NCBI GenBank assembly: GCA_964510085.1 | Contig: CAZEAB010000004.1 | Location: forward strand, 9,284-73,283 | DNA from: an uncultured Methanosarcinales archaeon | Lineage (GTDB): Archaea > Nanobdellota > Nanobdellia > Woesearchaeales > GW2011-AR9 | Length of the DNA stretch: 64,000 bases | Direction of reading: 5' to 3' | Part shown: positions 1 through 64,000 of the stretch, piece after piece | Position numbering within the stretch: position 1 is the stretch's first letter | Layout of the letters: every line of letters starts with the position of its first letter | Made by a program: the position numbers and the translations under genes | The notes under the pieces: generated by a model | Database searches by the model: none | Told to the model about the DNA's origin: nothing | The model's input: the letters and a program-made list of their open reading frames with translations, nothing else

Positions 1-124
1 AAAGTAATTCAAACAACTCGAGTGGGGATAAAAGAAGACGTAGAATTACCTTGGCGGTTCTATCTAGCTGGCAATATGTATGTAAGTAGAAGGTAATGCC
101 CAGAATAGAATGATTTTGTGTAAT

Positions 125-181
125 GGGGGCCCTGACTTGTCGAGGTGGGTACTTCGTAGAAGTACGATACCACCGTGCCCC
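125..181 (-). ncRNA. Copy A of a recurrent structured motif (unclassified; RNA nature inferred)
   Basis: Minus strand reads GGGGCACG GUGG UAUC GUACUUC-UAC-GAAGUAC CCAC CUCGAC AA GUCAGGGCCCCC. It has the same invariant unpaired blocks and compensatory stems as the copies at 44913, 48423, 47079 and 33243. It is GC-rich in an AT-rich spacer. Transcription is not demonstrated. Confidence 0.5.
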
Positions 182-260
182 AATATACAAATTAATGTTT
201 ATTCTGGATGAAGATAAATGGAGATAATTATTTAAACTAGCTCTTCAAATTTTTAATTAT

Positions 261-395
261 GCGGGGGTGAGAGAGTGGTCAATTGTGAATCAGTGATGAA
301 CAATTTGTTCAGAAATCTCTGATTTCAGACAAAATCTGCCAGGTTGAGGGCCTGGTGCCTTAGTGGCTACGCGTGTTCGAACCACGTCCCTCGCA
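261..395 (+). tRNA. tRNA-Leu(GAG), class II, with an inferred ~51-nt intron in the D-loop/D-stem junction (about 283-333)
   Basis: Acceptor GCGGGGG (261-267) pairs with CCCTCGC (388-394, one G-U), and the discriminator is A395. D region is AGA-GAGUGGUCAA. Anticodon arm is CCAGG-UUGAGGG-CCUGG (339-355) with anticodon GAG at 346-348. There is a 15-nt variable arm (356-370) and a T arm GCGUG-UUCGAAC-CACGU (371-387). A T-run follows the 3' end. The D-stem 3' strand UCU-G (335-338) is separated from the D-loop by about 51 nt. Intron boundaries are approximate. Confidence 0.7.
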
Positions 396-478
396 CTTTT
401 TTAAAGAAGTAGAAAACGAGGAGTTTATTTTGTATTCACTTACGGAAAGTTTTTATATCTCAATGGGTATGGTTTCTT

Positions 479-859
479 ATGGCTCTTTCAAGAGAATCAG
501 TTTATCGCCAATGTTTGGAATTAGGTCTTCATCTTTCACATAGTTACGAGAATCTTGATGTCTTTACCACTCTTAATCCAAATAAAGCACTTGGACATCT
601 TGATTTAGTATATGACAGATTAAGTAGTGGAGTATTATTAACAGCACAAGAACCATTATCAACATCATACATTGAAGATACAAGCCCAAAAGCAGCATAT
701 CTACGTCTTATAAATAATGATTTACATAGTTTTCCAGAAGGGGAAGTCGAATTATACATGGCACGTAATGATTCTCCAAAAATTGTTTTTGTGGGAGGTG
801 GATTAGATAGACTACTTGATAGGCTTTTACCAGAATTAATGAAAGAAAGTCCAGCTTAA
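479..859 (+). CDS. hypothetical protein
   Basis: 126-aa ORF following the tRNA. I recognise no motif. Confidence 0.35.
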   Translation: MALSRESVYRQCLELGLHLSHSYENLDVFTTLNPNKALGHLDLVYDRLSSGVLLTAQEPLSTSYIEDTSPKAAYLRLINNDLHSFPEGEVELYMARNDSPKIVFVGGGLDRLLDRLLPELMKESPA

Positions 860-898
860 ATCCTTCGCACTATTCTTTAGAATAAAAAAATAAAAAAA

Positions 899-1294
899 TT
901 AAGCAGCGTGCTTATTCAACTCAATCTGTGCCAAAATCTGTGCAACAGGTGAAAGTAATAACCATAACACAAACATGCCAATTGCACTAAAACCACTTAA
1001 TTCCTCAAGAGCCTTACTATACTTCCAATAGTATAGTATTGCAACAACATATCCGACTAGTGGTATTAACATTAACCAAATCCACCATGGTTTTGGTGCC
1101 GATTGTGTTGTACGTTGTAATTCTCGTGTTGTTGATACTAGCCAATAAATCCCATAAATTCCTAATGTAATTAAAGTAAACAAAAACACTAAGAAAGGAT
1201 TTCTTTTTTTGATGCCACCTGTAGCTTCATGCACAATTTCAGTTTGTGGTTCAGCTGGAGCAGCTTCAGTTTCCGGAGCTTGTTCGTCTGCCAT
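899..1294 (-). CDS. small membrane protein, DUF4234-like
   Basis: Two or three hydrophobic helices and a GIYGIYWLV motif typical of DUF4234. The N-terminus is acidic and Pro/Ala-rich. Confidence 0.5.
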   Translation of the reverse strand: MADEQAPETEAAPAEPQTEIVHEATGGIKKRNPFLVFLFTLITLGIYGIYWLVSTTRELQRTTQSAPKPWWIWLMLIPLVGYVVAILYYWKYSKALEELSGFSAIGMFVLWLLLSPVAQILAQIELNKHAA

Positions 1295-1372
1295 ACTTAT
1301 AGAAAAACATTAATCTTTATATTATTTTGCAATTTCCAAAAGTATATAAACAAGAAGAAAATGATTTAATGT

Positions 1373-2176
1373 ATGGCATGGGAAGTTACACAAGAAGAGA
1401 AAACACTTCCTAAACTTAAGAACCCTTTATTTATTGAAGGATTACCAGGAATTGGAAATGTAGGGAAAATAGCAGTTGATTTCTTGATAGAAGAATTACA
1501 AGCGAAGAAACTCTATTCGTTTTTCTCTTATAAATTTCCTCATTCCGTATTTGTTAACGAAAAAAACCTTGTGGAAATGCCAAAAATAGAAATCTATTAC
1601 AAATCATTTGGTCCACGAAGTAAAAAAAGAGATTTATTATTATTAACAGGAGATATTCAACCAATTGATGAAGAAAGTTGTTTCACATTCTGTGAAGAAA
1701 TAATCAACATAGTCAAAAAATTTGGATGTTCTGAAATAATAACAACAGGCGGAATAGGATTACAATCAGTTCCACAAGAATCACGTGTATTTGCAACATC
1801 CAACAGCAATAAATTGCTCAAAGAATATACAACAAAAAAACTAGGTGTAGAAAAAAACATATTTGGAATAGTGGGACCAATTATCGGCGTTTCTGGACTA
1901 TTATTAGGACTAGGAAAAAAACGAAATGTTAAGGGGGTTGCACTTCTTGCAGAAACATACGGTCATCCAATGTATCTTGGAATAAAAGGAGCAAAAGAAT
2001 TACTAAAATTATTTGAAACAAAATTTAAATTTGGTATAAACTTAAAGAAAATGAGTAAAGAAATAATTGAAGTAGAAAAAGAGTTAATGAAGAAAACCAA
2101 AGAATGGGCAGCTGAAATGGGATCCGCTCGAGCAGGCGCCAAATTAAAAGAACAAGATGTAAGGTATATTGGGTAA
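1373..2176 (+). CDS. PAC2-family protein (proteasome assembly chaperone-like, COG1938)
   Basis: N-terminal LFIEGLPGIGNVGKIAVDFLIEEL motif and a 267-aa length typical of archaeal PAC2/PbaB-like proteins. Confidence 0.6.
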   Translation: MAWEVTQEEKTLPKLKNPLFIEGLPGIGNVGKIAVDFLIEELQAKKLYSFFSYKFPHSVFVNEKNLVEMPKIEIYYKSFGPRSKKRDLLLLTGDIQPIDEESCFTFCEEIINIVKKFGCSEIITTGGIGLQSVPQESRVFATSNSNKLLKEYTTKKLGVEKNIFGIVGPIIGVSGLLLGLGKKRNVKGVALLAETYGHPMYLGIKGAKELLKLFETKFKFGINLKKMSKEIIEVEKELMKKTKEWAAEMGSARAGAKLKEQDVRYIG

Positions 2177-2270
2177 TTGCCCGTTAACTGCACTCATGTC
2201 CCCCATAACTTCTACCAAAACACAAAAAATTCTACAAAAAACACTATTTTTACACACGACAACTCAACAC

Positions 2271-2282
2271 AAGCTTTATAAA
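2271..2282 (+). promoter_or_regulatory. BRE/TATA-like box AAGCTTTATAAA
   Basis: Ends 22 nt upstream of the ATG at 2305. The identical 12-mer occurs 27 nt upstream of sufB (51880-51891). Confidence 0.45.
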
Positions 2283-2304
2283 TCAATTTACTATACTAAA
2301 TGGT

Positions 2305-4266
2305 ATGCAGAAAAAGAGGTACAGTAGAGTCCTAGATAGACCTATTTTTAATAAGAGGGGTCAAGTAACTCTATTTATTATCCTTGGAATAGTTCTGCTT
2401 ATAATTCTCGTTCTCATCATACTTCTGCAGCGTGAAATAGTAACCATAACTCCAGGAAAAATAATTCCTGAAGCAAAAGATAAAATTGAAAACCAAATAA
2501 CTCTTTGTGTACAAGAAGTTGGGGAGGAAGCATTATTCAAAATTGGTCTTCAAGGGGGTTATCTTGAATTCTCAGATCAACAGCTCCGTGATGGAAATTA
2601 TGTATTACAAACACCTGTAACACCAACACCTTACTGGGCATATGGAAATACAATAGATATCCCCACATTACAATCAATCAAACAATCTGTTGATACATAT
2701 ATTGAAAACAACATAGAATCGTGCGTCTTTCCAGCAGGATTACAAGATGAAGAATTTTCATACATCTCACAGGGAACTGTAACATCGGATACAGAATTTA
2801 CCAATTCTAACGTATTGTATAACGTAGATTGGGAGATTGATGTACAAACAAAAGACGGTGAATTAGTGACAAAATTACTTCGTCATGAAACCAAATCAGA
2901 TATTAAATTTAAAGATTTATATGAAACTGCAACAAGAATAATTGAACAGGAAGTAAATGCACTTAAGTTTGAAGACATTACACAAGATCTTATTGCACTA
3001 GAACATCCAGATGTACCAGTAATGGGAATGGAAATAAGTTGTGCAGAAAAGAAATGGGCCCTCCCAACTGTACAAGAGACTCTCAAAGAATTAATCACCA
3101 CAAACATTCCTCAAATCAAGGTTTCGGGAACAGAAATAATAGACTTTCCAAAAGAGTTTCCATATTACCAGAATCATTACATCTGGGATGTTGGCGAAGA
3201 TTTTAGTAAGAAAGACGTTTCAGTAACATTCCGTTATCAAGAAAACTTTCCATTTTCATTTCAAGTAACTCCGCATGATGGTTCTTTCTTACGAAGTGGA
3301 ACACAAGGTGGTTCAGACATCTTATCGGCATTATGTGTGCAAATGTGGAAATTTACATATGATGTTTCATATCCTGTATTAATGAAAATAAAAGATGATA
3401 ACTCAGGATTTGTATTTAACACAGCATTTACAGTACATTTATTACGAAACAATCCAAGTAGGGAAAGTTTTGTTCAAGCATTAAACCCTGATTTAGTTTC
3501 AACCATTCCTGGAGACGACTTTTGCTCTAACAGACGTATTCCAATGACTATTCTAACATCTTCAGTAGTAGATAGTCCAGAAACAGGAGTTTCATTCTCT
3601 GAACCAGTTGAAGGAGTTAATGTTTCATTCACCTGTATCAAACACAAATGTGACATGGGTTCAACAGTACTTGACTTTGATAATAGAGGATACCAAGCAG
3701 GTTTTACTCGAAACTTCCCATTCTGTGTTGGTGGTATTTTACGAGCAACAAAAGAGGGTTATAAAGAATCTTGGCAACGTGTGTTAACTGAAAATTCAAA
3801 ACAAGTTGAAATAGAATTAACTCCATTACATCTCATTCCTGTGCAGAACGTAAAGATAGTTTCTCATGATGAAAAAGAAAATGGAGTTGGACCAGCAACA
3901 ACTCTTACAGAAGATGAAACTGCAATAGTAACTATAAAATCTCTCAAAAAGGATGAGAAAAACAAACCATTCCACGAATCAACAATAGTCACTTCAGCTT
4001 CAGGTTTAGATGTAGAAGGATTTAGTAACTTAGAATTATTAGCAGGAGCAGATTTCACATATGACTTTGATGTAACCGTGTTCAAGAATGATTTGTTTAT
4101 AGCAGGATACAAGGGAAACTGGACTGTCCAATGGGATGAATTGCAACCAAATTCACAGATTACAATACATACAATAGGTAAGGATATGACTCCAGAAGAA
4201 TCATTTGGATTCATTTCACAATTACATTCAAAATCACTACTGGTGCCATCACCAGAAATAAAATGA
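2305..4266 (+). CDS. large extracellular protein with type IV pilin-like (class III) signal peptide
   Basis: The N-terminus ...FNKRG|QVTLFIILGIVLLIILVLIILL fits the [KR]-G-[Q]-hydrophobic prepilin pattern. It is a paralog of the partial ORF at 63539, sharing C(V/I)(Q/E), QGGY and Y(I)(E/N)N..(E)..C blocks. Its stop overlaps the next start (ATGA at 4263-4266). Confidence 0.6.
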   Translation: MQKKRYSRVLDRPIFNKRGQVTLFIILGIVLLIILVLIILLQREIVTITPGKIIPEAKDKIENQITLCVQEVGEEALFKIGLQGGYLEFSDQQLRDGNYVLQTPVTPTPYWAYGNTIDIPTLQSIKQSVDTYIENNIESCVFPAGLQDEEFSYISQGTVTSDTEFTNSNVLYNVDWEIDVQTKDGELVTKLLRHETKSDIKFKDLYETATRIIEQEVNALKFEDITQDLIALEHPDVPVMGMEISCAEKKWALPTVQETLKELITTNIPQIKVSGTEIIDFPKEFPYYQNHYIWDVGEDFSKKDVSVTFRYQENFPFSFQVTPHDGSFLRSGTQGGSDILSALCVQMWKFTYDVSYPVLMKIKDDNSGFVFNTAFTVHLLRNNPSRESFVQALNPDLVSTIPGDDFCSNRRIPMTILTSSVVDSPETGVSFSEPVEGVNVSFTCIKHKCDMGSTVLDFDNRGYQAGFTRNFPFCVGGILRATKEGYKESWQRVLTENSKQVEIELTPLHLIPVQNVKIVSHDEKENGVGPATTLTEDETAIVTIKSLKKDEKNKPFHESTIVTSASGLDVEGFSNLELLAGADFTYDFDVTVFKNDLFIAGYKGNWTVQWDELQPNSQITIHTIGKDMTPEESFGFISQLHSKSLLVPSPEIK

Positions 4267-7200
4267 GTAACATAAGAAAAATATCTGTACTTCTTGTTAT
4301 CTTACTATTTGTTAATCTACCTCTTGTAAGTGCGTTACAATTCTCTGGAGTAGATGCAAAAGTAACCGAAAACTCTGCAGTAATTTCGTGGCAAACTGAT
4401 GAACCTGCAGATAGTTTCGTACGATATGGAACAGATAAAACACAGATGACCCCAATAGGAGATTCTGCTGAAGTTACCAGCCATTCACTTTCGATTACTG
4501 GCTTGCAACCTGAAACAACATATGTCTATGAAGTTGAAAGTAATAACGAGATTGACAACAACAATGGCTCTCTTTATTCATTCACAACTCCTACGCCAGA
4601 TACAACACCTCCAACACTTGATGTGAATATCTCCACAAAAATAAAAGGAACAACTTTAGAAGCAACAGGAACAACAGAAGCAGGAATAGAAGTAATTGTG
4701 TTACTCGGAACTGTTGAAGTAAAGAGAATAACAACAGATGAAACAGGAACATTTTCAGTAAAATTTACAATAGCACCAGACGTATTAAACCCAGTTACAT
4801 TTATTGCTAAAGATCCTTCCGGGAACACGGTTTCAAAATCATACAGTGTTTTATCAGATACAACAAGACCAAAAATAACATTACAGAAACTTCCTGACAT
4901 TATTGGAGATAAACAATTCTCATTAAATGGTACAATCTCAGAAAACAGTTCAATTGAAGTGTTATTAAACAATAAAAGTATTCATTCCTCTATTGGAACA
5001 TCTTTTGAAGCAAAATTAAACGTTAATGAAGGAACAAACAATCTTGTTGTAACAGCAACAGATTCAGCTGGTTGGGTTACGTCTCTTACAAAAAAACTTA
5101 ATTCAGACACAGAAGCACCAACAGTAAAGTTTGATGTGTCTAAAGGAACAGAATATTATGAATTTCAAGCAGAATCTTCAATTACCGGAACTACAGAACC
5201 AGGAGCGACTGTATATCTCTATGTCTTTGTACCACAAACGCAGGAAACACGATTACGGTTTGATAGAGCTCTTCAAAAAGTCACAGCAAATTCAGAAGGA
5301 AAGTTTATATTTGAAGAAGTAGATTTCTCTGGATTAGGAACGTCAACAATAGACACATTATCACCAACACATCTTCCTCCTGGCTTAGAGGGAATAATTC
5401 TTCCAAAGTTAGATAGAATTCAGCAAGCTCAACGAGTAAATTATAGAGTATATGTACTAGCGGAAGATAAATCCGGTAAAGTTGGCCATGCAACTAAAAC
5501 AGTATATGTAAACAGTTGTTCTTCTGGAGATTATGCATTTGATGTATTCGTTCCTCCACAATTTCCTGTACAACCATTAAAATTAAACCCGCTTCTTATG
5601 AAAGAAGGAAGAGAATCAATGTCTGTAGTGTATAACTTAACCTACAGAGGAGCAGCTCTACCAACAATAAACACTAATACTGGCGATACTGAAAACCCAT
5701 ACAGGATCTCAAATGTTAAATTTGAAAAAGCATGTACGAAAGCGAATGCCGATAAAGACGATTTTAATATTGGATGTAAATTAGCCCCTCGATTACTTAA
5801 TGGAAAGTCAATAAAATCAGATAAGACAATGTGGTTCTTAGAAACACCATTACTTCGCACGGAAGATTTCTCAGAGATTACAGATGATGTTCTCACAGAA
5901 TTTACAAAACGGCAACTTAAAATCCCGTTAAAGATAGTAGTTAATTATCAAGAACGAAATGTAGATGGAAGTTGGCAAGCAAAAACTCAAGTTGAATGTA
6001 GAGAAATAGGAAGTTTTGTTGATATCCCTATAGACTCTTCTTTATTAGTTCCAGATTCCCTTGCAGAATACACTGTAAGTGCAACAAATGAAACGTTACA
6101 TCAAATAAATCGTGTAAAGAAAATTTTAGATCCGCTTGTTAAATGGACTGGCGTAAGTTGTTATGGTTCTTGGTTGACGAAAGGGGTCTTAAAAATTAAC
6201 AGAGTTGTCGCTTCGTGGTATGAATCGTTCACACAAAAAGGAAGCAAAGACAAACCCGCATGTCCAACGCCAAGTAAACAACGAGAGATGTATCTTAAAT
6301 CTACATTAGATGACTGGAAGAAATTGCAATCAAAACATCCAAATGCTGCAGCAAGTATCCCAATAGATTTCAATAATGCTGAAGAACTTAAAAAGAAAAC
6401 ATTAGATGAAGCGTGTCCTTCAACAGCAGCTGCATGGGAACGAGAGGCATTCTTTGACAAATTATACAAAACAACCTGTGACAGATTCTTCTGTAGAAGT
6501 TCTCCATCAAGATGGACTGAAACAGAAACCGAAGAAGATGTAAAGAAAGTTGTATTAGATCAACAACAATGTGCTGCGTCAAGTAATTGTATCACCATGA
6601 CTCCAGTAGAGAATTGTCAGAATGAATTGAAAAAGAATCCTGCTGCGGGTGAAATTGTCCGAGTTCGTCAAGAGAAGGGATCATTTACCTGTTGGAGAGA
6701 CAGAGAAGGAACATTATATTATCATTGTACTGAAAATGATGCAGATGTAGAGTGTAAGAAACGTGCAGAATCACTTGAAGAGAAAGGTGTATGGATTTTA
6801 AAACCAGTATTATCTATTGGCAAGAGTAAACCAAAAATACTTGCACTTAAAGGAGAGTTAAATAACGTTGCATGCGTTGCTCAAGATAGAAAATGTAGTT
6901 CTGTATGTAAACGTAAGCAGGGATATGTTTCATCTAAATCTGGGTTCAAACAATCGGGAACAAAATATGTCGCTGGCGGTTCTTGTTACAAAGAAAATGC
7001 ACAAGGGAAATTAGAAGGTGTCAATGGAGTAAAAACCCACGCAAGTGCATTTACAGCAGGATATACACAAGATTGTTTCATTGCAGAAGATACGGGAGAT
7101 AAATACCAATGTGTGTGTGAACAGGATCAAGACATATTGAAAAAACAATCAAAAAAGGGTAGCAGAGAAGCACTACGAATGGAAAAAGATGTAGCAGAAC

Positions 7201-9722
7201 CGTGGATGTATAGACAAGAAAAAGTATACAAGGAAAGTAACGGCGATAAAGGAACGTATTACCCTGAATGGAGATATTATGGTGGAAGAGATTTCACAGC
7301 AGCATTCGGACTAAATCATGTAGCAGATCTTGTTGGAGAAAAAACAAACGCAAGAATAAACCCACGAGATTATGTTGGTGCATGGCAAACAATGTGTCTT
7401 CCACGAATTAACAACCAACTTACTGTAGCGCAAAGTGTGTTAACACAATTTCAAAACTGCGTAATACAAGCACAGAATTCAGAATTTCAAGATGCAGGTA
7501 TATGTAAAACATTCTTTGCAACAAACGTCTGTGGATGGTTATACAAGGGTATTTCCGCATTTACAAACCAATGTTCTCCATTTACATTTGATGACGTTGA
7601 AGGATTTGAAGAATTAGGTGACGGAGGAATTTCTGCATTTTCAAGAGCATTTAAGCAGGGAGTTCCTGAAGCACTAACAAGTAGCGTGAATGAATTAAAA
7701 GATGATTATGGAGCTCATGCACAAGAACAATTTAAAGTAGGAACACAAGGAGTTGCACAATCAATGTGTCTCTTCGCATTTGGTTACGATTTCCCAACAG
7801 ATTTTGATTTCATTACAGATGCAGCATATTCAACTCCAATGAAAACATCTGTGTCACCATTAATTGCAAACAGAGAATTTACTTCATTTGATCCAATAAG
7901 AGGGGTTCCAGAATTTACATATAATCTAGGAACTCTTGTAATACCAGGATGTCCTTTACGAGGATATAAAAGCTCTTTTGTCTGTATAGGAACAAACGAT
8001 TTAGGAAAACCAGGTATAGATCAAAGCTGTAGTGGACAGGGATGTGATTGTTTACAAGCATCAAATCAGAACTCTCCATTTGAAGCAGAGAAAACAAAAG
8101 TTATTCCAAGTGGAACAAAGAATGGAGTATTCCCACAATTTCAAGCAATTGATATTCCATATAAGAACCCGTTACAAGTTGAAAGCAATTTCAGATATGA
8201 CCACGTTAAATTAGAACTATACCTCGAATCTGGTGTTGACCCTAAAGAATGTTTTGATGAATCTGTTGCAACAAATGTCGGTGGAGAGATATACTTCCCA
8301 CTTTCGCATGTGGAAGGAAGAGAATTCGCACAATGTCAAGTACATGGGTCAACAGGGAGATATATCTGTCCTGCATTAAGTCAAATCTTCCAGCAAGGTG
8401 GCGCGTTCTTAGAACATCCATTTGTACAATGTTATGATAAGAGGGAAGATGAATTTGTAGATTGTCAACAACCAAATGTAATCCTTGTTGATGAAGAAAT
8501 AGTTGTGAAACCATATCTCTCAGCAATACAATCAGATTCTTGTTTAGTAATATCAGATAATAAAGGAAATGTAAAACATAACATCCTACTCCCTCAAAGT
8601 CCTGTACCAATCGCTCCTAGAATTAGTTTAGGAAAAGCAACCGCAAACTTACTTACTGGAGGACAAGTAGGAACTATAAGGAAAGTAGATTCACAAAGCG
8701 TGAGTGGCTGTGGAGGAAATGGAGGCCAAATAAATCAAATTGGATTCTCACAAACTTCAACAAAATCAAGAACGATGCCATTTGAATTTACAAGAATAAG
8801 TGGCAAATACCAATTACAAGTTCCTCATGGTATTACAGTAATACCAGGAACAGATAGTTTTGATATTAATACTAACAGATATTTAACAAAGAAAGGTGAG
8901 ATTACACTGTCTACGTCAGATGTTAACAAAGCAACATTTAGTGTTGATGGATATAGATTTAATCAAGTTCTTGGAACACCTTCACAATCTCATGGGAAAT
9001 GTGTTTATAGGACAGTTCCTTCTTATGGGGGGAAGATAAGTAAGGTTGGTGTTGGCTCAACCAGAATAAAGATTGAATTGAAACAACCAGGACCAGGAAA
9101 TAGTTGTTGGAAATCAACAAAACTTGTTGATAAAAATCCTCTTGGAAAGAACGTACATTCACAATCAATCAGGATTCAATCAGCGAAAATGGAATCTCAA
9201 TCGGTAATAACATTACATCAAGATTTCATGAATGGCAATTATCATCTCGTTGCATCAAAAGCACAAGATATTATTAAACAAGAAGAAAGTACAATGGAAG
9301 ATGCACTTGCATTATATTATTGGAGTGCAAGTTTAGTGATGCAAGGTATTGGAAATCATAACTCAGAAATTGTAAGTTTATTGAAGATATTCTTTAAACG
9401 AGAATTACAGGGGAAGAAATTATCAAATTATCCTCAAGGAGTTGTTGGTTTTGATGAGTATAAGAAAATTAGAACATATCTTTGTTTAGTAGATCAACAA
9501 GTCGGTTCACAGAATCAAAATCTATGTAAAGGCGTTGTGAGTTCTGGAACCCTATGTGCAAGTTCAACTGGATTAAAACCAGGATTCAAAAAACCAACAG
9601 GATGGAATTCATATGCATGTAAAGATTCAAAAGCGAAGGGATGTTTAGCATATACGCAATATGTTCCAAAAGGTGTAACAGGGAGGGGTTGTCCAAGTAG
9701 TCAACTATGTTGTCCAACATGA
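4263..9722 (+). CDS. giant secreted cysteine-rich protein (1819 aa; FN3-like and Ig-like N-terminal region)
   Basis: Sec-type signal MSNIRKISVLLVILLFVNLPLVSA, then an FN3-like segment (SAVISWQTDEPADSFVRYG...TTYVYEV) and Ig-like repeats. There are no Cys in the first ~415 aa and roughly 50 Cys (hand count) in the remaining ~1400 aa, ending CPSSQLCCPT. I recognise no catalytic motif. Confidence 0.7.
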   Translation: MSNIRKISVLLVILLFVNLPLVSALQFSGVDAKVTENSAVISWQTDEPADSFVRYGTDKTQMTPIGDSAEVTSHSLSITGLQPETTYVYEVESNNEIDNNNGSLYSFTTPTPDTTPPTLDVNISTKIKGTTLEATGTTEAGIEVIVLLGTVEVKRITTDETGTFSVKFTIAPDVLNPVTFIAKDPSGNTVSKSYSVLSDTTRPKITLQKLPDIIGDKQFSLNGTISENSSIEVLLNNKSIHSSIGTSFEAKLNVNEGTNNLVVTATDSAGWVTSLTKKLNSDTEAPTVKFDVSKGTEYYEFQAESSITGTTEPGATVYLYVFVPQTQETRLRFDRALQKVTANSEGKFIFEEVDFSGLGTSTIDTLSPTHLPPGLEGIILPKLDRIQQAQRVNYRVYVLAEDKSGKVGHATKTVYVNSCSSGDYAFDVFVPPQFPVQPLKLNPLLMKEGRESMSVVYNLTYRGAALPTINTNTGDTENPYRISNVKFEKACTKANADKDDFNIGCKLAPRLLNGKSIKSDKTMWFLETPLLRTEDFSEITDDVLTEFTKRQLKIPLKIVVNYQERNVDGSWQAKTQVECREIGSFVDIPIDSSLLVPDSLAEYTVSATNETLHQINRVKKILDPLVKWTGVSCYGSWLTKGVLKINRVVASWYESFTQKGSKDKPACPTPSKQREMYLKSTLDDWKKLQSKHPNAAASIPIDFNNAEELKKKTLDEACPSTAAAWEREAFFDKLYKTTCDRFFCRSSPSRWTETETEEDVKKVVLDQQQCAASSNCITMTPVENCQNELKKNPAAGEIVRVRQEKGSFTCWRDREGTLYYHCTENDADVECKKRAESLEEKGVWILKPVLSIGKSKPKILALKGELNNVACVAQDRKCSSVCKRKQGYVSSKSGFKQSGTKYVAGGSCYKENAQGKLEGVNGVKTHASAFTAGYTQDCFIAEDTGDKYQCVCEQDQDILKKQSKKGSREALRMEKDVAEPWMYRQEKVYKESNGDKGTYYPEWRYYGGRDFTAAFGLNHVADLVGEKTNARINPRDYVGAWQTMCLPRINNQLTVAQSVLTQFQNCVIQAQNSEFQDAGICKTFFATNVCGWLYKGISAFTNQCSPFTFDDVEGFEELGDGGISAFSRAFKQGVPEALTSSVNELKDDYGAHAQEQFKVGTQGVAQSMCLFAFGYDFPTDFDFITDAAYSTPMKTSVSPLIANREFTSFDPIRGVPEFTYNLGTLVIPGCPLRGYKSSFVCIGTNDLGKPGIDQSCSGQGCDCLQASNQNSPFEAEKTKVIPSGTKNGVFPQFQAIDIPYKNPLQVESNFRYDHVKLELYLESGVDPKECFDESVATNVGGEIYFPLSHVEGREFAQCQVHGSTGRYICPALSQIFQQGGAFLEHPFVQCYDKREDEFVDCQQPNVILVDEEIVVKPYLSAIQSDSCLVISDNKGNVKHNILLPQSPVPIAPRISLGKATANLLTGGQVGTIRKVDSQSVSGCGGNGGQINQIGFSQTSTKSRTMPFEFTRISGKYQLQVPHGITVIPGTDSFDINTNRYLTKKGEITLSTSDVNKATFSVDGYRFNQVLGTPSQSHGKCVYRTVPSYGGKISKVGVGSTRIKIELKQPGPGNSCWKSTKLVDKNPLGKNVHSQSIRIQSAKMESQSVITLHQDFMNGNYHLVASKAQDIIKQEESTMEDALALYYWSASLVMQGIGNHNSEIVSLLKIFFKRELQGKKLSNYPQGVVGFDEYKKIRTYLCLVDQQVGSQNQNLCKGVVSSGTLCASSTGLKPGFKKPTGWNSYACKDSKAKGCLAYTQYVPKGVTGRGCPSSQLCCPT

Positions 9723-10243
9723 AACAAGCAAGTGTAATGGTAAAATTAGTAGTATTCTTGATTGTTATAGTGGTAACAAGTTCAATTGTGTTGTTATTAG
9801 TTCGCACAGGAGTAGTAGATCCAACGGGAGAACAACAAGATGTATTAAATGTTGATTTTATTCCTATTGCAACTGGTTCGTTGAGTATTCGTAGCGTTTC
9901 ATTATGTGGTTCACTAATTGAGTTTGAATGTCTTGAAACAGAAGAGTTTTCAGTTGGACAAAAGGTTAATGTGTTGTTCTTAGTTGAGACAGATGTAGAT
10001 GCTGGCAGAGTGTTGTTAATTAGAAGTTATACGGTTAAAGATTCAGCTGGAAATGTTGTATTTGCATCTTCAGGAAATAATAATGTAGTCTTTGAAGAAA
10101 CAAGTGAAAAATCAGTAGAATTAATTGGCTTTTCAGATTCATTTACTCCAGGCGGAGTTGGTGAGTTTGTATTGGAAGCTATTGTTGAAAATCCAATCTT
10201 GGGAAAGAAAGTATCTGCAAGTAAGAGGTTTGTGATAGGATGA
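9707..10243 (+). CDS. single-pass membrane protein with beta-rich ectodomain
   Basis: N-terminal TM KLVVFLIVIVVTSSIVLLLV. The likely true start is ATG 9719, which forms an ATGA overlap with the upstream stop at 9720-9722. Its own stop overlaps the next start at 10240-10243. Confidence 0.5.
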   Translation: MLSNMKQASVMVKLVVFLIVIVVTSSIVLLLVRTGVVDPTGEQQDVLNVDFIPIATGSLSIRSVSLCGSLIEFECLETEEFSVGQKVNVLFLVETDVDAGRVLLIRSYTVKDSAGNVVFASSGNNNVVFEETSEKSVELIGFSDSFTPGGVGEFVLEAIVENPILGKKVSASKRFVIG

Positions 10244-13200
10244 AATGGGCTGTGTTAGTGGTGATGTTAGTTCTTGCTAGTTCTATGGTTCTTGCTGAAT
10301 CTTTTGGTGGTCCTGGTGGAACAGAGTTTGTATTGGATTGTGGTGAAGGTTACTTAATTAATGGAATTGGTGGAAAAGAAGGAGCGTTAATAGATCAGTT
10401 ATTTGTCAATTGTATTAATCCGTTTAAAGATGAAGGTCAACGGAGAAGTATAAAAGAAGCAGGAGGAAAAGGTGGAGAAGATTTTGCATTTTTTTGTCAT
10501 GAAAGGAAATATGTTTCAAAAATCAATATGCACAAAGCAGGAGATTTTATTTCAGGATTACAAGCAGTATGTACTGATGGAACAAAATCAAAAATATTTG
10601 GAACGGAACAAAAAGGATTTGATTCTTTATTTTGTGATGCAAAGAATCCAGCTTTATCAACAATAGCTGGGAAAGCAGGAAATTTTTTAGATTCAATTAG
10701 TTTTGATAGATCTGTATGCCATATAATCCCAACAGCAGAAGATATTCTCAATGCGAAAATACCTCAAGAAGTAAGAAATGCCGAAGCTCCAATTGGGTTA
10801 CCAGAAATTGGAACAGAAACTCCTACAGAAGAAAATGGTGTGTTTACATGGAATAAAGAAGGAGTAGAGATTGTATATGATGGAAATAATATTGTATGGA
10901 AGAATTCTCTTGGAGAATGGGTTCTTGACATTAATTCTAAATCTAAAAGCTTTCAATCGACAACTCAATCAGTTAACTATTGGTCATTAGACAAAGTAAT
11001 TAATAGTGTTAACGTACCTTCCGGATTTCCAACACCGGATAGGAATGCAGATTGGAATATAGAGAAAGAAAGAAAACATATAAAAATTAATGTTGATGAA
11101 TGGGAAGTAACGTATTTTGTAGATGGAAGCAAGCAATGGAGGCGTGCAGATATAGCATACTCTGTATGGGCCGAGAGTAGCATTGGAAAATTCTTCCTTG
11201 GAAAACGTGAAGATTGGGGAGCATTAAAAGATACAGAAACAGGACCACCATTAGGTGTGCCAGGTTATTCAGGAAATCCAGCAAGTTCTATCTCCATATT
11301 TGATGGAGTATATGATTATTGGGATGTAAATGAATGGAGAATCTTTAAGAAACAAAACGAGAATGAATTTATATGGCAACGTGGTGGAAGGTGGTATTAT
11401 TATGATAATGGAAAACAAGTAAGCCAACCATATGCATCAGAATGGCCTTCTCCACATAGTTTCTCTCCTACATTTGAAACAAGTGGAAGTTCTTGGGTAT
11501 TAAGTAATAATGCTGCTAAGAAAATACAAGACCCATCACTTCAATGTGTTGGTAAATCTATTGGAATAACTGGAGCGTCAAATACCGTTGGTTCTCAAAG
11601 TTGGGCAAATAAACATTTACAAAAATTATGCGGTTCGAAATCAAAAATAAAAGTAAAAGCTACAGGTGGTTGGGGTCCTACAAAACAAAAAGCATTCTTA
11701 ACAAAAGATTTTCTTACACATAATAACGCCCCTTTAGATATTTTGGTAATTAATCCTTCCGGAAATTCTATTACTGGAGGCTCATGTAAAGATATGTACA
11801 AAGATCTAGATACAATGATTAACACCGCATTTGAAAATAATGTGAAGAAAGTTGCTGTAATGACTATTAGCCCTCGTTCAAACTGGCAGAAGAATTGTGT
11901 TGTAAAATATAATAACGGTTTACAAAAATTTATCACAGAGAATATTCAATCTTCACGAGCAGCAAAAGTACAGGTAATACATATTGAAAATGCGCTTATA
12001 ACTCCAGATAAACCAACCCATTGTGCATATTGTAACAAAGGGAATCAACGACATTGGAATTCAGAAGGACATTCACGAGTTGCAGCAGCAGTATATCAAA
12101 ACTTATTTGCTGCGCCAGGAGATTATACCCCAGAACAGATTACCAATTTACGTCGACAATTCGGATTAACATACTCACAGAAGGATGGTGCTGCTGTTTC
12201 AACACCATCTCCACCTATTTTTGACCAGAATTGTTTAGATTTGAATACATGTAAAGAAATTGATGAAGCATGGGGAAAATTATCTAAAGGACTTGGTGTA
12301 GGTGGAAAACCAGCTGAAAATGTATGGGTGAGAGATGCTGGCTGGAAGAAGTTTGAGGATGTGTATAGAAAAGTAACTGTTGAGAGTAGTAAAGGTTCTC
12401 AAAAAAGTCCAGTACCTGTATCAAATGCAATTGATATTTCCCATCATCAGGGTAAGATTGATTGGAAGAAGGTTAAAGCAGCAGGAATAGATTATGCATT
12501 CATTAAAGCATCTGAACATACAACATTTGTTGATAAAAGATTTAAAGAAAATGTAAAGAACGCACAAGCTGCAGGTGTTGAAGTTCTCGGATTATATCAT
12601 TTTGCACAACCAATGAAAAATAGTGCAGTAGAAGGAGCACAACATTTTGTAGAAACAACGAAGGGATACCTTGGAAATGGTATTAGGCCAGTATTAGATG
12701 TGGAAGCAGGAAAAGAATTAGGGAAGAAAGGCGTTTCAGATTGGGTTCTTACGTGGTTACAACATGTTGAAAAGAAAACAGGTCAGAAACCAATAATATA
12801 TGGAGGCAATTACGCTCGTAATTATATGGATGAGAGAATCGTCGATAAATATGATTTGTGGTATGCAAGTTGGACACATAATCCTAACAAAAAGCCAAGA
12901 AGTCCGAGTCCATGGAGTGGATATAAATACTGGCAATATAGTGATAGGGGAAGTGTAGATGGTATTTCTGGAGATGTAGATTTAGATGTTGTAAAAGTAA
13001 CATCTGGTCTTATTGCAGGAATTACAGATGAACAGATAGAGGCACATCAACCTAAAGTTATAGAAGAGAAAGTTGTTAAATATGATACGTTTGAAGTAAA
13101 AACAACATTTAGAGGATTCTTAGATGGAAGTTCTGGAAATGATAGACAAGAATACAAATATTTTATCTTACATGATGGTTCTGCAAATAAAATCCCAGAA

Positions 13201-13707
13201 TGTAATCTTGCAGTTGCAAAAACCGTTGGGTTATGGAAAGCTCGTGCAGTACTTCAAAATTCAAAAGTATCTTCTCATTATTACATATGTCATGACGGAA
13301 CAATTCACCAAATATTAGCAGATCAACGTGTAGGATATCATGCTGGCTGTCCATATAAAGGAAGTCCAAAAGAGTTATGTCCAATCTCTAATGTTAATAG
13401 AAGGTCAATTGGAATAGATTTCCAGAACTATGGTGGAGCAGTGAACTCATATACTGGTTCTAAGTATACGCAAGCGCAATATGATGCAGCTAATAACTTA
13501 ATGGCCTTCCTTGGTAATCTTCACAATATCCCTGTAGATGATGAACATATTCTAGGACATTTTGAAGTTACCAAAACAGTAAAGACAGCAGCCCAATTAA
13601 ACAAAAATGACCCCTATCCTCCATTTGATTGGTCTAAGATCGCAGGATTGAAGTATGACCATCAGCAGAAGAATGGTCCTAAGATGGATCCATTAGTTAC
13701 AGGATAA
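10240..13707 (+). CDS. secreted multidomain peptidoglycan hydrolase (beta-prism lectin-like + SGNH esterase-like + GH25 muramidase + amidase_2)
   Basis: - Signal peptide MKWAVLVVMLVLASSMVLA.
- About 10297-10725: three GGxGGxxF...I.G..G..ID/IS repeats (jacalin-like beta-prism).
- About 11545-12100: SGNH-like blocks (GASNTVG, PSGNS, HWNSEGH).
- About 12424-12995: GH25 signature (DISHHQGKIDW...FIKASEH...AGVEVLGLYHF...DVE).
- About 13150-13635: amidase_2/AmpD-like (SSHYYICHDGTIHQ...GYHAG...SIGIDFQN...ILGHFEV...KNDPYPPFDW). Confidence 0.8.
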   Translation: MKWAVLVVMLVLASSMVLAESFGGPGGTEFVLDCGEGYLINGIGGKEGALIDQLFVNCINPFKDEGQRRSIKEAGGKGGEDFAFFCHERKYVSKINMHKAGDFISGLQAVCTDGTKSKIFGTEQKGFDSLFCDAKNPALSTIAGKAGNFLDSISFDRSVCHIIPTAEDILNAKIPQEVRNAEAPIGLPEIGTETPTEENGVFTWNKEGVEIVYDGNNIVWKNSLGEWVLDINSKSKSFQSTTQSVNYWSLDKVINSVNVPSGFPTPDRNADWNIEKERKHIKINVDEWEVTYFVDGSKQWRRADIAYSVWAESSIGKFFLGKREDWGALKDTETGPPLGVPGYSGNPASSISIFDGVYDYWDVNEWRIFKKQNENEFIWQRGGRWYYYDNGKQVSQPYASEWPSPHSFSPTFETSGSSWVLSNNAAKKIQDPSLQCVGKSIGITGASNTVGSQSWANKHLQKLCGSKSKIKVKATGGWGPTKQKAFLTKDFLTHNNAPLDILVINPSGNSITGGSCKDMYKDLDTMINTAFENNVKKVAVMTISPRSNWQKNCVVKYNNGLQKFITENIQSSRAAKVQVIHIENALITPDKPTHCAYCNKGNQRHWNSEGHSRVAAAVYQNLFAAPGDYTPEQITNLRRQFGLTYSQKDGAAVSTPSPPIFDQNCLDLNTCKEIDEAWGKLSKGLGVGGKPAENVWVRDAGWKKFEDVYRKVTVESSKGSQKSPVPVSNAIDISHHQGKIDWKKVKAAGIDYAFIKASEHTTFVDKRFKENVKNAQAAGVEVLGLYHFAQPMKNSAVEGAQHFVETTKGYLGNGIRPVLDVEAGKELGKKGVSDWVLTWLQHVEKKTGQKPIIYGGNYARNYMDERIVDKYDLWYASWTHNPNKKPRSPSPWSGYKYWQYSDRGSVDGISGDVDLDVVKVTSGLIAGITDEQIEAHQPKVIEEKVVKYDTFEVKTTFRGFLDGSSGNDRQEYKYFILHDGSANKIPECNLAVAKTVGLWKARAVLQNSKVSSHYYICHDGTIHQILADQRVGYHAGCPYKGSPKELCPISNVNRRSIGIDFQNYGGAVNSYTGSKYTQAQYDAANNLMAFLGNLHNIPVDDEHILGHFEVTKTVKTAAQLNKNDPYPPFDWSKIAGLKYDHQQKNGPKMDPLVTG

Positions 13708-13757
13708 ACATAAGATTTTTAAAGAAACCACATCTCTAGCCATATGGACACACATAT

Positions 13758-13885
13758 GGCCCCGTAGCATAGTCTGGTGGTGCGCACGACTGATATTGAC
13801 TATGCAGTTATCGTGAGGTCCGGAGTTCAAATATTAGCGTTTGATAATAATTTCGAACGTTAGTGAGAAAGTCTCCGCGGGGCCA
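13758..13885 (+). tRNA. tRNA-Ile(GAU) with two inferred introns (canonical 37/38, 14 nt; T-arm, 40 nt)
   Basis: Perfect 7-bp acceptor GGCCCCG (13758-13764) / CGGGGCC (13878-13884) with discriminator A13885. D arm is GCAU-AGUCUGGUG-GUGC. Anticodon stem is CACGA (13785-13789) / UCGUG (13811-13815), with loop CUGAUA + 14-nt insert (13796-13809) + A. Variable region is AGGUC. T stem CGGAG (13821-13825) and loop UUCAAAU are followed by a 40-nt insert (13833-13872) before CUCCG (13873-13877). A T-run follows. Confidence 0.7.
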
Positions 13886-13949
13886 CTTCTTTTTCTAATC
13901 CCCATAATAACAACGCATATAAACCTCAACAAAATCATTTAGTTGATAG

Positions 13950-14690
13950 ATGTTAAAACAAACGTTTCTACACATACCAGGAATATCTAAAGAAGTGGAG
14001 TCACATATTTGGCAAAATAATATTCTCAACTGGAATGAATTCCTCGAGTCCTCACATTCAATAAACTTACCTTCTTCAAAAGTGTTGAAAATTAGAGAAC
14101 ATATAGCACGATCTCATATAGCGCTCCAAAACAAAAACCATAACTTCTTTAGCTTACCAAGTAAAGAAGAATGGAGACTTTACAGAGAATTTAAAGATCA
14201 TTGTTGCTTCTTAGATATTGAAACAACTGGATTAAGTCGGCATTATAATCACATTACCACCATTGGAGTTTATGATGGAGAAAAAAGTCGTATATTTGTC
14301 AAAGACCAAGATTTACATGAATTTGCACAAGAAATTGCAAAATATAAAGTAATAGTGACATTCAATGGAAAATGTTTTGACTTACCTTTCCTTCGAGAGA
14401 CGTTTCCAGAAATTAACTTTAACCACATTCACCTCGATTTACGATATATCATGCGTGATCTTGGTTTTTCTGGTGGGTTAAAGAGGATAGAGAGAGAAGT
14501 TGGTATTACACGAGATAATCATCTAGCTGAAGTTGATGGTTTTGAAGCAGTACGCTTATGGAGGCGCTATAAAAGTGGTGACAAACAAGCGTTACAACTC
14601 CTAAAACAATATAATGAAGCAGATGTAGTTAATCTGAAAACCCTTATGGAATTCTCTTATGACAAATTAAAAGAGAGAACTTTATTCTAA
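13950..14690 (+). CDS. RNase H-like / 3'-5' exonuclease superfamily protein (YprB-like)
   Basis: Contains CCFLDIETTGL (Exo I-like DxE) and VTFNGKCFDLPFL (Exo II-like). TATA-like CATATAAACC lies about 25 nt upstream. Confidence 0.55.
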   Translation: MLKQTFLHIPGISKEVESHIWQNNILNWNEFLESSHSINLPSSKVLKIREHIARSHIALQNKNHNFFSLPSKEEWRLYREFKDHCCFLDIETTGLSRHYNHITTIGVYDGEKSRIFVKDQDLHEFAQEIAKYKVIVTFNGKCFDLPFLRETFPEINFNHIHLDLRYIMRDLGFSGGLKRIEREVGITRDNHLAEVDGFEAVRLWRRYKSGDKQALQLLKQYNEADVVNLKTLMEFSYDKLKERTLF

Positions 14691-14753
14691 CATATCCACT
14701 CAACTATATATTCCACTCTGTATAAATGTTTAAATACGAGTTGCCATTCTAGA

Positions 14754-15770
14754 ATGCTAACACAGGGGGTGTGGTTTACTATGAATAAATATATAATTAC
14801 AATTTTGGCTTTAGCATTAATTTTAGTAGGATGTACTGAATATCAGAAGTACGATGCAACAGAAGAAGATTTAAGTTTAATTGATGAAATAGCAAAAATA
14901 GAAGATGAATTAGCGAATACAGATAATCCTGATTTTGAATTATTAGAAGAAGTAGAAGAAACAGTTGAAGAAGAAGTTGTTCTACCAAATCCGAAAGAAG
15001 AACAAGTTCTTATGGAAGATGCGTTAACCGTTTCAGTAAAAGAAAATGAAGCAGTGAAATTAAATGTAAAAGTAACAGATCCGGATGAAGACCCAGTAAC
15101 CTATACATTTACCGCACCATTAGATGAAAATGGTGAATGGAAGACAAACTACGGAGATGCAGGCGAATATCTTGTTACAATCACAGCAACTGACGGAAAA
15201 TTAACTACAGAAAAGAGAGTCAACATTGTAGTTGAAAGAGTTAATGTACCTCCAGTAATTGCAGAAGTAGCAGATATTGTCGTTAAAGAAGGAGAAACAG
15301 TTACATTTGAACCTACTGTAACAGATCCAAACAACGACGCAGTATCAGTAAATGTCGCAGAACCTCTTACAAGCGGCACATTTGTTACAGATCATACCAG
15401 TGCAGGTGAATATGCAATAACAGTACTTGCAACAGACGGCGAGTTAGATTCAGAAAAATCATTCAAACTAACTGTGCATGACGTAAATGAAAAACCAATC
15501 ATTACCGGTGTTGAAGATATCACCATAAAAGAAGGTGAAGTAATTACTATTAAACCAGTAGTCTCAGATTTAGATGAAGACCCATTAGTAATTACAATAA
15601 GTCAACCAGTTGGAGATGACGGAATTTGGGAAACGTCTTACACTGACCATGGTGAGTATAAGATTAGCATCGCTGCAGACGATGGCAAAGACAGAGTTAC
15701 TCAACAAATTACTGTAGTAATTGAAGATGTGAACAAAGCTCCAGAAATTGTGGACATAAGTCTACAATAA
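14754..15770 (+). CDS. surface lipoprotein with cadherin-like/Ig-like repeats
   Basis: The start is probably ATG 14781, preceded by the SD-like GGGGGTG, which gives MNKYIITILALALILVGC (lipobox-like). After an acidic linker come three ~85-aa repeats of the type V(K/T)EGE.V...P.V.DPD.D...Y....PL...G.W.T.Y.DAGEY.V...A.DG with VN.PP(V/I)I linkers. Confidence 0.65.
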   Translation: MLTQGVWFTMNKYIITILALALILVGCTEYQKYDATEEDLSLIDEIAKIEDELANTDNPDFELLEEVEETVEEEVVLPNPKEEQVLMEDALTVSVKENEAVKLNVKVTDPDEDPVTYTFTAPLDENGEWKTNYGDAGEYLVTITATDGKLTTEKRVNIVVERVNVPPVIAEVADIVVKEGETVTFEPTVTDPNNDAVSVNVAEPLTSGTFVTDHTSAGEYAITVLATDGELDSEKSFKLTVHDVNEKPIITGVEDITIKEGEVITIKPVVSDLDEDPLVITISQPVGDDGIWETSYTDHGEYKISIAADDGKDRVTQQITVVIEDVNKAPEIVDISLQ

Positions 15771-15787
15771 TTTTTTTCTTTTTTACA

Positions 15788-18097
15788 ATGAGAAAACACA
15801 TAATACTTGGTGTACTTATAGTAATTATGCTAGTTTTCTCTGCAACCGCAGCAACAAAAATCTTTAGAGTACAAGAAACAGATTTTGTCAAAATAAACGT
15901 TACAGCATTAGATCCAGATTATGATGCAGTTTTATACACATTTGGAACGCCATTAGACCAAGATGGAGAATGGCAAACAGATTTTGGAGATGCAGGTGAA
16001 TATATAGTAGACATCATAGCCTCTGATGGAAAAAGTAATACCACAAAGCAAGTAAAGATAATAGTTGAAACTAAGAATAGAGCTCCCCTTGTTAAAGTAA
16101 AAGAACTACATCTTGAAGAAGGAGATACAGTAGATTTACGAAAAACTGTAGAAGATTTAGAAGGAGATGCATTAACATACGATTTCCCTGTTGGATTTGT
16201 TGATGGCGTATTAGAAACTGGTTATAGTGATGCGGGAGAGTATGTGTATGAATTTACTGTAAGTGACGGAAAATTAGAGACTCATGCTAGAGTTAAAGTT
16301 ATTATACAAGATAAGAACGAACCCCCTATCATTAAAGACATATTTAGTGATAAAGAAAAAATTGAGATAGATGAAGGTGAAGAATTACGTTTCTATGTTG
16401 ATGTTATGGATAATGATGGTGACAAAGTCAATGTTATTTGGGAATATGATAATACAATAATAGCAACAGAACCAGTTGGATTATATGATGTAGATTTTGA
16501 TTCAGCAGGAAACCATAAATTAATTCTTACAATAAATGACTCAAGTAATATTATCACAAAGCAATGGGACATTATAATAGAAAATGTCAACAGGAAACCA
16601 GAACTTGAAGACGTAACATTAACTGTTGAAGAAGGAGACACAGTAGAATTAACTCTCCCAGAAGTAGATCAAGATGGTGATGTGTTAGAATATGTGTTTG
16701 AAGAACCATTTAATGAAGACGGAGAATGGGAAACAACATATGAAGACGCAGGAACTTATTCTGTTAACATAGTTGCAGATGACGGCGATAAGAGAACAGT
16801 CTTTATCGCTACTGTAATAGTTGAGAACGTTGATAGAAGACCAACAATTGAATTAGAAAAACATTACTGGGTAGAAGAAGGAGGCGTATTACAAATAACA
16901 TTTGATGCACAAGATCCAGATGGAGATGAATTAGATATTACAGTAAAAAATGCACCGCCTGGTTCAATATTAGATGGGAACGTATTTACATGGAATCCTA
17001 CTTTATCAGAAGTATCTCGACGAGGTGGTTTTGTAAGTGATATCTTAGCTTCATTACGAGTAGAGAAATATTTCTTACGACAAAAAAGAATTCCAATCAA
17101 AGTAGAAGCATGTGGACTAGACTTATGTGATTCTGCAAAAAGCGTTATTGCAATTCAGAACAAAAACCAAGTACCTCACTTAGAAAATATTGGAGAATTA
17201 TTTGTAAATGAAACAGATACAGTAAAAGTAAATCCAAATGGAAAAGATTATGATGGAGATATGTTACATTATAAATTTACAAAACCACTTTCAAAATATT
17301 TTGGAACGTGGAAAACTGATTATGAAGACGAAGGTGATTATACAGCATATATAACAGCATCAGATGGAGTTGACAGTGCAACGAAACCAGTTAATATAAT
17401 TGTACTTAAGAAAAACAGAGCACCACGTATTGATGTTGAAGATTCTTTTATTATATTAGAAGGAGAAACATTAACATTTACCGTTAGTGCAGATGACGAA
17501 GATATGGATAATGTTACAATCTTACTAGAAAACATGCCTCCAGGAGCATCATTTGTTGATGGTGTCTTTACGTGGATTCCTCCACAAGATTGGGTTGTGA
17601 ACAAGAGTAACTCTTGGGTTTCTGACGTAGTAAGTAAAACCGTACCTACAACACGAAAATTTAGTACAGAAAAAAGAGTACATTGGTTAACTTTCAAAGC
17701 ATTAGATGAAGAATCGGAAACAATACATCCAGTAAAATTGACTGTAAAGAATGTGAATATTGCTCCAGAGATTAAAGATTTCTTACCAGAACAGAAGATT
17801 AATGTTGGCGTTGATGAACCAGTAGTATTCCATGTAGTTGCTAGTGACTTAGATAATGATGAATTATGGTATAAATGGATGTTTGACATTGGACAAGGAA
17901 GTGTAAGTGGTTCAGACACCATAGAAAGAACGTATGTAACCATAGGAAAGAAGAAAGTAGTATTGACAGTTACAGATGGTCGGGATTCAGTAGAGAAAGT
18001 CTGGGAGATAGATGTGACTGGTGGCGGAAGTACTAGTAGTTCTTATGTAGTACCTACAGTTGGTTATGATGAGTATAAAGTGATAGTAGTTGAATGA
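15788..18097 (+). CDS. secreted adhesin-like protein with about eight cadherin-like/Ig-like repeats
   Basis: Signal peptide MRKHIILGVLIVIMLVFSATAA. It carries the same DPD/DxDGD...Y.F..PL...G.W.T.Y.D.G.Y repeat family as the upstream gene. Confidence 0.65.
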   Translation: MRKHIILGVLIVIMLVFSATAATKIFRVQETDFVKINVTALDPDYDAVLYTFGTPLDQDGEWQTDFGDAGEYIVDIIASDGKSNTTKQVKIIVETKNRAPLVKVKELHLEEGDTVDLRKTVEDLEGDALTYDFPVGFVDGVLETGYSDAGEYVYEFTVSDGKLETHARVKVIIQDKNEPPIIKDIFSDKEKIEIDEGEELRFYVDVMDNDGDKVNVIWEYDNTIIATEPVGLYDVDFDSAGNHKLILTINDSSNIITKQWDIIIENVNRKPELEDVTLTVEEGDTVELTLPEVDQDGDVLEYVFEEPFNEDGEWETTYEDAGTYSVNIVADDGDKRTVFIATVIVENVDRRPTIELEKHYWVEEGGVLQITFDAQDPDGDELDITVKNAPPGSILDGNVFTWNPTLSEVSRRGGFVSDILASLRVEKYFLRQKRIPIKVEACGLDLCDSAKSVIAIQNKNQVPHLENIGELFVNETDTVKVNPNGKDYDGDMLHYKFTKPLSKYFGTWKTDYEDEGDYTAYITASDGVDSATKPVNIIVLKKNRAPRIDVEDSFIILEGETLTFTVSADDEDMDNVTILLENMPPGASFVDGVFTWIPPQDWVVNKSNSWVSDVVSKTVPTTRKFSTEKRVHWLTFKALDEESETIHPVKLTVKNVNIAPEIKDFLPEQKINVGVDEPVVFHVVASDLDNDELWYKWMFDIGQGSVSGSDTIERTYVTIGKKKVVLTVTDGRDSVEKVWEIDVTGGGSTSSSYVVPTVGYDEYKVIVVE

Positions 18098-18106
18098 GCC
18101 CATTAA

Positions 18107-18115
18107 TTTTATAAA
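18107..18115 (+). promoter_or_regulatory. TATA-like box TTTTATAAA
   Basis: Lies 21 nt upstream of ATG 18137, which argues that the helicase fragment is an independently transcribed, leaderless gene. Confidence 0.4.
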
Positions 18116-18136
18116 CCAATCCTCTTCTGACATACC

Positions 18137-19657
18137 ATGGATTCAGTTCTTCAATTAGCAACAGATACTATTAACATAGATAAACAAGCAATCGTCTTCG
18201 TAGCAAGTAGAGCTTCAGCAGAAAAGACAGCATTAGACATTTCTAAATTAACTTCTTTATCACATCCAGAACTAGAAGAAGGTGTTCTAAAAGCAATACC
18301 ATCTCCAACGAAACAATGTGAAAAATTAAGTAAATGTATCAAGAAAGGAATAGCATTCCATCATTCGGGATTAACAAATAAACAAAAAGAAATCATTGAA
18401 GACGAATTCAAAACGGGAAAAATCAAAATAATTTGTGCCACTCCAACTCTTGCTGCGGGATTAAGTTTACCCGTATTTAGAGTGATCATTAAGTCATTAA
18501 AACGATTCTCAGGAAAATGGGGAATGGATTGGATTCCCGTTCTTGAATATCTTCAAATGGCGGGAAGAGCAGGAAGACCGGAATACGAAAAATTTGGAGA
18601 ATCAATAGTAGTAGCAAAATCTACTGCAGAAAGAGATGAAATACATGAACGATATATCCTTGGAGAACCAGAAGAGATCTACTCCAAATTAGCAGCAGAA
18701 CCAGTCTTACGGACTTATCTTTTATCACTTATATCGTCTGGCCTGATTCGGGATGAGAAGACGATGAAAGAATTCTTTGGAGAAACATTCTGGGCACATC
18801 AATATGGTGACATGGAGAAATTAACTTCTATTATGGATAGAATGATATCTCTGTTAAATGGATGGAAATTTATTGAAGCAGGAGACACCTCTGATTTTGT
18901 TGCTGCTAATACCGTAAAAGATGAGAGAATGAGACCAACACCAATAGGAAGAAGAATATCAGAACTTTATTTAGACCCATTAACAGCCAACTATTTGTTA
19001 TCTTGTTTGGAAAATTTTGATGAAAGCAAAAATGTATTCTCACTATTACAAATGATTTCACATACGCTAGAAATGAGACCTTTATTACGAACGAAACAAA
19101 AAGAGATGGACTTTGTACATAATGAACTGGGAAAGAGGTATGAATTTTTATTAGAAGAAGAACCATCAAGTTTTGACATGGAATATGGAGAATTTGTAAA
19201 CTCCATAAAAACAGCATTATTCTTCGAAGAATGGATATCAGAAAAGGGAGAAGACTTTCTTTTTGAAACATTTGGAGCAAGACCAGGAGAAATAAGAGCA
19301 AAAGTAGAAAGTGCTAACTGGCTAATTTATTCTGCAGAAGAATTGTCTAAAGTCACTCGAAACTTACATGCTGTTAAAGAATTACGAAAATTACGATTAC
19401 GAATTAAACATGGAGTTCACGAAGAATTGTTGCCGTTACTTCGGTTAAAAGGAATTGGTAAAAAGAGAGCACGTAAAATGTTTACAAATGGAATTAAAGA
19501 TATTGGGGGGGTTAAGGGAGTAGATTTTGTTACATTAGCTCAACTCGTTGGTGGAAAAGTAGCTCAATCCATCAAAGAACAAGTAGGAATTAAAGTAGAA
19601 GAAGTCCCTTCTGGTAAGAGGAAAGGGCAGTTGAGTTTAGGGAAGTTTAATAAGTAA
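18137..19657 (+). CDS. Ski2/Hel308-type helicase, C-terminal portion only (RecA2 + winged helix + ratchet + HhH)
   Basis: Motifs AIVFVASR, GIAFHHSGL, ATPTLAAGLSLP and QMAGRAGRP (helicase motifs IV-VI), plus a C-terminal HhH-like LRLKGIGKKRARKM. No Walker A or DEAH-containing RecA1 domain is present in this ORF or upstream of it. Confidence 0.7.
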   Translation: MDSVLQLATDTINIDKQAIVFVASRASAEKTALDISKLTSLSHPELEEGVLKAIPSPTKQCEKLSKCIKKGIAFHHSGLTNKQKEIIEDEFKTGKIKIICATPTLAAGLSLPVFRVIIKSLKRFSGKWGMDWIPVLEYLQMAGRAGRPEYEKFGESIVVAKSTAERDEIHERYILGEPEEIYSKLAAEPVLRTYLLSLISSGLIRDEKTMKEFFGETFWAHQYGDMEKLTSIMDRMISLLNGWKFIEAGDTSDFVAANTVKDERMRPTPIGRRISELYLDPLTANYLLSCLENFDESKNVFSLLQMISHTLEMRPLLRTKQKEMDFVHNELGKRYEFLLEEEPSSFDMEYGEFVNSIKTALFFEEWISEKGEDFLFETFGARPGEIRAKVESANWLIYSAEELSKVTRNLHAVKELRKLRLRIKHGVHEELLPLLRLKGIGKKRARKMFTNGIKDIGGVKGVDFVTLAQLVGGKVAQSIKEQVGIKVEEVPSGKRKGQLSLGKFNK

Positions 19658-19675
19658 TTAATTATTCTTTTTTTC

Positions 19676-20032
19676 ATGATCTCAAAATCCTTACGAACAT
19701 GGTTTCAAATACATTTCATAATTGACATACTTATTGCAATACCCTTAATAGTATTTCCAGCAACTTTTCTTTCTTGGTTTGGTTTTACTGGAGAAGTAAT
19801 GTTTGCAAGACTTATAGGAGCAGCGTTAATTGGAATTGGCGGCGCATCTCATTTTGTGGAACGAGATGATGCATTTAGTATAATGTTGACTTTGAAACTT
19901 CTTTGGAGTGGAGCTGCAATAATTGGAATTACATGGAGCATTATAGAAGGAGTTTCTTCTTGGGCATGGTTGTTTCTGGCGGTGTTTGTATTGTTCTTCT
20001 TTGTGTGGAGTTATTTTAAGATTAAAGAATGA
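19676..20032 (+). CDS. small integral membrane protein
   Basis: 118 aa with about four hydrophobic helices. No motif recognised. Confidence 0.4.
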   Translation: MISKSLRTWFQIHFIIDILIAIPLIVFPATFLSWFGFTGEVMFARLIGAALIGIGGASHFVERDDAFSIMLTLKLLWSGAAIIGITWSIIEGVSSWAWLFLAVFVLFFFVWSYFKIKE

Positions 20033-21227
20033 AGAAAAGAATAACCGGCAATATCAAACAACCCATTAAATGATTCTTACCAACACCCCAATACGAGGCT
20101 GTTAATCCAATAGCAGTAGCAGTTCCTAATATCAACAGACCTAGAAAACCGTCAAAATAAAGAGTTAATATTGTGATGAAAACTAATATTGAGGTAATAA
20201 CTTTAGCATAATTCACCTTAGTAATATAATGAGCAAATATCTTTGAAATTCTCAAAGCCAAAATAGTCGCAATACCTGCAACAACTAATGCAACGCCAAT
20301 AAACAACATAACTTCTGACAGTGTAATTGCTCCAACTAACTTATGCACTGTTAAAATGGCACCATTCCTTGCCTTTTCTAACACATACAAAGTAGCAATA
20401 CTAATTAACATATTGGCCGTGTTAATCCCTCCAACCAACGTGAGAAAGCCTTCATCACCGATGTCACCAACAATATTGGTGGCAACAATCGCAGCTTGAG
20501 AACTACCAAAACCTGGCAAGAATGCAGCAATAAAACCAACACCAGATGCTGCTCCAACAGCTTTAGTCAATTTATTTTTAGTTAACGTTAAAGGTTGTTC
20601 TGTCTGTTCTGGGATTATTGAATTAGTGGCTAAAGAAACAAGTAATATAGAAAAACCAAACAACCCAGATAATAATGGAAACAAAGGTTGTTCCATATTT
20701 GGAATACTAAGAACAATTAATCCCAGAATTCCGGAGAGAAAGAATGCAGTTGCAGACTTCAATCTCTTTCCTTTTTCCTTTCCTATCATGAAGATCATTA
20801 TAAAAGCAAGAAAATATCCAATCCCTCCCTTAACATACGGAAAGATAAACGCCATTGTAATAATAAAGAGAGGAAAGAAAGACACACAGGTAATCAAAGA
20901 ACCTAAAGAACCAATTAACGTGTATGTAATCGCATTATGCCCTCTCCCTTGATGTAATTCTCGATGTCCTGGAAGAACGTTTAATTCTTGTCCAGCATCA
21001 GGCGCTCCCAAGTAAATAGAAGGGATAGAATCTAAGAAAGAATGCGTTAGTGCTAAAGAAATGATGTATACAGCTACGGTAACTGGTGTTGTGGTTGCTA
21101 ATAGTATTGAAGAGAATGAAATGATAAGTACTGCAATAAGATTTACGTGGATACCTGGGATGAGTCCTGTTATAACTCCTGAAAGTATTCCAAGAGTTAA
21201 TGCAGTAATGGTTTCAATGTAACTCAT
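20022..21227 (-). CDS. polytopic membrane protein, TctA/DUF112-like
   Basis: 401 aa and very hydrophobic. The G..SG.ITGLIPGIH and LPGFGSSQAA motifs resemble the TctA-family PG(I/L)G repeats. Confidence 0.45.
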   Translation of the reverse strand: MSYIETITALTLGILSGVITGLIPGIHVNLIAVLIISFSSILLATTTPVTVAVYIISLALTHSFLDSIPSIYLGAPDAGQELNVLPGHRELHQGRGHNAITYTLIGSLGSLITCVSFFPLFIITMAFIFPYVKGGIGYFLAFIMIFMIGKEKGKRLKSATAFFLSGILGLIVLSIPNMEQPLFPLLSGLFGFSILLVSLATNSIIPEQTEQPLTLTKNKLTKAVGAASGVGFIAAFLPGFGSSQAAIVATNIVGDIGDEGFLTLVGGINTANMLISIATLYVLEKARNGAILTVHKLVGAITLSEVMLFIGVALVVAGIATILALRISKIFAHYITKVNYAKVITSILVFITILTLYFDGFLGLLILGTATAIGLTASYWGVGKNHLMGCLILPVILFFIL

Positions 21228-21362
21228 GAACCAAACAATAACAAGATATTCTTAAACTTATACCTCACAGAACATTTATATACAATAATTCAATCCTTAT
21301 ATTTACATGGTAGGTGCAAATAACATACAATATTATTTGAACCTCCATAAAAGAGGACTTTT

Positions 21363-23135
21363 ATGGTAGGTGTAGAAGCTAACTTTTTCCTAGAATTAGG
21401 TGTTGTAATAATAATTGCAGGACTTGCAGGTATGATTTTCCGTTACTTCAAACAACCACAAATTCTTGCATACGTTCTTGTTGGAATAATGCTTCAACCA
21501 ATCCTGAAAGGACTCAAATACATAGTATACTTAGTATCAAGTAATGGATTCTTTGCATTTGATATACCCTCTATCACCTCAGATATAGGTATTATAGAAC
21601 CTCTTGCCTTAATTGGGATAGCATTCTTACTTTTCATTGTTGGTTTAGAAATGGATCTAAAAGCTCTTAGAAATGTTGCATTAGTATCGAGTTTAGGAGG
21701 AACAATTCAGGTACTCCTCTTATTTACCATAGGATATTTTGTAGCATTACTACTTGATTTTGTATCATTAGAAGCCGCATATATCGGATTGATGATCGCA
21801 TTCTCTTCTACAATGGTGGTTATGAAATTGTTGTCAGATAAAAGAGAATTACACACATTACACGGAAGGTTAGCAGTGGGTATCTTATTAATGCAGGATA
21901 TTATTGCAATCCTTGCAATTTCCATTTTAACAGCAGTAAATGGATTTAGTAGTGCCATTTTAGGAATTGCGTTAATTAAATTTATAGCATTATTTGGAGT
22001 AGCTTATGTTGCAAGTAAATTTATTTTCCCACACATGTTTAGATTTGCGGCAAAACATCAAGAATTATTACTCATCCTCTCATTATCAGTATGTTTCATG
22101 TTTTCTTTAATCTTCCACTACCTTGGATTCTCAATTGCAATCGGTGCGTTTATTGCAGGGGTAACTCTTGGAACGTTAGAATATAATATAGAGATTATTG
22201 CAAAAGTAAAAAGTTTGAAAGATTTCTTCTCACTACTATTTTTTGTATCTCTTGGAATGGGAATTTCATTATCTGTACTTAAAGAATTATGGTTGCCTCT
22301 ATTAATTTTATTGGCAATTGTTATGGTCATAAAACCACTTGTCATAATGACTATTTGTTCACTATTTAAATTTACAAAGAAACCATCATTCTTAACAGCA
22401 AATTCTCTTGCACAAGTAGGGGAATTTTCTTTAATACTAGCAACACAAGGATTACTTTTAGGACATATATCTCAAGATGTGTTTTCTTTAGCAGTAATCA
22501 TTACACTAATATCAATTACATTAACCTCCTATTATATTCAATATAATCAGTTTTTTTACAAACTGTTACAAAAACCATTAAAAATATTTGATAGCTTTAC
22601 AACAGAAGGGCTTGAATATCTTCCAACAAAAGCAAAACCAAACGTGGTTTTATGTGGTCACAGCAGAATTGGATATAGTATATTGCGGCAATTTACAAAA
22701 GTAAAAAAGAACGTATTAATTATTGACTTCAATCCAGAGATTATCACAAAATTAGTAAAAGATGGATACCATTGTATTTATGGAGAAGCAACAGATGAAG
22801 AAATAATTGACAGAATGAACCTTCCTGGACTTAGAATGTTAATCTCAACAGTTCCAAATAAAAGAGATAATTTATTATTAATACGTAAAACTCGTAAATC
22901 TAATCGGAAAGCAAAAATTATTGTAACAGCTAATGATATTGATGAAGCTCTTGACTTATATGAAGAAGGAGCAGATTATGTTATTTTACCTCATTTCCTT
23001 GGTGGTGAGCATGTATCTAATTTAATTACAGATATGAGATCAAAGAAAGTTAAAATTCACGAAGAACGAAAGAAACACATCGAACATCTCGAAGAGAGAA
23101 AGGATGAAGGACATGAACATCCCAAACATCACTAG
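21363..23135 (+). CDS. CPA2-family cation:proton antiporter (Kef-type) with C-terminal RCK/TrkA-N domain
   Basis: About 12 TM Na+/H+-exchanger-like N-terminal region, followed by a Rossmann-like VVLCGHSRIGYSILRQF...IIDFNPE RCK domain. Confidence 0.7.
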   Translation: MVGVEANFFLELGVVIIIAGLAGMIFRYFKQPQILAYVLVGIMLQPILKGLKYIVYLVSSNGFFAFDIPSITSDIGIIEPLALIGIAFLLFIVGLEMDLKALRNVALVSSLGGTIQVLLLFTIGYFVALLLDFVSLEAAYIGLMIAFSSTMVVMKLLSDKRELHTLHGRLAVGILLMQDIIAILAISILTAVNGFSSAILGIALIKFIALFGVAYVASKFIFPHMFRFAAKHQELLLILSLSVCFMFSLIFHYLGFSIAIGAFIAGVTLGTLEYNIEIIAKVKSLKDFFSLLFFVSLGMGISLSVLKELWLPLLILLAIVMVIKPLVIMTICSLFKFTKKPSFLTANSLAQVGEFSLILATQGLLLGHISQDVFSLAVIITLISITLTSYYIQYNQFFYKLLQKPLKIFDSFTTEGLEYLPTKAKPNVVLCGHSRIGYSILRQFTKVKKNVLIIDFNPEIITKLVKDGYHCIYGEATDEEIIDRMNLPGLRMLISTVPNKRDNLLLIRKTRKSNRKAKIIVTANDIDEALDLYEEGADYVILPHFLGGEHVSNLITDMRSKKVKIHEERKKHIEHLEERKDEGHEHPKHH

Positions 23136-23171
23136 AAACCTTAATAATAAACACTCTATTTTCTATACTTT

Positions 23172-24215
23172 ATGAACTTTCAGAAAATACCACCCGTTGA
23201 GCTCTCGGATGTCTTCCTAGACATAGCATTCAGAAGAGCAAGAGAAAAAGTAGCTGTAAAAAAGAAGTACCCAAAAGATGCGCTACAAAAAGCAAGGGTA
23301 ATAGAACACTTACGACTAGATGTTGTTAAAGATAACATTATTTTCCGTTTAGAGAGAATTCTAAATACCTTTCCTGGAACTATTACATTACCTCCATTCT
23401 ACCAAAAATTAATCAAGCTAACATTAAACTACAAGAAATTAAAAGAATCATTTGGAGCAGTAAACTGGGCTCATGAAAGAATACGAAAAGTTCATGGACA
23501 ATATACCAGTAAAGTACGAAAAACAAAAGATGTTAAACTTGTTAAAGTATTGCACAAACAATTCTATGGCCGAGTTGCTTCATTATTAAAACAAATTGAT
23601 AAAAATCTTTCTTATTTAGAAGAAGCACGAAGAGTAATGAAATCATACCCTGACATTAAAGATCTTTACACAGTATGCTTATACGGATTTCCTAATGTTG
23701 GAAAATCTACTTTATTAAATACCATGACCGGGACTAAAGCGAAAACCGCTGCATATTCCTTCACAACTGTTACAATTAACGCAGGATACATCTCTATGGG
23801 AGATAAAACCATTCAAGTTCTAGACGTTCCAGGAACTCTCGGAAGAGATAAGCATAACGATATAGAGAAACAAGCCGAATTAGTATTGGAAGAAGTAGCA
23901 GACCTAATTATTTATGTGTATGATATCACCGAAAATTGTGGATATTCAATAGAAAAACAAAAAGAATTACGAAAGAAGTTAGGAAAGAATGTACTCATTT
24001 TCTTAAGTAAGAAGGATTTGTTAGATCAAGAACAAATAGACTCATTCGATGAAAAACATTATACTTTAGATGAAATAAAAGAAATAATTGATGAAAAATC
24101 TGAAGAGAGACATCAAGAACTGCTTAAAAGATTAGCTTTAGAGAAAGCTCGTCTTGAAGCAGAAAAACAAGCAGAGATTGAATCTCTACAAAAAATGACA
24201 GAAGATTCCAAATAA
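23172..24215 (+). CDS. NOG1-family GTP-binding protein
   Basis: NOG1-type N-terminal region, G1 motif GFPNVGKSTLLN, G3 DVPGTL and G4-like SKKD, with a charged C-terminal tail. Confidence 0.7.
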   Translation: MNFQKIPPVELSDVFLDIAFRRAREKVAVKKKYPKDALQKARVIEHLRLDVVKDNIIFRLERILNTFPGTITLPPFYQKLIKLTLNYKKLKESFGAVNWAHERIRKVHGQYTSKVRKTKDVKLVKVLHKQFYGRVASLLKQIDKNLSYLEEARRVMKSYPDIKDLYTVCLYGFPNVGKSTLLNTMTGTKAKTAAYSFTTVTINAGYISMGDKTIQVLDVPGTLGRDKHNDIEKQAELVLEEVADLIIYVYDITENCGYSIEKQKELRKKLGKNVLIFLSKKDLLDQEQIDSFDEKHYTLDEIKEIIDEKSEERHQELLKRLALEKARLEAEKQAEIESLQKMTEDSK

Positions 24216-24243
24216 CATTTTTTTGTATCTTCTGGTTTCCTGG

Positions 24244-24267
24244 TTGTGAAACTGCTAAACTTCACAA
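24244..24267 (+). promoter_or_regulatory. inverted repeat TTGTGAA-N10-TTCACAA (terminator hairpin or ArsR operator)
   Basis: Perfect 7-bp arms between the NOG1 stop and T-run and the TATA-like CATTTATATA (24291-24300) of the ArsR gene. Confidence 0.3.
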
Positions 24268-24324
24268 TTTCCTTATTTCTCCAATCAGAACATTTATATA
24301 GAACAATAATCTACTAATTGTTGA

Positions 24325-24597
24325 ATGGAACTACGAGAAGAGAAGCTTTCTAGAGCAATTAGCGCATTTTCTAGACGACAGATTCTTAGGCTTCTCGCTG
24401 ACGGGGACATGACTGTAAAAGAAATCGCCACCTCCACAAAGATGAGCATGTCCCTTGCTTCTCGTCATCTTTCCATGCTTAGAGATTTAGGAATTTTAGA
24501 CGTAAAAAGAAAACATCCATTCAAATTCTATTCATTAAAAATCAAAGAAATTAAAGGATTATTAGACATCTATGATAAGGTGATACAGAAAATATGA
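24325..24597 (+). CDS. ArsR/SmtB-family winged-helix transcriptional regulator
   Basis: 90 aa. RRQILRLLADGDMTVKEIATSTKMSMSLASRHLSMLRDLGIL is a typical ArsR HTH. Its stop overlaps the next start (ATGA at 24594-24597). Confidence 0.65.
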   Translation: MELREEKLSRAISAFSRRQILRLLADGDMTVKEIATSTKMSMSLASRHLSMLRDLGILDVKRKHPFKFYSLKIKEIKGLLDIYDKVIQKI

Positions 24598-27500
24598 GAA
24601 AAGCCTGGAAACGAAAGAAGAAAGAGGACCATCATAAAGAAATTGTAGTTCTACTAATGATGATAGGACTCACAGGTTTATTCTTCCTTAGCGTTTCTGA
24701 TACATCAGTACAAACATTCTCATATGTTGGCGACTTCCTAGCAGGTGATTCTATAACCGGTGCTGCTATAGGATTATTTACAGATTCTAATGATGATGAC
24801 TTGGTTGATTTCTTTGAAGATTTTGGAGAAGGTTTAGATAACACCACAAGATGGTATAACTCATCAAGTCTCGCTTCCGTTCATTTTGTCACGAACGGAA
24901 TAATGATCAACACATCATTAACAAACGATGCTGGAGATGTTTCTGTAGTTACAGCACACAATGTTACTGTTCATTCATTTAACATGACTGCTAACATAAC
25001 TGTACAGAATCTTTCTTCAACATTTTCAGTGGATTCTAGTACTGCAGTTCATGTAGCTGCTTTTAATCAAAGTAATCTTCAACAAAAAACTAGTTGCTCA
25101 GTAAATCTTGAAGATCCAGATGAAACTGGTGGTTATTATGTTTTATATTTTTCAAACTCTACAACATCTGGCCCTCCACCAACTATCATCTCAACCTCTT
25201 TAGATGATTTAGGAGCGAACATCACGGGACTGCTTAAAATGAATTATGATAATGAGACAAAAGTGGTTAATTGTTCATTTTTTAGTGGAGGGGACATGTT
25301 ATCTGTTAAGGGCGTAAGTAATGACGTTGCACAAGACTTTGGTGTTGGTATTTTTGCAGAATTAGCATATGCAGGTGCAGGAGATCCAACAGGAGATTTG
25401 AATACTACAATTCATTCATTTAATTATTCATTGGCTCCAGTAGAGGAAGCCCCTCCTGCAAATAGTCTACCTTTACTCGGAAGTATTGATTTAAACACCA
25501 CAGATTTATCGAATGATACAAATCAAAACCTTACTGCTAATGCTGTTCATTTTGATGATGATAGTGACGGAGTAAAAATTATTTACAATTGGTTATTGAA
25601 CGGTTCTTCACAACTATTATTGAATACACCATTTGAAGGAGATAATGAGAATGAAGCAATCAATACTACTGATTATGCCTATTATAACAACGGTTCTGTT
25701 TATGGTGCTACATGGGATCCTTCAACTGGTTTTGATGGAAATGGAAGTTACGATTTTAATGGAAGCACAGACTGGATAAATTTTTCAGATAATACTCGTT
25801 ATGAACCTACAGAAAATTTCAGTATTGAAGTATGGGTAAACCCAAGTGGTAATGGGAGTAGTACTGGTAGTGGTGGGGAACCACGGTCAATAATAAGCAA
25901 AGGAGGGGGATTTTCAGCAGGATATAGTCTGGAACTAAATACAAATGAAATCTCTACAATTTCATTTTATACTGGATCAGGTGGTTCGAGCGATATAGAA
26001 GGAAGTTTGACTGCACCAGATAATGTTTGGACCCATGTTGTTGCTGTATATAACGGTACTAATGCTAGCTTATGGATAAATGGTGTATTAGATACAGCAA
26101 TACCAAGAACTGGAGCTTTCACATATGATACTAGTGCATTAGAAGTTGGTCGTGCTACTGGGACATCCGGACAAGAAGCATATTTTAACGGTTCCATTGA
26201 TGACTTACGAATATGGAATAGATCCTTAACTGGAGAACAGATTCTTGCATTATTCAACAACAAAACCAATCTAATTGTTGCAAAAGAAACCACTTCCGGC
26301 CAAAACTGGACTGTAGATTTAACACCACACGATGGTTCTGCAGCTGGTGGGACCAATAGAAGTAATCAAGTTATTACGGTTCCTGTTTCTGTCGCTGAAA
26401 ACAACCCTCCTCTTCTTGGGGATATTGACTTAAGTTCTACAGATTTGTCTAATGATACCAACCAAAATATATCTGTCTCCTCAGAACCAAGTGATGCAGA
26501 TGGTGACACAGTAAAAACAATTTACAACTGGTTATTAAACACCTCGTCACAGTTATTATTAAACGCACCATTTGAAGCAAATAATGAAAATGAAGCCATT
26601 AATGCAACAGACTATGCTTATTGGAGTAACGGTTCTGTATATGGTGCAACATGGAGTGGCACAAGTGGTTTTGATGGAAATGGGAGTTATGATTTCAATG
26701 GAAGTACTGACTGGATAAACTTTTCAGATAATACGAGATATGAACCAACAGAAAATTTTAGTATTGAAGTATGGGTGAAACCTGATGGAAATGGTAGTGA
26801 GTCTAGTGGTGGTGGAGTACCTCGTGGAATCTTAAATAAAGATGCAGGGTTTACTGCTGGGTATGGTCTTGAGATTTCTACTAATGACTTAAGTACTATT
26901 TTATTTTATACTGGTTCTTTAGGAGCAAATGATATTGAAAGTACTGGAACAGCTCCAGACAATGTTTGGACACACATCGTAGCAGTATATAACAGCACAA
27001 ATGCAAGTGTATGGATTAATGGAGTGTTGGACACTGCTATTGCCAGAACTGGTGCTTTTACATATGGTACTGGTTCATTAGAAGTTGGAAGATCTACTGG
27101 AACAACTAACCAAGAGAACTATTTCAACGGTTCTATGGATGAATTACGTATCTGGAATCGCTCATTATCTGGTGAACAAATTCTTGCATTATTTACAAAC
27201 AGAACAGATTTAATCGTCGCAAAAGAAACAACATCTGGTCAGAACTGGACTGTTGATGTAACACCAAATGATGGAACTCAAGATGGTGGGACTAATAGAT
27301 CAAACCAACTAATAACAGTTCCGGCAGCACCTCCAAATAATCCTCCAATATTGGGTGCTATTAATCTAAACACAACTAATATCACCTCAAATAGTACTAA
27401 TCAAAATCTAACAATATATGCAACGCCTTCTGATGCAGATAGTGATGGCGTAAAAATAATTTACAATTGGTTAGTAAATAGTTCTTCGCAAACAGTTCTG

Positions 27501-30500
27501 AATATTCCTTTTGAATCCAACGGTGGAAATGAGGGGATAAACACAACCGATTATTCAGGAAGAAGCATTAATGGAAGTGTTAACAGTTCCATCTGGAACT
27601 CTACTGGAGGTGTTGATAAAAATGGAAGTTATGTATTTAATGGAATTAATGCATCTATTAAATTTCCAGATAGAACAGAATTTGAATTAGTTGATAATAT
27701 AACTATTGAAGGGTGGGTGAAACATGAAGGAAATTCAACAGATGGCATTACACCAAGGGCAGGAGGTTTCATACAAAAAGATGATGGGATTGGTGCAGGA
27801 TGGTCAATTACAGTTGGAACTGATGACAATGCAACTATTGTATTTCAAATATCTGTTGATTCTTTACCTGTCACACATACTTCAACAGGAAATGTTTCTC
27901 CTAACGCATGGACACATATTGTAGCAAGGTATAACAGAACTAATGTAAGTATTTTTATTAATGGGGTAGAAGACACTATTTTTGCATTTAATGATACAAT
28001 GACGTATGATACAGGTCAACTACAAATAGGACAAGATGGTCCAGATGGCTTTGCGGCATTCTTTAACGGCTCTATGGATGAAATACGTATTTGGAATAGA
28101 TCTTTATCAAATGAACAAATCTCTGCAATTTTTAATAACAAGACAAATGTAATTGTTTCACAAGAAACAACTGGAAACCAGAACTGGACTGTTGATGTAA
28201 CACCAAATGATGGAACTCAAGATGGTGGGACTAATCGAAGTAATCAAGTAATAATAGTTCCTGCTGCTGCTACTGATACTGCTGCACCATTAGTCGAATT
28301 TATTGCTCCAACTAATGGAAGTAATTATAGTAATTTAGATACAAATGTTCTGTTTAATGTAAGTGTTTTAGAAGAAAATAATGATAGTGTTATCTTCATC
28401 TTCAATAATGCGACTGGTACAGCATTCAACAAAACAGGATATAATGCATCGGGTTATTGGAATACTACGCTAGATATGTCTTCTTTGGTAGAAGGAGCTC
28501 ATACAGTAGTTATTCATGCAAATGATACTTCGGGAAACGAAAACAATAGTGTGAATCTTTCATTTACAAAAGACTCTTCCGCACCAACTGTTACATGGAC
28601 TAACCCAACAAATGTTTCAAATTATACCGTTTCTACAGGCAATGTTTCATTTAATATTACTGTTAATGACTTAACTGCTCAAACAGTTTTATTTAGCTTT
28701 GACAATTCCACAGGAAACACTTTCAATGCTACTGCAATAAATGATAGCGGAACGTGGTACGCAAATGTAAACGTAAGTGGTTTAGTAGAGGGAACAACAA
28801 CCGTAACGATAATAGCAAATGATACTTTAGGTCAAATTAACAACACAGAACAGATAATAATTATTGTTGATAACACCGCACCAACAGTTACATGGTCAAC
28901 TCCAAATAACAATACCAACTACTCTTTATCGTATGGAAATGTGTCCTTTAACATCACAGTCAATGAAGCAAACTTTGTAAGAGAATTACTCTTCAGCTTT
29001 GACAATGCAACTGGAAATGCATTCAATGTAACTGGAACGAATGATAGTGGTACATGGTATGCTAACGTAAATGTATCTGGATTGACAGAAGGACTTAATA
29101 CAATTACAGTATTTGCAAACGATTCTTCTGGAAATGTAAATAATTCCATTCAAGTTTCTTTAACTGCAGACTTTACAGCACCAACAGTTACGTTAGTAAC
29201 ACCATCAAATTCATCAAACTTTTCCAAAACAAGCTACAACCAAACATTTAATGTAAGTGTAGGAGATTTAACTAGTAATTCAGTTATCTTCCGATTTGAT
29301 ACTGAGACTGAAACACTATTTGATGTAACAGCAGAAAATAAATCTGGATATTGGTCAGCTTCATACAATGTTTCTAGTCTTGCAAATGGAACTTATACTG
29401 TAACCATAATAGCAAACGATTCTGCAAGTAACCAGAACCAATCTCAAATTATAAAATTTTATGTTGATAAGGAAGCACCAATTGTAACAATTCATGAACC
29501 AGTAGCTCCAGCCAATACAAGTTTATTAGAAATAAACTTTACAACTCACGAATTTGCTGTCTGTTTATGGAAAAACAGTACTGGTTCCTACACTAACTTC
29601 AACAGAACTGAAACTTCCAGTCATTATCAAAATGTAACGGATTTATCTCCAACAAGCCAAATATATAGTTTCTCATGTAATGATACATTAAATAATAAGA
29701 TTAATTTCACATTTCCAATTTTAGTAACAACTCAAAATTACACAAACCTTTCAAGAAAAACGCTTAACTTTAGTGGGAATACAACAGATACAGTAACAAC
29801 ACTTCCTAATTTTAACATTACATTAAACTTATCTGGAACATATGTCTCAAATTTCTCACTTGCTGTAACAGAATATAATTTAACACCTGAAACAGTTAGC
29901 CTTACCATAAGTGGAGAAACAGTTACAGAATTTAGGTATTATGTAATTGAAGCGCCAGATATTACAGAACAAATTAACAAATTAACATTTAAAATAACAT
30001 ATAATGAAACACTCGTTACAAATGCAGGAATTGCTGAAGCAGATTTAGAAGTATTCTATTACAACCTCTCATCTGAAACATGGGTTCCAGAAACAGAGTA
30101 TGCAGTTGATACAGATAATAATTTTGTTGAAGTTAATGTAACTCATTTGAGTACATTTGTTCTTGGAAAATCTGCTGTAGTTGCAGGTGATAGTTCAAGT
30201 AGTAACACAGGAAGTCCAGGAGGTGGCGGTAGTAGTTCCGGTGCTGGAGCAGCATCACCATCAAGTACTCCAACACCATCCACACCATCCACACCAAGTG
30301 CACCAAGTGCTCCGTCTGCTCCATCAACACCACCTGCACCAAGTGCTCCTAGTACTCCAACCACTGCAGCAACAGCACCATCAAGAGGAAACATAGCAGG
30401 ATTTGCGTTCTTTAACAAAGCAGGAGAATTTACAAAAAATAATGCTGGATTAGTACTTGGATTTTTTACAATAATAGTAATATCATTAGGAGCTACAATC

Positions 30501-31262
30501 TCAATCCCAAGAATTAGACGGAGAAGAAAAATGAAACAAACACAACGGTATAGTATTGTATCAGATAAACCAATAGAACCAATTATGGAGATACAAGATC
30601 AATCCTCAAAAGATGATAGTAAATTAGACCAACAATTTAAACGAGTTGAAGAGCTCATTGACAAAATTGGTGAAACAGATGAACATGCACCAATAGCAGC
30701 ACGATATCACGCAGCTGCATCAAGATTTAGAAAAGAAGCTGCTATTGAAAGTCGTCAAAGATCACCAACAACAACTATATTGGCAGAACCAAAGCGACAT
30801 GAAACATTACGAACAGAATTGGATGATATTCATAATGAATTAGCTACATTACGAGAACCAGTAAAAAAATCAAGAATCATTACATCCTCTCCTGTAATGG
30901 GTCATGTTGATGTTAAAAACAGAGATAAAGAATTAAGAGAAGTACAAAGAAAATTGGCTGAAAAGAAAGCTGAAATGAAAGAAATGCCAAAACCTACAAT
31001 TGACCCTGCTAGAGATATTGATATTCAATCAAAATTACAAGAACTTGGTCATCGAAACAAACCACGAATTATTAACTCAGTAAGACCAACAACAGGCCAT
31101 ACAAAATTTGAAGATACAACATTAATGAATAAAAAAATAAACCAATTACAATCAACTGAAACCAACACACCCCCAAAAGCGGAGCAACGGGTTGCTAAAC
31201 CAGGAAAAGAATTACAAGAACTTGAAGAAGAAATTAGAAAATTAAGTGAAAAACTACGCTAA
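24594..31262 (+). CDS. giant surface glycoprotein-like protein (2222 aa; 3 LamG/ConA-like modules, about 5 Ig-like repeats, PT-rich stalk, TM, charged cytoplasmic tail)
   Basis: - N-terminal signal-anchor.
- Three ~310-aa modules, each ending in the Laminin_G_3 signature YFNGS(I/M)D(D/E)LRIWNRSL(S/T)GEQILALF.
- About five ~99-aa repeats beginning AP(T/L/I)V(T/E).
- A PGF-pre-PGF-like segment (THLSTFVLG) and a PS/PT-rich stretch.
- TM helix GLVLGFFTIIVISLGATISI followed by RIRRRRK and a ~250-aa Lys/Glu-rich tail.
- Very many N-x-S/T sequons. Confidence 0.75.
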   Translation: MRKAWKRKKKEDHHKEIVVLLMMIGLTGLFFLSVSDTSVQTFSYVGDFLAGDSITGAAIGLFTDSNDDDLVDFFEDFGEGLDNTTRWYNSSSLASVHFVTNGIMINTSLTNDAGDVSVVTAHNVTVHSFNMTANITVQNLSSTFSVDSSTAVHVAAFNQSNLQQKTSCSVNLEDPDETGGYYVLYFSNSTTSGPPPTIISTSLDDLGANITGLLKMNYDNETKVVNCSFFSGGDMLSVKGVSNDVAQDFGVGIFAELAYAGAGDPTGDLNTTIHSFNYSLAPVEEAPPANSLPLLGSIDLNTTDLSNDTNQNLTANAVHFDDDSDGVKIIYNWLLNGSSQLLLNTPFEGDNENEAINTTDYAYYNNGSVYGATWDPSTGFDGNGSYDFNGSTDWINFSDNTRYEPTENFSIEVWVNPSGNGSSTGSGGEPRSIISKGGGFSAGYSLELNTNEISTISFYTGSGGSSDIEGSLTAPDNVWTHVVAVYNGTNASLWINGVLDTAIPRTGAFTYDTSALEVGRATGTSGQEAYFNGSIDDLRIWNRSLTGEQILALFNNKTNLIVAKETTSGQNWTVDLTPHDGSAAGGTNRSNQVITVPVSVAENNPPLLGDIDLSSTDLSNDTNQNISVSSEPSDADGDTVKTIYNWLLNTSSQLLLNAPFEANNENEAINATDYAYWSNGSVYGATWSGTSGFDGNGSYDFNGSTDWINFSDNTRYEPTENFSIEVWVKPDGNGSESSGGGVPRGILNKDAGFTAGYGLEISTNDLSTILFYTGSLGANDIESTGTAPDNVWTHIVAVYNSTNASVWINGVLDTAIARTGAFTYGTGSLEVGRSTGTTNQENYFNGSMDELRIWNRSLSGEQILALFTNRTDLIVAKETTSGQNWTVDVTPNDGTQDGGTNRSNQLITVPAAPPNNPPILGAINLNTTNITSNSTNQNLTIYATPSDADSDGVKIIYNWLVNSSSQTVLNIPFESNGGNEGINTTDYSGRSINGSVNSSIWNSTGGVDKNGSYVFNGINASIKFPDRTEFELVDNITIEGWVKHEGNSTDGITPRAGGFIQKDDGIGAGWSITVGTDDNATIVFQISVDSLPVTHTSTGNVSPNAWTHIVARYNRTNVSIFINGVEDTIFAFNDTMTYDTGQLQIGQDGPDGFAAFFNGSMDEIRIWNRSLSNEQISAIFNNKTNVIVSQETTGNQNWTVDVTPNDGTQDGGTNRSNQVIIVPAAATDTAAPLVEFIAPTNGSNYSNLDTNVLFNVSVLEENNDSVIFIFNNATGTAFNKTGYNASGYWNTTLDMSSLVEGAHTVVIHANDTSGNENNSVNLSFTKDSSAPTVTWTNPTNVSNYTVSTGNVSFNITVNDLTAQTVLFSFDNSTGNTFNATAINDSGTWYANVNVSGLVEGTTTVTIIANDTLGQINNTEQIIIIVDNTAPTVTWSTPNNNTNYSLSYGNVSFNITVNEANFVRELLFSFDNATGNAFNVTGTNDSGTWYANVNVSGLTEGLNTITVFANDSSGNVNNSIQVSLTADFTAPTVTLVTPSNSSNFSKTSYNQTFNVSVGDLTSNSVIFRFDTETETLFDVTAENKSGYWSASYNVSSLANGTYTVTIIANDSASNQNQSQIIKFYVDKEAPIVTIHEPVAPANTSLLEINFTTHEFAVCLWKNSTGSYTNFNRTETSSHYQNVTDLSPTSQIYSFSCNDTLNNKINFTFPILVTTQNYTNLSRKTLNFSGNTTDTVTTLPNFNITLNLSGTYVSNFSLAVTEYNLTPETVSLTISGETVTEFRYYVIEAPDITEQINKLTFKITYNETLVTNAGIAEADLEVFYYNLSSETWVPETEYAVDTDNNFVEVNVTHLSTFVLGKSAVVAGDSSSSNTGSPGGGGSSSGAGAASPSSTPTPSTPSTPSAPSAPSAPSTPPAPSAPSTPTTAATAPSRGNIAGFAFFNKAGEFTKNNAGLVLGFFTIIVISLGATISIPRIRRRRKMKQTQRYSIVSDKPIEPIMEIQDQSSKDDSKLDQQFKRVEELIDKIGETDEHAPIAARYHAAASRFRKEAAIESRQRSPTTTILAEPKRHETLRTELDDIHNELATLREPVKKSRIITSSPVMGHVDVKNRDKELREVQRKLAEKKAEMKEMPKPTIDPARDIDIQSKLQELGHRNKPRIINSVRPTTGHTKFEDTTLMNKKINQLQSTETNTPPKAEQRVAKPGKELQELEEEIRKLSEKLR
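25456..28270 (+). repeat. three tandem ~0.93-kb coding repeats (LamG modules)
   Basis: Units start near 25456, 26401 and 27334. Units 1 and 2 are near-identical at protein level with mostly synonymous nucleotide differences; unit 3 is more divergent. Confidence 0.8.
28285..29730 (+). repeat. about five tandem ~0.3-kb coding repeats (Ig-like modules)
   Basis: The GCACCA(A/T)... (AP.V) unit starts recur at 28285, 28581, 28879, 29179 and 29476. Confidence 0.7.
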
Positions 31263-31769
31263 TTGAACTTTGCATGAACACGGGAATTTTTTAGCAGCTC
31301 GTTGCAACGCCTCTTTTCCCACTTTCATATTAGCACTATTCAAACGAACTTCCATAAGAATCTGTCCGTCTTTTACCCTTGCAGCAGAACCAATAGATTT
31401 ACCAAAGGATTTCTTCATACCTGTACTTAAACGATCAGCACCAGCACCACTTGCTAACGCATTTTCTCGAAGAACGTGAAATGGATAAATTCTAATCTTA
31501 AAATGATATTCTTTTGCAAGATTCTTTTCAAGCAATCTATTCGCAGTTTGACGTGCAGCTTCAATAGCATTATGCCTAATATTCATTGCTCTTGTTCCTT
31601 TAAGAACTAACTTTGTATCAAAATCTTTTTGAGGTGATCCCATATCAAATTTAATAACTTTCATGTGGGGAAACCCACCACGTACGAAATTCTTTGTAGT
31701 ATACTTACTAATACGAGTATAAGGTCTCTCTAAGTTCTGATATGCAGCGAATTTACGTAGTTTTGCCAT
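31254..31769 (-). CDS. rpl10e: 50S ribosomal protein L10e (uL16)
   Basis: MAKLRKFAAYQNLERPYTRISKY...RIYPFHVLRENALASGAGADRLSTGMKKSFGK matches the L10e/uL16 family. The 23-codon extension in the ORF track (to 31838) looks spurious. The 3' end overlaps the giant gene's stop by 9 nt (convergent). Confidence 0.85.
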   Translation of the reverse strand: MAKLRKFAAYQNLERPYTRISKYTTKNFVRGGFPHMKVIKFDMGSPQKDFDTKLVLKGTRAMNIRHNAIEAARQTANRLLEKNLAKEYHFKIRIYPFHVLRENALASGAGADRLSTGMKKSFGKSIGSAARVKDGQILMEVRLNSANMKVGKEALQRAAKKFPCSCKVQLA

Positions 31770-31878
31770 TTTACAGCAGGGCAGTAGGTTATTTATAAAG
31801 GTTACTATATTTTTGGAGCATAAGCAATAAAAGACCATTGTCGCAGATTTTATATAATCAAATATCTTCTTTCAAGGC

Positions 31879-32562
31879 ATGAAAAGGAAAATAAAAGTAG
31901 TATATGGTGTAATTATACTATTGGCCATACTTTTACTCTTCTATTTCCTTCCAGATATGACACAACTTGCAAAATATGCAGACCCATATCAATTACGCGT
32001 ATTTATACGTAAATTTGGTTTCCTAGCCCCTCTTGTTCTTATATTCCTTCAAACATTACAGGCATCATTCTCAGTATTACCATTCTATGGAGTAACCATA
32101 GCCTCAGGATTTGTATTTGGCGCATTTTGGGGACTAATTTATGCCCTCATTGGTTCATTTATTGGTTCAGCAATAGCATTCTTACTTGCTCGTAAATATG
32201 GAATAAACGTCCTTAACAAATTTGTACGCAAAAAAGATATTGTAAAATTCCAACATTTCTTTGAAGGACGTGAAGGAAAAGCTCTCCTTCTTGCAAGATT
32301 CCTCCCACTATTTCCTAATAATGTGGTAAGTTTCACAGCAGGTCTTACAAAAATGGGATTTAAACAATTTAATATAATCTCAACAATCGGATTTTTGTTT
32401 CAAATCCTTGCATTAACCTATTTTGGAGATGCACTCTCTACAGGTACAGTAAATTGGACAATTGTTGGGATGATCGTTCTTTTAGTCCTATTTGCCTTTC
32501 TAATAATTACAAAACTAGAAAAATGGAAAAAGTTACATCAAAAGATGATGAGGAAGCCCTAA
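31879..32562 (+). CDS. TVP38/TMEM64 (DedA/SNARE-associated) family membrane protein
   Basis: The GVTIASGFVFGAFWGLIYALIGSFIGSAIAFLLARKYG and ARFLPLFPNNVVSF motifs are typical of the family. Confidence 0.65.
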   Translation: MKRKIKVVYGVIILLAILLLFYFLPDMTQLAKYADPYQLRVFIRKFGFLAPLVLIFLQTLQASFSVLPFYGVTIASGFVFGAFWGLIYALIGSFIGSAIAFLLARKYGINVLNKFVRKKDIVKFQHFFEGREGKALLLARFLPLFPNNVVSFTAGLTKMGFKQFNIISTIGFLFQILALTYFGDALSTGTVNWTIVGMIVLLVLFAFLIITKLEKWKKLHQKMMRKP

Positions 32563-33120
32563 ATCTGTAATAGTTTGATTTACAACAAGTCGTACCCATT
32601 CATCCCGAGGATTTCTATCTTGAGTTATAGGAAGTTCAATATAATCAAAGCTTTGTTCTGCTAAAAAGGACCTAATCTTATAATCCATATCCTTCTGGAA
32701 ATCAGGATTGACAGATCTAGTACCAGCCCCTCCTTTAATTCCTGACTCTGTAATTGGTAAAAGATATAATCTATCATACGGAAAATTCCGTGCATGATTT
32801 AAAATCATTTGAAGAGCGTCTTCGTCCCTTCCAACAGCATGTTCCAAATAACAATAATTATCAATACCTCTATCACATACTAACGCTTGATAATTTGGTC
32901 CATTGGGCCTTCTTCTTGCATACCTAAGCTCTTCAGCAATTTGGGTATGAAGAATCCATAACTGTGCTTCTTTTGTAGTACCTTCATTAATTGGTAACCC
33001 CCTTTCCTTAGCATCTGTTGAAACTTCTTTAATAGATTTAGTCTCTACCCCTCGTTTTCGTAATTCACTCTCAACAGCCACAGCAAGCCTTGTCTTACCA
33101 GTAAAGTGGGTACCCATCAA
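32533..33120 (-). CDS. P-loop NTPase (AAA_28/NadR-like ATPase)
   Basis: Walker A GTHFTGKT sits at residues 3-10 of the TTG-initiated ORF. The in-frame upstream codons IEIKYDIHNGGRAYKIAL would supply the expected beta-strand but lack an ATG/GTG/TTG start, so the true start is uncertain. Confidence 0.45.
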   Translation of the reverse strand: MMGTHFTGKTRLAVAVESELRKRGVETKSIKEVSTDAKERGLPINEGTTKEAQLWILHTQIAEELRYARRRPNGPNYQALVCDRGIDNYCYLEHAVGRDEDALQMILNHARNFPYDRLYLLPITESGIKGGAGTRSVNPDFQKDMDYKIRSFLAEQSFDYIELPITQDRNPRDEWVRLVVNQTITDLGLPHHLLM

Positions 33121-33242
33121 CGCGATTTTATACGCTCTACCACCATTATGGATATCATATTTAATTTCTATTCACCTAACGTATAGGAATATGTAAATCA
33201 GTTAAAAGGTTTATTGTTCTTCGTAAGTAATATGTGATCTCA

Positions 33243-33318
33243 TGTGAGCTAGGCACGGCGTTTATCATGAGCTCACTTTGTTTACTCATCGCCTCAGCTG
33301 GCTAGGCCCCTGCTCACA
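33243..33318 (+). ncRNA. Copy E (divergent) of the recurrent structured motif
   Basis: Outer stem UGUGAGC, then UAGGCACG GCG UUUAUC AUGAG-loop-CUCAU CGC CUCAGC UG GCUAGGCCCC, closed by outer stem GCUCACA. It ends 55 nt upstream of the radical SAM ATG at 33373. Confidence 0.4.
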
Positions 33319-33372
33319 AGATATTACTTCCTCTTAAATAGATTTATAAAAGAAAACAGCCAAATACATACT

Positions 33373-34833
33373 ATGCATTATACAATAATAGACTGCTACA
33401 CTGATGAAGCATCCGGACTAGGAGTTCCACCATATCTAGGAACGTATCCTCGATATCTATTTGGAAAACTACGAAAAGAAGGTCACAATGTATCATATCT
33501 TACAATAGATGACATTCGTTTATGGAAAAAGTATGATGGAATAAAAAAAGAACCATCTGTCAAACAGAAAACAAACATTTTGGTATATAACACAACAACA
33601 AATAATGCAGAAGAAGTAATAGAAAAAACAGATAAGATCATTGTCATCGTAGGAGTTCACGTACCAGGAAAATACCTCACAGCTTTACCAGGAACGTTAA
33701 AAGAAGTTACACACCTATTAAAAGATATTAATGTACCAATGGAACTTACCGGCCCGGTAGTTTTTGGAACACAATTAGAAGGCGGAAAATTCTCAGAAAA
33801 AGTTAATGTAGATTTATTTGATGAAATAAAAGAATATAATGCTTCATTTGAAGAATTAGAAACGTATGCAACAAAAAGTGCAGAGATTCTTACTCAAATT
33901 CCTGACAAACGAATGATTGAAATTGAAACAGGAAGAGGTTGCAAGGTAGGGAAATGTAGCTTTTGTACAGAACCACTCAAAAATAGATTTGTAAATAGAA
34001 AAATGGAGGATGTGGTACAAGAAGTTGTAGCATACTATAAGAAAGGGGCAAGAATGTTTAGATTAGGAAAGCAAGCAGATTTCTATGCATCAGATAGACC
34101 AATAAAATTATTAGAAACAATTCATAAAAAATGTCCAAAGATAGAAGTTCTTCACATAGACAACGTAAATCCAAATTCTGTTGTTAGTAAAGATGGAGAA
34201 GAAATAACAAAAGCCATTGTCAAACACTGTACATCAGGAAATATAGCGGCATTTGGAGTTGAATCCTTTGACAAAGAAGTGGTTAAAGCAAATTTACTTA
34301 ACACAGCACCAACAATCGCCATGAAAGCAATTAAAATTATTAATGAGTATGGTGCTGTTCGTGGAGAGAATGGGATGCATAAATTTCTTCCAGGAATTAA
34401 CATCATATTTGGGTTACTAAAAGAAAGTAAACAAACACATAAAGAAAACATGAAATACCTACAGCAGATACTTGATGAAGGGTTGTTATTACGGCGAATA
34501 AATCTTAGACAAGTAGCAGTCCTTCCAGATACATTCCTAGAGAAGCACGGTGGAAACAAGTATTTACGAAAAAATAAATCACTATATTGGAAATGGCGTA
34601 ACGAAATTCGACAAAAGATTGATAATAAGATGTTAGAAAACATATTGCCAAAAGGAACAGTTCTATCTGAGGTCTACACAGAGATGTATGACGGTAAAAC
34701 AACATTCTGTCGACAGTATGGAACATACCCCATTACTATAGGCATAAAAGGAAGATTACCATTGAAGAAAAAAATTAAAATTAAAGTAGTAAGCCACATG
34801 TTACGAAGTGTTGTTGGAGAAGTTGTTGAATAA
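33373..34833 (+). CDS. radical SAM domain protein
   Basis: Contains an ETGRGCKVGKCSFCTE cysteine cluster in a TIM-barrel-like context. 486 aa. Confidence 0.6.
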   Translation: MHYTIIDCYTDEASGLGVPPYLGTYPRYLFGKLRKEGHNVSYLTIDDIRLWKKYDGIKKEPSVKQKTNILVYNTTTNNAEEVIEKTDKIIVIVGVHVPGKYLTALPGTLKEVTHLLKDINVPMELTGPVVFGTQLEGGKFSEKVNVDLFDEIKEYNASFEELETYATKSAEILTQIPDKRMIEIETGRGCKVGKCSFCTEPLKNRFVNRKMEDVVQEVVAYYKKGARMFRLGKQADFYASDRPIKLLETIHKKCPKIEVLHIDNVNPNSVVSKDGEEITKAIVKHCTSGNIAAFGVESFDKEVVKANLLNTAPTIAMKAIKIINEYGAVRGENGMHKFLPGINIIFGLLKESKQTHKENMKYLQQILDEGLLLRRINLRQVAVLPDTFLEKHGGNKYLRKNKSLYWKWRNEIRQKIDNKMLENILPKGTVLSEVYTEMYDGKTTFCRQYGTYPITIGIKGRLPLKKKIKIKVVSHMLRSVVGEVVE

Positions 34834-34835
34834 TA

Positions 34836-35150
34836 TTATAATACATGAATGAGCACATTTCTATATGTTTCTTGCATTTCTTTATCACCGAGAATCTCAG
34901 CAACATTTTTGGCCATACTAAAAACGCCAGCTCTTTCATATGAAAGCATTGCTTGTCTGTAATTGATTCTTGCTTCATGTTTATCACCATTTTTTTCATG
35001 TCTTGTTGCCATTTGTCTATAATGATCTGCTCTAAATACAAAAGATTGTACTTGACTAATATCGCTCTGTCCTCCAGTTGCTCTTAGTCTAGCGTGTTTC
35101 TTTCCTTCCGGAGTTTGAAGCTTATCAATAACGTCATCTATTACTGCCAT
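34836..35150 (-). CDS. hypothetical protein
   Basis: 104-aa ORF convergent with the radical SAM gene. Helical and charged, with no motif recognised. Confidence 0.35.
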   Translation of the reverse strand: MAVIDDVIDKLQTPEGKKHARLRATGGQSDISQVQSFVFRADHYRQMATRHEKNGDKHEARINYRQAMLSYERAGVFSMAKNVAEILGDKEMQETYRNVLIHVL

Positions 35151-35255
35151 AAGTAATTTTATAGGAGGCTATTTAAGAGGTTTGTGGAATGTTAACAAGA
35201 AAAATTACTATTTTATTTAGGTAAAATTTAAATATTTCAACATTCTATAAACAAT

Positions 35256-35369
35256 ATGTCAGAATTTCATTTTATTAAAGATCGTGCACTAAGAAACTTT
35301 TTAGAAAACATAGCCTTAATATTAGGGGCTATAGGGGCAGTTATCGCAATTCTTTCTTTAATATTATAA
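35256..35369 (+). CDS. putative 37-aa membrane peptide
   Basis: MSEFHFIKDRALRNFLENIALILGAIGAVIAILSLIL. TATA-like AAATTTAAATATTT lies about 25 nt upstream. It is below the ORF-track length cutoff. Confidence 0.3.
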   Translation: MSEFHFIKDRALRNFLENIALILGAIGAVIAILSLIL

Positions 35370-35370
35370 A

Positions 35371-35529
35371 ATGAGGCGTTTTACAAAAAGAGCACTTCTA
35401 TTATTCTTCACAGCGTTTCTCTTTCTTGTTACTGGATATAAACTAATTTTATTAAACGCAGATTCATTGGACCAAATGCTTTATCTAATTGCAGTAACAC
35501 TATTTTTTCTAGAACAGTTAACAAGATAA
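35371..35529 (+). CDS. putative 52-aa membrane peptide
   Basis: MRRFTKRALLLFFTAFLFLVTGYKLILLNADSLDQMLYLIAVTLFFLEQLTR. It starts 1 nt after the previous stop. Confidence 0.3.
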   Translation: MRRFTKRALLLFFTAFLFLVTGYKLILLNADSLDQMLYLIAVTLFFLEQLTR

Positions 35530-35566
35530 TCATAACTAATTTAAACCTTTACATATTCTTTAAACC

Positions 35567-36112
35567 ATGGTATTACTCGGATCAGATTATAAACATATGA
35601 AAAAAGGAGATACAGCCCCAGATTTCTCTCTTATAGGAACGGATGGCGCATTTCATTCTCTGCAAGATATTAAAGGAGAAAAAGCCACATTAATTATCTT
35701 CATGTGCAATCATTGCCCTTACGTTATTCCTAAGATGAATGAAATAAAACGAATCTCAACATTACAAGGATTATCTGTAATTGGAATAAATTCAAACGAA
35801 TCAGAAAATTATCCTGAAGATTCATATGAAAAAATGCAAGAATACTTTGACGAATGGGGAATAGATTTCCATTATCTTCATGATGAAAGTCAAGAAACGG
35901 CAAAAGACTATGGAGCAGTATGTACACCAGACCCGTTTTTGTTTGATTCAGAATTAAAATTATTATTTCATTCTCGAATAGATGATTCACATGGCCAAGA
36001 ACAAGCTAATCGTCATGAAATGTATGAAGTAATTGAAAAGTATCTAAACTCAGGACAAATCGTGTTAGAAGAAAGCCCATCCCAAGGATGTAGCATAAAG
36101 TGGAAAACATGA
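35567..36112 (+). CDS. thioredoxin-fold protein (AhpC/TSA-like thiol-disulfide oxidoreductase)
   Basis: APDFSL.G.DG...L.D.KG followed by LIIFMCNHCPYV (CxxC). Confidence 0.6.
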   Translation: MVLLGSDYKHMKKGDTAPDFSLIGTDGAFHSLQDIKGEKATLIIFMCNHCPYVIPKMNEIKRISTLQGLSVIGINSNESENYPEDSYEKMQEYFDEWGIDFHYLHDESQETAKDYGAVCTPDPFLFDSELKLLFHSRIDDSHGQEQANRHEMYEVIEKYLNSGQIVLEESPSQGCSIKWKT

Positions 36113-36531
36113 AATTACGATTATTAATATTATTTATAATTGGAGGAATTGTAGGATTTATTATTGACACTGCGTATAGAAGTGTAACAGAATTAACATT
36201 TACTCATAACGGATTTATTGAACATCTATTGGGTTTTACGTTTCCATTTCTTCCAATATATGGATTTGGTTTAGTTATTATTTATGTAATACATCGGTTT
36301 GTAAAAAACATAGCACATAAAGCACTACTTTTTGGAATTAGTTTAGCTGCATTAGAATTCTTTGGAGGAATAATTACAGAATTAGTTTTAGGAACAAAGT
36401 TGTGGGATTACTCTTCTAATTTTGCAAACATATTAGGACATACAGACGCATTACATATAATATACTGGGTTGTTCTTGGATTACTTGCAGATTATGTGTT
36501 TGGAAGAATCAGTTCTAAATATAATCCTTAA
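36100..36531 (+). CDS. small polytopic membrane protein (possibly PF06541-like)
   Basis: 143 aa with four hydrophobic helices and a LWDYS motif. Confidence 0.35.
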   Translation: MENMKLRLLILFIIGGIVGFIIDTAYRSVTELTFTHNGFIEHLLGFTFPFLPIYGFGLVIIYVIHRFVKNIAHKALLFGISLAALEFFGGIITELVLGTKLWDYSSNFANILGHTDALHIIYWVVLGLLADYVFGRISSKYNP

Positions 36532-37006
36532 TCTTATTATGAATCTCTTCATGCACAATCCAAGCTACTAATAATATGGCATCAATACTATGACTATGAT
36601 TTGTTAACCCCCATGAAGGACATGAAGTAATAAAGTTAAAAGGCCACGTCATTGGTAAAAAACCACCATAAAAACAATCCATCAGAATATGCATGCTCCA
36701 ACCAACTGCAATAGCAACAAAAATCTTACTCCATTTCATATCCTTCTTTAAGTATAATACTAATGCTACAATCCCGAAGAGAACGGCAAACGAAAAACTA
36801 TGTGTGAATATCCTGTGAAGGTTAACATAATCTTGTGCAAAGAAACTTAGCAACCAACTTAAAGGAATATCTAAATCCGGAGCAAGAGCAGCAACACCTC
36901 CCACAACAAGCAAATAACGAGGGAAACCTTGTTTACCTGTAATATAATGTCTAACTAAATCAAGTAAGATAATTGTACCCAGAACATGTGCAACTGCTAA
37001 ACCCAT
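36515..37006 (-). CDS. membrane-bound metal-dependent hydrolase, YdjM/DUF457-like
   Basis: His-rich TM protein: MGLAVAHVLG..., HRIFTHSFSF, SMHILMDCF. Confidence 0.55.
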   Translation of the reverse strand: MGLAVAHVLGTIILLDLVRHYITGKQGFPRYLLVVGGVAALAPDLDIPLSWLLSFFAQDYVNLHRIFTHSFSFAVLFGIVALVLYLKKDMKWSKIFVAIAVGWSMHILMDCFYGGFLPMTWPFNFITSCPSWGLTNHSHSIDAILLVAWIVHEEIHNKIKDYI

Positions 37007-37036
37007 GTGTTGAATAATAGTATGAGGAATATAAAG

Positions 37037-37576
37037 TTATTGTTTTAAGAATAATTCAGGATACGATTTAGTAATATTTTCTTCAAATTCAATATTGTTT
37101 TGTTTTAGAAAATTAAAACAATCCTGTTTTGTAAAATTAACAGTATTATTAGAATTAATAACCTCAACTTCAATAAATAAACCTAAATTTGTTACATTAT
37201 CAAGAACAATCTCAAAATTACCGCATTCCCAATACTCTCTATGTTTTTCAATAATAAACCGTTCTTTCATATCTAAATGTCTAAGAATTGAATCAACAAC
37301 TTTTGGAGAATCAATTTTTGTTTCATATTCCTCAGAATGTTCTGTTGCTAGATTTTGGTCAATTACTCGATGATATGCAACTTGATTCTTTCCTTCCTGT
37401 TCTCGAATTCTTAGAAATTCAAATGCAGGTTTTTCAGCAAAGAAATCTCTATGATGGGGAGTAAAATAAGTATCTTTTTGATGAACTTCTTTCACGAATT
37501 TACCAATAGATTGAAGAATATTTTTTATTACGTTAAGATCTTTAACTTTTAACTTTATTTCAATTTCTTTATTCAT
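37037..37576 (-). CDS. CYTH-domain protein (CyaB-type adenylyl cyclase / triphosphatase family)
   Basis: The N-terminal EIEIKLKV is the CYTH ExExK signature. 179 aa. Confidence 0.6.
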   Translation of the reverse strand: MNKEIEIKLKVKDLNVIKNILQSIGKFVKEVHQKDTYFTPHHRDFFAEKPAFEFLRIREQEGKNQVAYHRVIDQNLATEHSEEYETKIDSPKVVDSILRHLDMKERFIIEKHREYWECGNFEIVLDNVTNLGLFIEVEVINSNNTVNFTKQDCFNFLKQNNIEFEENITKSYPELFLKQ

Positions 37577-37653
37577 TGTAATACCCCACTAAATCATTCT
37601 CTATTTTATATAATTATGCAAAACTTATTAAACATCTACATTATCTCAAAAAC

Positions 37654-38214
37654 ATGAAAGAAGTGATACGTAAAGAACTACTAAAAGACTTAGATAACAT
37701 TATTAACATTCTCCAATCACCAAACAGACAAGAATATCAGAAACTAAAAGACCTTAGTAACCATGCAATTGAAGATGTAGCACTATACAAAGATTTAGAT
37801 ACAATTTCTATAACTGTTCTTATTTACTCATTATTTAAAATTGTATCAACAATGAATGAAGAAGATTATAAAGAACTTCTTTCAAAAATAAAACTTGCAA
37901 GAAAAGCACTTAAAGACCATAAATATCGAATATATAACCAAAACATACGAAAATCATTTACAATAATAAAAAAATCAACACCAAAAGTAAAACAACATTT
38001 ACAAAGTGTGTTACAAGCAGCAAGGATAAAAAAAGGAACAGTTCTATTACAAAAAGGTCTTTCACTTGGACAAGCATCAGGATTGATGGGTCTTTCAAAT
38101 TGGGATTTACAAGAATATGCAAGTAAAACAACCTACGTAGAACAAGGGCATGAAGTAATCTCTGCAAACACTCGACTTAAAAAAGCATTACAAATGTTTG
38201 GAGTACGATCATGA
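37654..38214 (+). CDS. hypothetical protein with C-terminal HTH-like segment
   Basis: GLSLGQASGLMGLSNWDLQEYASKT resembles antitoxin-type HTH. Its stop overlaps the next start (ATGA). Confidence 0.35.
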   Translation: MKEVIRKELLKDLDNIINILQSPNRQEYQKLKDLSNHAIEDVALYKDLDTISITVLIYSLFKIVSTMNEEDYKELLSKIKLARKALKDHKYRIYNQNIRKSFTIIKKSTPKVKQHLQSVLQAARIKKGTVLLQKGLSLGQASGLMGLSNWDLQEYASKTTYVEQGHEVISANTRLKKALQMFGVRS

Positions 38215-38897
38215 AAGCTCTCTTCTTTGACGCGGGACCTGTTATCACATTAGTAATGTCTCGTTTATCATGGATCCTTCCACATCTAAAACAAAAATAT
38301 GGCGCTCCATTCTATTTAACACCAGCAGTAAAATATGAACTTGTAGACAGACCTTTATCAATAAAACGATTTGAATTTGAAGCACTTCAAGTAATGAAAT
38401 TAATCCGTGACGGCGTTTTTGAAATATATGATAAAGTACCTCAACAACAAGTAAAATCATTACAAACTCTTGCTAACAGCACATTTAAGATTGGAAGAAA
38501 ATCGATGGATATTATTCAATCTGGTGAAATGGAATCTGTTGCCTCCGTATTACAAAATCCGGGTTCATCGATTGTAATGGACGAACGAACACTTCGTTTA
38601 CTTATTGAAAGTGGAAAAGACTTAACAAGCTTATTATCACGTAGATTTCATAAAGAAGTAACCTCAGATATGCAAAAAATAAAAGATTTCCAATTACGGA
38701 CTAAAGGAGTTTCAATAATAAGATCTGTTGAACTTGTTGGTGTAGCATATAAACTTGGATTACTAAATGGGTATATCCCCAAATTACGAAAAGGAAAAGA
38801 AAAACTAGTAGATTCAGTATTGTGGGCAACAAAATATAACGGGTGTGCTTTAACAAGTCATGAGATAGAAGAACTAAAGAAAACACTTCTAACATGA
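38211..38897 (+). CDS. PIN-like domain protein (tentative)
   Basis: N-terminal ALFFDAGPVITL, then later SGEMESVA and IVMDERT acidic positions that resemble PIN catalytic residues. Confidence 0.3.
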   Translation: MKALFFDAGPVITLVMSRLSWILPHLKQKYGAPFYLTPAVKYELVDRPLSIKRFEFEALQVMKLIRDGVFEIYDKVPQQQVKSLQTLANSTFKIGRKSMDIIQSGEMESVASVLQNPGSSIVMDERTLRLLIESGKDLTSLLSRRFHKEVTSDMQKIKDFQLRTKGVSIIRSVELVGVAYKLGLLNGYIPKLRKGKEKLVDSVLWATKYNGCALTSHEIEELKKTLLT

Positions 38898-38933
38898 TAA
38901 TGTTTTTAAATAAACTTCAATTTTACAATAAAG

Positions 38934-39131
38934 ATGGGAAAAAAATGTATTGATTGTAATGAGGAAGCTCAATATAAAATAAAAGATACTTCTGAATATT
39001 ATTGTAAAGAATGTGCATTAGAACATTTTGGTGACGTAGAGATGCTTGTAACACTTGAGGAAGAAGCACAAGCACTAAAAAATGTTGTAGACAACCTAGC
39101 TCCACAGGAACTCGAAGATAATGGCGATTAA
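38934..39131 (+). CDS. small zinc-ribbon protein
   Basis: CIDC...17 aa...CKEC pattern in 65 aa. Confidence 0.4.
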   Translation: MGKKCIDCNEEAQYKIKDTSEYYCKECALEHFGDVEMLVTLEEEAQALKNVVDNLAPQELEDNGD

Positions 39132-39732
39132 ATTAGGAAAAATAAGAACTTCTAAAATAGAACTGGTTGACATCTCTAAAGCATGGATTGCAATCTCAAT
39201 AGCATTTGCGTTTGTGTTATCTAATACAACCATCTTCTCAGGAGGAATTTTTACATTTAAATTTGTTCTATTCTTTGTAGTGTCATTAATTACAGCAGGA
39301 ATTGGATTCTTACTACATGAACTAGGACATAAATTTGTAGCGCAACATTATGGCTGTGTAGCAGAATTTAGAGCATTTGATCAAATGTTATATCTTGCAG
39401 TAGGATTAGCAGCAGTAATTGGATTTATTTTTGCAGCACCAGGGGCTGTAATGATTTCTGGCCATATAACAAGAAGAGAAAACGGAATTATAAGTGCAGC
39501 TGGTCCAATTGTAAACTATGTACTAGGAATAATGTTTTTAGTTGCGGGTATGTTTGTAAAAGGTCAACTAATAGATTTAGTAATTAGTGTAGGATTCATG
39601 ATAAACATGTGGCTTGGATTATTTAACATGCTACCATTTGGAAACTTTGACGGAAAGAAAATTCTTAATTGGAGTCGAGTTGCATGGAGTGCAATGGTAG
39701 TGTTTGGAGTTTACTTTACATTCTTTGTATAA
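39121..39732 (+). CDS. M50-family (site-2 protease-like) zinc metalloprotease
   Basis: HELGHKFVAQHYG (HExxH) within a TM helix, and a distal NMLPFGNFDG motif. Confidence 0.65.
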   Translation: MAIKLGKIRTSKIELVDISKAWIAISIAFAFVLSNTTIFSGGIFTFKFVLFFVVSLITAGIGFLLHELGHKFVAQHYGCVAEFRAFDQMLYLAVGLAAVIGFIFAAPGAVMISGHITRRENGIISAAGPIVNYVLGIMFLVAGMFVKGQLIDLVISVGFMINMWLGLFNMLPFGNFDGKKILNWSRVAWSAMVVFGVYFTFFV

Positions 39733-40015
39733 TGTTAAATGAGAAGAATTTGTTAAATTTCTTTTTATTTTCAAAAATGTTATTTTTGTTAAATGCACTC
39801 CTCTACCTCTAAAATTGTATAAACATTTATATAGGAGTATTACATTTAACAACGTAAGACGGTGTTTCTCTTAAAAAAAAGAAGGTGATAAAACTGAAAC
39901 AACACGTATTTCAGGAAGTCAAAAAGTTCAAAATACAACGGTGCTGCAAAGGATGTGGAAATCGAATTGTTGTAGAAAATGCGAATAGGTATTACTGCAG
40001 TAGTTGCCGAGGGTA

Positions 40016-40558
40016 TTAAGTTTTTATTTTTATTTTTTTTATTTTTTCTAGTAATTGTGGAAATGTTGTAAACCCAGAAGATTGATTCAAATGACCACCA
40101 TTTTTAATAACACTTAATTCACAGTTTAATTTATCTTTTAATTCATATGCTTTTTCAATCTTAACATATGGGTCATTATCAGAATGAAAAATTTCAAAAT
40201 GCGAACAATTCTTTCTCACTTTATCCCAGTTAAATTCTCTTTGAGCAAATGTTTTGGTTACATGATCAAATTGATTATTAAGCTTACCAACAAAACCAGC
40301 AACTAAAAATGCACTGTGGCACATACTCTTTTCAAGAATATTAAGAATGAAAGGAACTCCTAAACTATGGCCTACAAAGATTGTATCTTTATCAATATTA
40401 TAATTATCAATAATCTCTAACCAGTCTGATAATCTTTCTGGACTTGGAAATTGAGGGATTTCTACTTTGTGTCCTTCTCTTTCTAGATTCTCTTTGAGCC
40501 AAGGAAACCAATTTTCTTGAGGATGTCCCCCAACACCATGTATTATAATCACATTCAT
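40016..40558 (-). CDS. alpha/beta hydrolase, YdeN/RBBP9-like serine hydrolase
   Basis: MNVIIIHGVGGHP..., nucleophile elbow VGHSLG, and a C-terminal D...GH pair. Confidence 0.55.
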   Translation of the reverse strand: MNVIIIHGVGGHPQENWFPWLKENLEREGHKVEIPQFPSPERLSDWLEIIDNYNIDKDTIFVGHSLGVPFILNILEKSMCHSAFLVAGFVGKLNNQFDHVTKTFAQREFNWDKVRKNCSHFEIFHSDNDPYVKIEKAYELKDKLNCELSVIKNGGHLNQSSGFTTFPQLLEKIKKIKIKT

Positions 40559-40576
40559 ACTATATAAAATAAAGAA

Positions 40577-41257
40577 TTAATTAAATAAGTTTCTAAAAAA
40601 ATTACCAATACTACTAAAGAATCCTTCTTTAACTTCTTCTTCAGGCATTTCAACAGCTTTACCTACAGGAGCAATGTTCTCTTCAACAATCGGTGTAGGC
40701 GCTTTCTCTTTCACATACTCTGGTTCTTTCACTTCTTTAGGAAGGATACCAATAACAAAGTTACCAAATCCAGTTGTAGTTGCAGTTAATGTTAAATGTC
40801 TATCTTCTTCCATAACTAACGAAGTTAATACCGGAACACCATCTTGATGTAACATAATTTCATTTTGTCTATACCCCTCAATAACTTCCTTTTCTAACTT
40901 TAATGTAAATGTAACATCACCAATAGAATCTTCGTGAGTGAACTTCGCATTAAACTTATAGAACGCTTTACCGGGAAAACTAATTGTTTCATCAGTATTA
41001 ATATCTAATTTTCCACCTTTAATATCTTTTGTAGTTGCAAATGTAACTTCTTTAACACCTTCTACACCATTAACACCTGCAATAATCTGTGAACTAGCTT
41101 TCTCAAACGCAATTTGTTGAACAGCCTTTCCTGTTAAAGGAAAACCTGTTTGTGAAGCAATGACAACAGTAAGAAATGAAATAACAAAAACAGCAGCAAT
41201 ACCTGACCAAAACGCCTTATGAACTGGTGTTGGTGCCCTTTTCTTTTTTCTTGCCAT
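40577..41257 (-). CDS. membrane-anchored protein with PGF-pre-PGF-like domain
   Basis: N-terminal anchor AFWSGIAAVFVISFLTVVIA. The ectodomain ends ...LTLTATTTGFGNFVIG, resembling the archaeal PGF-pre-PGF fold signature. Confidence 0.4.
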   Translation of the reverse strand: MARKKKRAPTPVHKAFWSGIAAVFVISFLTVVIASQTGFPLTGKAVQQIAFEKASSQIIAGVNGVEGVKEVTFATTKDIKGGKLDINTDETISFPGKAFYKFNAKFTHEDSIGDVTFTLKLEKEVIEGYRQNEIMLHQDGVPVLTSLVMEEDRHLTLTATTTGFGNFVIGILPKEVKEPEYVKEKAPTPIVEENIAPVGKAVEMPEEEVKEGFFSSIGNFFRNLFN

Positions 41258-41329
41258 AGTTCAGAGAATATTTTAGAGTATTTAAATTTAACGAGAAATA
41301 TTAAATACTAAAAGTAACTTTTCATTTGA

Positions 41330-41836
41330 ATGCTTAGAATAATTTTTGATACGAATATATATGGTAAAATTATTGAAGAAGAAAACTTTGAACAAATTGC
41401 TACTAAAATTAAATCCGACGTAAATTTTAAAGTATATGGTTATAGTCCTATTAGAAAAGAGCTACGTGACACTCCAAAATCATCAAGGTTAGGTAAATTA
41501 AATAGACGTAACTTATTACTTAATGTTTATGATGGTATTACTAATGGGAAATATCTTAGAGATTCTTTAGTTATTCATAGACTTGCTATGAAGTTTTACA
41601 ATACTTATAGAGAACTTGGTGGCATAAGAAATTGGGAAAAAACAAACATAAATGTTGATTTTACTATAGTCGCATGTGCTATGTTCTACAAATTAGATAT
41701 TGTTGTTTCGGATGACTCAAAAACAATGTTAAGTAAACAAGCTTTGAAAGCTTTTAGACACATTTCAATCAAAGAAGCATTACGACAACCAACATTCTGG
41801 AAATATTCGGATTTAAGAACAAGATATAAATTTTAA
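41330..41836 (+). CDS. PIN-like domain protein (tentative)
   Basis: MLRIIFDTNIY... and ...DIVVSDD acidic motifs. 168 aa. Confidence 0.35.
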   Translation: MLRIIFDTNIYGKIIEEENFEQIATKIKSDVNFKVYGYSPIRKELRDTPKSSRLGKLNRRNLLLNVYDGITNGKYLRDSLVIHRLAMKFYNTYRELGGIRNWEKTNINVDFTIVACAMFYKLDIVVSDDSKTMLSKQALKAFRHISIKEALRQPTFWKYSDLRTRYKF

Positions 41837-42011
41837 GAAGTTGTTACTTTAATAAATTGCTTTAATTCTTTTCTAAATTGTGGATCTTTTTTTGCTTCCT
41901 TTATCTCTGCCATAAGCCTAGCCCACTTTTGGTCCTTTTTCTTTGAAAATAGTTTTTTAATCATCTTTCTAAGGATATTATTTTGATATTTAAATCTTTT
42001 GAATATAAAAA

Positions 42012-42157
42012 TGGGGTCGCTGGGACTTGAATTCCTGGACTAATTCCATTGAAACTAGTCTCCCAGGACCTCAAGATTTCAATTGAGGAAGATCCTCATC
42101 TTCAGTATCGCAGAAGCGTATGCTCCACTTGCGCTCTCCCAACTGAGCTACGACCCC
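42012..42157 (-). tRNA. tRNA-Phe(GAA) with three inferred introns
   Basis: The minus strand reads GGGGUCG UA GCUC AGUUGGGA GAGC G CAAG[21 nt]A CUGAAG[22 nt]A UCUUG AGGUC CUGGG[30 nt]UUCAAGU CCCAG CGACCCC A. Removing the bracketed segments (+ coordinates about 42107-42127, 42078-42099, 42032-42061) gives a canonical 73-nt tRNA-Phe with a perfect acceptor stem, D arm and T arm. T5 follows the 3' end. Confidence 0.7.
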
Positions 42158-42304
42158 ATCAAAGTCTTATATCTATAGCCTATTTATAATAGTTTTGGTG
42201 TTGGGATTACGTTTAGTATGAAAAATGACCCCCCTACACTTAGGTGTAAGAAAAAGTGAGAGTTGTTTAGGAAAATTTATATAATAATTTAACTCAATAA
42301 TAAC

Positions 42305-42586
42305 ATGCTTGAATTGATTGTAAATCTAACAAAACCATTTTGGGAGGGGTATGTTAATAGAAAAAAACTTTCAAGATATGAGCCTCCCCGAGATCATAAT
42401 CAAGAACGACTTGATGCTTTTGGTGGTAATTGCTGGATTACTATTGGAGAAGGTCATGTTTCTGGATATGGAAGTACCATATTTGATTCTTATTTTGATT
42501 TACTTGAACAAGCTCCATGGACTACTCGTTCAGTTGCAATGAGAATTAATAATTATGGAAAAGATCCGCTTCCCGATATTGGTTAA
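42305..42586 (+). CDS. hypothetical protein
   Basis: 93-aa ORF with no motif recognised. Confidence 0.3.
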   Translation: MLELIVNLTKPFWEGYVNRKKLSRYEPPRDHNQERLDAFGGNCWITIGEGHVSGYGSTIFDSYFDLLEQAPWTTRSVAMRINNYGKDPLPDIG

Positions 42587-42635
42587 ATAACCCTCCCTTT
42601 CTTCATCAATAAACAGACCACCCTAAACAACTTCT

Positions 42636-44831
42636 CTACCCAGCAAATGTCTGGCCCATTATCTTAATCGCAAAGAAGTTAAACAATAACATAACTATGC
42701 CTGCAAGGGTAGTATACAACAGAATACTACTCACTAAATTCTTCCCTAACGCATATCTCTCACCTAACTTATCAGCACCATTCTCAATACCATTAGCCAA
42801 TGTAGTCAGAATATACGCAATTTGAATAATGTAAATACCCACAATTATCTGAAAATAAAATGTAGGAACACCAACACCAAACAAATCTAACAAATTACCA
42901 AAACCACCAGTATCTCCTCCACTTGTAATCTCACGTAATTTACCTGATAACTGTGTTAAAATCAACGAAATCATTGACGTAATACCAATAACAATACCTG
43001 CAATTGCTGGTGTTAAAAACTTCACCTGAGCTTTCATGGAAGAGATTACATCCGCCATTAAATCTTTTAGCCGTGCTTCTACTCGATGTATTTCCTTAAT
43101 ATACCTAGACATACTTAACAAAGCCTGAGCAGCAATTCGAGGTCCTTTCTTAATACTCTCAGCCAAAACTTTCATAGATGACTCAATAACCTTTGACGGA
43201 AACTGAACTAACGCACCAACTTTTGGATCAAACAAAGATTCCTCTAACCCCATACCTAACTTAGTAATATTTCGAGAAGCAAGATTAAAGAAATCTCCAG
43301 ACGTAGTACCATGCATTGTCGTTGCAATTTTGGAAAATGCAATTTCAGCAGGTAAACCATCCCCTAACCGATTACCTAACTGAAATAAAGCAGAAGAAAA
43401 TTCATCCTCTAATAATTTTGTTCTATTTCTAATCTTAATAACATTCTTTGACCGTAACTTAAAATACATCCCAATAGATAACCCTAAACCAGCAACTAAA
43501 ACCAAACTAAGTAAAGAAGCACCTAACCCAAACGGACCCACTTTTTCATTCTCAGCACAATTAGGTCCAACATTTGGAGGGCAAACATAATCCAATAACT
43601 TAATAGTACCATCAGGATTTGCCATTTCAAAACCAGAATCAAGAGTATGTAATATAATTGGACTACCACCAATAATTAATGCTAAAATTAATACAGTCAA
43701 ACTAAAGAACAAAGGATTGATACTAATATTTATCTTACCACCAAGAGGAATATTAACATTTCGTAATTTTTTAATTCCCTTTTTCTTACTAATGTCCGTT
43801 GCACCATACCCGGCAGGACGTTTTGATAAAATCGTCTTACCAAGATAAAACACACCCGTTGGAAGTGTAATATTGTATAAGAAACTAATAATCAGCAGAA
43901 GAACAAATGGATTCATATCACCAGCCATAAAACTTACAACTAAAGGTAAAATTACTAAACCCAATATTGGAAGAATAATACCTAACATATGTAACATAGT
44001 CATAGGAGCTTTCAAATCGTGAGCGTAATGCAACATATTCTCATACGTCCCATTTAACACAACATCTAACGCCTTATCTAATAACGAAAGACGGCGATCT
44101 TCAGTAGATTCAAATAAAGATGCCTCTACCAAATGAAATGCTTCCACAAATTCCTTATCCCAATCCTTCCACTTATCTAAATAATTATCAGCCGCATCTC
44201 GAATAGTACTAAACTTTTCCGTTTCAACATCCCACAAAATTTTTCTAAAATCTAATGACAAAGGGGGTTCAACGTGATTAGCAGCAAATTCAATAGCTCT
44301 CTCTAAGTTTGAAGTATGTCTCATATACGTAACCATGTAAAAAATACTTTGAATCATTTGATTAGATGCTTTCATACGCCAGGTATTTGCCATGAAATCT
44401 GGAACTTTTCTAATAACCATGATAAGAATAAGACCAGTAACTGCACCACCAACTGCAAGAAAATAAAGAGGTTCACCAAAAATGAGGAACGGAATTGCAA
44501 AACCACCAAGAACTCCGAGTAATATAGTAAGTAAACCAGCAAGAAGTGCAAATGATAAAACCCCAGAAGGCGTAACATTCAAATGAGAAACTTCAATATT
44601 CTTCTTAACAACTTCTGCTCTTTTGGGGTCTTCCTTTAATTTCAAAATTTTTTCAGAAAAATTACATGCCTTCTCAAACAACGAATAATGTCCTGGGTAT
44701 AATTCCTTCTTAAAAGTTGTATATTCTTGAGATGAGATTGGTTTTTGTGTTACACTACCTTTCGTACCAAACTCTTCTTCAACACGTTGTTTGTACTTTT
44801 CTAATAAATCCTGGTATTTGTCTTTTTCCAT
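42636..44831 (-). CDS. polytopic membrane protein, probable FlaJ/TadC/PilC-like (T2SS-F) platform protein
   Basis: 731 aa. Two cytoplasmic helical segments (about LSLDFRKILWDV...LDKALDVVLNGTYENM and EDEFSSALFQLGNRLGDGLPAEIAF...ESSMKVLAESIKKGP) are each followed by TM clusters, matching the duplicated T2SS-F architecture. The assignment rests on pattern only. Confidence 0.45.
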   Translation of the reverse strand: MEKDKYQDLLEKYKQRVEEEFGTKGSVTQKPISSQEYTTFKKELYPGHYSLFEKACNFSEKILKLKEDPKRAEVVKKNIEVSHLNVTPSGVLSFALLAGLLTILLGVLGGFAIPFLIFGEPLYFLAVGGAVTGLILIMVIRKVPDFMANTWRMKASNQMIQSIFYMVTYMRHTSNLERAIEFAANHVEPPLSLDFRKILWDVETEKFSTIRDAADNYLDKWKDWDKEFVEAFHLVEASLFESTEDRRLSLLDKALDVVLNGTYENMLHYAHDLKAPMTMLHMLGIILPILGLVILPLVVSFMAGDMNPFVLLLIISFLYNITLPTGVFYLGKTILSKRPAGYGATDISKKKGIKKLRNVNIPLGGKINISINPLFFSLTVLILALIIGGSPIILHTLDSGFEMANPDGTIKLLDYVCPPNVGPNCAENEKVGPFGLGASLLSLVLVAGLGLSIGMYFKLRSKNVIKIRNRTKLLEDEFSSALFQLGNRLGDGLPAEIAFSKIATTMHGTTSGDFFNLASRNITKLGMGLEESLFDPKVGALVQFPSKVIESSMKVLAESIKKGPRIAAQALLSMSRYIKEIHRVEARLKDLMADVISSMKAQVKFLTPAIAGIVIGITSMISLILTQLSGKLREITSGGDTGGFGNLLDLFGVGVPTFYFQIIVGIYIIQIAYILTTLANGIENGADKLGERYALGKNLVSSILLYTTLAGIVMLLFNFFAIKIMGQTFAG

Positions 44832-44912
44832 CTATCTTCTTCTAAGAAGAAGAATATGTTTAAAAAAGTTCTCCTAAAAAACTTTATCTAAAATTAAACA
44901 CATTTGTATATC

Positions 44913-44967
44913 GGGGCACGCCCGAATCGTACCTTTTAGGTACCGGGCTCGACAAGTCAGGGCCCCC
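44913..44967 (+). ncRNA. Copy B of the recurrent structured motif
   Basis: GGGGCACG CCCG AAUC GUACCU-UUU-AGGUAC CGGG CUCGAC AA GUCAGGGCCCCC. Flanked by complementary UUUGUAUAU / AAAUACAAA. It ends 87 nt upstream of the GH15 start. Confidence 0.55.
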
Positions 44968-45053
44968 AAATACAAAATGATGTTATTACATATAATCTTC
45001 TCTTTGAAGAAACTATTATAAACAATGAATTATTACTATAAAACTAAAAAAAG

Positions 45054-47048
45054 ATGGTACGACACTTTGTTCTTGGAAACGGGAACATTTTAGTAGGTTT
45101 AGATAGTTTAGGTAGAATTAGAGACTTCTATTTCCCTTATGTTGGGCAAGAGAATCACGTAAACGGAAAAATACACAAAATAGGAATATGGGTAAACGGA
45201 ATGTTTACTTGGTTTGAATCTGATGAATGGAAAAAAACAATATCATACAAAAAAGAAACACTTATTACAAATATTGTTGCAATTAATGAACGACTTGGAA
45301 TACAAATCACATTTAATGATGGAGTATCTCATGATAAAAACATATTAATACGAAAAATCAAAGTAAAAAATGTACATGATGACACGAAAGAAGTACGTTT
45401 ATTCTTCCACCAACAATTTGACATTTCAGAAGGAAACATAGGAGACACAGTATATTATCACCCATTACTAAAATCTCTTATACACTATAAAGGAAAACGA
45501 TACTTCTTAATGAACGGTTGCGTTGGAAAACAAGGGATTTCTGAATATGCAACAGGTCTCGTAGGAGAATATGGAAAAGAAGGAACGTATAAAGATGCAG
45601 AAGATGGAGTATTAAGTAATAACCCAGTAGAACATGGCTCTGTCGATTCTACATTAGCACTACATCTTCAATTACCTCCTCAAAAATCAAAAGATTGTTA
45701 TTACTGGATTTGTGTTGGAGATTGTTTCCATGATGTTGAAACATTGAATGCAACCATTTTAAATCCAGGTCCACAGAATCTTTTACAAGAAACAGAACAA
45801 CATTGGAAAAAATGGGTTAACAGGACAGATTTCAAATTTATGGATTTGTCAAAGAATGTAATAGATTTATTCAAACGCTCTCTTTTGATAATAAACACAC
45901 AAATGGATAATGGTGGATCAATAATTGCATCATCGGATTCAGAGATGCTTCATTTACGAAGAGATACATATGCGTATATGTGGCCAAGGGACGGAGCTTT
46001 AATTTCTCGTTCTTTAGATAGAGCAGGATATTCTAATTTAACAAGCAAATTTTTTGAATTCTGTACTACTGCTATCTCAAGAGAGGGATATCTTCTTCAT
46101 AAATATAGGCCAGACGGTTCTCTAGGAAGTTCATGGCATTCCTGGTTATATCATGGACATATACAACTTCCAATCCAAGAAGATGAAACAGCTCTCGTAC
46201 TAGATGCATTATGGAAACATTTTCAACAACATGGAAATAAAAAAATAATGAAAAGTTATTTAGACACCTTTGTAAGACCAGCAGCAGAATTTATGCTTTC
46301 ATATATTGATGAAAAAACAGGATTACCAAAAGAAAGTTATGATCTCTGGGAAGAAAAACTAGGAATCCATACATTTACCTCTGCAACAGTCTATGCAGGA
46401 TTTAAAGCAGCAGCTAATTTTGAAAGAGTATTTGGTAAAAAAGAAAAGGGTAAAAAGTATCTAGTTGCTGCTGAACGAGTTAAAGAAGCAATATTAAAAC
46501 ATCTTTATGATCCAGAATTAGGATATTTTGTAAAAATGGCGTACTATGATGGTAATGAACTCAAAAAAGATACAACTCTAGATATGAGTAGCGCGTATGG
46601 AGTATTCCAATTTGGTGTCCTTGACAGCGATGATGAAAGAATAGAATCTTCTATGAATGCTTGTTTGGAAAGGCTTTCTCTTAATACAAACTCAGGAGGA
46701 CATGCTAGATATGTAAATGATTATTATTACCGTGTTGATAAAGAAGGCACACCAGGAAATCCTTGGTTCATAACCTCATTATGGGTAGCAGAATATTATA
46801 TACATAAAGCGTATAATAAAAAAATGTTACAACCGGCAATAGATATCTTTAACTGGGTAGCATCACATACATTAGAAACAGGAGTTCTTTCAGAACAACT
46901 TAACCCCCACACTTCGGAACCAGTATCAGTAGCACCATTAACCTGGAGTCATGCAGGCTTCGTCATCGCAATTAATAAATACTTAGAGAAACTAGATAAT
47001 TTAGGGATATGCACGATGTGTAATCCACCAAAATATAAAGAAAAATGA
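45054..47048 (+). CDS. GH15-family glucoamylase/glucodextranase-like glycoside hydrolase
   Basis: The N-terminal LGNGNILVGLDSLGRIRDFYFPYVG beta-sandwich and the (alpha/alpha)6 motifs YMWPRDGA, DLWEE and LTWSHA are typical of archaeal GH15. Confidence 0.8.
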   Translation: MVRHFVLGNGNILVGLDSLGRIRDFYFPYVGQENHVNGKIHKIGIWVNGMFTWFESDEWKKTISYKKETLITNIVAINERLGIQITFNDGVSHDKNILIRKIKVKNVHDDTKEVRLFFHQQFDISEGNIGDTVYYHPLLKSLIHYKGKRYFLMNGCVGKQGISEYATGLVGEYGKEGTYKDAEDGVLSNNPVEHGSVDSTLALHLQLPPQKSKDCYYWICVGDCFHDVETLNATILNPGPQNLLQETEQHWKKWVNRTDFKFMDLSKNVIDLFKRSLLIINTQMDNGGSIIASSDSEMLHLRRDTYAYMWPRDGALISRSLDRAGYSNLTSKFFEFCTTAISREGYLLHKYRPDGSLGSSWHSWLYHGHIQLPIQEDETALVLDALWKHFQQHGNKKIMKSYLDTFVRPAAEFMLSYIDEKTGLPKESYDLWEEKLGIHTFTSATVYAGFKAAANFERVFGKKEKGKKYLVAAERVKEAILKHLYDPELGYFVKMAYYDGNELKKDTTLDMSSAYGVFQFGVLDSDDERIESSMNACLERLSLNTNSGGHARYVNDYYYRVDKEGTPGNPWFITSLWVAEYYIHKAYNKKMLQPAIDIFNWVASHTLETGVLSEQLNPHTSEPVSVAPLTWSHAGFVIAINKYLEKLDNLGICTMCNPPKYKEK

Positions 47049-47078
47049 ATAAGGAGAAGATTTTGAAATAATTATTGT

Positions 47079-47111
47079 GGGGCACGCCCGAATCGTACAG
47101 GCCACCCACAA
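47079..47111 (+). ncRNA. Copy D (5' half only) of the recurrent structured motif
   Basis: GGGGCACGCCCGAAUCGUAC is identical to the first 20 nt of copy B, then diverges (AGGCCACCCACAA). An alternative outer stem is UUGUGGG/CCCACAA. It ends 83 nt upstream of the glycogen synthase start. Confidence 0.35.
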
Positions 47112-47193
47112 AGAATATTCCAAAAATAATGTAAATGACAAAAGTACAAAAAATGTATACATTTTTGAACATCCAAAGTGAGGTGCCTTCACT

Positions 47194-48396
47194 TTGAAAG
47201 TATTAATGTTTGGATGGGAATTCCCTCCCTTTCACAGTGGAGGACTAGGAACAGCATGTTACGGTCTCACAAAAGGACTTTATAACCACGGAGTTGATGT
47301 AACATTTGTCGTACCAAGATTACCAGAAGTAGCAGACTCAGAATTCGTAAAACTTGTAGCAGCAAACGAAACAGCAACAGTAATCCCCATAAATTCTCCA
47401 TTACAAGCATATATGACAGAAGAAGAATACACAATCATGATGAACGAAGAATACTCTCCAACAAAAACAAAATCAATGTATGGTGGGAATTTATTTTCTG
47501 AAGTAAAAAGATATGCACAGAAAGCACAACAAATTGCAGAAGAACAGGAACATGACATAATACATGCACACGATTGGATGACATACCAAGCAGGTTATGC
47601 AGCAAAAAAAATATCTGGAAAACCTCTTGTGCTACATATACATGCAACAGAATTTGATAGAACTGGAGGAAATGGATTACATCCATTCGTACATCAGATA
47701 GAAAGAGAAGGTTTCGAAAACGCAGATAAAATAATTGCAGTAAGTAGGTTTACAAAACGGAAATTAGTTGAAAAGTATAATGTAAATCCAGATAAAATAG
47801 AAGTAGTACATAACGCAGTTGAATTAACCCCACAACCCGTTCGTAAAGAACGAACAAAAAACGTATTGTTTTTAGGAAGAGTTACGTTACAAAAAGGTCC
47901 AGATTACTTCATCTCAGCTGCGAAAAGAGTTTTAGAATTACGAAAAGATGTTACATTCATTATGGCGGGATCTGGTGACATGCAACGGTCTCAAATAGAA
48001 AAAGCAGCAGAACTTGGAATAGGCGATAAAATTCTTTTCACGGGATTTTTACGAGGAAAAGACGTAGACAAAGCATATCAAATGGCGGATCTTTACGTAA
48101 TGCCATCTGTCTCAGAACCATTTGGCATCACGCCATTAGAATCACTTAACAACAACGTACCTGTCCTAATATCAAAACAATCAGGCGTATCTGAAGTACT
48201 ACATCATTGCTTGAAAGTCGATTTCTGGGATATAGATGAAATGGCAAGTAAGATTATTTCAGTATTAGATAATGATATTTTGTGGAAAAGTTTACGAAAG
48301 AATGGTGCTAAAGAAGTTTCAAAGTTTAGTTGGAATGAACCTGCTTCTAAATGTGTTAACGTATATGATAATTTGATGGTTAAAGTTGAAGGGTAG
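47194..48396 (+). CDS. glgA: glycogen synthase-like glycosyltransferase (GT-B, GT4/GT5)
   Basis: MKVLMFGWEFPPFHSGGLGTACYGL N-terminus and a C-terminal E..G...LE motif (SEPFGITPLESL). TTG start is preceded by the SD-like GAGGTG. An alternative ATG lies at 47206. Confidence 0.7.
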   Translation: MKVLMFGWEFPPFHSGGLGTACYGLTKGLYNHGVDVTFVVPRLPEVADSEFVKLVAANETATVIPINSPLQAYMTEEEYTIMMNEEYSPTKTKSMYGGNLFSEVKRYAQKAQQIAEEQEHDIIHAHDWMTYQAGYAAKKISGKPLVLHIHATEFDRTGGNGLHPFVHQIEREGFENADKIIAVSRFTKRKLVEKYNVNPDKIEVVHNAVELTPQPVRKERTKNVLFLGRVTLQKGPDYFISAAKRVLELRKDVTFIMAGSGDMQRSQIEKAAELGIGDKILFTGFLRGKDVDKAYQMADLYVMPSVSEPFGITPLESLNNNVPVLISKQSGVSEVLHHCLKVDFWDIDEMASKIISVLDNDILWKSLRKNGAKEVSKFSWNEPASKCVNVYDNLMVKVEG

Positions 48397-48422
48397 GAAG
48401 TCTATCCAGAATGAAATAAAAA

Positions 48423-48559
48423 TGTATACTGGGGCACGGCAGATTCGTTTAGTTTATAACTAAACCTGCCTCGACTCATGAAAATCAAAACATATTGATT
48501 TTCAGAGCTTAAATGAAATCCTTGTTTCATTTAATGCTACGTCAGGGCGCCAGTATACA
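48423..48559 (+). ncRNA. Copy C (expanded) of the recurrent structured motif
   Basis: UGUAUACUGGGGCACG GCAG AUUC GUUUAGUU-UAU-AACUAAAC CUGC CUCGAC [two extra perfect hairpins, 48475-48540] GUCAGGGCGCCAGUAUACA. It ends 81 nt upstream of ATG 48640. Confidence 0.55.
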
Positions 48560-48639
48560 AATTACATTCATTCTGAACAGACTAATGTAGGAATACCTTT
48601 TTATACTATAACTCATTACTTTACACCTAAGAGGGTAGA

Positions 48640-49368
48640 ATGAGCAAGCAAATTTTAAACGAAGTACATCCAGATAGTCAGTTCTGGCTAGCTGATGGAA
48701 AGACTCTTAAGAATCTACATGAATTACGAAATGCCCTCCAACAAATGGATGATACAGTCTTCGGCCATCATGTTAATGAAGAAAGACATGACTTTCATAA
48801 CTGGGTAAAAGATGTTCATCAAGATGAAAAACTAGCAGAAGCAATGTTGCAACAAAAACATAGGAAAGGTGTTCTTTATGAAGTTGCTCGTAGAATTAAG
48901 GAAGTAGAAGGTTATATTGGAAATTCAAAGATAGAGTATGCAAAAAAGAAATCATTGAAAAAAGAATCTAAAAACAAAAATCTCAAAAAAGCAACCGTTA
49001 CAAAAGTAAAAAAAGCAACTTCAACTAAAAAATCAATAAAAAGAAAGAAAAAAAGTTCTGTAAAAAAACTAAGTAAGGAAGACAAGGAGATTAAAGAAAT
49101 TAATAAAGCACTACAAGAACCAGATAGATTATTTACATTCGATTTTCTCACAAAATTTACAATCAACAATAAAATTGAAACTATTGCAATAACTACTGCA
49201 ATTGCATTCTCATTGATAATACTTGCAAGTAACTCAACCGGACCAAATATAACTGGAGCAGTAATTGGTTCGGCAGGAGCGTTTTCAATCTCTGGAATAA
49301 TCGCTGCAACAGGAGTAATTACACTTCTCTTCATGACATTATACTTCATGCAGCAAGAAAAATGGTAA
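48640..49368 (+). CDS. hypothetical protein: conserved N-terminal domain + Lys-rich linker + C-terminal TM
   Basis: The N-terminal ~75 aa (FWLADGKTLKNLHELRNALQQMDDTVFGHHVNEERHDFHNWVKDVHQDEKLA) is paralogous to ORF 50549-50857. The C-terminus has one or two TM helices. Confidence 0.5.
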   Translation: MSKQILNEVHPDSQFWLADGKTLKNLHELRNALQQMDDTVFGHHVNEERHDFHNWVKDVHQDEKLAEAMLQQKHRKGVLYEVARRIKEVEGYIGNSKIEYAKKKSLKKESKNKNLKKATVTKVKKATSTKKSIKRKKKSSVKKLSKEDKEIKEINKALQEPDRLFTFDFLTKFTINNKIETIAITTAIAFSLIILASNSTGPNITGAVIGSAGAFSISGIIAATGVITLLFMTLYFMQQEKW

Positions 49369-50597
49369 GTATCTGCTTTTACTTCCAAGTACATCAACCT
49401 TTTCGACTAAGTAGATATAAAGTATTTGATATTGGTTCAACAAGAGATTATTTTGACGAAGAAAAAAATTCTGCAGTACTCCAGAAAGTTGCAAAAAAAT
49501 GTTACTTACCAACAAATAAACTTTTACTAGCACTAATTCGATTACATCCAGAATTTAAAATAAGTTTCAGTTTTTCTGGCGTATTCTTAGAACAATGCGA
49601 AAAATATATGCCAGAAGTTCTAGAAAGTTTTAAGGAATTGGTAAAAACAGGAAACGTAGAAATCCTTGCAGAAACATATTATCATTCCCTTGCATTTCTC
49701 TACTCAGAAACAGAATTTGAAGAACAAGTTAACATGCATATGGCAACAATTAAACGACTTTTTAACGTTACTCCCACCGTATTTAGAAATACTGAATTAA
49801 TTTATCAAAATGCTCTTGCAAGAAAAGTAGAAGATATGGGATTCAAAGCAATTCTCTTAGAAGGATGGGATAACATCCTTGAATGGAGATCGCCTAACTT
49901 TGTGTATAAATCTTTACTTGGAAATCTTCCTTTATTATGTAAAAATTATCGTCTCTCAGATGATGTCGCATTCAGATTTTCAAACAAAGAATGGAAAGAA
50001 CATCCACTAAGCGTAGAAAAATATGCCTCCTGGATTAACGAAGTAAATGGAACTGGAGATACAGTTAACTTATTTATGGATTACGAAACATTTGGAGAAC
50101 ATCAATGGGAGTCAACAGGAATCTTTGAATTCCTACGGCATCTTCCTGGAGCTTTATTACAACATCCAGATAATAACTTCAAATTTCCAAGTGAAATAGC
50201 AGAATACCCTGCACGAGATGTTTTAGATATTCACGAACCTTTATCCTGGGCGGATATGGAAAGAGATGTAAGTGCGTGGCTTGGAAATGACATGCAGAGA
50301 TCTGCAATACAAAAATTATATGCACTCGAAACATATATTAAGGAGAAAAATAATCCAGAACTATTGCACTTATGGAGAAAGATGCAAACATCTGACCATT
50401 TTTACTACATGTGTACGAAATGGTTTAATGATGGTGATGTTCATAAGTACTTTAATCCGTATGACAGCCCTTATGATGCGTTCATATATTACATGAATGT
50501 TTTTAAGGACTTACAAGATAAATTAGAAGAAAAAGGAGTGGTAGAAACATGGCAGCAAAAAGAAAAAAATCAGAAACAGCTAAGGGAGTACGCGTAG
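49362..50597 (+). CDS. GH57-family glycoside hydrolase (alpha-amylase / branching-enzyme-like)
   Basis: ICFYFQVHQPFRL N-terminus, and later FMDYETFGEHQW containing the GH57 E/D region. Confidence 0.7.
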   Translation: MVSICFYFQVHQPFRLSRYKVFDIGSTRDYFDEEKNSAVLQKVAKKCYLPTNKLLLALIRLHPEFKISFSFSGVFLEQCEKYMPEVLESFKELVKTGNVEILAETYYHSLAFLYSETEFEEQVNMHMATIKRLFNVTPTVFRNTELIYQNALARKVEDMGFKAILLEGWDNILEWRSPNFVYKSLLGNLPLLCKNYRLSDDVAFRFSNKEWKEHPLSVEKYASWINEVNGTGDTVNLFMDYETFGEHQWESTGIFEFLRHLPGALLQHPDNNFKFPSEIAEYPARDVLDIHEPLSWADMERDVSAWLGNDMQRSAIQKLYALETYIKEKNNPELLHLWRKMQTSDHFYYMCTKWFNDGDVHKYFNPYDSPYDAFIYYMNVFKDLQDKLEEKGVVETWQQKEKNQKQLREYA

Positions 50598-50857
50598 CAA
50601 AAAAATCATATTTAGACGTTCAACATGAACATCATCAATTCTTTGCAAATGATGGACAGATTCTAAAGAATATAAGTGAATTACCAAAAGCGTTACAAAA
50701 TATGGATGCACAAACATTTGCACATCATGTTAATGGTGATAAAAACGATTTTGCAAGTTGGACAGAACATGTATTTGGAGACGACAAACTTGCAGGAACA
50801 TTACGTGGACTAAAGAAAAAACCAAGTATTATTCGTGCAATTCGACGGCATTTTTAA
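50549..50857 (+). CDS. hypothetical protein, paralog of the N-terminal domain of ORF 48640
   Basis: FFANDGQILKNISELPKALQNMDAQTFAHHVNGDKNDFASWTEHVFGDDKLA. It overlaps the GH57 3' end by 49 nt, so the start is uncertain. Confidence 0.45.
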   Translation: MAAKRKKSETAKGVRVAKKSYLDVQHEHHQFFANDGQILKNISELPKALQNMDAQTFAHHVNGDKNDFASWTEHVFGDDKLAGTLRGLKKKPSIIRAIRRHF

Positions 50858-51853
50858 ATGAAAGAAATTACTTATGTTAACAGGATTCCCTCAATCAAGA
50901 ATGGGACTTTAGCTGTTGACATTGGTGGCACAAATACTAATTTTGGAATATTTCACAAAAAAAAGTTACTTCTTTCTCTCCATTTTAAAAGTTCAGAAAT
51001 CACTAAATTTAGCCATATAATAAAGAGAGTTCTTAAACACATCAAAGAGAAATACAACATTACCTGCATTAAAGCAGGAGTTGCTGCCGCAGGAAGATTA
51101 CATCAGAATAATATTGAACTAACTAATCAGAAATGGAATGTAAAAAAGAAAGATCTTCCGTTCATAAAAGTTCGATTGATGAACGACTTTCAAGCACTTG
51201 CATATGGCATTGATGTGTTATCAAAAAATAAGATTCTACCAGTAAAAACAGGAACAGCAGACAAAGGTCCACGAATTTTATTAGGTGCAGGAACGGGTTT
51301 AGGAAAATCAATATTGCTTCATAATGGAAAGAAGTATGAACCCCTTCCTTCTGAGGGAGGTCATGGAAATTTTGCACCGATGAATGAAGACGAATATAAA
51401 TTACTGAAATTTTTACAAAAAAGATTGAAAAGAGAAGTAATAGAATGGGAAGACGTCCTATCAGGAAGAGGTCTAACAAATATCTACCTCTATCTTAATT
51501 CAAAGAGATTTAAGAAGACAACACATACTCAGAAAATAATCACTTCAGGATTCCATTCTCTTGCTATCTGTGCAGGTAGAAATACAGACCCACAATCAAT
51601 GGAGGTATTCAAATATTTCACACGATTTTATGCAAGATGTGCAAGAAACTTTGCATTAGATGTATTAGCATCTGGTGGAGTATATATTGGTGGTGGGATA
51701 GCAGCAAATCATTACCCAATCTTTCGAAAACTTGGATTTGCAAAAGAATTTTTGAATGCACATAAAATGAAAGATTTCTTAAAGAAAGTACCTGTATATG
51801 TGATTAAAGATTATAATATCAGTTTGTACGGTGCAATGGCGAGTGTTGAATAG
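50858..51853 (+). CDS. glk: glucokinase (Glk family)
   Basis: LAVDIGGTNTNFGIF phosphate-1 motif, GAGTGLG, and a GGVYIGGGIA C-terminal motif. Confidence 0.7.
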   Translation: MKEITYVNRIPSIKNGTLAVDIGGTNTNFGIFHKKKLLLSLHFKSSEITKFSHIIKRVLKHIKEKYNITCIKAGVAAAGRLHQNNIELTNQKWNVKKKDLPFIKVRLMNDFQALAYGIDVLSKNKILPVKTGTADKGPRILLGAGTGLGKSILLHNGKKYEPLPSEGGHGNFAPMNEDEYKLLKFLQKRLKREVIEWEDVLSGRGLTNIYLYLNSKRFKKTTHTQKIITSGFHSLAICAGRNTDPQSMEVFKYFTRFYARCARNFALDVLASGGVYIGGGIAANHYPIFRKLGFAKEFLNAHKMKDFLKKVPVYVIKDYNISLYGAMASVE

Positions 51854-51879
51854 TTTTTGATTTTTAAGATTTCAACCAT

Positions 51880-51891
51880 AAGCTTTATAAA
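51880..51891 (+). promoter_or_regulatory. BRE/TATA-like box AAGCTTTATAAA
   Basis: Lies 27 nt upstream of the sufB ATG and is identical to the 12-mer at 2271-2282. Confidence 0.45.
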
Positions 51892-51918
51892 CCAACATTA
51901 ACAATTGTTAATCCTACA

Positions 51919-53307
51919 ATGGAAATCAACATAAATAGAGACCTGTACGACCAACCAGACCAACATCAATCTAAATTCATCGCTACACCAGGATTAAGTG
52001 TAGAACTCATCAAAAAAATATCAGAAAGCAAGAATGAACCAGAATGGATGTTACAAAAGAGACTAAAAGGATTAGAACTCTTTCAGAAAACAGAATTACC
52101 AAAATGGGGTCCGAACTTAAAACACCTCAACTTTGATGAAATTGTCTTTTTCTCAGATCCAAACGCAGAAGAATCAACAAGTTGGGAAGACGTCCCACAA
52201 GAAATAAAAGATACATTTGACAAACTTGGAATTCCTGAAGCAGAAAAACAAGCACTTGCAGGGGTAGGAGCACAATATGACTCAAATGTAGTATACCATA
52301 ACATCAAGAAAGAACTTGCAGACAAAGGAGTTATCTTTGAAAATATGGATGTAGCTTTACAAAAATATCCAGAGATGGTAAAAAAACATTTCATGACCTC
52401 CTGTGTTCCAATAACAGATCACAAATTTGTCATGCTTCATGCAGCTGTATGGAGTGGTGGAACATTCATTTACATACCAAAGGGAGTAAAAGTAGAATTG
52501 CCATTGCAAGCATACTTCCGAATGAATCAACTTTCTGGAGGACAATTTGAACATACTTTAATCATAGTTGACGAAGGAGCAGAATTACATTACATAGAAG
52601 GATGTAGTTCTCCAAGATATAGTAAAAACAGTTTACATGCAGGATGTGTTGAAATTTTTGTCAAAGACAATGCAAAAATGCGATATTCTTCAATAGAAAA
52701 CTGGAGCAGAAATACCTATAACTTAAACACAAAACGAGCACTTGTTGATGAAAATGCGGTTATGGAATGGGTTTCTGGAAACATGGGGAGTTCTATTACC
52801 ATGTTATACCCCTGTTCAATATTACGAGGAGAAGGAGCTTCAACAGACAGTTTAGGAATCGCATTTGCAGGAAAAGACCAACATCAAGATGTAGGTGCGA
52901 AAGCAATACATTGTGCCCCAAGAACTACTTCCAAAATAGTTTCAAAAAGCATCAGCAAGGATGGAGGAATCGGAGCGTACAGAGGACTAGTAAAAATCTT
53001 ACCTATTGCAAAAGATAGTAAGACAAGCGTCGTATGCGATGGATTAATTTTAGATGAAACATCTGTATCAAACACCATTCCTGCATTAGAAGTAGGAAAC
53101 AACCAAGTAGATGCAGCACACGAAGCAAAAGTTGGACGAATTAGTGAAGACGCATTATTCTACTTACAATCTAGAGGATTAGATGAAGAACACGCAATGC
53201 AAATGATAGTGTCTGGATTCGTAGAACCAATTATACGACAATTACCATTAGAATACGCATTAGAATTGAATAGGTTAATAGAATTAGAAATAGAGGGCCA
53301 AGTATGA
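51919..53307 (+). CDS. sufB: Fe-S cluster assembly scaffold SufB
   Basis: 462 aa. FIYIPKGV...L.AYFR, HTLIIVDEGAELHYIEGCS and GRISEDALFYLQSRG are typical of SufB/SufD beta-helix proteins. Confidence 0.85.
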   Translation: MEININRDLYDQPDQHQSKFIATPGLSVELIKKISESKNEPEWMLQKRLKGLELFQKTELPKWGPNLKHLNFDEIVFFSDPNAEESTSWEDVPQEIKDTFDKLGIPEAEKQALAGVGAQYDSNVVYHNIKKELADKGVIFENMDVALQKYPEMVKKHFMTSCVPITDHKFVMLHAAVWSGGTFIYIPKGVKVELPLQAYFRMNQLSGGQFEHTLIIVDEGAELHYIEGCSSPRYSKNSLHAGCVEIFVKDNAKMRYSSIENWSRNTYNLNTKRALVDENAVMEWVSGNMGSSITMLYPCSILRGEGASTDSLGIAFAGKDQHQDVGAKAIHCAPRTTSKIVSKSISKDGGIGAYRGLVKILPIAKDSKTSVVCDGLILDETSVSNTIPALEVGNNQVDAAHEAKVGRISEDALFYLQSRGLDEEHAMQMIVSGFVEPIIRQLPLEYALELNRLIELEIEGQV

Positions 53308-54473
53308 GAAAACAAGATTTCCCAATATTGAACAACGTAGTGTACCTAGATAGTGCAGCAACAACGCAGAAACCACAAGTTGTTATTGATAGACTTACTA
53401 AATATTATCAAGAAGAAAATGCAAACGTTCACAGAGGTATTTATACTCTTTCACAGATTGCAACAATGGAATACGAAAAAGTACGAGAAATTATTGCAGG
53501 ATTTATAGGAGCAAAAGAAAAAGAAATAGTATTTACAAAAGGAACAACAGAAGGATTGAATTTATTAGCAAGATCTCTTGGAGAAACATTACAACAAGGA
53601 GATGAAATAGTTTTAACCGTAATGGAACATCATGCTAATATTGTACCGTGGCAACAACTTGCTAAAGAGAGAGGGGTAATATTGAAATTCATTCCATTAA
53701 CTTCTGATTACAATCTTGACATGAAGAAAGCAGAAGAATTAATTACAGAAAAAACAAAAATTGTTTCCGTAGTTCACATGTCAAACGTTCTTGGAACCAT
53801 TAATGATGTTAAAAAAATAGCAGATATGATCCACAAGAAAAATGGATTACTAATTGTAGATGGAGCACAATCAATAGCACACATGCCAATTAATGTACAT
53901 GAACTAGATTGCGACTTCTTTGTATTCTCCGGTCATAAAGTCTATGGGCCAACAGGAATAGGAGTTCTCTATGGAAGGAAAGAATTACTTGAAGGGATGA
54001 AACCATACCAATACGGAGGAGATATGATTCGAGAAGTTTCTTTAAATGAAGCTAGTTGGAATGACTTACCGTGGAAATTTGAAGCAGGAACACCAAACAT
54101 CTCTGGAGTGGTTGGTCTGGGAAAAGCTATTGAATATGTGCAATCTGTTGGAATGGAAAATATTGAAAAACATGAGAGTGAATTAATAAATTATTTCATG
54201 AAAAAAATAGAAGAAATTACTATAATTGGTCCAGAAAATAATAGAGGAGCGGTATTCTCCTTCATAATGGAAGGAATACACCCACATGACGTCAGTGAAA
54301 TTCTTAATGCATCTAATGTAGCAGTCAGAGGAGGACATCACTGTGCTATGCCGTTAATGAAAGAACTAGGATTAACAGGAACAACGCGAGCATCTTTTGG
54401 AATGTATAACACCACAGAAGATATTGATAAATTATTTGAAGGACTACAAAAAGTTACAGAGGTCTTCAAATGA
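53304..54473 (+). CDS. sufS: cysteine desulfurase SufS (class II aminotransferase V)
   Basis: YLDSAATTQKP, HRGIY, the SGHKVYGPTGIG PLP-lysine motif, and RGGHHCA active-site Cys. Confidence 0.85.
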   Translation: MRKQDFPILNNVVYLDSAATTQKPQVVIDRLTKYYQEENANVHRGIYTLSQIATMEYEKVREIIAGFIGAKEKEIVFTKGTTEGLNLLARSLGETLQQGDEIVLTVMEHHANIVPWQQLAKERGVILKFIPLTSDYNLDMKKAEELITEKTKIVSVVHMSNVLGTINDVKKIADMIHKKNGLLIVDGAQSIAHMPINVHELDCDFFVFSGHKVYGPTGIGVLYGRKELLEGMKPYQYGGDMIREVSLNEASWNDLPWKFEAGTPNISGVVGLGKAIEYVQSVGMENIEKHESELINYFMKKIEEITIIGPENNRGAVFSFIMEGIHPHDVSEILNASNVAVRGGHHCAMPLMKELGLTGTTRASFGMYNTTEDIDKLFEGLQKVTEVFK

Positions 54474-54847
54474 GTGATTTAGAGTTATATCAAGAGAATG
54501 TACTCGACTATTACAAGAATCCTAGAAACAAATGTGAAATTGAAGAGTATACACACACAGCTCGTGAACTAAACCCATTATGTGGAGATGAACTTACAAT
54601 ATATCTTAATGTGAAAGAAGGGATTGTACAGGAAGTAGGGTTTCAAGGAACTGGATGTGCAATAAGTCAAGCGGCTATCTCCATGTTAACAGAGAAATTA
54701 GTTGGTATGAATGTTGTTGACATGAAAAAAATAGGAAAAGAAGACATCTACGGAATGTTAGGAATACCAGTAAGTTATACACGAGAAAAATGCGCATTAC
54801 TCTCAAAAAAAGTACTTCATAAATCATTGGAGGTACCACAATGTTAG
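54470..54847 (+). CDS. sufU: SufU/IscU-like Fe-S scaffold / sulfur acceptor
   Basis: NPLCGDELTIYL, GTGCAISQAA and a C-terminal EKCALL give the three conserved Cys. Confidence 0.8.
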   Translation: MSDLELYQENVLDYYKNPRNKCEIEEYTHTARELNPLCGDELTIYLNVKEGIVQEVGFQGTGCAISQAAISMLTEKLVGMNVVDMKKIGKEDIYGMLGIPVSYTREKCALLSKKVLHKSLEVPQC

Positions 54848-55593
54848 AAACCAAAGACCTACATGTTGAAGTAGATGGAAAGAAAATTCTAAATGGAATT
54901 AGTCTACAATTTGAACAAGGTAAAGTACATGCTTTAATGGGACCAAACGGTTCAGGAAAAAGTACCCTTGCTAACGTAATAATGGGGCATCCTAAATATG
55001 TCATTACGTCAGGAGATATCTTACTAGATGGCAAAAGTATTCTCACATTAAACCCCGCAGAACGTTCCAAGTTAAGGATATTCTTATCATTCCAACATCC
55101 AGAAGAAATAGAAGGAGTACGAATCAGAAAATTCTTACGAACAATTGTTAATGCGAGAAGAGAAGAAAAGATATCAGTACTAGGTTTTAAACAAATACTA
55201 GATATCAAAATGAAAGAATTAGGAATCAATCCAGAATTAGCTGGAAGATATCTTAACCACGGATTTTCAGGAGGAGAGAAAAAGAGAATGGAAATGTTAC
55301 AACTATCTCTCTTAGAACCACAATATGCATTCTTAGATGAAACAGATTCAGGACTAGATGTAGATGCTATCCGGGCCGTTGCATCATCTATACACACAGT
55401 AAAAGATAAAACTAACATGGGCATTATCTTAATTACACACTATAACCGTTTCCTTGAATACATTAAACCAGACATAGTAAGTGTTATATATGACGGAAAG
55501 ATAGTATTACAAGGTGGGAAAGAACTTGCAGGACGGATTGAAGAAGAAGGATTTGGAGGTATCATAGATGATTACGAAAGAACAGCTAATTGA
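54841..55593 (+). CDS. sufC: Fe-S cluster assembly ATPase SufC
   Basis: Walker A GPNGSGKST, ABC signature FSGGEKKR and Walker B FLDETDSGLD. Confidence 0.9.
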   Translation: MLETKDLHVEVDGKKILNGISLQFEQGKVHALMGPNGSGKSTLANVIMGHPKYVITSGDILLDGKSILTLNPAERSKLRIFLSFQHPEEIEGVRIRKFLRTIVNARREEKISVLGFKQILDIKMKELGINPELAGRYLNHGFSGGEKKRMEMLQLSLLEPQYAFLDETDSGLDVDAIRAVASSIHTVKDKTNMGIILITHYNRFLEYIKPDIVSVIYDGKIVLQGGKELAGRIEEEGFGGIIDDYERTAN

Positions 55594-55855
55594 AAACGTA
55601 TTCAAAAAGTATGAAGACCCAGAGATCCATTTAGATGTCTGGACTATTGGGTTAGTATATGACATTAAAATAGATGGAACCAAAGTAGATATCTTACTTA
55701 CATTTACATCCCCCTTTTGTCCATTCGGACCACAAATGGTTTCAGAATTAAAGGACATGATAAAAAAGGAAGGAGCAGAAGAAGTAGAAATAGATATTAC
55801 ATTTGACCCACCATGGAAGCCATCAGACGAATTACGGGAGATGTTAGGAGTATGA
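55568..55855 (+). CDS. DUF59/MIP18-family Fe-S assembly factor (SufT/PaaD-like)
   Basis: V.DPEI..DVW.IGLVYDI...V.I.LTFTSPFCPFG. Confidence 0.65.
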   Translation: MITKEQLIENVFKKYEDPEIHLDVWTIGLVYDIKIDGTKVDILLTFTSPFCPFGPQMVSELKDMIKKEGAEEVEIDITFDPPWKPSDELREMLGV

Positions 55856-56208
55856 TACCACAAAAACATCCACAGGAAATTGAAGTATGGTATATTCTTC
55901 CTGCTATTAGAAAAGAACTAGTTCGAGTCTTTAAAACGAAAGGAAAGAATGGAAAAGAAATAGCTGGACTCTTAGGATTAACACCTGCAGCAGTATCACA
56001 ATATGGAAAAGACAAACGTGGTGGAGCAGAATTGCCTCAAGAAGTAAGGGGATATATATTGGAATGTTCTGAAAAGATAACTAACTCTAAAACAGCTTAT
56101 AGAGAGATACAGAATATTGTGGGTTATATTAAAGAAACAAAAGCACTATGTAAAATACATTTGTTATTTGAAGATGAATTGGATGACTGTGATGTTTGCT
56201 ATGTTTGA
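55852..56208 (+). CDS. HTH transcriptional regulator (COG2522-like) with Cys-containing C-terminus
   Basis: The start ATG at 55852 forms an ATGA overlap with the DUF59 stop. WYILPAIRKELVRVFKTKGKNGKEIAGLLGLTPAAVSQYGKDKRG is the HTH. There are four Cys in the C-terminal half, ending DDCDVCYV. Confidence 0.5.
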   Translation: MIPQKHPQEIEVWYILPAIRKELVRVFKTKGKNGKEIAGLLGLTPAAVSQYGKDKRGGAELPQEVRGYILECSEKITNSKTAYREIQNIVGYIKETKALCKIHLLFEDELDDCDVCYV

Positions 56209-56211
56209 TAT

Positions 56212-57015
56212 TTATTGAACAATTTTTGAATTTCTTTCACAACTTAACTTAAGATAAATTAAACATGCTGTCAAATCTGCTATAATCCCTGTAGGCATAT
56301 CTGGTTTATTTAGACGAACTTCATTATACACTAATTCCATAGATTCAGATAATGGCATATTGTTACATCTTGACAAATCACTAAACATGGCACGTAGTGT
56401 AGGATAATTAGTAGTAATTTCTATGTTATGATATTTATCAGAGGGTTTTACTGAATTCTTTAATCTGTTTTGGTAATATTTTAAAACATTTTCATTTTTT
56501 CTAATTGGAAATGTTCTGTGATAATAACCACTCATTTCAAAAGCCAAATTTTGCATACGCTGTAACCATATCGTGTCTTCTGGCGTTGTATTTTCTAAAA
56601 TTTTTGGAACATTATCTAAAATACTTATTTCATCTTTGTCTTGGTTTGATACTTGTGAAATAACGATTGGAAAGAGAAATTCTATTATACCTTGATTAAC
56701 TCTTCCTCCTCGCCGATTCTTTTTTGAATCTGCTTGTGCACGATAACAAAGGTCGTATGTTCCACAAGGAAACCCAACCGAATAGATTCTGGTTGTGAGA
56801 TCTTCAAAGGCATCTCCAATATTTACACCAGCTGACAAGAAGTATTCTAGTTTTTGAAATTCATTGAGATTACTTCTTCTGGTAGTACACCCCTCTTTTT
56901 CGGATATTGGTTCAAGAACACTAGCTAGTTGAACAAATCTACGTATTTCTCTAGGCAAAAGTTTTTCTTCTAATTCGGACCATACAATGTCGTGAAATCT
57001 AGATTTTGTAGCCAT
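56212..57015 (-). CDS. hypothetical protein (weak CitG/triphosphoribosyl-dephospho-CoA synthase-like pattern)
   Basis: 267 aa. LEPISEKEGCTTRRS...FLSAGVNIG and RRGGRVNQGIIEFLFPIV loosely resemble CitG-family blocks. Low certainty. Confidence 0.3.
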   Translation of the reverse strand: MATKSRFHDIVWSELEEKLLPREIRRFVQLASVLEPISEKEGCTTRRSNLNEFQKLEYFLSAGVNIGDAFEDLTTRIYSVGFPCGTYDLCYRAQADSKKNRRGGRVNQGIIEFLFPIVISQVSNQDKDEISILDNVPKILENTTPEDTIWLQRMQNLAFEMSGYYHRTFPIRKNENVLKYYQNRLKNSVKPSDKYHNIEITTNYPTLRAMFSDLSRCNNMPLSESMELVYNEVRLNKPDMPTGIIADLTACLIYLKLSCERNSKIVQ

Positions 57016-57619
57016 GTTCTTCTAACATTTTGATAGTGTCGCTTACTCTTGCACGCAGGGTATCATAACTATCTGTGTTTATTCCTATATTCGGAAAATC
57101 CCATAAATTTTCGATTAAGTGAAGCTTTGGTTGCTCTATTCTTGGAATTTCTGCATGAATCAGTCTCAGCCAAGGGCGTTTATGTTCCAGATTCTTTCCA
57201 ATAATTTCCTCAATCTGAGCAGGAGTGTGTTTTCCACCCTGATATTCTCTATCAGATTCTAAAAGAGAACATACTGCATCTACAGCTCCAAGTTTCATAT
57301 CATCATCAGTAGCATTTGGATTAGGGTTATTCCATTTTTGATGGTGATATTGACATCTATGTCTTTCAAGTGAAGGCGTGACATAGCGATTAAAGAATTC
57401 TGGGCTTCTATTTCTGTATTGGAGAGCAAACCCTCTAATAACTTCCCATTCAAACTTGTTTCCATAGCCTATTATATCATGAGGTCGTTGTGGGTCTTCT
57501 TTTCCAATCTGTAATCTTTCAAGAAAGTACTCAATATGTTGAACATGTCTGATTGTTCCAAGTAACCACGTTTCTATTTCAGCACTTGTTGGTTTGTTTT
57601 TTAAGCTTCTTTCTTTCAT
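56999..57619 (-). CDS. hypothetical His-rich protein (possible HD-like metal-dependent enzyme)
   Basis: 206 aa with HVQHIEYF, RPHDIIG and HRCQYHHQKW motifs. It overlaps the downstream ORF by 17 nt. Confidence 0.35.
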   Translation of the reverse strand: MKERSLKNKPTSAEIETWLLGTIRHVQHIEYFLERLQIGKEDPQRPHDIIGYGNKFEWEVIRGFALQYRNRSPEFFNRYVTPSLERHRCQYHHQKWNNPNPNATDDDMKLGAVDAVCSLLESDREYQGGKHTPAQIEEIIGKNLEHKRPWLRLIHAEIPRIEQPKLHLIENLWDFPNIGINTDSYDTLRARVSDTIKMLEEHGYKI

Positions 57620-57725
57620 TATTTATTCACTTTGAACTATCCTCTTTTTATCATAAATAATCTTCCCCCCTCGTTGTGGGGAGTAAAAAGAAAGATTTAA
57701 ATAAACTCAACAATTCTAAGCATAC

Positions 57726-58472
57726 ATGATAGAACAAGTCTTGCAAGAAATTGGACTTACACAGAACGAAATTAAAGTATACCTTGCCCTTTTAGATTTA
57801 GGAGAATCAAAAACAGGTGATATTCTAAAAACATCGGGATTAAATTCTGGGAGGATTTATGAAATACTTGATTCACTACAAAAGAAAGGTCTTGTTTCTT
57901 TTATTGTGAAATCAGGAGTAAAGCTCTTTAGCCCAGCTGATCCTAAAAGAGTTAGAGATTACCTTGATGAAAAGAAAAAAGCAATAGAAAAACAAGAAGA
58001 AGATTATAACAAAATTCTTCCAGATTTATTACAGAAAATTTCAGCAATCAAATCAGAAGCAAAGATAGAAGTTTTTTCAGGATTAAAAGGAATGAAAACT
58101 GCATGGAGAAAAGAATTCAATTATCCTAAATCAGAAAAAATATATGTGTTAGGAGTAAGTGCTTCTGCAAAGTATCCTAAAGAAGTGTGGGATTACTTTA
58201 CTAATATTCACCGTAAGATAAGAGATAATAGAGGATACAAAGTTAAAAAATTGTTAAACATTAAAGCAAAGAAGGAGAGACAGCTTCATGAAAAAAATGC
58301 AGATGTTAAGTATCTACCTTACGGTTCATTAGTTCCAATTAGTATTGTAGGAAATTTAACAATTATAGGGATTATTTCAGAACAAATGATTAGCATTACC
58401 ATTGAAAGTAAAGAAGTTGCAAATAACTTTAAGGAACAATTTAACACTCTTTGGAAAGTAGCAACTCTATGA
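57726..58472 (+). CDS. TrmB-family transcriptional regulator
   Basis: LQEIGLTQNEIKVYLALLDLGESKTGDILKTSGLNSGRIYEILDSLQKKGLVSF is a classic TrmB winged helix. Confidence 0.75.
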   Translation: MIEQVLQEIGLTQNEIKVYLALLDLGESKTGDILKTSGLNSGRIYEILDSLQKKGLVSFIVKSGVKLFSPADPKRVRDYLDEKKKAIEKQEEDYNKILPDLLQKISAIKSEAKIEVFSGLKGMKTAWRKEFNYPKSEKIYVLGVSASAKYPKEVWDYFTNIHRKIRDNRGYKVKKLLNIKAKKERQLHEKNADVKYLPYGSLVPISIVGNLTIIGIISEQMISITIESKEVANNFKEQFNTLWKVATL

Positions 58473-59459
58473 ACTTAGCTTCTCCAGAATAAACTTTCTT
58501 GCTTCATTACCATTCTCAACAAAAATAGTTGCGCCACCAACATAGAAATGACCGCCTCCACTTCCTTCACCAAACTTAGTCCCAACTTCTTTACATAACT
58601 TTCCAATATCAACTTTACATAACTTCTTATTAAAAATGTTAGAACCAATACCAATTCGAACCATATCCTCATCTACTTGACGTATAACAAGGTTATAACT
58701 TGCCTTTGGAAATTTAATGTATGCATAAAATCTATCTGGTACACCTTTAGAAAAACCAGCATTTCTGTCATCTTGCACAACCGTCTTATCAATAAATTCA
58801 ATATGCTCATCAACAAAATCTCGCCATTGTTTATAATTACTAATTTGTGCTTTATGAAATACCTCTGGCCTAAAATTCCAAATAGATTTAGTAGATAATG
58901 GAGTTTCACCTAATTCTTCATGCAAAACTGTTGTAAAAACCTCATGATTTAATGCATTATCCCGAGTATGAAATAATGAACCAATCTGATGCATTTTCTG
59001 TAATGGTGTAGAATATTCTTTTTGCCGATAATAACACGCTTTAATCTCCTCAGGAGTATATGACGCAGAATCAATCTTATCCATCGCTACTTTAAAATCT
59101 TTAAGTTCTTTTGTTAATCTCAGTCCATTCTCCTCAGCCAAATCTAATAAAAATCCAGTACAACTTGGAGTAACCTTCCAATGATCTGAATCTGTTAATG
59201 TATCTTGTTTATTTGAACTATGATGATCAAACCATAAAAACACGTTGGTATCTGGCTTTGGAAGATCTAATAAAATATCCTTATCAGTAAACTCAAACTC
59301 CCCATGAGTTTGTACATCTCTAGGTAATAAAGGAATAACTTCCACATCAGCAAGATCTTCTTCAGTTAAATTAGAGAGATACGTCACATATTTCTTAAAG
59401 ATAAACGCACTACAAAAACCGTCTGTACATTTCGCATGTGTAATAATTCTGTATGTCAT
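58467..59459 (-). CDS. DHH/DHHA1-superfamily phosphoesterase-like protein
   Basis: N-terminal ITHAKCTDGFCSA, then WFDHHSS, and a C-terminal GGGHFYVGGA (DHHA1 GGGH motif). Confidence 0.45.
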   Translation of the reverse strand: MTYRIITHAKCTDGFCSAFIFKKYVTYLSNLTEEDLADVEVIPLLPRDVQTHGEFEFTDKDILLDLPKPDTNVFLWFDHHSSNKQDTLTDSDHWKVTPSCTGFLLDLAEENGLRLTKELKDFKVAMDKIDSASYTPEEIKACYYRQKEYSTPLQKMHQIGSLFHTRDNALNHEVFTTVLHEELGETPLSTKSIWNFRPEVFHKAQISNYKQWRDFVDEHIEFIDKTVVQDDRNAGFSKGVPDRFYAYIKFPKASYNLVIRQVDEDMVRIGIGSNIFNKKLCKVDIGKLCKEVGTKFGEGSGGGHFYVGGATIFVENGNEARKFILEKLSS

Positions 59460-59489
59460 AATGTTAATTAATTAAGTGGCTATAAAAAA

Positions 59490-60629
59490 CTATGCCAAAA
59501 ACTCTACCTCAATCTCTAATTGATCAGCTGTAGGATATTCAGTAACAATAGCAGGGAATAAATCTAAACCAAGGAAATACGTTTTCTTTTTCTTCACCAA
59601 CTTTCTTGAAATCAAAATTCTAGGTTTTTCTTCATCCAAATAAATCTCACCATCATCAAGTTTAAACTTCTTCTTAATTCTATCAAATAACGGTTTTAAT
59701 TTATCAATAAACTTACTCTTATCAACTTCAGACAACTTTTTTCTATACTCTACTCCTGGCTTAAGATGATATAAATACAACGCACCACGAATCAGCAAAC
59801 CTTCATCATCAACAATATCAAAATCTCTCTTAACATTCTTAGACTCTCTTTTTATCCTATTAGTTAATTGTACAGCATCTTTTAACTTAGCAGTACAAAG
59901 ATGTGCCTGTAAGGGATATTCTTTCTCCTGAATGTATTCTAATAATCTTATTCCGGATTCTAAAGAACCTTCAATAGCATAACTTAATTGATTTTTAACT
60001 TTAAAATCCATCTCTCCCAACTTTGATAAAGAATTATCAGCAATCTCTAACTCATTTAAATTAAGAAAACTGACTTTATCCTGGATATAATCAATAATCT
60101 TTTGAATTTCCTTTTCTTTTGTAGGAACTAAAGGCAATTCAACACCGACATCCCACTCAAATTCTTTAGCTAACAGAACTCTTTCCCAAAATGTATCATT
60201 ATCTAAATCCAAATGAAACCTAATTTCATCTAAACCTGCATCATACAATTTTGTAAGCGTTTCTTTTGTAACAAGATTCAATGAAGTATAAAGATGAACA
60301 TGGAACTCTTTCCCATACCTCTCTTTTAATAATTTGATATACTCTACAGTTCTATCCAACCTACTTAACGGATCACCACCAGTAATACCAGCGCCTCTCG
60401 CTTGCATTAACTCACATTCTTTAAACAAATCTTCAGTAGAGTTAATCTTTCTCTCATTAGCATACGAATCATCTTTTCCAAACTTGTGGTCAGAAACAGG
60501 ACAAAAATAACATTTTCGAGGACATATGCCCGTAATAAAGATAACTACCTTCTGTCCAAGGATACAGGATAAACAGCCGTTCGGCAATTTCTTAAGATTG
60601 TAGGAGTGACACTTGTTTGGTTTTAACAT
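59490..60629 (-). CDS. radical SAM protein (PflA/activase-like)
   Basis: GICPRKCYFCPV CxxxCxxC cluster and ITGGDPL. 379 aa. Confidence 0.6.
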   Translation of the reverse strand: MLKPNKCHSYNLKKLPNGCLSCILGQKVVIFITGICPRKCYFCPVSDHKFGKDDSYANERKINSTEDLFKECELMQARGAGITGGDPLSRLDRTVEYIKLLKERYGKEFHVHLYTSLNLVTKETLTKLYDAGLDEIRFHLDLDNDTFWERVLLAKEFEWDVGVELPLVPTKEKEIQKIIDYIQDKVSFLNLNELEIADNSLSKLGEMDFKVKNQLSYAIEGSLESGIRLLEYIQEKEYPLQAHLCTAKLKDAVQLTNRIKRESKNVKRDFDIVDDEGLLIRGALYLYHLKPGVEYRKKLSEVDKSKFIDKLKPLFDRIKKKFKLDDGEIYLDEEKPRILISRKLVKKKKTYFLGLDLFPAIVTEYPTADQLEIEVEFLA

Positions 60630-60680
60630 TAGAACTCTTTTTAGTTTGTGTTTTATAACTCTTTCTTATTGTTATACATA

Positions 60681-60841
60681 TTTAGTTACACAGGCCGATT
60701 TGTCTTTTGCGCCTCAATCATCATGGGCTTTGCTCATTTTCGGCTAGTTATGAACTTGTTGAATAACTTTCCAAAAAGCTCTGCTTTTTGATATACATAT
60801 CGCACAATGAAAATAGATTGTCGGCGAAGGGCAACTAAATA
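60681..60841. ncRNA. candidate structured intergenic element (unclassified)
   Basis: An 8-bp long-range stem ATTTAGTT (60681-60688) / AACTAAAT (60834-60841) encloses several nested perfect hairpins: GGCCGA/TCGGCT, AGTTAT/ATAACT, AAAAAGC/GCTTTTT and ACAAT/ATTGT. The region has locally elevated GC. The strand is unknown. Confidence 0.3.
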
Positions 60842-60846
60842 CGTTC

Positions 60847-63141
60847 TTATTGTTTCCTCACTTCTCTTTCCAACCAATCCTTATACTCAAAGAAAATTTG
60901 CTCAGAATCTAACGTCCCAGTTTTATCCTTAACCTTATCAGATATTAAATGAAATTTATCATTTGCTTTTACTATAAACTCTGCTTCCAACAATTCTGGC
61001 TTCTCTAACTCTTCAGCTAAATCCGTAACAGCTTGCTTACACCTTGCACGTAACTCAATATTCTGCCATACTGCATCCCAATCACCAGCAAATTCTTTAA
61101 TACGGCCAGCCATTCTCTTTATAATCATAGAATTACCATTACGTAAATCATCAGTAATCTCTAACTGATCCGTTTCTGCATTATACACCATCAAATCAAC
61201 AAACGCCTTCTCAGCAAGAGGATCGTTCTCCCACTGCTTACGAACTTCTGTAACACGCAACACTCGTTTATATTTCTTCAAACCAGATAATACAGGATTC
61301 GTCACAACAATAATGTCAATCGCTTTAAACGACGTCTTAGGAACGCCAATATCATTTACAACCCTATCATAGACCCCATATGGAGAATCAGCGTGAATCG
61401 TTCCCGCAACAACATTCGCAGCAGCACCAACACGCATTGCTTCAAATAATGCAACAGCTTCCTTACTTCTAACTTCACCAACAAAAATCGCAGAATCTCC
61501 TAATCGAAGAGTGGAACGAATGCCAATAGAAGGATCAACTTCCGAACCACCTTCAGAAGCAAGAGCAGAAGCAACTTTTAACGGTTCTAAATTATATCCT
61601 AACTGCCGTAATGATCCCTGAGGAAGTTCAAAAGTATCTTCAATAGTAATAATTCGTGATTTCCGTGGGATCTCAACAAGAAAACTTCCTAACAAAGAAG
61701 ATTTCCCACTAGACCTTGTTCCTGCAATTAACATCGTTGCATTATTATCAATAAGAAAACTTAACAAACCAGCCCCCATTGAATTCAAATAATTAATCTT
61801 CTTCTGCAAGTATAACGGAAACGTCCAAGGATGATCTCTGTGACGTCTAAAAGAAAACGCTAGCCCCTTAGGACTTAACGGAGCACCTATAGCAGAAACC
61901 CTTGCACCAAAATCAGCAACAACTAACTCTGTATCAAGAATAGGATTCGCTTCATCCAAAGGTCTGCCAGAAATTAACCGTAACTTCGTAGCCCAACTAT
62001 CTACTTCAGCATGAGTTGGATAAATATTAGTATAACAATCACCATAATCTTGATGAACTATAAAAATTGGAAGAGTTCCATTTGGTGCGTTAATATTAAC
62101 ATCCTGCACTTTTGGATCTGCTAGTAACAGCTCAATCAACCCAAATCCAACAGTATACCGTAACAACGCTCTTGCCAATTGCTCAACTTTCTCAACAGAC
62201 ATATGCTTTTTCTGATGTTGTGTTAAATCCGTAATTAAATCCTTGCCAATATTAAAAAACACTTCCCTCATACGTTGAGGGTCAATAAACTCTTCCCTCG
62301 TTGGCTTATGCTCGGACATAATACGCTTTGCGTCATCTAACAACTGATATGATTCTTCATCAAACTGAAATTCAGGAGGAGAAAGATGATACATAATCTT
62401 AATATTATCATCAAACGTAAAAATATTAACCTCAGACTCATCACCACTCGCCTTAAAACGATAACTCTCAGCAAAATTTCCTTCGGGAAACTGTGAAACT
62501 AACTTAGTATACATAAAATCCGGTCGAGTTGTTGGATTAAATGCAATACCATAAATTTGTCTGTTATGTAACTCATAATCATGCGTATGAGGCATCAATA
62601 ACTGAATAAGTTTAGTAGAACCAATCTTCTGCACTGCATCTACAAGAATCTGTACAAATTTATGTTGACTTTCCTTATGCCTTGCATCCGTAACTAACTC
62701 TAATTTCTTTTTCTCATCTCTCTCTAACCGCTTTAACTTAACAAACGCAGCAAGAGGGTCTTCCTTCAACACCTTATGAATTAACTGTTGAAACCTTGCA
62801 TAACTACCCCTAACATACCTCTCATGTTGAGGATCTGCAACAATATGAGAATACGCAAACCTCTCATCAACATTAAGTTTCTTGTAAATAAACGCAAGTT
62901 CATTCAGAATATGCGTTTGAGTGTAATCATACTCATACTCTCTAAGTTGCGTAATAGTAACAATAGTAACACCGCTATTTTGTACAAGAAGTTCAATAAC
63001 TTTCCCCATACATGTAGCACTATACTCAACAGAAGGAGGGAAATTACAATTACTAGCATCTATTCTGAGAATCTTATTCTCACCTTCATGAACTGTTTCT
63101 GAAACAAAACACTTCTTTTTACTAACCTCTTTATCTGCCAT
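60847..63141 (-). CDS. type IV pilus/archaellum-type secretion ATPase (FlaI/PilB/VirB11 superfamily) with long N-terminal extension
   Basis: Walker A AGTRSSGKSSLLGS, Asp-box/Walker B RIITIEDTFEL, and His-box VVAGTIHADS. 764 aa. Confidence 0.75.
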   Translation of the reverse strand: MADKEVSKKKCFVSETVHEGENKILRIDASNCNFPPSVEYSATCMGKVIELLVQNSGVTIVTITQLREYEYDYTQTHILNELAFIYKKLNVDERFAYSHIVADPQHERYVRGSYARFQQLIHKVLKEDPLAAFVKLKRLERDEKKKLELVTDARHKESQHKFVQILVDAVQKIGSTKLIQLLMPHTHDYELHNRQIYGIAFNPTTRPDFMYTKLVSQFPEGNFAESYRFKASGDESEVNIFTFDDNIKIMYHLSPPEFQFDEESYQLLDDAKRIMSEHKPTREEFIDPQRMREVFFNIGKDLITDLTQHQKKHMSVEKVEQLARALLRYTVGFGLIELLLADPKVQDVNINAPNGTLPIFIVHQDYGDCYTNIYPTHAEVDSWATKLRLISGRPLDEANPILDTELVVADFGARVSAIGAPLSPKGLAFSFRRHRDHPWTFPLYLQKKINYLNSMGAGLLSFLIDNNATMLIAGTRSSGKSSLLGSFLVEIPRKSRIITIEDTFELPQGSLRQLGYNLEPLKVASALASEGGSEVDPSIGIRSTLRLGDSAIFVGEVRSKEAVALFEAMRVGAAANVVAGTIHADSPYGVYDRVVNDIGVPKTSFKAIDIIVVTNPVLSGLKKYKRVLRVTEVRKQWENDPLAEKAFVDLMVYNAETDQLEITDDLRNGNSMIIKRMAGRIKEFAGDWDAVWQNIELRARCKQAVTDLAEELEKPELLEAEFIVKANDKFHLISDKVKDKTGTLDSEQIFFEYKDWLEREVRKQ

Positions 63142-63232
63142 TAACTTACTATGGTTGTATCTCTGGGTTTATTATATTTTCTGTCTTTTACGTTTAATAA
63201 TATATATATACTTACTTTATTTACTAAAAGAC

Positions 63233-63475
63233 ATGCCAAAACAACAGTACAAAAGAATTAATTTACCAGGATACCAAGGAGAATTTTATGATATGGGACC
63301 ATTACCAGAATTAGTTGGTGATACACGTACCATGGTGGTAACTTCTACTGGAGCAGAACTTGTCGGACCAAAACCTCCAGGACAACATTATCACCAAGTT
63401 GGTGTGATGCAAGATGGTAAAATAATGCCTGTTAATAGTTTCTTATACACTCCTCAAGGCAATACCACTCAATAA
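63233..63475 (+). CDS. hypothetical small protein
   Basis: The start is probably ATG 63233 (MPKQQYKR...), about 25 nt downstream of AATAATATATATATAC. The ORF-track N-terminal extension looks spurious. Confidence 0.4.
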   Translation: MPKQQYKRINLPGYQGEFYDMGPLPELVGDTRTMVVTSTGAELVGPKPPGQHYHQVGVMQDGKIMPVNSFLYTPQGNTTQ

Positions 63476-63538
63476 AAAGTATTTATTATATTTTCTGTAA
63501 TTGGAATGATTTATATAACAGAACTCTTTCCTTAAACT

Positions 63539-64000
63539 ATGAACAAAAGAGGACAATTAGCCATCTTTATGATAGTGGGAGTGCTTTTAGTAGGTCTTTT
63601 TCTCCTCATATTCTTTTTAGTCTCTACAAATAAAGAAGTAAAACAACCTCAAGAGGTGTATAGCGGAAATTCAATCCAAAGTTATGTTCAATCTTGTATA
63701 GAAAGTACTGCCAAAGCCGCTATAACTCATACAGGAAAGCAAGGGGGGTATTATAAACTTCCATTACTTGAAGAGTATAACACTCCATATTATTTCTATG
63801 ATAAAAAAAGTACTATAATAACTAAAGAAGAGATAGAAAAAGAATTATCCTCATATATTAATAACGAACTATTCTTTTGTTTACAAAATTTTCAAGTATT
63901 TAAAGACCAAGGAATAAAAATCACATCTCAAGAAGTTAGCACCACTACCCTATTAAAACCAGATAGTGTTATGTTTGACATCACATTTCCAGTAAGTTTT
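63539..64000 (+). CDS. pilin-like (class III signal) protein, paralog of ORF 2305; 3' end outside the window
   Basis: My translation is MNKRG|QLAIFMIVGVLLVGLFLLIFFLVS..., then SCIES...GKQGGYYKL...YINNELFFCLQNF, aligning with ORF 2305. TATA-like TTTATATAAC lies about 25 nt upstream. The frame is open to the window end. Confidence 0.6.
   Translation, partial: MNKRGQLAIFMIVGVLLVGLFLLIFFLVSTNKEVKQPQEVYSGNSIQSYVQSCIESTAKAAITHTGKQGGYYKLPLLEEYNTPYYFYDKKSTIITKEEIEKELSSYINNELFFCLQNFQVFKDQGIKITSQEVSTTTLLKPDSVMFDITFPVSF

Follow-up and report, generated by a model that had tools for sequence, protein, structure and literature searches.

A conserved Woesearchaeal operon combining predicted surface proteins with a variable murein-directed enzyme

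Closest described systems

Aciduliprofundum boonei is said, in work attributed to Metcalf in 2014, to secrete a peptidoglycan hydrolase of the GH25 family. Further secreted archaeal peptidoglycan hydrolases, 'Woldo/Danwoldo' of Halogranum, were described in PLoS Biol in 2025, and archaeal genes of this kind were found to be especially frequent and diverse in Nanoarchaeota (PMC12352652). The window analysed here, a stretch of 64,000 nucleotides, likewise encodes a secreted modular murein hydrolase, GH25 domain included, in an archaeon without murein. Whereas the Aciduliprofundum and Halogranum enzymes are described as stand-alone proteins acting free, the present one, ORF4, occupies a fixed, translationally coupled slot together with three surface proteins and carries a module specific to that slot. 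Nearer in lineage are large murein lytic transglycosylases, extracellular proteins reported from Woesearchaeota and Pacearchaeota, namely fam00969 (Castelle 2021, PMC8204110), AR20 (Castelle 2015) and those of Lake A MAGs (Vigneron 2022, PMC9723730); the passages describing them likewise infer that bacterial walls are bound or degraded. The commonest cleaving head in the fourth slot of our operon is also SLT (11 of 46 proteins). However, those proteins are described as single SLT-domain proteins, and the passages concerned are silent on the ORF1-giant-ORF3 context, on any switching of head types and on a shared module.

Similar arrangements exist outside the archaeal hydrolases. Phage virion-associated peptidoglycan hydrolases (tail-tip lysins and lysin domains of tape-measure proteins) combine a scaffold with a modular, often exchanged murein hydrolase and open a local hole on contact, as we propose for the operon, and Phage_lysozyme2 and SLT heads both occur in the fourth slot. 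On the other hand, we detected no homology between the operon core and phage tail proteins, and the operon is chromosomal, vertically conserved and no part of a virus. Bacterial polymorphic effectors (Rhs/YD, CDI, LXG/T7SS, T6SS Tae/Tge) also join a conserved delivery or docking part to variable enzymatic heads, several of them directed at the cell wall. The operon differs from them in showing no homology to any of their components, in having its conserved module internal rather than N-terminal, and in lacking an immunity gene, which is not needed since the producer has no murein. In the SlaA/SlaB S-layer of Sulfolobales a beta-sandwich membrane anchor is encoded beside a very large secreted partner, as it is here, but the membrane anchor of ORF1 lies at the opposite terminus, the large partner is Cys-rich, sequon-poor and without a match to SlaA, and the Woesearchaeal operon has two further conserved genes.

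The operon and its three conserved proteins

Four genes follow one another on the + strand of the window, ORF1 (2305-4266, 653 aa), the gene for a giant protein (4263-9722, 1819 aa), ORF3 (9719-10243, 174 aa) and ORF4 (10240-13707, 1155 aa), and they are joined by ATGA stop/start overlaps at 4263-4266, 9719-9722 and 10240-10243. The first-pass annotation had proposed a same-strand operon behind a single TATA-like box, and its coordinates, junctions and box were all borne out. The archaeal promoter (2268-2296, + strand) is made up of a BRE-like CACAAGC (2268-2274), the TATA box TTTATAAA (2275-2282), 30 nt upstream of the ORF1 ATG at 2305, and a proximal element ACTATAC (2290-2296). The motif TTTATAWA occurs only once on the + strand within 2100-13950. 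Of about 56 related loci, 44 have it at -30 +/-1, and there the motifs on either side are conserved too. The spacing between the TATA box and the ATG suggests that the ORF1 transcript is leaderless or has a very short leader. All four products carry one hydrophobic segment each, at the N-terminus, which is consistent with export or membrane anchoring.

Relatives of ORF1 were found in at least 420 species genomes, and the family comprises 928 clusters at 50% identity. ORF1 is followed by a Cys-rich giant of ~1800-2000 aa in 62 species-level loci, 54 of which have the small gene (for a ~185-aa membrane protein) and 46 a following ORF; independent metagenome contigs gave the same gene order. The order ORF1, giant, small membrane protein was seen in essentially every related locus of sufficient length, and the four-gene arrangement, since it recurs in dozens of genomes, lies far outside what chance would give. 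The cluster is near-universal and usually present as a single copy, beside housekeeping genes. As far as sequence comparison goes, we conclude that the block at 2305-13707 is one operon, the local copy of a conserved four-gene module, and that this module is a core feature of Woesearchaeota, its order-wide extent being new here. Median identity to the window was 70% for PAC2, 43% for ORF1, 34% for the giant and 35% for ORF3, and full-length alignment was impossible for the fourth slot, a gradient that would fit a conserved scaffold with a payload swapped between lineages.

ORF1 founds a large family specific to Woesearchaeota; it has no Pfam family or NCBIfam model and no convincing structural analogue. 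Near its N-terminus, aa 17-46 resemble a class III (prepilin) signal or anchor, and the sequence KRG-QVTLFIILG, with the predicted cleavage site after KRG, matches the archaeal class III pattern; Q20, T22, F24, I25 and G28 are invariant across the family. The prepilin-type N-terminus claimed earlier stands as a motif with invariant residues, and it is this motif that carries the pilin assignment. It is followed by a conserved alpha/beta region (aa ~60-400) with invariant E/H/D/C motifs and by two C-terminal beta-sandwich domains. The giant is a secreted protein with a signal peptide (aa 1-24), an FN3/Ig array (Pfam matches at aa 31-278; array region aa ~31-400, Cys-free) and a core plus tail (aa 401-1819) holding all 50 Cys, ~45 of them invariant in the family. 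Both parts had been predicted; the Cys-free part, however, makes up ~22% of the protein and not the third first estimated. N-glycosylation sequons number only 7 in 1819 aa. The core has no Pfam family and no detectable homologue; among solved and viral structures it matched none, SlaA included (no BFVD match at E <= 1e-3). Some relatives have giants fused to M74 or to a transglutaminase core, and in one of these, P0129, a C-terminal M74 murein endopeptidase is fused to the giant with the operon still intact. ORF3 was confirmed as a single-pass membrane protein with one N-terminal hydrophobic segment; its small, beta-rich ectodomain has two invariant Cys, and it is kept at the same operon position in 66 loci. 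Its more probable start is the ATG at 9719, which the alignment of relatives and most public gene calls support (174 aa); the ATG at 9707 would give 178 aa. We found no gene fusions joining ORF3 to other operon members.

The polymorphic fourth slot

ORF4 encodes a predicted multidomain murein hydrolase with a signal peptide of the cleavable type and no membrane anchor; only one full-length homologue was found (79% identity). We place a jacalin-like lectin domain tentatively at aa 20-154 (10297-10701; Pfam E 0.0015-0.004, PDB 7kmu E 0.023), which gave no BLAST match among fourth-slot proteins and is missing in all surveyed relatives. A Trp-rich region (aa 164-430, 10729-11529) is common only to the fourth-slot protein of the closest relative. 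The next region, aa 431-640 (11530-12159), has no direct Pfam match, but it is homologous to 13 fourth-slot proteins in which Pfam recognizes Lipase_GDSL or Lipase_GDSL_2, and block alignment identified it as an SGNH/GDSL-type esterase that keeps the blocks with Ser (in GASNT), Gly, Asn and His but has Asn instead of Asp in block V; its probable role is the de-O-acetylation of peptidoglycan. After the hallmark module of the slot (C-x4-5-C-x-E-I-D-x-[VA]-W ..., aa ~650-725, 12187-12414, HMM) comes a GH25 muramidase (aa 731-909, 12430-12966; Pfam 1e-43, alignment to cellosyl 1jfx 4.8e-24) with intact catalytic motifs, the D in AIDIS, the D-x-E in LDVE, and GDVD. The C-terminal head (aa ~975-1138, 13162-13653) is an Amidase_2 domain, the AmpD/PGRP-type N-acetylmuramoyl-L-alanine amidase (Pfam 2e-18, NCBIfam AmpD 1.3e-9, AmpDh2 4bj4 6.7e-4). 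In the family alignment its H/H/D zinc-ligand positions are intact, and an Asp stands at the usual Glu position, as it does in all Woesearchaeal copies compared. All these domains lie on the + strand. Of the lectin-SGNH-GH25-amidase_2 order first annotated, GH25 and Amidase_2 hold strongly and SGNH by transitive homology, whereas the lectin is weak. The catalytic residues asked after in GH25 and Amidase_2 are present, apart from the family-conserved Asp for Glu. Because the block V Asp is absent and Asp replaces the catalytic Glu, the SGNH and amidase heads may be weakened.

The fourth slot is polymorphic, with different sets of murein-directed domains by lineage. Pfam analysis of 46 fourth-slot proteins gave, besides the SLT heads mentioned above, GDSL (12), Amidase_2 (7), Peptidase_M15_4 (3), Phage_lysozyme2 (3), two each of M74, Glucosaminidase, Hydrolase_2 and Polysacc_deac_1, and a single GH25; SleB-like domains are also among those seen in relatives. 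M15 and M74 are peptidase families that cut D-amino-acid bonds specific to bacterial murein. A canonical murein-cleaving domain was present in 22 of the 31 fourth-slot proteins scanned individually, and some have esterase, FGE-sulfatase, phosphatase/nuclease or DUF2272 domains alone. GH25 was not found in the other surveyed relatives and is unique to the lineage of the window. Almost every fourth-slot protein starts with a signal peptide of the Sec type, and these proteins share the hallmark module, a ~50-aa Cys motif whose HMM matched 39 of the 46 ORFs; its other 12 matches were to the window's own ORF4 or to ORFs in or adjoining the slot, and nothing else matched across the window and the retrieved loci. 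The most divergent lineages lack the fourth gene or have it displaced. Comparison of these proteins indicates that the conserved unit is the fourth slot, not the lectin-SGNH-GH25-amidase protein itself.

A proposed surface complex and competing readings

We favour, with somewhat better than even confidence, the view that the operon encodes a membrane-anchored surface complex presenting a modular murein hydrolase to bacterial walls. In such a complex ORF1 would supply an N-terminal helix of prepilin type and a stalk of beta-sandwich domains, the giant would be the secreted disulfide-rich member with an FN3/Ig arm, and ORF3 the small single-pass membrane member. We infer physical assembly of the four proteins, docking of the Sec-secreted enzyme, with its lineage-specific murein-directed heads, on the conserved core through the short Cys-motif module, enzyme action on contact and not as a free protein, and a living bacterium, host or prey, as the target. 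In the window's lineage the SGNH esterase would strip O-acetyl groups off MurNAc, the GH25 muramidase would cleave the MurNAc-GlcNAc bond and Amidase_2 would remove the stem peptide, and the wall of the touched bacterium would be opened locally for attachment, predation or nutrient uptake. The varied murein-directed domains of the fourth slot and the giant-endopeptidase fusion of one relative strengthen the link of the operon to murein, and the occurrence of wall-cutting domains that vary between species in a conserved operon suggests that Woesearchaeota routinely attack or feed on bacterial walls. Several points weigh against the complex: the literature records no bacterial host for any Woesearchaeon, some fourth-slot proteins have only domains of the esterase, FGE-sulfatase, phosphatase/nuclease or DUF2272 kinds, the fourth gene is not kept in place in the most divergent lineages, and two heads of ORF4 may be weakened. 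An apparatus for breaching or scavenging bacterial walls had been proposed earlier, and the analysis supports it in part: the checks on co-occurrence, catalytic motifs and chimerism did not refute it and the variety of murein domains speaks for it, whereas the architecture of ORF4 is not conserved and the match of ORF1 to SlaB would suit a general envelope structure with a tethered lysin as well.

That match belongs to the main rival, in which the ORF1 anchor, the giant canopy and ORF3 form a general envelope or S-layer-like coat. The core proteins would then have no specific part in attacking bacteria, and the fourth gene would specify a co-transcribed secreted antibacterial or scavenging enzyme, perhaps tethered to the coat. 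We regard this as a serious but distinctly less probable reading. The ORF1 model finds its best PDB match in SlaB, the membrane stalk of the two-component S-layer of Sulfolobus (E 1.7e-5, probability 0.99), and in slaB/slaA, too, an anchor gene adjoins the gene of a large secreted protein. A general coat would fit equally well with the near-universal occurrence of the cluster, its fixed position by housekeeping genes and its strong BRE/TATA promoter of consensus type, kept order-wide, and in one metatranscriptome S-layer genes stand near the top of Woesearchaeota expression (PMC11606122). However, the TM-scores of the ORF1 model to SlaB are 0.14 and 0.18 with membrane topology reversed, and the match is a generic one, of one chain of beta-sandwich domains to another. 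Few Cys and heavy glycosylation are typical of archaeal S-layer proteins, unlike the giant with its 50 Cys and 7 sequons, and the giant core has no match among solved structures, SlaA included. The murein endopeptidase fused to one giant also argues against a mere coat, and the slot-restricted module points to a specific partnership over chance co-transcription.

It is improbable, in our judgement, that ORF4 is a diffusible bacteriolytic or murein-scavenging enzyme like those recently demonstrated in Halogranum and Aciduliprofundum, physically unlinked to its neighbours, the operon serving only to co-regulate exported proteins. Killing of bacteria by free archaeal peptidoglycan hydrolases has been documented, and genes of this type are enriched in Nanoarchaeota (PMC12352652). 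The cleavable-type signal peptide without an anchor also agrees with a free enzyme, as does the lectin-plus-catalytic layout of ORF4. Such modular architectures are typical of free lysins. Yet this polymorphic gene keeps a strict position and translational coupling over dozens of species, its hallmark module is exclusive to the slot, and one lineage has a murein endopeptidase on the giant itself. Still less credible, and very unlikely, is an autolysin role, with the archaeon building its own murein-like wall and the operon acting as a wall-remodelling or cell-division machine. Murein hydrolases do occur order-wide beside core genes, but no Mur ligase, MraY, MurG or PBP domains were found among the window ORFs scanned, Woesearchaeota are treated as lacking murein in the parts of the literature that bear on it, and the catalytic types (GH25, SLT, M15, M74, SleB-like) switch among close relatives, unlike housekeeping autolysins.

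Finally, although GH25 and Amidase_2 are typical of bacteria and phages and the GH25 head is confined to this lineage among the relatives surveyed, we give almost no credence to mis-assembly of a fragment from a bacterium or phage or to recent insertion of mobile DNA, since the identical 1155-aa protein stands in identical context in three independent assemblies (ENA, JGI and Logan), GC is uniform over the four-gene block (0.34-0.37), ORF4 aa 164-728 are homologous to the closest Woesearchaeal relative's fourth-slot protein, the amidase is 35-50% identical to other Woesearchaeal fourth-slot amidases, and the flanking genes (PAC2, NOG1, L10e and a tRNA with two introns) are archaeal. The chimera that the first-pass annotation had allowed for is thus rejected as far as sequence data allow, the middle part of ORF4 being native Woesearchaeal sequence. 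Further along the window, 45-56 kb holds genes of glycogen metabolism and SUF Fe-S assembly.

Layout and conservation of the four-gene operon

The operon consists of ORF1 (2305-4266, forward strand, 653 aa), the Cys-rich secreted giant (4263-9722, forward, 1819 aa), ORF3, a single-pass membrane protein (9707/9719-10243, forward, 178/174 aa), and ORF4, the secreted putative murein hydrolase (10240-13707, forward, 1155 aa), and all four proteins have one hydrophobic segment, which is N-terminal. As seen from the junction sequences aaaATGAgt, caacATGAaac and ggATGAaat, every stop overlaps the start of the next ORF; the ATG at 9719 is the likelier start of ORF3, being the one supported by alignment with relatives and used in most public gene calls. 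The TATA box TTTATAAA lies at 2275-2282, 30 nt 5' of the first ATG, and it is the single copy of TTTATAWA on the forward strand of the whole block. ORF calls and junction sequences thus bore out the coordinates, the ATGA overlaps and the single TATA box that the first-pass annotation had reported for the four ORFs. A scan for sigma-70 promoters and terminators gave no enrichment; this is a bacterial model which does not apply to an archaeon, and an archaeal TATA search was used in its place. The promoter region (2268-2296) is unusually well kept order-wide, in both sequence and position, with the element at the same place in about 44 related loci and the consensus CA(T/C)AA(G/C)C-TTTATA(A/T)A, about 8 nt, then ACTAT(A/C)C. 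Its TATA box is fixed at -30 from the ATG, which implies that the operon transcript would be leaderless and its expression probably strong.

Full-length relatives of ORF1 (about 650-700 aa, 42-53% identical, all unannotated) run into the hundreds and come only from Woesearchaeota or Nanoarchaeota MAGs. They were found in at least 420 genomes in a scan of species-representative genomes, while an exhaustive profile search returned 928 clusters at 50% identity (E <= 1e-30), and the distant family members that carry names belong to Woesearchaeota. Co-occurrence of the genes in related genomes, on which the first-pass reading of the operon depended, was confirmed: the order PAC2, ORF1-like gene, giant, 175-220-aa membrane protein and fourth gene recurs on three metagenome contigs and in 79 species loci, usually with overlapping starts and stops. 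The ORF1-giant pair is present in 62 of the 79 loci, three more have the giant split into at least two ORFs, and the others are truncated contigs; an ORF3-like gene was found in 66 loci, and the module order of the window occurs in 41-46 other species. Compared with the window, median identity falls from 70% in PAC2 to 43% in ORF1 and to 34% and 35% in the giant and ORF3, respectively, and the fourth gene cannot be aligned from end to end. The MAG ARS1203 has two divergent ORF1-giant clusters on separate contigs (loci L036 and L079), with ORF1 proteins 40% and 36% identical to that of the window, so the module can be duplicated.

ORF1, the giant and ORF3

The N-terminus of ORF1, KRG|QVTLFIILGIVLL, fits the class III signal pattern, with a [KR]-[GA] cleavage motif ahead of a hydrophobic helix; the pattern is that of the FlaFind rule and was applied by hand. 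Across 58 family members its Q, T, F, I and G residues do not vary, but no Pfam or NCBIfam model, including the curated pilin/archaellin N-terminal models, matched ORF1 at E <= 0.1. Of the archaeal prepilin-type N-terminus assigned at first pass, the motif therefore stands and a match to the pilin/archaellin models does not. The same motif, [KR]GQ[VI]T.F[IV][IV], also begins two unrelated proteins in related loci, one of 1071 aa (L005, 5405-8629) and one of about 340 aa (L052, 179-1204), which suggests a class III-type targeting signal common to several proteins in these genomes. Genes for a prepilin peptidase, ATPase or platform protein are absent from the operon itself. A T2SSE/type IV filament-type secretion ATPase of 764 aa is encoded 47 kb from ORF1 (60847-63141, reverse strand), and it is the sole TFF machinery component among the part of the window ORFs that was scanned.

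In its AlphaFold model (pLDDT 82) ORF1 has a long N-terminal helix (aa 19-46), a conserved alpha/beta region holding most of the invariant Glu, His, Asp and Cys of the family, and two beta-sandwich domains. The family profile found no match among all PDB sequences, and as the fold search gave low-TM matches only, to chains of beta-sandwich domains, ORF1 is filed under no known family. The best PDB match of the model was the S-layer stalk SlaB (8qox_B, E 1.7e-5, TM-scores 0.14 and 0.18). This resemblance, together with the universality of the module and its presumably strong promoter, favours the main rival to the interpretation developed below, namely that the core is no more than the cell coat of Woesearchaeota, to which a lysin is tethered.

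The evidence from the giant points the other way. A signal peptide is followed by an FN3/Ig array within about the first 400 residues, and the remaining 1400 or so contain every one of the 50 cysteines, of which about 45 do not vary within the family. When the family profile was compared with all PDB sequences, the only significant match was in the N-terminal Ig array, with weaker, non-significant ones in the FN3 region. The model of the core (aa 400-1599, pLDDT 73) matched nothing in PDB or among the viral structures of BFVD at E <= 1e-3, and SlaA was outside its top 50 structural matches. Structural similarity of the SlaA/SlaB type was hence not found, the TM-scores between ORF1 and SlaB being below 0.2 and the giant core having no SlaA match. 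A Cys-rich, sequon-poor giant without SlaA-like match is not what a mere coat would lead one to expect, and neither is the giant of one relative (P0129), which carries a murein endopeptidase M74 domain at its C-terminus in an operon that retains all four genes. The giants of two further relatives have a transglutaminase-like protease core. ORF3 gave no family match in Pfam or NCBIfam, and a search for fusions of its domain to other operon components found none.

The fourth slot and its putatively murein-directed heads

ORF4 is the only protein of the operon with clear family matches and, judged by its sequence, is itself a new member of known enzyme families. Its GH25 domain matches PF01183 over profile positions 1-180 of 180 (150.2 bits, cut-off 27, 1e-43) and cellosyl in PDB (1jfx) at 4.8e-24. 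The acidic motifs of GH25 (DxS, DxE and the terminal Asp) are intact, with AIDISHHQG, LDVEAG and GDVDLD aligned to GIDVSHWQG, LDIEHN and GDVDRN of cellosyl; enzymes of this family hydrolyse the MurNAc-beta-1,4-GlcNAc bond of murein. The Amidase_2 domain matches PF01510 (67.3 bits, cut-off 26, 2e-18), NCBIfam AmpD at 1.3e-9, which is under the equivalog cut-off, and AmpDh2 (4bj4) at 6.7e-4. Its His/His/Asp zinc-ligand positions (LHDG, HFEV, KNDP) are conserved. Of the catalytic residues on which the first-pass annotation had made its reading depend, those of GH25 are kept, and in the amidase the zinc-ligand positions are; the Glu of the amidase 'IGIE' motif is replaced by Asp (SIGID) in ORF4, as it is in the four further Woesearchaeal copies that were aligned, and being conserved among them the change is probably tolerated. 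The region aa 431-640 has no direct Pfam match, and is homologous to 13 fourth-slot proteins (1e-6 to 1e-55), in several of which the same region is Lipase_GDSL or Lipase_GDSL_2 by Pfam. The SGNH blocks GASNT, GG, PSGN and RH are present in ORF4, and the block V Asp, found in relatives, is Asn here. The N-terminal jacalin-like region gave weak matches to PF01419 (18-19.4 bits, cut-off 22, 133 of 136 profile positions, E from 0.0015) and to PDB 7kmu (E 0.023). In the lectin-SGNH-GH25-amidase_2 architecture first proposed, GH25 and Amidase_2 are accordingly above cut-off, SGNH is recognised via homology only, and the lectin head is weak and below cut-off.

A word-seeded homologue search with full-length ORF4 returned only three proteins and gave no lead to the source of the GH25 head. 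Origin of ORF4 from a chimeric assembly, a case that the first-pass annotation had considered, or from a mobile element or phage is excluded as far as sequence can show, since the identical 1155-aa ORF4 occurs in identical context in the ENA, JGI and Logan assemblies, GC content is uniform over the block, and the middle and amidase of ORF4 are related to other Woesearchaeal fourth-slot proteins.

The fourth position of the operon, here called the fourth slot, holds different catalytic domains, or heads, in different relatives. Only ORF4 aa 164-728 is in common with the fourth protein of the closest relative, which ends in another domain with a weak lambda-lysozyme match; the fourth-slot proteins of the distant loci L003 and L005 show no BLAST similarity to ORF4, and that of L003 is tied to it only by the HMM of a short module. 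A Pfam scan of 46 fourth-position proteins found Lipase_GDSL_2 in 12, SLT and FGE-sulfatase in 11 each, Amidase_2 in seven, DUF2272 in five, Peptidase_M15_4, Phage_lysozyme2 and Exo_endo_phos in three each, Peptidase_M74, Polysacc_deac_1, Glucosaminidase, Hydrolase_2 and Metallophos in two each, and GH25 in one, that of the window only. Among 31 fourth-slot proteins scanned singly, 22 have one or more canonical murein-cleaving domains and the others an esterase, a deacetylase or DUF2272. FGE-sulfatase, a C-type-lectin-like fold, was seen, often with DUF2272, in the fourth-slot proteins of L009, L011, L012, L018, L019, L024, L027 and L038. Nearly all fourth-slot proteins have a Sec-type signal peptide. 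What they have in common is the hallmark module (ORF4 aa ~650-725), C-x4-5-C-x-E-I-D-x-[VA]-W with about 35 further residues. Its HMM matched 39 of the 46 fourth-position ORFs (ORF4 scores 67 bits), and at least three of the ORFs without a match are enolase genes, so that those genomes have no fourth gene at this place. The 12 other matches were all the ORF4 of the window or ORFs in or directly after the slot; the HMM matched no further ORF in the window or in the loci retrieved. The most divergent lineages either lack the fourth gene or carry it elsewhere. The window itself has the whole four-gene module, that is, an ORF1-like protein, a giant, a membrane protein of about 185 aa and a fourth-slot protein with the C-x4-5-C-x-EID-x-VW motif.

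The exchange of heads between lineages, which includes D-amino-acid-specific peptidase families, indicates that the substrate is probably bacterial murein that varies in chemotype. On the most economical interpretation, ORF1, the giant and ORF3 would form a membrane-anchored surface structure, to which the fourth protein would attach through the hallmark module, bringing murein-directed chemistry; in this organism SGNH de-O-acetylation would be followed by GH25 glycan cleavage and then by removal of the stem peptide by Amidase_2. The core has a substantial chance of representing a new type of surface machine. The fuller proposal is that it is a previously unrecognised archaeal surface machine, with folds without known relatives, whose ancestral and general role in Woesearchaeota would be to hold an exchangeable murein-degrading head against bacteria; we consider this somewhat short of an even bet. 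The conserved operon and the fourth slot with its murein-specific domains partly support and considerably sharpen the attachment to and breaching of bacterial walls, or scavenging of murein, suggested at first pass, but the cell-coat reading remains its main rival.

Head exchange in the fourth slot recalls the module shuffling of phage tail lysins and, likewise, of polymorphic effectors, and as a system we rated the module as belonging with archaeal anti-murein weaponry and scaffold-borne modular lysins. Woesearchaeota count among the most diverse and widespread of the DPANN archaea, and they have neither a cultivated member nor a known host. If the surface-machine reading is true, interaction with bacterial walls would be a core and not an occasional trait of the order, the usual hosts or prey of this DPANN order would be bacteria and not archaea, and the head type would report the wall chemistry of the partner of each species; comparing head types (M15/M74 endopeptidases, de-O-acetylases, deacetylases) with the wall chemotypes of co-occurring bacteria could then predict hosts. 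If the core is instead a coat, the module would be the first candidate for a Woesearchaeal cell coat.

Murein hydrolases in DPANN genomes have been on record since 2013-2015; they are discussed for Woesearchaeota and Pacearchaeota (PMC8204110, PMC9723730) and also for archaea in general, for which bactericidal activity is demonstrated (PMC12352652), and isolated murein hydrolase genes were the earlier basis for suggesting that some Woesearchaeota attack bacteria. Passages of the open literature found by term search, a body with most subscription journals outside it, contained no description of the conserved operon, of the ORF1 and giant families, of the slot-specific module or of the systematic alternation of heads. 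Our results bring scattered murein hydrolase genes into one defined, order-wide genetic module, recognisable by its conserved promoter, three surface proteins of unknown fold, a docking-type motif and a head-exchange slot.

Other genes of the window

Of the window ORFs that were scanned, none was recognised as a murein synthesis gene. The block at 45-56 kb, suspected from its gene sizes to be a mur operon, in fact encodes glycogen metabolism and SUF: a glycogen/starch cluster with a GH15 glucoamylase-like protein, a GT4/GT5 synthase, GH57 and glucokinase (45054-51853, forward), and an Fe-S assembly cluster with SufBD, cysteine desulfurase, a NifU-like protein and an ABC ATPase (51919-55593, forward). 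The neighbours of the operon are archaeal (PAC2 proteasome chaperone, NOG1, L10e, an archaeal helicase domain). Just 3' of it lie two adjacent forward ORFs of 338 and 769 aa (14754-15770 and 15788-18097) with PKD, Big_9 and cadherin-like repeats, which are typical of surface proteins; both are absent at this position in relatives, where enolase or other genes follow. A Hel308/Ski2-like helicase fragment of 506 aa (18137-19657, forward) has Helicase_C, HTH_61, archaeal helicase domain 4 and HHH_5 and no match to a DEAD/ResIII N-terminal domain, and may be a split or truncated gene. A second giant ORF (24594-31262, forward, 2222 aa) combines three LamG/ConA-like lectin domains with several Ig-like domains of bacterial type. 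Directly 3' of ORF4 is a tRNA-Ile(GAU) gene (13758-13887, forward) with two introns, one of 14 nt at the canonical 37/38 site (13796-13809) and one of 40 nt after the T-loop (13833-13872). It was missed by ARAGORN and Rfam; once both introns were removed in silico ARAGORN called a clean 75-nt tRNA, so the 64 kb only seemed to lack tRNA genes, through an artefact of detection.

Follow-up and report, generated by a model that had tools for sequence, protein, structure and literature searches.

The window analysed here is a stretch of 64,000 nucleotides of DNA from a tiny archaeon of the Woesearchaeota type that probably lives as a symbiont. Behind a TATA-like box, positions 2305 to 13707 are occupied by genes A, B, C and D, which follow one another without intergenic gaps (Table 1). 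The stop codon of gene A overlaps the start codon of gene B in an ATGA, and the start of gene C overlaps the end of gene B by 16 nt. Gene B, which encodes the protein called the giant hereafter and is coupled in translation to both A and C, takes up about 0.5% of a 1-Mb genome. The database gene call for it (P0002) has 1,674 aa and begins at an internal methionine; we favoured the start at position 4263 because homologs keep the signal peptide and because this start codon shares the ATGA with the stop of gene A. Apart from its N-terminal signal peptide the protein has no hydrophobic segment, and no membrane anchor is found, so that the giant is predicted to be secreted. Its signal is of the ordinary Sec type, unlike those of its pilin-like neighbours A and C.

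Table 1. Features of the giant locus, with positions numbered in the window and residues numbered in the protein concerned
Feature	Positions	Strand	Basis
TATA-like box CTTTATAAAT, ~22 nt before the first operon gene	2274..2283	+	read from sequence
Gene A, 653 aa, class III (type IV pilin-like) signal KRGQVTLFIILG..., 8 Cys	2305..4266	+	
Gene B, secreted giant, 1,819 aa	4263..9722	+	open reading frame, translation
Giant: signal peptide, residues 1-24 (...LPLVSA/LQ)	4263..4334	+	sole hydrophobic segment; kept in homologs
Giant: acidic Cys-free head, residues 31-415, FN3 and Ig-like	4353..5507	+	Pfam, NCBIfam matches
Giant: first Cys-bearing β-sandwich, residues ~425-585	5535..6017	+	AF2 model md7165f765ef0; invariant columns
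Giant: helical core part I, residues ~598-790	6054..6632	+	AF2 secondary structure; covarying Cys pairs
Giant: mixed α/β insert, residues ~800-1000, QCVC motif	6660..7262	+	AF2; Cys covariation
Giant: helical core part II, residues ~1040-1190	7380..7832	+	homolog matches, invariant residues
Giant: β-sandwich array, residues ~1196-1640, pLDDT ~90	7848..9182	+	AF2 model m6ee87547f9be
Giant: C-terminal helical domain, residues ~1643-1755	9189..9527	+	AF2 model
Giant: variable Cys-rich tail, residues 1756-1819, low confidence, without membrane anchor	9528..9719	+	
Gene C, 178 aa, pilin-like N-terminal helix, 2 conserved Cys	9707..10243	+	
Gene D, 1,155 aa secreted enzyme: jacalin-like, GH25 muramidase, Amidase_2	10240..13707	+	Pfam, PHROGs
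Gene D: ~50-aa tag, residues 664-717, NCLDLNTCKEIDEAWGKL...W..F.DVY	12229..12390	+	HMM built here

The original prediction had described some 415 cysteine-free N-terminal residues, FN3-like and Ig-like, followed by about 50 cysteines often arranged as C-x-C, CC or close pairs. Each part of this description held when checked. The giant contains exactly 50 cysteines, the first at residue 419, leaving residues 1-418 without any; the three strings quoted as examples lie at residues 949-954 (QCVCEQ), 1259-1263 (QGCDC) and 1815-1819 (LCCPT); and the Pfam matches of the protein, all of them in the head, are Pur_ac_phosph_N/fn3 (35-109), Big_6 (126-193) and Glucodextran_B (214-278). Cysteine makes up 3.6% of the body, compared with a mean of 1.1% for the genome, and the chance of meeting none over 418 residues is 2.5e-7 at the body rate and 0.009 at the genome mean rate. 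A cysteine-free head is also present in 87 of 132 giant homologs. The head has a pI of 4.7, its length among homologs ranges from 0 to 783 aa, and it was the only part of the giant to give matches in a PDB profile search, to a biofilm-associated surface protein and to FN3 domains.

Beyond the head, residues 420-1819 gave no match in Pfam, NCBIfam, PHROGs, PADLOC or PDB sequences, and a Pfam search of 17 diverse giant homologs at E≤1 yielded no consistent signal for the body. A search of the genome for paralogs of the giant returned an FN3-level match only. The body was modelled by AF2 as two overlapping segments (405-1135 and 1105-1819), which reached moderate confidence (pLDDT of 75.8 and 76.4) and depict β-sandwiches flanking a helical core. 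When these models were submitted to Foldseek, the course that the original prediction had proposed, residues 405-1135 gave nothing meaningful (best E of 0.06 against PDB and of 0.006 against the viral models of BFVD), while residues 1105-1819 retrieved only generic Ig-like tandem sandwiches with TM of about 0.1, among them integrin α legs, α-2-macroglobulin and Gram-positive adhesins. No relative of known structure was detected for the core of the giant.

The models and the alignment nevertheless delineate the body. The first cysteine-bearing sandwich comes with four invariant cysteines (C419, C491, C505 and C579). It is followed by part I of the helical core, in which a 60-residue helix spans residues 598-657 and for which disulfide staples 633-739 and 744-1045 are predicted from cysteine covariation. 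Two further cysteine pairs, 785-810 and 878-950, lie at the α/β insert. Helical core part II is the best-conserved stretch across the superfamily, with the motifs GRDxxxxFG and DAGxCK..F....C, and distant homologs align mostly to it and to the adjoining downstream sandwich. Both AF2 models have low confidence there because the segment boundary (1105-1135) cut the domain; the covarying pair 744-1045 indicates that parts I and II belong together. In the sandwich array, an RYDH motif occupies residues 1311-1314, of which R1311 and Y1312 are nearly invariant and D1313 is invariant. Two candidate functions for the giant were rejected. CVCEQ (950-954) was considered as a thioester motif, but its spacing differs from that of CGEQ and homologs do not keep the E and the Q. 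A membrane-active or fusogenic role was dismissed for want of any hydrophobic or amphipathic segment past the signal peptide and of any match to a fusion-protein fold.

An exhaustive search recovered 358 representative clusters of the giant, and 29 close clusters were found in another search. Nearly all homologs have 1.5-2.7 kaa and share both the FN3/Ig head and the unannotated body. Since lengths and architectures agree in this way, the open reading frame is not a fusion of unrelated genes or a frameshift artefact, a doubt that had been raised with the original prediction. The giant is present in 35 of the 36 sampled genomes of its own family, with more divergent copies across the order, and a profile search over 301 genomes sampled from the phylum detected it in 119 (~40%). 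It is usually encoded at one locus per genome, amid housekeeping genes such as PAC2, and these neighbours are alike in different genera.

Conservation of the cysteines is marked. Thirty-five are invariant across 24 close giant homologs, and about 36 are present in at least 87% of the 132 homologs, at identities down to ~22%. Seven pairs were gained or lost jointly on the same branches of the tree: joint changes accounted for 7 of 7 events for 633-739, 8 of 8 for 776-871, 4 of 4 for 744-1045, 5 of 5-6 for 1390-1401 and 4 of 4-5 for 785-810. Not one sequence carries just one cysteine of the pairs 633-739, 744-1045, 776-871 or 1241-1263, and for 878-950 the sole single-cysteine exceptions are alignment gaps. 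The genome also encodes a VKOR-thioredoxin fusion (CPFC, CGVC), a second VKOR and a membrane-anchored DsbA-like protein (CPFC). By its export signal, the paired conservation of its cysteines and the thiol-oxidising machinery of its genome, the giant would fall into the class of disulfide-bonded extracellular proteins. These results agree with the central claim of the original prediction, a heavily disulfide-bonded extracellular scaffold, the bonds themselves being predicted from the pattern of paired cysteines. The added remark that such a protein is unusual among archaeal surface proteins applies to archaea in general and fails for this genome, where at least 10 other secreted proteins have a cysteine content of 3.5% or more (one has 78 cysteines in 2,015 aa), so that the giant is not unique there in its cysteine richness. 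The paired cysteines together with the VKOR and DsbA-like genes suggest that the extracellular proteome of these archaea is rich in disulfides, an uncommon trait in the domain.

The proposal that the giant could be the structural core of the module at 2305-13707 is supported by synteny. Gene A lies immediately 5' of the giant in every family examined, and the overlapping start and stop codons of A and B are maintained order-wide; homologs of gene C lie immediately 3' of the giant in 27 of 27 family loci examined, and the overlap of B and C is maintained, like the tagged enzyme described below, family-wide. Protein A had no match in Pfam, NCBIfam, PHROG or PADLOC. Its 8 cysteines are all kept, with the K/R-G/A-Q-I/V-T signal, down to 27% identity, its N-terminus (...NKRGQVTLFIILGIVLL) is conserved in 6 of 7 homologs, and in distant families A is more conserved than the giant itself. 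Protein C had no match in the libraries of Pfam, NCBIfam, PHROGs and PADLOC; the N-termini of its family read K-K-G-S-x-x-x-E/Q followed by a hydrophobic helix. Both proteins display a basic N-terminus, a K/R-G/A motif and a hydrophobic helix of about 20 residues, the elements of a class III signal. A and C are thus type IV pilin-like by signal, and they may be cleaved and enter a filament. A prepilin peptidase (Peptidase_A24, C9:16696-17040) is encoded in the genome, and a gene for a T2SSE-type ATPase lies on the minus strand of the window (60847-63141).

Comparison with the same position elsewhere identified the slot of gene D as the variable cargo position of the cassette. In 16 further genomes the downstream genes carry Amidase_2, SLT, M15_4, M23, glucosaminidase, DUF2272, SGNH, Metallophos and DUF218 domains. 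One to three tagged secreted enzymes close the cassette in each genome, with murein- or envelope-directed domains shuffled between them; proteins other than wall-cutters are found downstream of giants as well (phosphoesterase, esterase and TSP3-repeat proteins). What these proteins share is the tag, which 21 of 23 downstream proteins carry at variable positions. An HMM scan found it only once in the genome of origin, and in the scan of 301 genomes 35 of 38 tag matches shared a strand with a giant and followed it at a distance of 0.7-7 kb. An iterated tag HMM found no tag inside any of ~170 giants. Separately, a weaker match (E=8e-6) was seen within the C-terminal end of the giant from genome G021, a single unconfirmed case. 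The association of giant and enzymes is limited to one family, where it is found in 31 of 36 genomes, and tagged enzymes are almost absent in many other families that retain the A-B pair. Because the link is confined in this way, wall attack is excluded as the role that the giant had ancestrally or has in general.

Taken together, we propose that the giant serves adhesion and scaffolding as a rigid protein anchored by its pilin-like partners, from which wall-degrading enzymes are presented to bacteria, an interpretation to which we give an even chance. The giant would leave the cell by the Sec pathway and be stapled outside it by machinery of the VKOR/DsbA type into a rigid body with perhaps 18-25 disulfide bonds, in which the acidic FN3/Ig head, the cysteine-bearing sandwich, the helical core with its α/β insert, the sandwich stalk and the C-terminal helices would succeed one another. 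As it has no anchor of its own, we infer that the pilin-like A and C keep it in place, on the cell surface or else capping a short type-IV-like filament. The putative A-B-C complex would form a constant platform for adhesion and scaffolding in contact with bacterial cells, where the tagged wall-cutting enzymes would do their work, perhaps docked through the tag; alternatively, the ligand of the tag could be peptidoglycan or protein C instead of the giant. Bacteria are the presumed target of the cassette, and we know of no bacterial partner for these archaea, which counts against the proposed reading. A bolder version, which we advance tentatively and consider possible although on the doubtful side, is that the A-B-C trio is an unrecognised archaeal organelle for cross-domain engagement of bacteria, in which the giant, anchored by type IV pilins, stapled by disulfides and of orphan fold, would bind a bacterial surface through its FN3/Ig head. 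Such an organelle would hold interchangeable murein hydrolases, esterases and phosphoesterases through the ~50-aa docking tag. It would amount to a cellulosome-like complex for the bacterial wall, with predation, parasitism or scavenging by Woesearchaeales as its use. Few uncultivated archaea are as abundant as Woesearchaeales and Pacearchaeales, and the locus offers a concrete, testable set of proteins for their lifestyle and partners: a giant that occurs order-wide and that in one family is genetically linked to rotating bacterial-wall-cutting enzymes with a private tag. If the complex and the docking are real, they would provide a direct molecular handle on the contact between archaeon and bacterium as well as a new mode of displaying enzymes on a cell surface.

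Other readings of the locus were weighed against this one. The giant might be the main S-layer-type protein of the envelope and make up its outer canopy, with A as its membrane stalk in the manner of SlaA and SlaB and with the enzymes merely co-transcribed. A near-universal, usually single-locus gene among housekeeping genes would suit this role, as would the pairing of a big anchorless protein with a smaller, better-conserved and anchored partner A and the largely Ig-like build, for which one weak Foldseek match (rank 17) is an S-layer protein. However, A and C bear pilin-type signals and not the C-terminal anchor of SlaB, the giant was detected in just ~40% of the sampled genomes of the phylum, and co-transcription alone does not explain why the enzyme tag is strictly bound to the giant locus. 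The giant further contains 7 N-glycosylation sequons where 14 are expected, with none beyond residue 609. The scarcity of sequons, the pilin-type partners and the private enzyme tag argue weakly against an S-layer role, which we regard as rather unlikely.

A second alternative concerns the orphan core, which may itself act as an enzyme or bind a specific glycan, with an envelope polymer of bacteria or of archaea as one conceivable substrate; the disulfides would then serve only for stability. Clusters of polar and aromatic residues stay invariant at ~22% identity (the invariant residues of the core are D587, R647, E728, D740, R741, Y983, R984, R1009, D1010, K1082, Y1149 and D1313), and a helical domain followed by β-sandwiches is a frequent layout of polysaccharide lyases and hydrolases. 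Yet the core has no family or fold match and no recognisable catalytic motif of a known kind, and its invariant charged residues are equally explicable as structural salt bridges; we consider this role improbable. It is also hard to see the giant as a secreted adhesin that works alone, without entering a complex with the proteins encoded beside it, and the gene order as a sign only of shared regulation of surface proteins. The FN3/Ig head does look like stalk regions from biofilm and adhesin proteins of bacteria, but the giant lacks an anchor, the start/stop overlaps with A and with C are maintained across the order and the family, respectively, and distant families conserve A better than the giant, so that we give this view little credence. 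Finally, a virus or mobile-element remnant combining a receptor-binding protein with an endolysin is very improbable: protein D does match phage endolysin families, but A, B and C had no PHROG match, Foldseek against viral models found nothing, and the locus, found in 35 of 36 family genomes, has the same housekeeping neighbours across genera.

Literature searches and targeted term look-ups retrieved no description of the protein family of the giant in the texts they covered. Comparable systems from the same lineages are the large extracellular proteins with murein-transglycosylase domains of Pacearchaeota and Woesearchaeota (fam00969; Castelle et al. 2021, PMC8204110) and the archaeal peptidoglycan hydrolases (Strock et al. 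2025, PMC12352652). They share with the present locus the lineages and the idea that these archaea engage bacterial walls, and protein D belongs to this class of enzymes. The two papers deal with the enzymes, and the giant itself has no enzyme domain; term searches of PMC8204110, PMC12352652 and PMC9723730 turned up neither the giant nor its pilin-like partners nor the tag.

The SlaA/SlaB pair of Sulfolobales also places a large anchorless outer protein beside a smaller, better-conserved and membrane-anchored partner. It differs from our locus, with its N-terminal pilin-like anchors, cysteine-rich giant, few sequons and tagged enzymes, and it has no sequence or fold similarity to the giant. 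Bacterial α-2-macroglobulin (YfhM), encoded with PBP1c, is likewise a giant secreted multi-sandwich protein adjoining a peptidoglycan enzyme, and its arrays of MG domains are weakly matched by the giant (Foldseek TM ~0.1); Pfam found no A2M or thioester domain in the giant, and 1 of 17 homologs gave a sub-threshold bMG3 match (E=0.16). The cellulosome of Clostridia has in common with the cassette a constant giant scaffold, changing polymer-degrading enzymes and one short private module. This likeness is functional only: each genome has one to three tagged enzymes, the presumed substrate is bacterial murein, and no cohesin or dockerin was matched by Pfam in the giant, in its homologs tested or in 21 downstream enzymes.

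Bacterial minor pilins carry the non-pilin adhesin PilY1, and the tip complex of the type IVa pilus, which unites PilY1/PilC with FimU-PilVWX, provides a further parallel. Neither a Neisseria_PilC β-propeller nor a vWA domain was matched by Pfam in the giant and 17 diverse homologs, and Foldseek returned no propeller. The giant is moreover larger, disulfide-rich, archaeal and built around an orphan core, one of its 'pilins' has 653 aa, and its filament is a putative one. The arrangement is alike in both systems: a large, Sec-secreted and anchorless adhesin is encoded in one operon with pilin-like proteins, while the genes for the prepilin peptidase and the assembly ATPase lie elsewhere in the genome.

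The open reading frame at 4263-9722 (+) was intact and encoded 1,819 residues, as originally predicted, and a scripted count gave exactly 50 cysteines where about 50 had been claimed for this secreted protein, hereafter the giant. The quoted motifs QCVCEQ, QGCDC and LCCPT were all found in the translation. The first cysteine is residue 419 and residues 1-418 contain none, in agreement with the proposed Cys-free start of about 415 residues. The probability of such a stretch is 2.5e-7 at the Cys rate of the body (the remainder of the protein) and 0.009 at the genome mean of 1.1%, so that chance does not explain why the head differs from the body. Pfam and NCBIfam recognised domains in the head only; searches of Pfam, NCBIfam, PHROGs, PADLOC and PDB sequences gave no match to residues 420-1819. 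Apart from its N-terminal signal peptide the protein has no hydrophobic segment, and it lacks a C-terminal anchor. The public gene call, P0002 (1,674 aa), begins at an internal Met (window 4263-4700) and lacks both signal peptide and FN3 domain; automated annotation would thus overlook secretion of the giant. We placed the start at 4263 because the signal peptide is conserved and the start overlaps the upstream gene.

A word-indexed search retrieved 29 clusters, 32-54% identical to the giant and with few exceptions 1,700-2,200 aa long, whose names, where given, were those of hypothetical proteins only ('archaeon', 'Nanoarchaeota archaeon', 'Candidatus Woesearchaeota archaeon'). An exhaustive phmmer search with residues 415-1614 yielded 358 representative clusters, nearly all of them giants and 179 of them at E<=1e-30, and distant homologs retained the FN3/Ig head followed by an unannotated body. 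As the homologs are nearly all giants of the same layout, a gene fusion or frameshift artefact is ruled out. The genome carrying the window is 1.06 Mb in size and 97% complete. In a sample of 301 genomes of the phylum, the body was present in 35 of the 36 genomes of its own family, mostly at a single locus, and profile searches detected it in 119 genomes from dozens of families within its order; residues about 975-1415 survive best in distant relatives.

The cysteines proved to be conserved, as the original prediction of a disulfide-bonded scaffold implied: 35 are invariant in 24 close homologs, about 36 are kept in >=87% of the sequences of a 132-sequence alignment reaching down to about 22% identity, and 17 are invariant, with 12 more nearly so, in a diverse set of 36. 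Gains and losses of the variable cysteines, mapped by Fitch parsimony on a FastTree phylogeny, occurred pairwise on common branches. Sequences with a lone cysteine were absent at pairs 633-739, 744-1045, 776-871 and 1241-1263, and the single-Cys exceptions at 878-950 were alignment gaps only. Change that is repeated, independent and simultaneous is what disulfide partners should show; metal sites give no such prediction. This paired change points to disulfide bonds in the giant. Two VKORs and a DsbA-like protein make up a complete extracytoplasmic disulfide-forming set in this 1-Mb DPANN genome. Other sorts of Cys-rich secreted giant are common in it as well (one has 78 Cys in 2,015 aa, another 62 in 1,725 aa), so Cys richness is a general trait of the secreted proteins of this organism, not peculiar to the giant. 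Several such large secreted proteins, rich in Cys but unrelated in sequence, lie outside the window at C1:159849-164183, C1:167651-173698 and C18:4801-22625, their sizes also including 1,444 aa/52 Cys and 777/52, among others. EGF-like or TSP3-like repeats of Cys and Asp occur in those of contigs C1 and C18, as do LamG-like and ricin-like regions, and on C18 they form a whole cluster. Within the window, a 2,222-aa secreted protein at 24594-31262 (+) combines three LamG/ConA-like with Ig-like domains and could likewise be an adhesin, or else an envelope protein; in contrast to the giant it is Cys-poor (4 Cys only). Two neighbouring surface proteins of 338 and 769 aa with PKD/cadherin-like/Big_9 repeats (14754-18097, +) contain 1-2 Cys each.

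Coordinates of features of the cassette, the giant and the disulfide-forming machinery
Feature	Position	Strand or location	Basis or observation
TATA-like box	2274-2283	ahead of the four ORFs	
A/giant overlap	4263	(+)	ATGA
Giant/C overlap	9707-9722	(+)	16 nt
C/D overlap	10240	(+)	4 nt
FN3/Pur_ac_phosph_N	35-109	giant residues	Pfam + NCBIfam
Big_6	126-193	giant residues	Pfam + NCBIfam
Glucodextran_B/Big_13	214-278	giant residues	Pfam + NCBIfam
Beta-sandwich	about 425-585	giant residues	AlphaFold2
Helical region opening with 60-residue helix	about 598-790	giant residues	AlphaFold2
Mixed alpha/beta part	about 800-1000	giant residues	AlphaFold2
Further helices	about 1040-1190	giant residues	AlphaFold2
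Beta-sandwich array	about 1196-1640	giant residues	AlphaFold2, well modelled, pLDDT about 90
Helical domain	about 1643-1755	giant residues	AlphaFold2
Variable low-confidence tail	after ~1755	giant C-terminus	AlphaFold2
Cys pair	633-739	giant residues	7/7 events on shared branches
Cys pair	776-871	giant residues	8/8 events on shared branches
Cys pair	744-1045	giant residues	4/4 events on shared branches
Cys pair	1390-1401	giant residues	5 of 5-6 events on shared branches
Cys pair	785-810	giant residues	4 of 4-5 events on shared branches
Cys pair	878-950	giant residues	2/2 events on shared branches
Cys pair	1241-1263	giant residues	2/2 events on shared branches
VKOR-thioredoxin-like fusion	C3:47703-48521	outside window	CPFC, CGVC
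Second VKOR, small	C9:19866-20276	outside window	
DsbA-like protein, membrane-anchored	C12:2733-3539	outside window	CPFC

The segment-wise structure prediction and fold search proposed for the giant returned models of moderate confidence and no specific fold match. Two AlphaFold2 models, built from alignments of 28 sequences, reached pLDDT 75.8 (residues 405-1135) and 76.4 (1105-1819). The covarying pair 744-1045 joins the two helical regions in one composite core, and the splitting of this core by the boundary between modelled segments accounts for the low confidence at 1105-1190. In Foldseek searches of the PDB the first model had no match (best E 0.06) and the second gave generic multi-sandwich matches only (integrin alpha legs, alpha-2-macroglobulin, Gram-positive adhesins; TM about 0.1). 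A viral library gave no match, and the family profile matched PDB sequences through its head only. The core of the giant is thus an orphan fold with respect to the libraries searched (PDB and viral). Invariant non-Cys residues (D587, R647, E728, D740, R741, Y983, R984, R1009, D1010, K1082, Y1149, D1313), together with a nearly invariant RY at 1311-1312, form a cluster in the core; they could be structural or mark a binding or catalytic site.

The four ORFs of 2305-13707 overlap at each junction and are followed by a tRNA gene. Gene A (653 aa) immediately precedes the giant, stop and start overlapping, in all families examined, and its product carries a pilin-type (class III) signal (KRGQVTLFIILG...). 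In distant families A is conserved better than the giant, and its 8 Cys are all conserved. At one locus of another genome (L021, G147:C4:506000-525999), a second, diverged pair at 2-4257 sits immediately upstream of the main pair, which suggests tandem duplication of the two-gene unit; the first member of the diverged pair is A-like, the second a secreted protein of 1,051 aa with 27 Cys. At all 27 loci of the family that were examined, the giant is followed by gene C (178 aa). Its protein family has a pilin-like N-terminus (K-K-G-S-x-x-x-E/Q), then a hydrophobic helix, and two conserved Cys. The fifth residue past K-K-G is E or Q in most homologs (L025-L040), as in classical type IV pilins; the window copy (9707-10243) has K there (KQASVMVKL). 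The genome encodes a prepilin peptidase (contig C9) and, as the only type II/IV secretion ATPase detected in it, a 764-aa T2SSE-type protein (window 60847-63141, -), a candidate motor for any pilin-like assembly.

Gene D encodes jacalin-like, GH25 muramidase and Amidase_2 domains. At 18 other family loci, C is followed by one to three genes for secreted proteins with shuffled domains: Amidase_2, SLT, Peptidase_M15_4, M23, glucosaminidase, DUF2272, SGNH/GDSL esterase, calcineurin-like phosphoesterase and DUF218. Non-muralytic proteins are also among the partners. All-against-all BLAST of these proteins revealed one short stretch in common, from which we built an HMM. This tag of about 50 aa (C-x5-6-C-K-E-I-D-E-V-W...W..F..VYP) was found, at variable positions, in 21 of 23 post-C proteins; its single occurrence in the window's own genome is at D residues 664-717. 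The 301-genome sample gave 38 hits in 32 genomes, 31 of them of the giant's own family: 35 lay on the strand of a giant, 0.7-7 kb downstream of it, two were on other contigs, and one, weak (E=8e-6), fell within the C-terminus of another family's giant. That giant, of 2,117 aa (L020, G021:C4, ORF 7599-13952, -), has the tag-like motif (CDECQAIDEAWGRL...W) near its C-terminus, ahead of a tail of about 170 aa rich in Cys, and could represent a tag-giant fusion; the hit was missed by a stricter HMM.

Our best reading makes the giant the constant subunit of a surface complex, an adhesin and scaffold stapled by disulfides; by analogy, the complex would be anchored by the two pilin-like proteins A and C. 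In its own family, the complex would be a platform where tagged enzymes degrading bacterial walls act. That the co-encoded cassette proteins form a complex and that the tag serves in docking are our inferences; binding of the tag to murein or to protein C is an alternative. A less probable reading, and the chief competitor, is that the giant forms an S-layer-type canopy with A as its stalk. Against it stand the pilin-type nature of the anchors, the scarcity of N-glycosylation sequons in the giant (7 vs 14 expected, none past residue 609) and the private tag of the downstream enzymes. The A-giant pair is much more widespread, and much older, than C and the tag, so the ancestral role of the giant must have been more general, for instance in adhesion or as a structural part of the envelope.

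Castelle et al. 2021 (PMC8204110) describe a module of 51 protein families specific to Pacearchaeota and Woesearchaeota, mostly uncharacterised and often extracellular, and confine discussion to large SLT-domain proteins. 'Vampiristic' Woesearchaeota are proposed by Vigneron et al. 2022 (PMC9723730) from murein transglycosylases and a haemolysin-like gene, and killing of bacteria by archaeal peptidoglycan hydrolases is shown by Strock et al. 2025 (PMC12352652). Term searches of these three papers brought up no mention of the giant, its pilin-like partners or the tag. We place the giant, in kind, among large multi-domain surface adhesin and scaffold complexes, and there is a substantial chance that the assembly as a whole has yet to be described. 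The proposed anchoring of the giant by A and C resembles that of minor pilins carrying PilY1, and the proposed platform with its tagged enzymes is functionally reminiscent of a scaffoldin with dockerin-bearing enzymes.

What the first reader, a model, noticed from the sequence alone, without database searches (positions are those of the whole stretch)
10240..13707. Single 1155-aa polypeptide combining three different peptidoglycan-cleaving activities with a lectin-like head
Seen in sequence:
- Signal peptide.
- Three ~45-aa GGxGGxxF... subrepeats, as in a jacalin-like beta-prism (10297-10725).
- A Trp-rich repeat region.
- SGNH-like blocks (11545-12100).
- A complete GH25 signature (12424-12995).
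- An AmpD-like amidase_2 signature ending KNDPYPPFDW (13150-13635).

Established knowledge: an SGNH esterase could de-O-acetylate murein, GH25 cuts the glycan strand, and amidase_2 removes the stem peptide.

Inference: together these would fully dismantle murein, including O-acetylated (lysozyme-resistant) murein. The lectin head could target a host surface glycan. Peptidoglycan hydrolase domains have, to my recollection, been noted in some DPANN genomes, but I cannot verify whether this fused architecture is known.
Basis: partly seen in the sequence, partly recalled or inferred. Interest (0 to 1): 0.75.

Follow-up and report, generated by a model that had tools for sequence, protein, structure and literature searches.

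The report
Secreted multi-enzyme bacterial-wall degrader of a DPANN archaeon
A tiny symbiotic-type archaeon (Woesearchaeota-like) encodes one large secreted protein that joins a sugar-binding head to an esterase, a lysozyme and an amidase, all aimed at bacterial cell wall; this adds an unusually elaborate example to the recently recognised idea that archaea attack or feed on bacteria.

Summary
- GH25 muramidase (E 1e-43; D732/D820/E822 intact) and AmpD-like Amidase_2 (E 2e-18) are robust.
- The N-terminal domain passes Pfam's Jacalin threshold when scanned alone.
- The SGNH call fails Pfam for this protein. It is confirmed by a 22-member family profile (all 28 PDB hits are SGNH), by an AlphaFold model with Foldseek, and by invariant Ser447, Asn509 and His605.
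- The Trp-rich segment is an orphan. No repeat and no fold match could be shown.

The host is a Woesearchaeota-like DPANN archaeon. The gene is chromosomal, syntenic in an orthologue (79 % identity, dN/dS 0.17) and not phage-derived.

New context: the SGNH domain plus a conserved Cys-Cys/Trp connector forms a DPANN-associated module. In 17 of 18 multidomain relatives it is fused to different wall-lytic domains, often lytic transglycosylases, which supports a de-O-acetylase role.

The complete five-module architecture occurs only in this lineage. Archaeal peptidoglycan hydrolases and multi-catalytic lysins are already published, so this is a new variant of a known kind.

The parts
10240..13707 (+). 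Complete ORF, 1155 aa, secreted multidomain wall hydrolase
   Evidence: ORF list. The identical protein occurs on 5 independent contigs with the same neighbours. An orthologue at 79 % identity is syntenic. dN/dS is 0.17 overall.
10240..10296 (+). Sec-type signal peptide (aa 1-19, predicted cleavage VLA|E)
   Evidence: It is the only hydrophobic segment of the protein, with K2 and small residues at -3/-1. This is read from the sequence; no dedicated predictor was run.
10297..10719 (+). Jacalin-like beta-prism lectin domain with three Cys-paired sub-repeats (aa 20-160)
   Evidence: Pfam Jacalin scores 24.5 bits against a cutoff of 22 when scanned alone. More than 100 homologues were found, and 9 of 10 tested pass the Jacalin threshold. 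The three sub-repeats align, and GxxxD motifs lie at aa 48 and 147. dN/dS 0.27.
10825..11529 (+). Orphan Trp-rich beta-hairpin region (aa 196-430), function unknown, candidate target-binding module
   Evidence: 6.5 % Trp. No homologue outside its own cluster among 1.84 billion representative proteins. No Pfam hit. The AlphaFold model has pLDDT 50 and shows three clusters of short hairpins. No fold match was found. Repeats are not significant. dN/dS 0.24 shows it is constrained.
11542..12114 (+). SGNH/GDSL-fold esterase domain (aa 435-625): Ser447, Gly477, Asn509, His605; acid position Asn602
   Evidence: G445, A446, S447, N448, S507, N509 and H605 are invariant in 22 family members. All 28 PDB hits of the family profile are SGNH proteins. 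The core is modelled at pLDDT ~80-90. The top Foldseek hits are SGNH esterases at E down to 3e-7. Relatives hit Lipase_GDSL_2.
12217..12378 (+). Conserved connector element C-x5-C-[KR]-E-I-D-x-x-W ... VW ... W (aa 660-713), unknown function
   Evidence: C665, C671, I674, D675 and W678 are invariant in 13 relatives. It has the lowest dN/dS of the protein (0.08 for aa 626-728). No Pfam or PDB match was found. The model is low-confidence and helical.
12424..12993 (+). GH25 (Chalaropsis-type) muramidase domain (aa 729-918): Asp732, Asp820, Glu822
   Evidence: Pfam E 1e-43. PDB hits include 1JFX (1.7e-23) and 4KRU, with the catalytic residues aligned. The nearest sequences are Bacillota phage and plasmid GH25 domains at 41-44 % identity.
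13150..13653 (+). AmpD/AmpDh2-like Amidase_2 domain (aa ~971-1138): His978 (by motif), His1107, Asp1124; Asp1060 in place of the general-base Glu
   Evidence: Pfam E 2e-18, or 1.5e-19 when scanned alone. NCBIfam AmpD gives E 1.3e-9, below its cutoff. It aligns with AmpDh2 4BJ4 (E 7e-4) and AmpD 1J3G, and with a Streptomyces amidase.
2305..10243 (+). Three upstream genes with overlapping stop/start codons (653 aa with an N-terminal TM segment; 1819-aa Cys-rich secreted giant with fn3/Ig domains; 178 aa with an N-terminal TM segment); probable co-transcribed partners
   Evidence: Coordinates and junction sequences. Pfam results. The same gene order is found on the orthologue's contig.

Best explanation
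The gene encodes a Sec-secreted, modular enzyme that a Woesearchaeota-like DPANN archaeon uses on bacterial peptidoglycan; the archaeon is assumed to make none itself.

Proposed mechanism:
1. The N-terminal jacalin-like beta-prism, and probably the fast-evolving orphan Trp-rich beta region, dock the protein on a glycan of the bacterial envelope. They take the place of the canonical LysM, SH3 or PG-binding domains, which are absent. (Inferred.)
2. The SGNH domain (Ser447/His605, oxyanion Gly477/Asn509) removes O-acetyl groups from MurNAc or another wall glycan. (Inferred from fold, conserved residues and fusion partners.)
3. The GH25 domain hydrolyses the MurNAc-beta-1,4-GlcNAc bond. (Homology strong, catalytic residues intact.)
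4. The AmpD-like Zn amidase strips stem peptides from MurNAc. (Homology strong; Glu to Asp at the general-base position.)

The net effect is local breaching or solubilisation of the sacculus. This could serve attachment to or penetration of a bacterial host or prey, or harvesting of amino sugars and peptides.

The protein is one member of a DPANN-associated toolkit in which the same SGNH + connector module is combined with many alternative wall-lytic domains.
For: Domains and residues.

Secretion.

Archaeal DPANN host:
- Archaeal markers are present in the window: PAC2, Hel308 domain 4, NOG1 and GH57.
- The nearest NOG1 homologues are Woesearchaeota MAGs at 44-58 % identity.
- A two-intron tRNA lies next to the gene.

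Genuine, maintained gene:
- The identical protein occurs on 5 contigs from different assemblies, and a syntenic orthologue exists.
- All domains are under purifying selection. The catalytic ones are strongest (dN/dS 0.08-0.15) and the binding-type N-terminal modules evolve faster (0.24-0.27).

SGNH module tied to peptidoglycan:
- 17 of 18 multidomain relatives carry a wall-lytic partner: lambda-type lytic transglycosylase in 7, plus SLT, M23, VanY, M74, glucosaminidase, Phage_lysozyme2 or SleB-like domains.
- Lytic transglycosylases need a free C6-OH (established knowledge; PMC6627197 abstract).
- Relatives are labelled Woesearchaeota or Nanoarchaeota, or sit in archaeal contigs.

Precedent: archaeal peptidoglycan hydrolases kill bacteria and are prominent in Nanoarchaeota (PMC12352652). 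An archaeal GH25 is bactericidal (PMC4241558, as cited in PMC12352652). Woesearchaeota carry GH23 transglycosylases (PMC9723730).
Against: - No activity has been measured.
- The SGNH domain is below the Pfam threshold in this protein, and the triad acid is Asn602 (Asp in the orthologue).
- The SGNH domain is not specifically close to Ape1. Its nearest structures are generic acyl/acetyl-esterases and CE3 enzymes, with PatB only at rank 43.
- GH25 enzymes do not need de-O-acetylation (PMC7954357), so the benefit of the esterase in this particular fusion is unclear.
- The amidase has Asp1060 where AmpD has the catalytic Glu, and its first Zn ligand is assigned by motif only.
- There is no recognised cell-wall-binding domain.
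- Sugar binding by the jacalin domain is untested.
- The target organism is unknown.
Confidence: 0.7

Rival explanations
1. Same enzyme, different biology. It is a scavenging enzyme that digests free peptidoglycan debris (necromass) for carbon and nitrogen, rather than a weapon or penetration device used on living bacteria.
For: The protein is secreted and has no anchor. The window encodes sugar-handling enzymes: glucokinase, GH15, GH57 and GT4. Vigneron et al. discuss DPANN recycling of microbial biomass (PMC9723730).
Against: The gene is co-transcribed with giant surface proteins and surrounded by adhesin-like genes (PKD, Big_9, cadherin-like, Laminin_G_3) that suggest cell-cell contact. No MurNAc or GlcNAc catabolic genes were seen in the 64 kb, though that is a small sample. 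The sequence cannot separate the two roles.
Confidence: 0.25
2. The SGNH domain does not act on peptidoglycan. It de-acylates another envelope polymer (teichoic acid, capsule, EPS, S-layer glycan) to give the lytic domains access, or it is an acyl-transferase like PatB/OatA.
For: The closest structures are generic acetyl and carbohydrate esterases (CE3, CE2). The PatB transferases also appear among the hits. GH25 does not need de-O-acetylated substrate (PMC7954357).
Against: The module is consistently fused with peptidoglycan-specific lytic domains, especially lytic transglycosylases, which are blocked by 6-O-acetyl groups. A transferase role has no obvious acetyl donor outside the cell.
Confidence: 0.25
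3. Prophage or virus endolysin remnant, or a recent wholesale transfer of a bacterial or phage lysin gene.
For: The GH25 domain is most similar to Bacillota phage and plasmid GH25 domains at 41-44 % identity. A Streptomyces plasmid has adjacent GH25 and amidase genes in the same order.
Against: None of 50,697 phage records or 72,556 plasmids covers more than the single domains, and none is fused. IMG/VR holds no relative. No holin or other phage genes are nearby, and the neighbours are archaeal housekeeping and surface genes that are syntenic in the orthologue. GC content equals that of the flanks. The SGNH module and connector are DPANN-associated. A signal peptide replaces holin dependence.
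Confidence: 0.03
4. Assembly chimera or bacterial contamination within an archaeal bin.
For: Peptidoglycan hydrolase domains are typically bacterial.
Against: The same gene with the same archaeal neighbours was recovered in at least 5 contigs from independent ENA, JGI and Logan assemblies, including an 80-kb scaffold. A diverged orthologue was recovered in 2 further assemblies. The start codon overlaps the upstream archaeal-operon gene.
Confidence: 0.01
5. The target is an archaeal host wall (pseudomurein of methanogens) rather than bacterial murein.
For: Woesearchaeota have been proposed to associate with methanogens (own knowledge, not checked here).
Against: GH25 and AmpD-type amidases act on MurNAc-containing murein. 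Pseudomurein lacks MurNAc and beta-1,4 linkages and is lysozyme-resistant (established knowledge). Strock et al. find that archaeal peptidoglycan hydrolases are almost absent from pseudomurein producers.
Confidence: 0.03

Closest known systems
Archaeal modular peptidoglycan hydrolases (Strock et al. 2025, PLoS Biol, PMC12352652), including Nanoarchaeota/Woesearchaeales LysM+SLT proteins
   Same: These are secreted archaeal proteins with bacterial-type wall-lytic catalytic domains. Nanoarchaeota are especially rich in them, Sec signal peptides are common, and they are interpreted as anti-bacterial.
   Different: Their definition requires a Pfam cell-wall-binding domain, and this protein has none (jacalin and orphan region instead), so their screen would miss it. 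The listed architectures have one catalytic domain plus a binding domain. No GH25+Amidase_2 combination was found in the parts of their tables that are held, and no SGNH domain.
Aciduliprofundum boonei GH25 muramidase acquired by HGT (Metcalf et al. 2014, eLife, PMC4241558)
   Same: It is a GH25 lysozyme in an archaeon that is most similar to Bacillota sequences, and it has antibacterial function.
   Different: It comes from a different archaeal lineage (Aciduliprofundum rather than DPANN). Its domain architecture was not examined here. In the present protein GH25 is one of five modules, and the host is a DPANN archaeon.
Multi-catalytic phage endolysins and bacterial autolysins (e.g. [quoted passage not shown]
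   Same: One polypeptide combines a glycosidase and an amidase or peptidase with binding modules.
   Different: They are of phage or bacterial origin and are holin-dependent or autolytic. They use canonical binding domains. No SGNH esterase or jacalin head is reported. No record with GH25 fused to Amidase_2 was detected.
Ape1-type O-acetylpeptidoglycan esterases and PatB/OatA SGNH proteins of bacteria
   Same: They share the SGNH fold and the Ser-His(-Asp) mechanism. They are functionally coupled to lytic transglycosylases, which need a de-O-acetylated substrate.
   Different: No specific sequence or structural affinity to Ape1 was seen, and PatB appears only as a weak hit. Here the esterase is covalently fused to the lytic domains and is archaeal. 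The block I motif is G-A-S-N-T, and the block V acid is variable.
Woesearchaeota 'large lytic murein transglycosylase' genes (GH23; Castelle 2015 AR20 as cited in Vigneron 2022, PMC9723730)
   Same: They come from the same phylum-level lineage, are large secreted wall-degrading proteins, and carry a predatory or 'vampiristic' interpretation.
   Different: The catalytic families differ (GH23 versus GH25 + Amidase_2 + SGNH). The SGNH-connector module was not described there.

Membership tests
Glycoside hydrolase family 25 (Pfam PF01183) | Profile match above the curated threshold over the whole domain | tested here: met
   150.2 bits against a cutoff of 27, covering 1-180 of 180 profile positions.
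Glycoside hydrolase family 25 (Pfam PF01183) | Catalytic N-terminal Asp and D-x-E motif (Cellosyl Asp9, Asp98, Glu100; numbering from own knowledge) | tested here: met
   AIDISH aligns with GIDVSH, and VLDVE with VLDIE, in the 1JFX alignment. D732, D820 and E822 are identical in the orthologue.
Glycoside hydrolase family 25 (Pfam PF01183) | Muramidase activity on peptidoglycan | not testable with these tools
   Needs a biochemical assay.
Amidase_2 / AmpD-type N-acetylmuramoyl-L-alanine amidase (PF01510) | Profile match above the curated threshold | tested here: met
   67.3 bits against a cutoff of 26. Only profile positions 36-130 of 131 are matched. The NCBIfam AmpD equivalog scores 37.7 against a cutoff of 143, so this is not an AmpD orthologue.
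Amidase_2 / AmpD-type N-acetylmuramoyl-L-alanine amidase (PF01510) | Zn ligands His / His / Asp (or Cys) | tested here: inconclusive
   H1107 and D1124 align with the AmpDh2 ligand positions. The first His (H978 in FILHDGS) lies outside every alignment and is assigned by motif only.
Amidase_2 / AmpD-type N-acetylmuramoyl-L-alanine amidase (PF01510) | General-base Glu in the S-I-G-I-E motif (AmpD Glu116; own knowledge) | tested here: not met
   The motif is SIGID, with Asp1060, in both orthologues. The change is conservative and its effect on activity is unknown.
SGNH/GDSL hydrolase superfamily | Pfam family match above the threshold for this protein | tested here: not met
   Lipase_GDSL scores 14.6 bits against a cutoff of 23.6. 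One relative (P0022) passes Lipase_GDSL_2 with 39.6 against 32.9.
SGNH/GDSL hydrolase superfamily | Conserved blocks I (Ser), II (Gly), III (Asn), V (His) | tested here: met
   S447, N509 and H605 are invariant in 22 sequences. G477 is in the conserved GG.
SGNH/GDSL hydrolase superfamily | Block V Asp three residues before the His | tested here: not met
   The residue is Asn602 here. It is Asp in the orthologue and in most relatives. Ser-His dyad SGNH enzymes exist (own knowledge).
SGNH/GDSL hydrolase superfamily | Three-layer alpha/beta/alpha SGNH fold | tested here: met
   In the AlphaFold model the core has pLDDT ~80-90. The top 44 Foldseek matches are SGNH-fold proteins or designed scaffolds, with E down to 3e-7 and target-normalised TM 0.62-0.78 for most (two SGNH-containing targets longer than the query score 0.37 and 0.46). 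All 28 PDB hits of the family profile are SGNH proteins.
O-acetylpeptidoglycan esterase (Ape-type) | Specific homology to Ape1, or demonstrated de-O-acetylation of MurNAc | tested here: not met
   Ape1 is not among the sequence or structure hits. The function is inferred only from fusion partners. Activity cannot be tested here.
Jacalin-like lectin (PF01419) | Profile match above the threshold over the full domain | tested here: met
   24.5 bits against a cutoff of 22 when scanned alone, covering 2-134 of 136 positions. In the whole-protein context it scores 18 bits. 9 of 10 homologues pass the threshold.
Jacalin-like lectin (PF01419) | Sugar-binding loops (GG loop and GxxxD; own knowledge) and carbohydrate binding | tested here: inconclusive
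   GGxGG lies at aa 23 and 75, and GxxxD at aa 48 and 147. Their equivalence to the jacalin site was not established structurally, and binding cannot be tested here.
Phage endolysin / prophage module | Phage genomic context (holin, structural genes) or a close phage homologue of the whole protein | tested here: not met
   The maximum coverage by any phage record is 28 %, from the GH25 domain only. IMG/VR holds no relative. The neighbours are archaeal.
Modular archaeal PGH sensu Strock et al. 2025 | [quoted passage not shown] | tested here: not met
   Catalytic domains are present. No LysM, SH3, PG_binding, SPOR or choline-binding hit was found.

The most novel reading that the evidence does not exclude
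The SGNH + Cys-Cys/Trp connector module defines an undescribed, DPANN-wide combinatorial toolkit of secreted bacterial-wall-degrading enzymes. In it, a peptidoglycan de-O-acetylase is hard-wired to interchangeable lytic domains and to non-canonical targeting heads (jacalin-like prism, orphan Trp-rich domain). This protein is its most elaborate member. It would indicate that some Woesearchaeota are specialised to breach O-acetylated (lysozyme-resistant) walls of bacterial hosts or prey.
Probability: 0.35. Interest if true: 0.7.

Novelty: new variant of a known kind. Interest (0 to 1): 0.5.

Why it matters
DPANN archaea are mostly uncultured, and for Woesearchaeota the partners and mode of interaction are largely guesswork. 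A secreted enzyme that can only be useful on bacterial murein is direct genomic evidence for an archaeon-bacterium interaction.

The modular SGNH-lytic family found here gives a searchable marker for such interactions. Published screens would miss it because they require canonical wall-binding domains.

Practically, the protein and its relatives are candidate antibacterial enzymes that carry a built-in de-O-acetylase, a feature relevant to lysozyme-resistant pathogens. The jacalin head, the orphan Trp-rich region and the connector are candidate new targeting modules.

Tried and rejected
- Word-indexed search of the whole protein: only the orthologue and one GH25-only protein.
- GTDB genome scan, IMG/VR scan and JGI metagenome scan with the orthologue alignment: nothing new.
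- Trp-rich region:
  - Pfam found nothing at E <= 10.
  - The self-repeat test was not significant.
  - The AlphaFold model was poor, built from a 2-sequence alignment.
  - Foldseek hits were meaningless.
  - A by-eye resemblance of GGRWYYYDNGKQV to choline-binding/CW_binding repeats could not be substantiated and is not claimed.
- Connector profile against PDB and Pfam: nothing.
- The TP-84 endolysin appeared to extend into the amidase region. This was rejected: it is GH25 + 3 LysM, and the extension is alignment noise.
- A by-eye similarity between the jacalin head and the N-termini of P0013 and P0015 was not detected by phmmer and is not claimed.
- The sigma-70 promoter scan was uninformative, with fewer sites than in shuffles. 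The host is archaeal, so it is not applicable.
- The terminator-like hairpin at 13871-13883 is the 3' end of a tRNA.

Full report
**Observation.** The window contains an ATG-initiated ORF at 10240-13707 (+) encoding 1155 aa. Its start overlaps the stop codon of the upstream 178-aa gene (ATGA). That gene in turn overlaps the 1819-aa gene before it, which overlaps a 653-aa gene, so four genes form a probable operon. The only hydrophobic segment is the N-terminus, MKWAVLVVMLVLASSMVLA|E, a typical Sec signal.

**Robust catalytic domains.**
- GH25: Pfam Glyco_hydro_25 matches aa 731-909 at E 1e-43. The domain aligns with Cellosyl (1JFX, E 1.7e-23) and other solved GH25 enzymes. The N-terminal Asp (D732) and the D-x-E pair (D820, E822) are in place and identical in the orthologue.
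- Amidase_2: Pfam matches aa 998-1126 at E 2e-18. The closest solved relatives are Pseudomonas AmpDh2 and AmpD. KNDPYPPFDW aligns with KVDPGPLFPW, which gives Zn ligands H1107 and D1124.
- Two caveats on the amidase. The first His ligand (H978, FILHDGS) lies outside every alignment and is assigned by motif only. The AmpD general-base Glu (SIGIE) is Asp1060 (SIGID) in both orthologues.

**Lectin head.** Jacalin (PF01419) scores 18 bits in the whole protein. It scores 24.5 bits (cutoff 22) over 2-134 of 136 profile positions when the N-terminal 177 aa are scanned alone. An exhaustive HMMER search of 1.84 billion representatives with aa 1-720 returned more than 100 proteins matching aa ~19-155, and nine of ten tested pass the Jacalin threshold. 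The three sub-repeats align, each with a Cys pair, and GxxxD motifs occur at aa 48 and 147. Sugar binding itself is untested.

**SGNH domain.**
- For this protein alone the SGNH claim would fail. There is only a 14.6-bit Lipase_GDSL hit.
- The exhaustive search found about 25 protein clusters sharing aa ~435-713. Most of these hit Lipase_GDSL_2, and P0022 is above threshold.
- In a 22-sequence alignment, G445-A446-S447-N448 (block I), S507/N509 (block III) and H605 (block V, D-x-x-H-W) are invariant.
- The profile finds only SGNH/GDSL structures in the PDB (28 of 28, best E 9.6e-5, including PatB).
Its top Foldseek matches are SGNH esterases (E down to 3e-7; CE3, PAF-AH, TesA, PatB).
The triad acid is Asn602 here, whereas it is Asp in the orthologue.

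**Orphan parts.**
- The Trp-rich region (aa ~196-430, 6.5 % W) has no homologue outside its own cluster, no Pfam hit and no significant internal repeat.
- Its model is low-confidence and shows three clusters of short beta-hairpins. It has no fold match.
- A ~55-aa element after the SGNH domain, C-x5-C-[KR]-E-I-D-x-x-W...VW...W (aa 660-713), is conserved in the relatives. It sits in the most constrained segment of the protein (dN/dS 0.08), yet matches nothing known.

**Host and authenticity.**
- Neighbouring genes are archaeal: PAC2, Hel308 domain 4, NOG1-type GTPase and GH57. GC is uniform at about 34-37 %.
- The NOG1 GTPase is closest (44-58 %) to Woesearchaeota MAGs.
- The identical protein occurs on five contigs from independent ENA, JGI and Logan assemblies, including an 80-kb scaffold. 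A 79 %-identical orthologue (P0001) lies in the same gene order on two further contigs.
- Nei-Gojobori dN/dS is 0.17 overall. By domain it is 0.08-0.15 for SGNH, connector, GH25 and amidase, and 0.24-0.27 for the jacalin and Trp-rich parts. That pattern is expected if the N-terminal modules track variable targets.
- No relative exists in 185,579 GTDB species genomes, IMG/VR, 50,697 phage records (maximum 28 % coverage, GH25 only) or 72,556 plasmids.
- The prophage and chimera explanations are therefore rejected.

**Family context, the most informative new result.**
- The SGNH + connector module is repeatedly fused to different wall-lytic domains. Seven relatives carry a lambda-R-type lytic transglycosylase. 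P0004's C-terminus matches 1AM7/3D3D at E 9e-6, and phmmer finds six more.
- Other partners are SLT, Peptidase_M23, VanY, M74, glucosaminidase, Phage_lysozyme2 and SleB-like Hydrolase_2.
- Altogether 17 of 18 multidomain members have such a partner. About half of these partner assignments rest on hits below Pfam's curated cutoffs (E 2e-5 to 4e-3) and one on visual similarity, so the count is indicative rather than exact.
- Members are labelled Woesearchaeota or Nanoarchaeota by NCBI. Two standalone members lie in archaeal DPANN-like contigs.
- Lytic transglycosylases require a free MurNAc C6-OH, and in bacteria Ape-type SGNH esterases provide it. This association is good indirect evidence that the module de-O-acetylates peptidoglycan.
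- For the present fusion the benefit is less obvious, because GH25 enzymes already cleave 6-O-acetylated substrate (PMC7954357 abstract).
- A Streptomyces plasmid encodes separate, adjacent GH25 and amidase genes in the same order. The GH25 domain is nearest to Bacillota phage and plasmid sequences. This is consistent with acquisition from bacteria followed by fusion in the archaeal lineage.

**Comparison with the literature.**
- Strock et al. 2025 (PMC12352652) showed that about 5 % of archaeal genomes encode modular peptidoglycan hydrolases. These are prominent in Nanoarchaeota, often Sec-secreted, and two were shown to kill bacteria.
- Their definition needs a canonical wall-binding domain, which this protein lacks. 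No GH25+Amidase_2 entry was found in the parts of their tables that are held.
- Vigneron et al. 2022 (PMC9723730) and Castelle 2015 (as cited there) reported GH23 transglycosylases in Woesearchaeota and proposed predation.
- Metcalf et al. 2014 documented a bactericidal archaeal GH25.
- Phage surveys list bi- and multi-catalytic lysins (PMC13284279), but none with SGNH.
- No paper linking DPANN and SGNH esterases in this sense was found.

**Verdict.** The protein most likely is a secreted, lectin-targeted enzyme that de-acetylates, cuts the glycan of, and strips peptides from bacterial murein. It is a new, lineage-restricted variant within a known kind (archaeal peptidoglycan hydrolases and multi-catalytic lysins). 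It also exposes an undescribed DPANN SGNH-connector fusion family. Interest is moderate (0.5). The concept is published, but the architecture, the non-canonical targeting modules and the family-wide esterase coupling are new and experimentally tractable.

Noticed in passing
window 13758-13885 (+): A tRNA-Ile(GAT) with two introns lies here: a canonical 14-nt intron and a 39-nt insertion in the T-loop. ARAGORN and Rfam miss it, and ARAGORN calls it after in-silico excision. The orthologous contig L001 has the same tRNA at the same place with an intact T-arm and a different, 21-nt canonical intron. The 'terminator' at 13871-13883 is its 3' end.
   Followed up: yes
window 1-64000: ARAGORN finds no tRNA, and Rfam finds nothing at gathering thresholds, in the whole 64 kb. 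Given the hidden tRNA-Ile, other multi-intron or split tRNAs may be present and undetected.
   Followed up: no
window 2305-10243 (+): Three genes upstream overlap stop/start with each other and with the hydrolase gene. They encode a 653-aa protein with an N-terminal TM segment and no Pfam hit, a 1819-aa secreted giant with fn3/Ig-like N-terminal domains and a large Cys-rich (50 Cys) uncharacterised remainder, and a 178-aa protein with an N-terminal TM segment. The order is conserved on the orthologue's contig. They may form a surface complex that works with the hydrolase.
   Followed up: partly
window 14754-18097 (+) and 24594-31262 (+): This is a dense cluster of large secreted adhesin-like proteins. 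The 338-aa and 769-aa proteins carry PKD, Big_9 and cadherin-like repeats. The 2222-aa protein has three Laminin_G_3 (ConA-like lectin) domains plus Ig-like domains and a C-terminal hydrophobic segment. This is consistent with a cell-contact lifestyle.
   Followed up: no
window 18137-19657 (+): This Hel308-type helicase ORF (506 aa) has Helicase_C, HTH_61, archaeal helicase domain 4 and HHH_5, but no N-terminal DEAD/RecA1 domain. It may be a split or truncated gene.
   Followed up: no
proteins P0024, P0036, P0057, P0101, P0156, P0158, P0159 (relatives, not in the window): A subset of the SGNH-connector-lytic proteins ends in an FGE-sulfatase (SUMF1/EgtB-like, PF03781) domain. Others begin with metallophosphoesterase or endonuclease/exonuclease/phosphatase domains. 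The role of these extra domains in wall-lytic proteins is unexplained.
   Followed up: no
L028 2276-3836 (Streptomyces sp. NBC_00316 plasmid NZ_CP108024.1): Separate, adjacent genes for a GH25 lysozyme and a MurNAc-L-Ala amidase occur in the same order as the two C-terminal domains of the archaeal protein, next to an IS1380 transposase. This is a possible unfused counterpart of the fusion.
   Followed up: partly
window 45054-51853 (+): A glycogen/starch-type gene set is present: GH15 glucoamylase-like, GT4/GT5 glycogen-synthase-like, GH57 and glucokinase. It is followed by SufBD and a cysteine desulfurase. This is ordinary DPANN carbohydrate metabolism, noted only as context.
   Followed up: no
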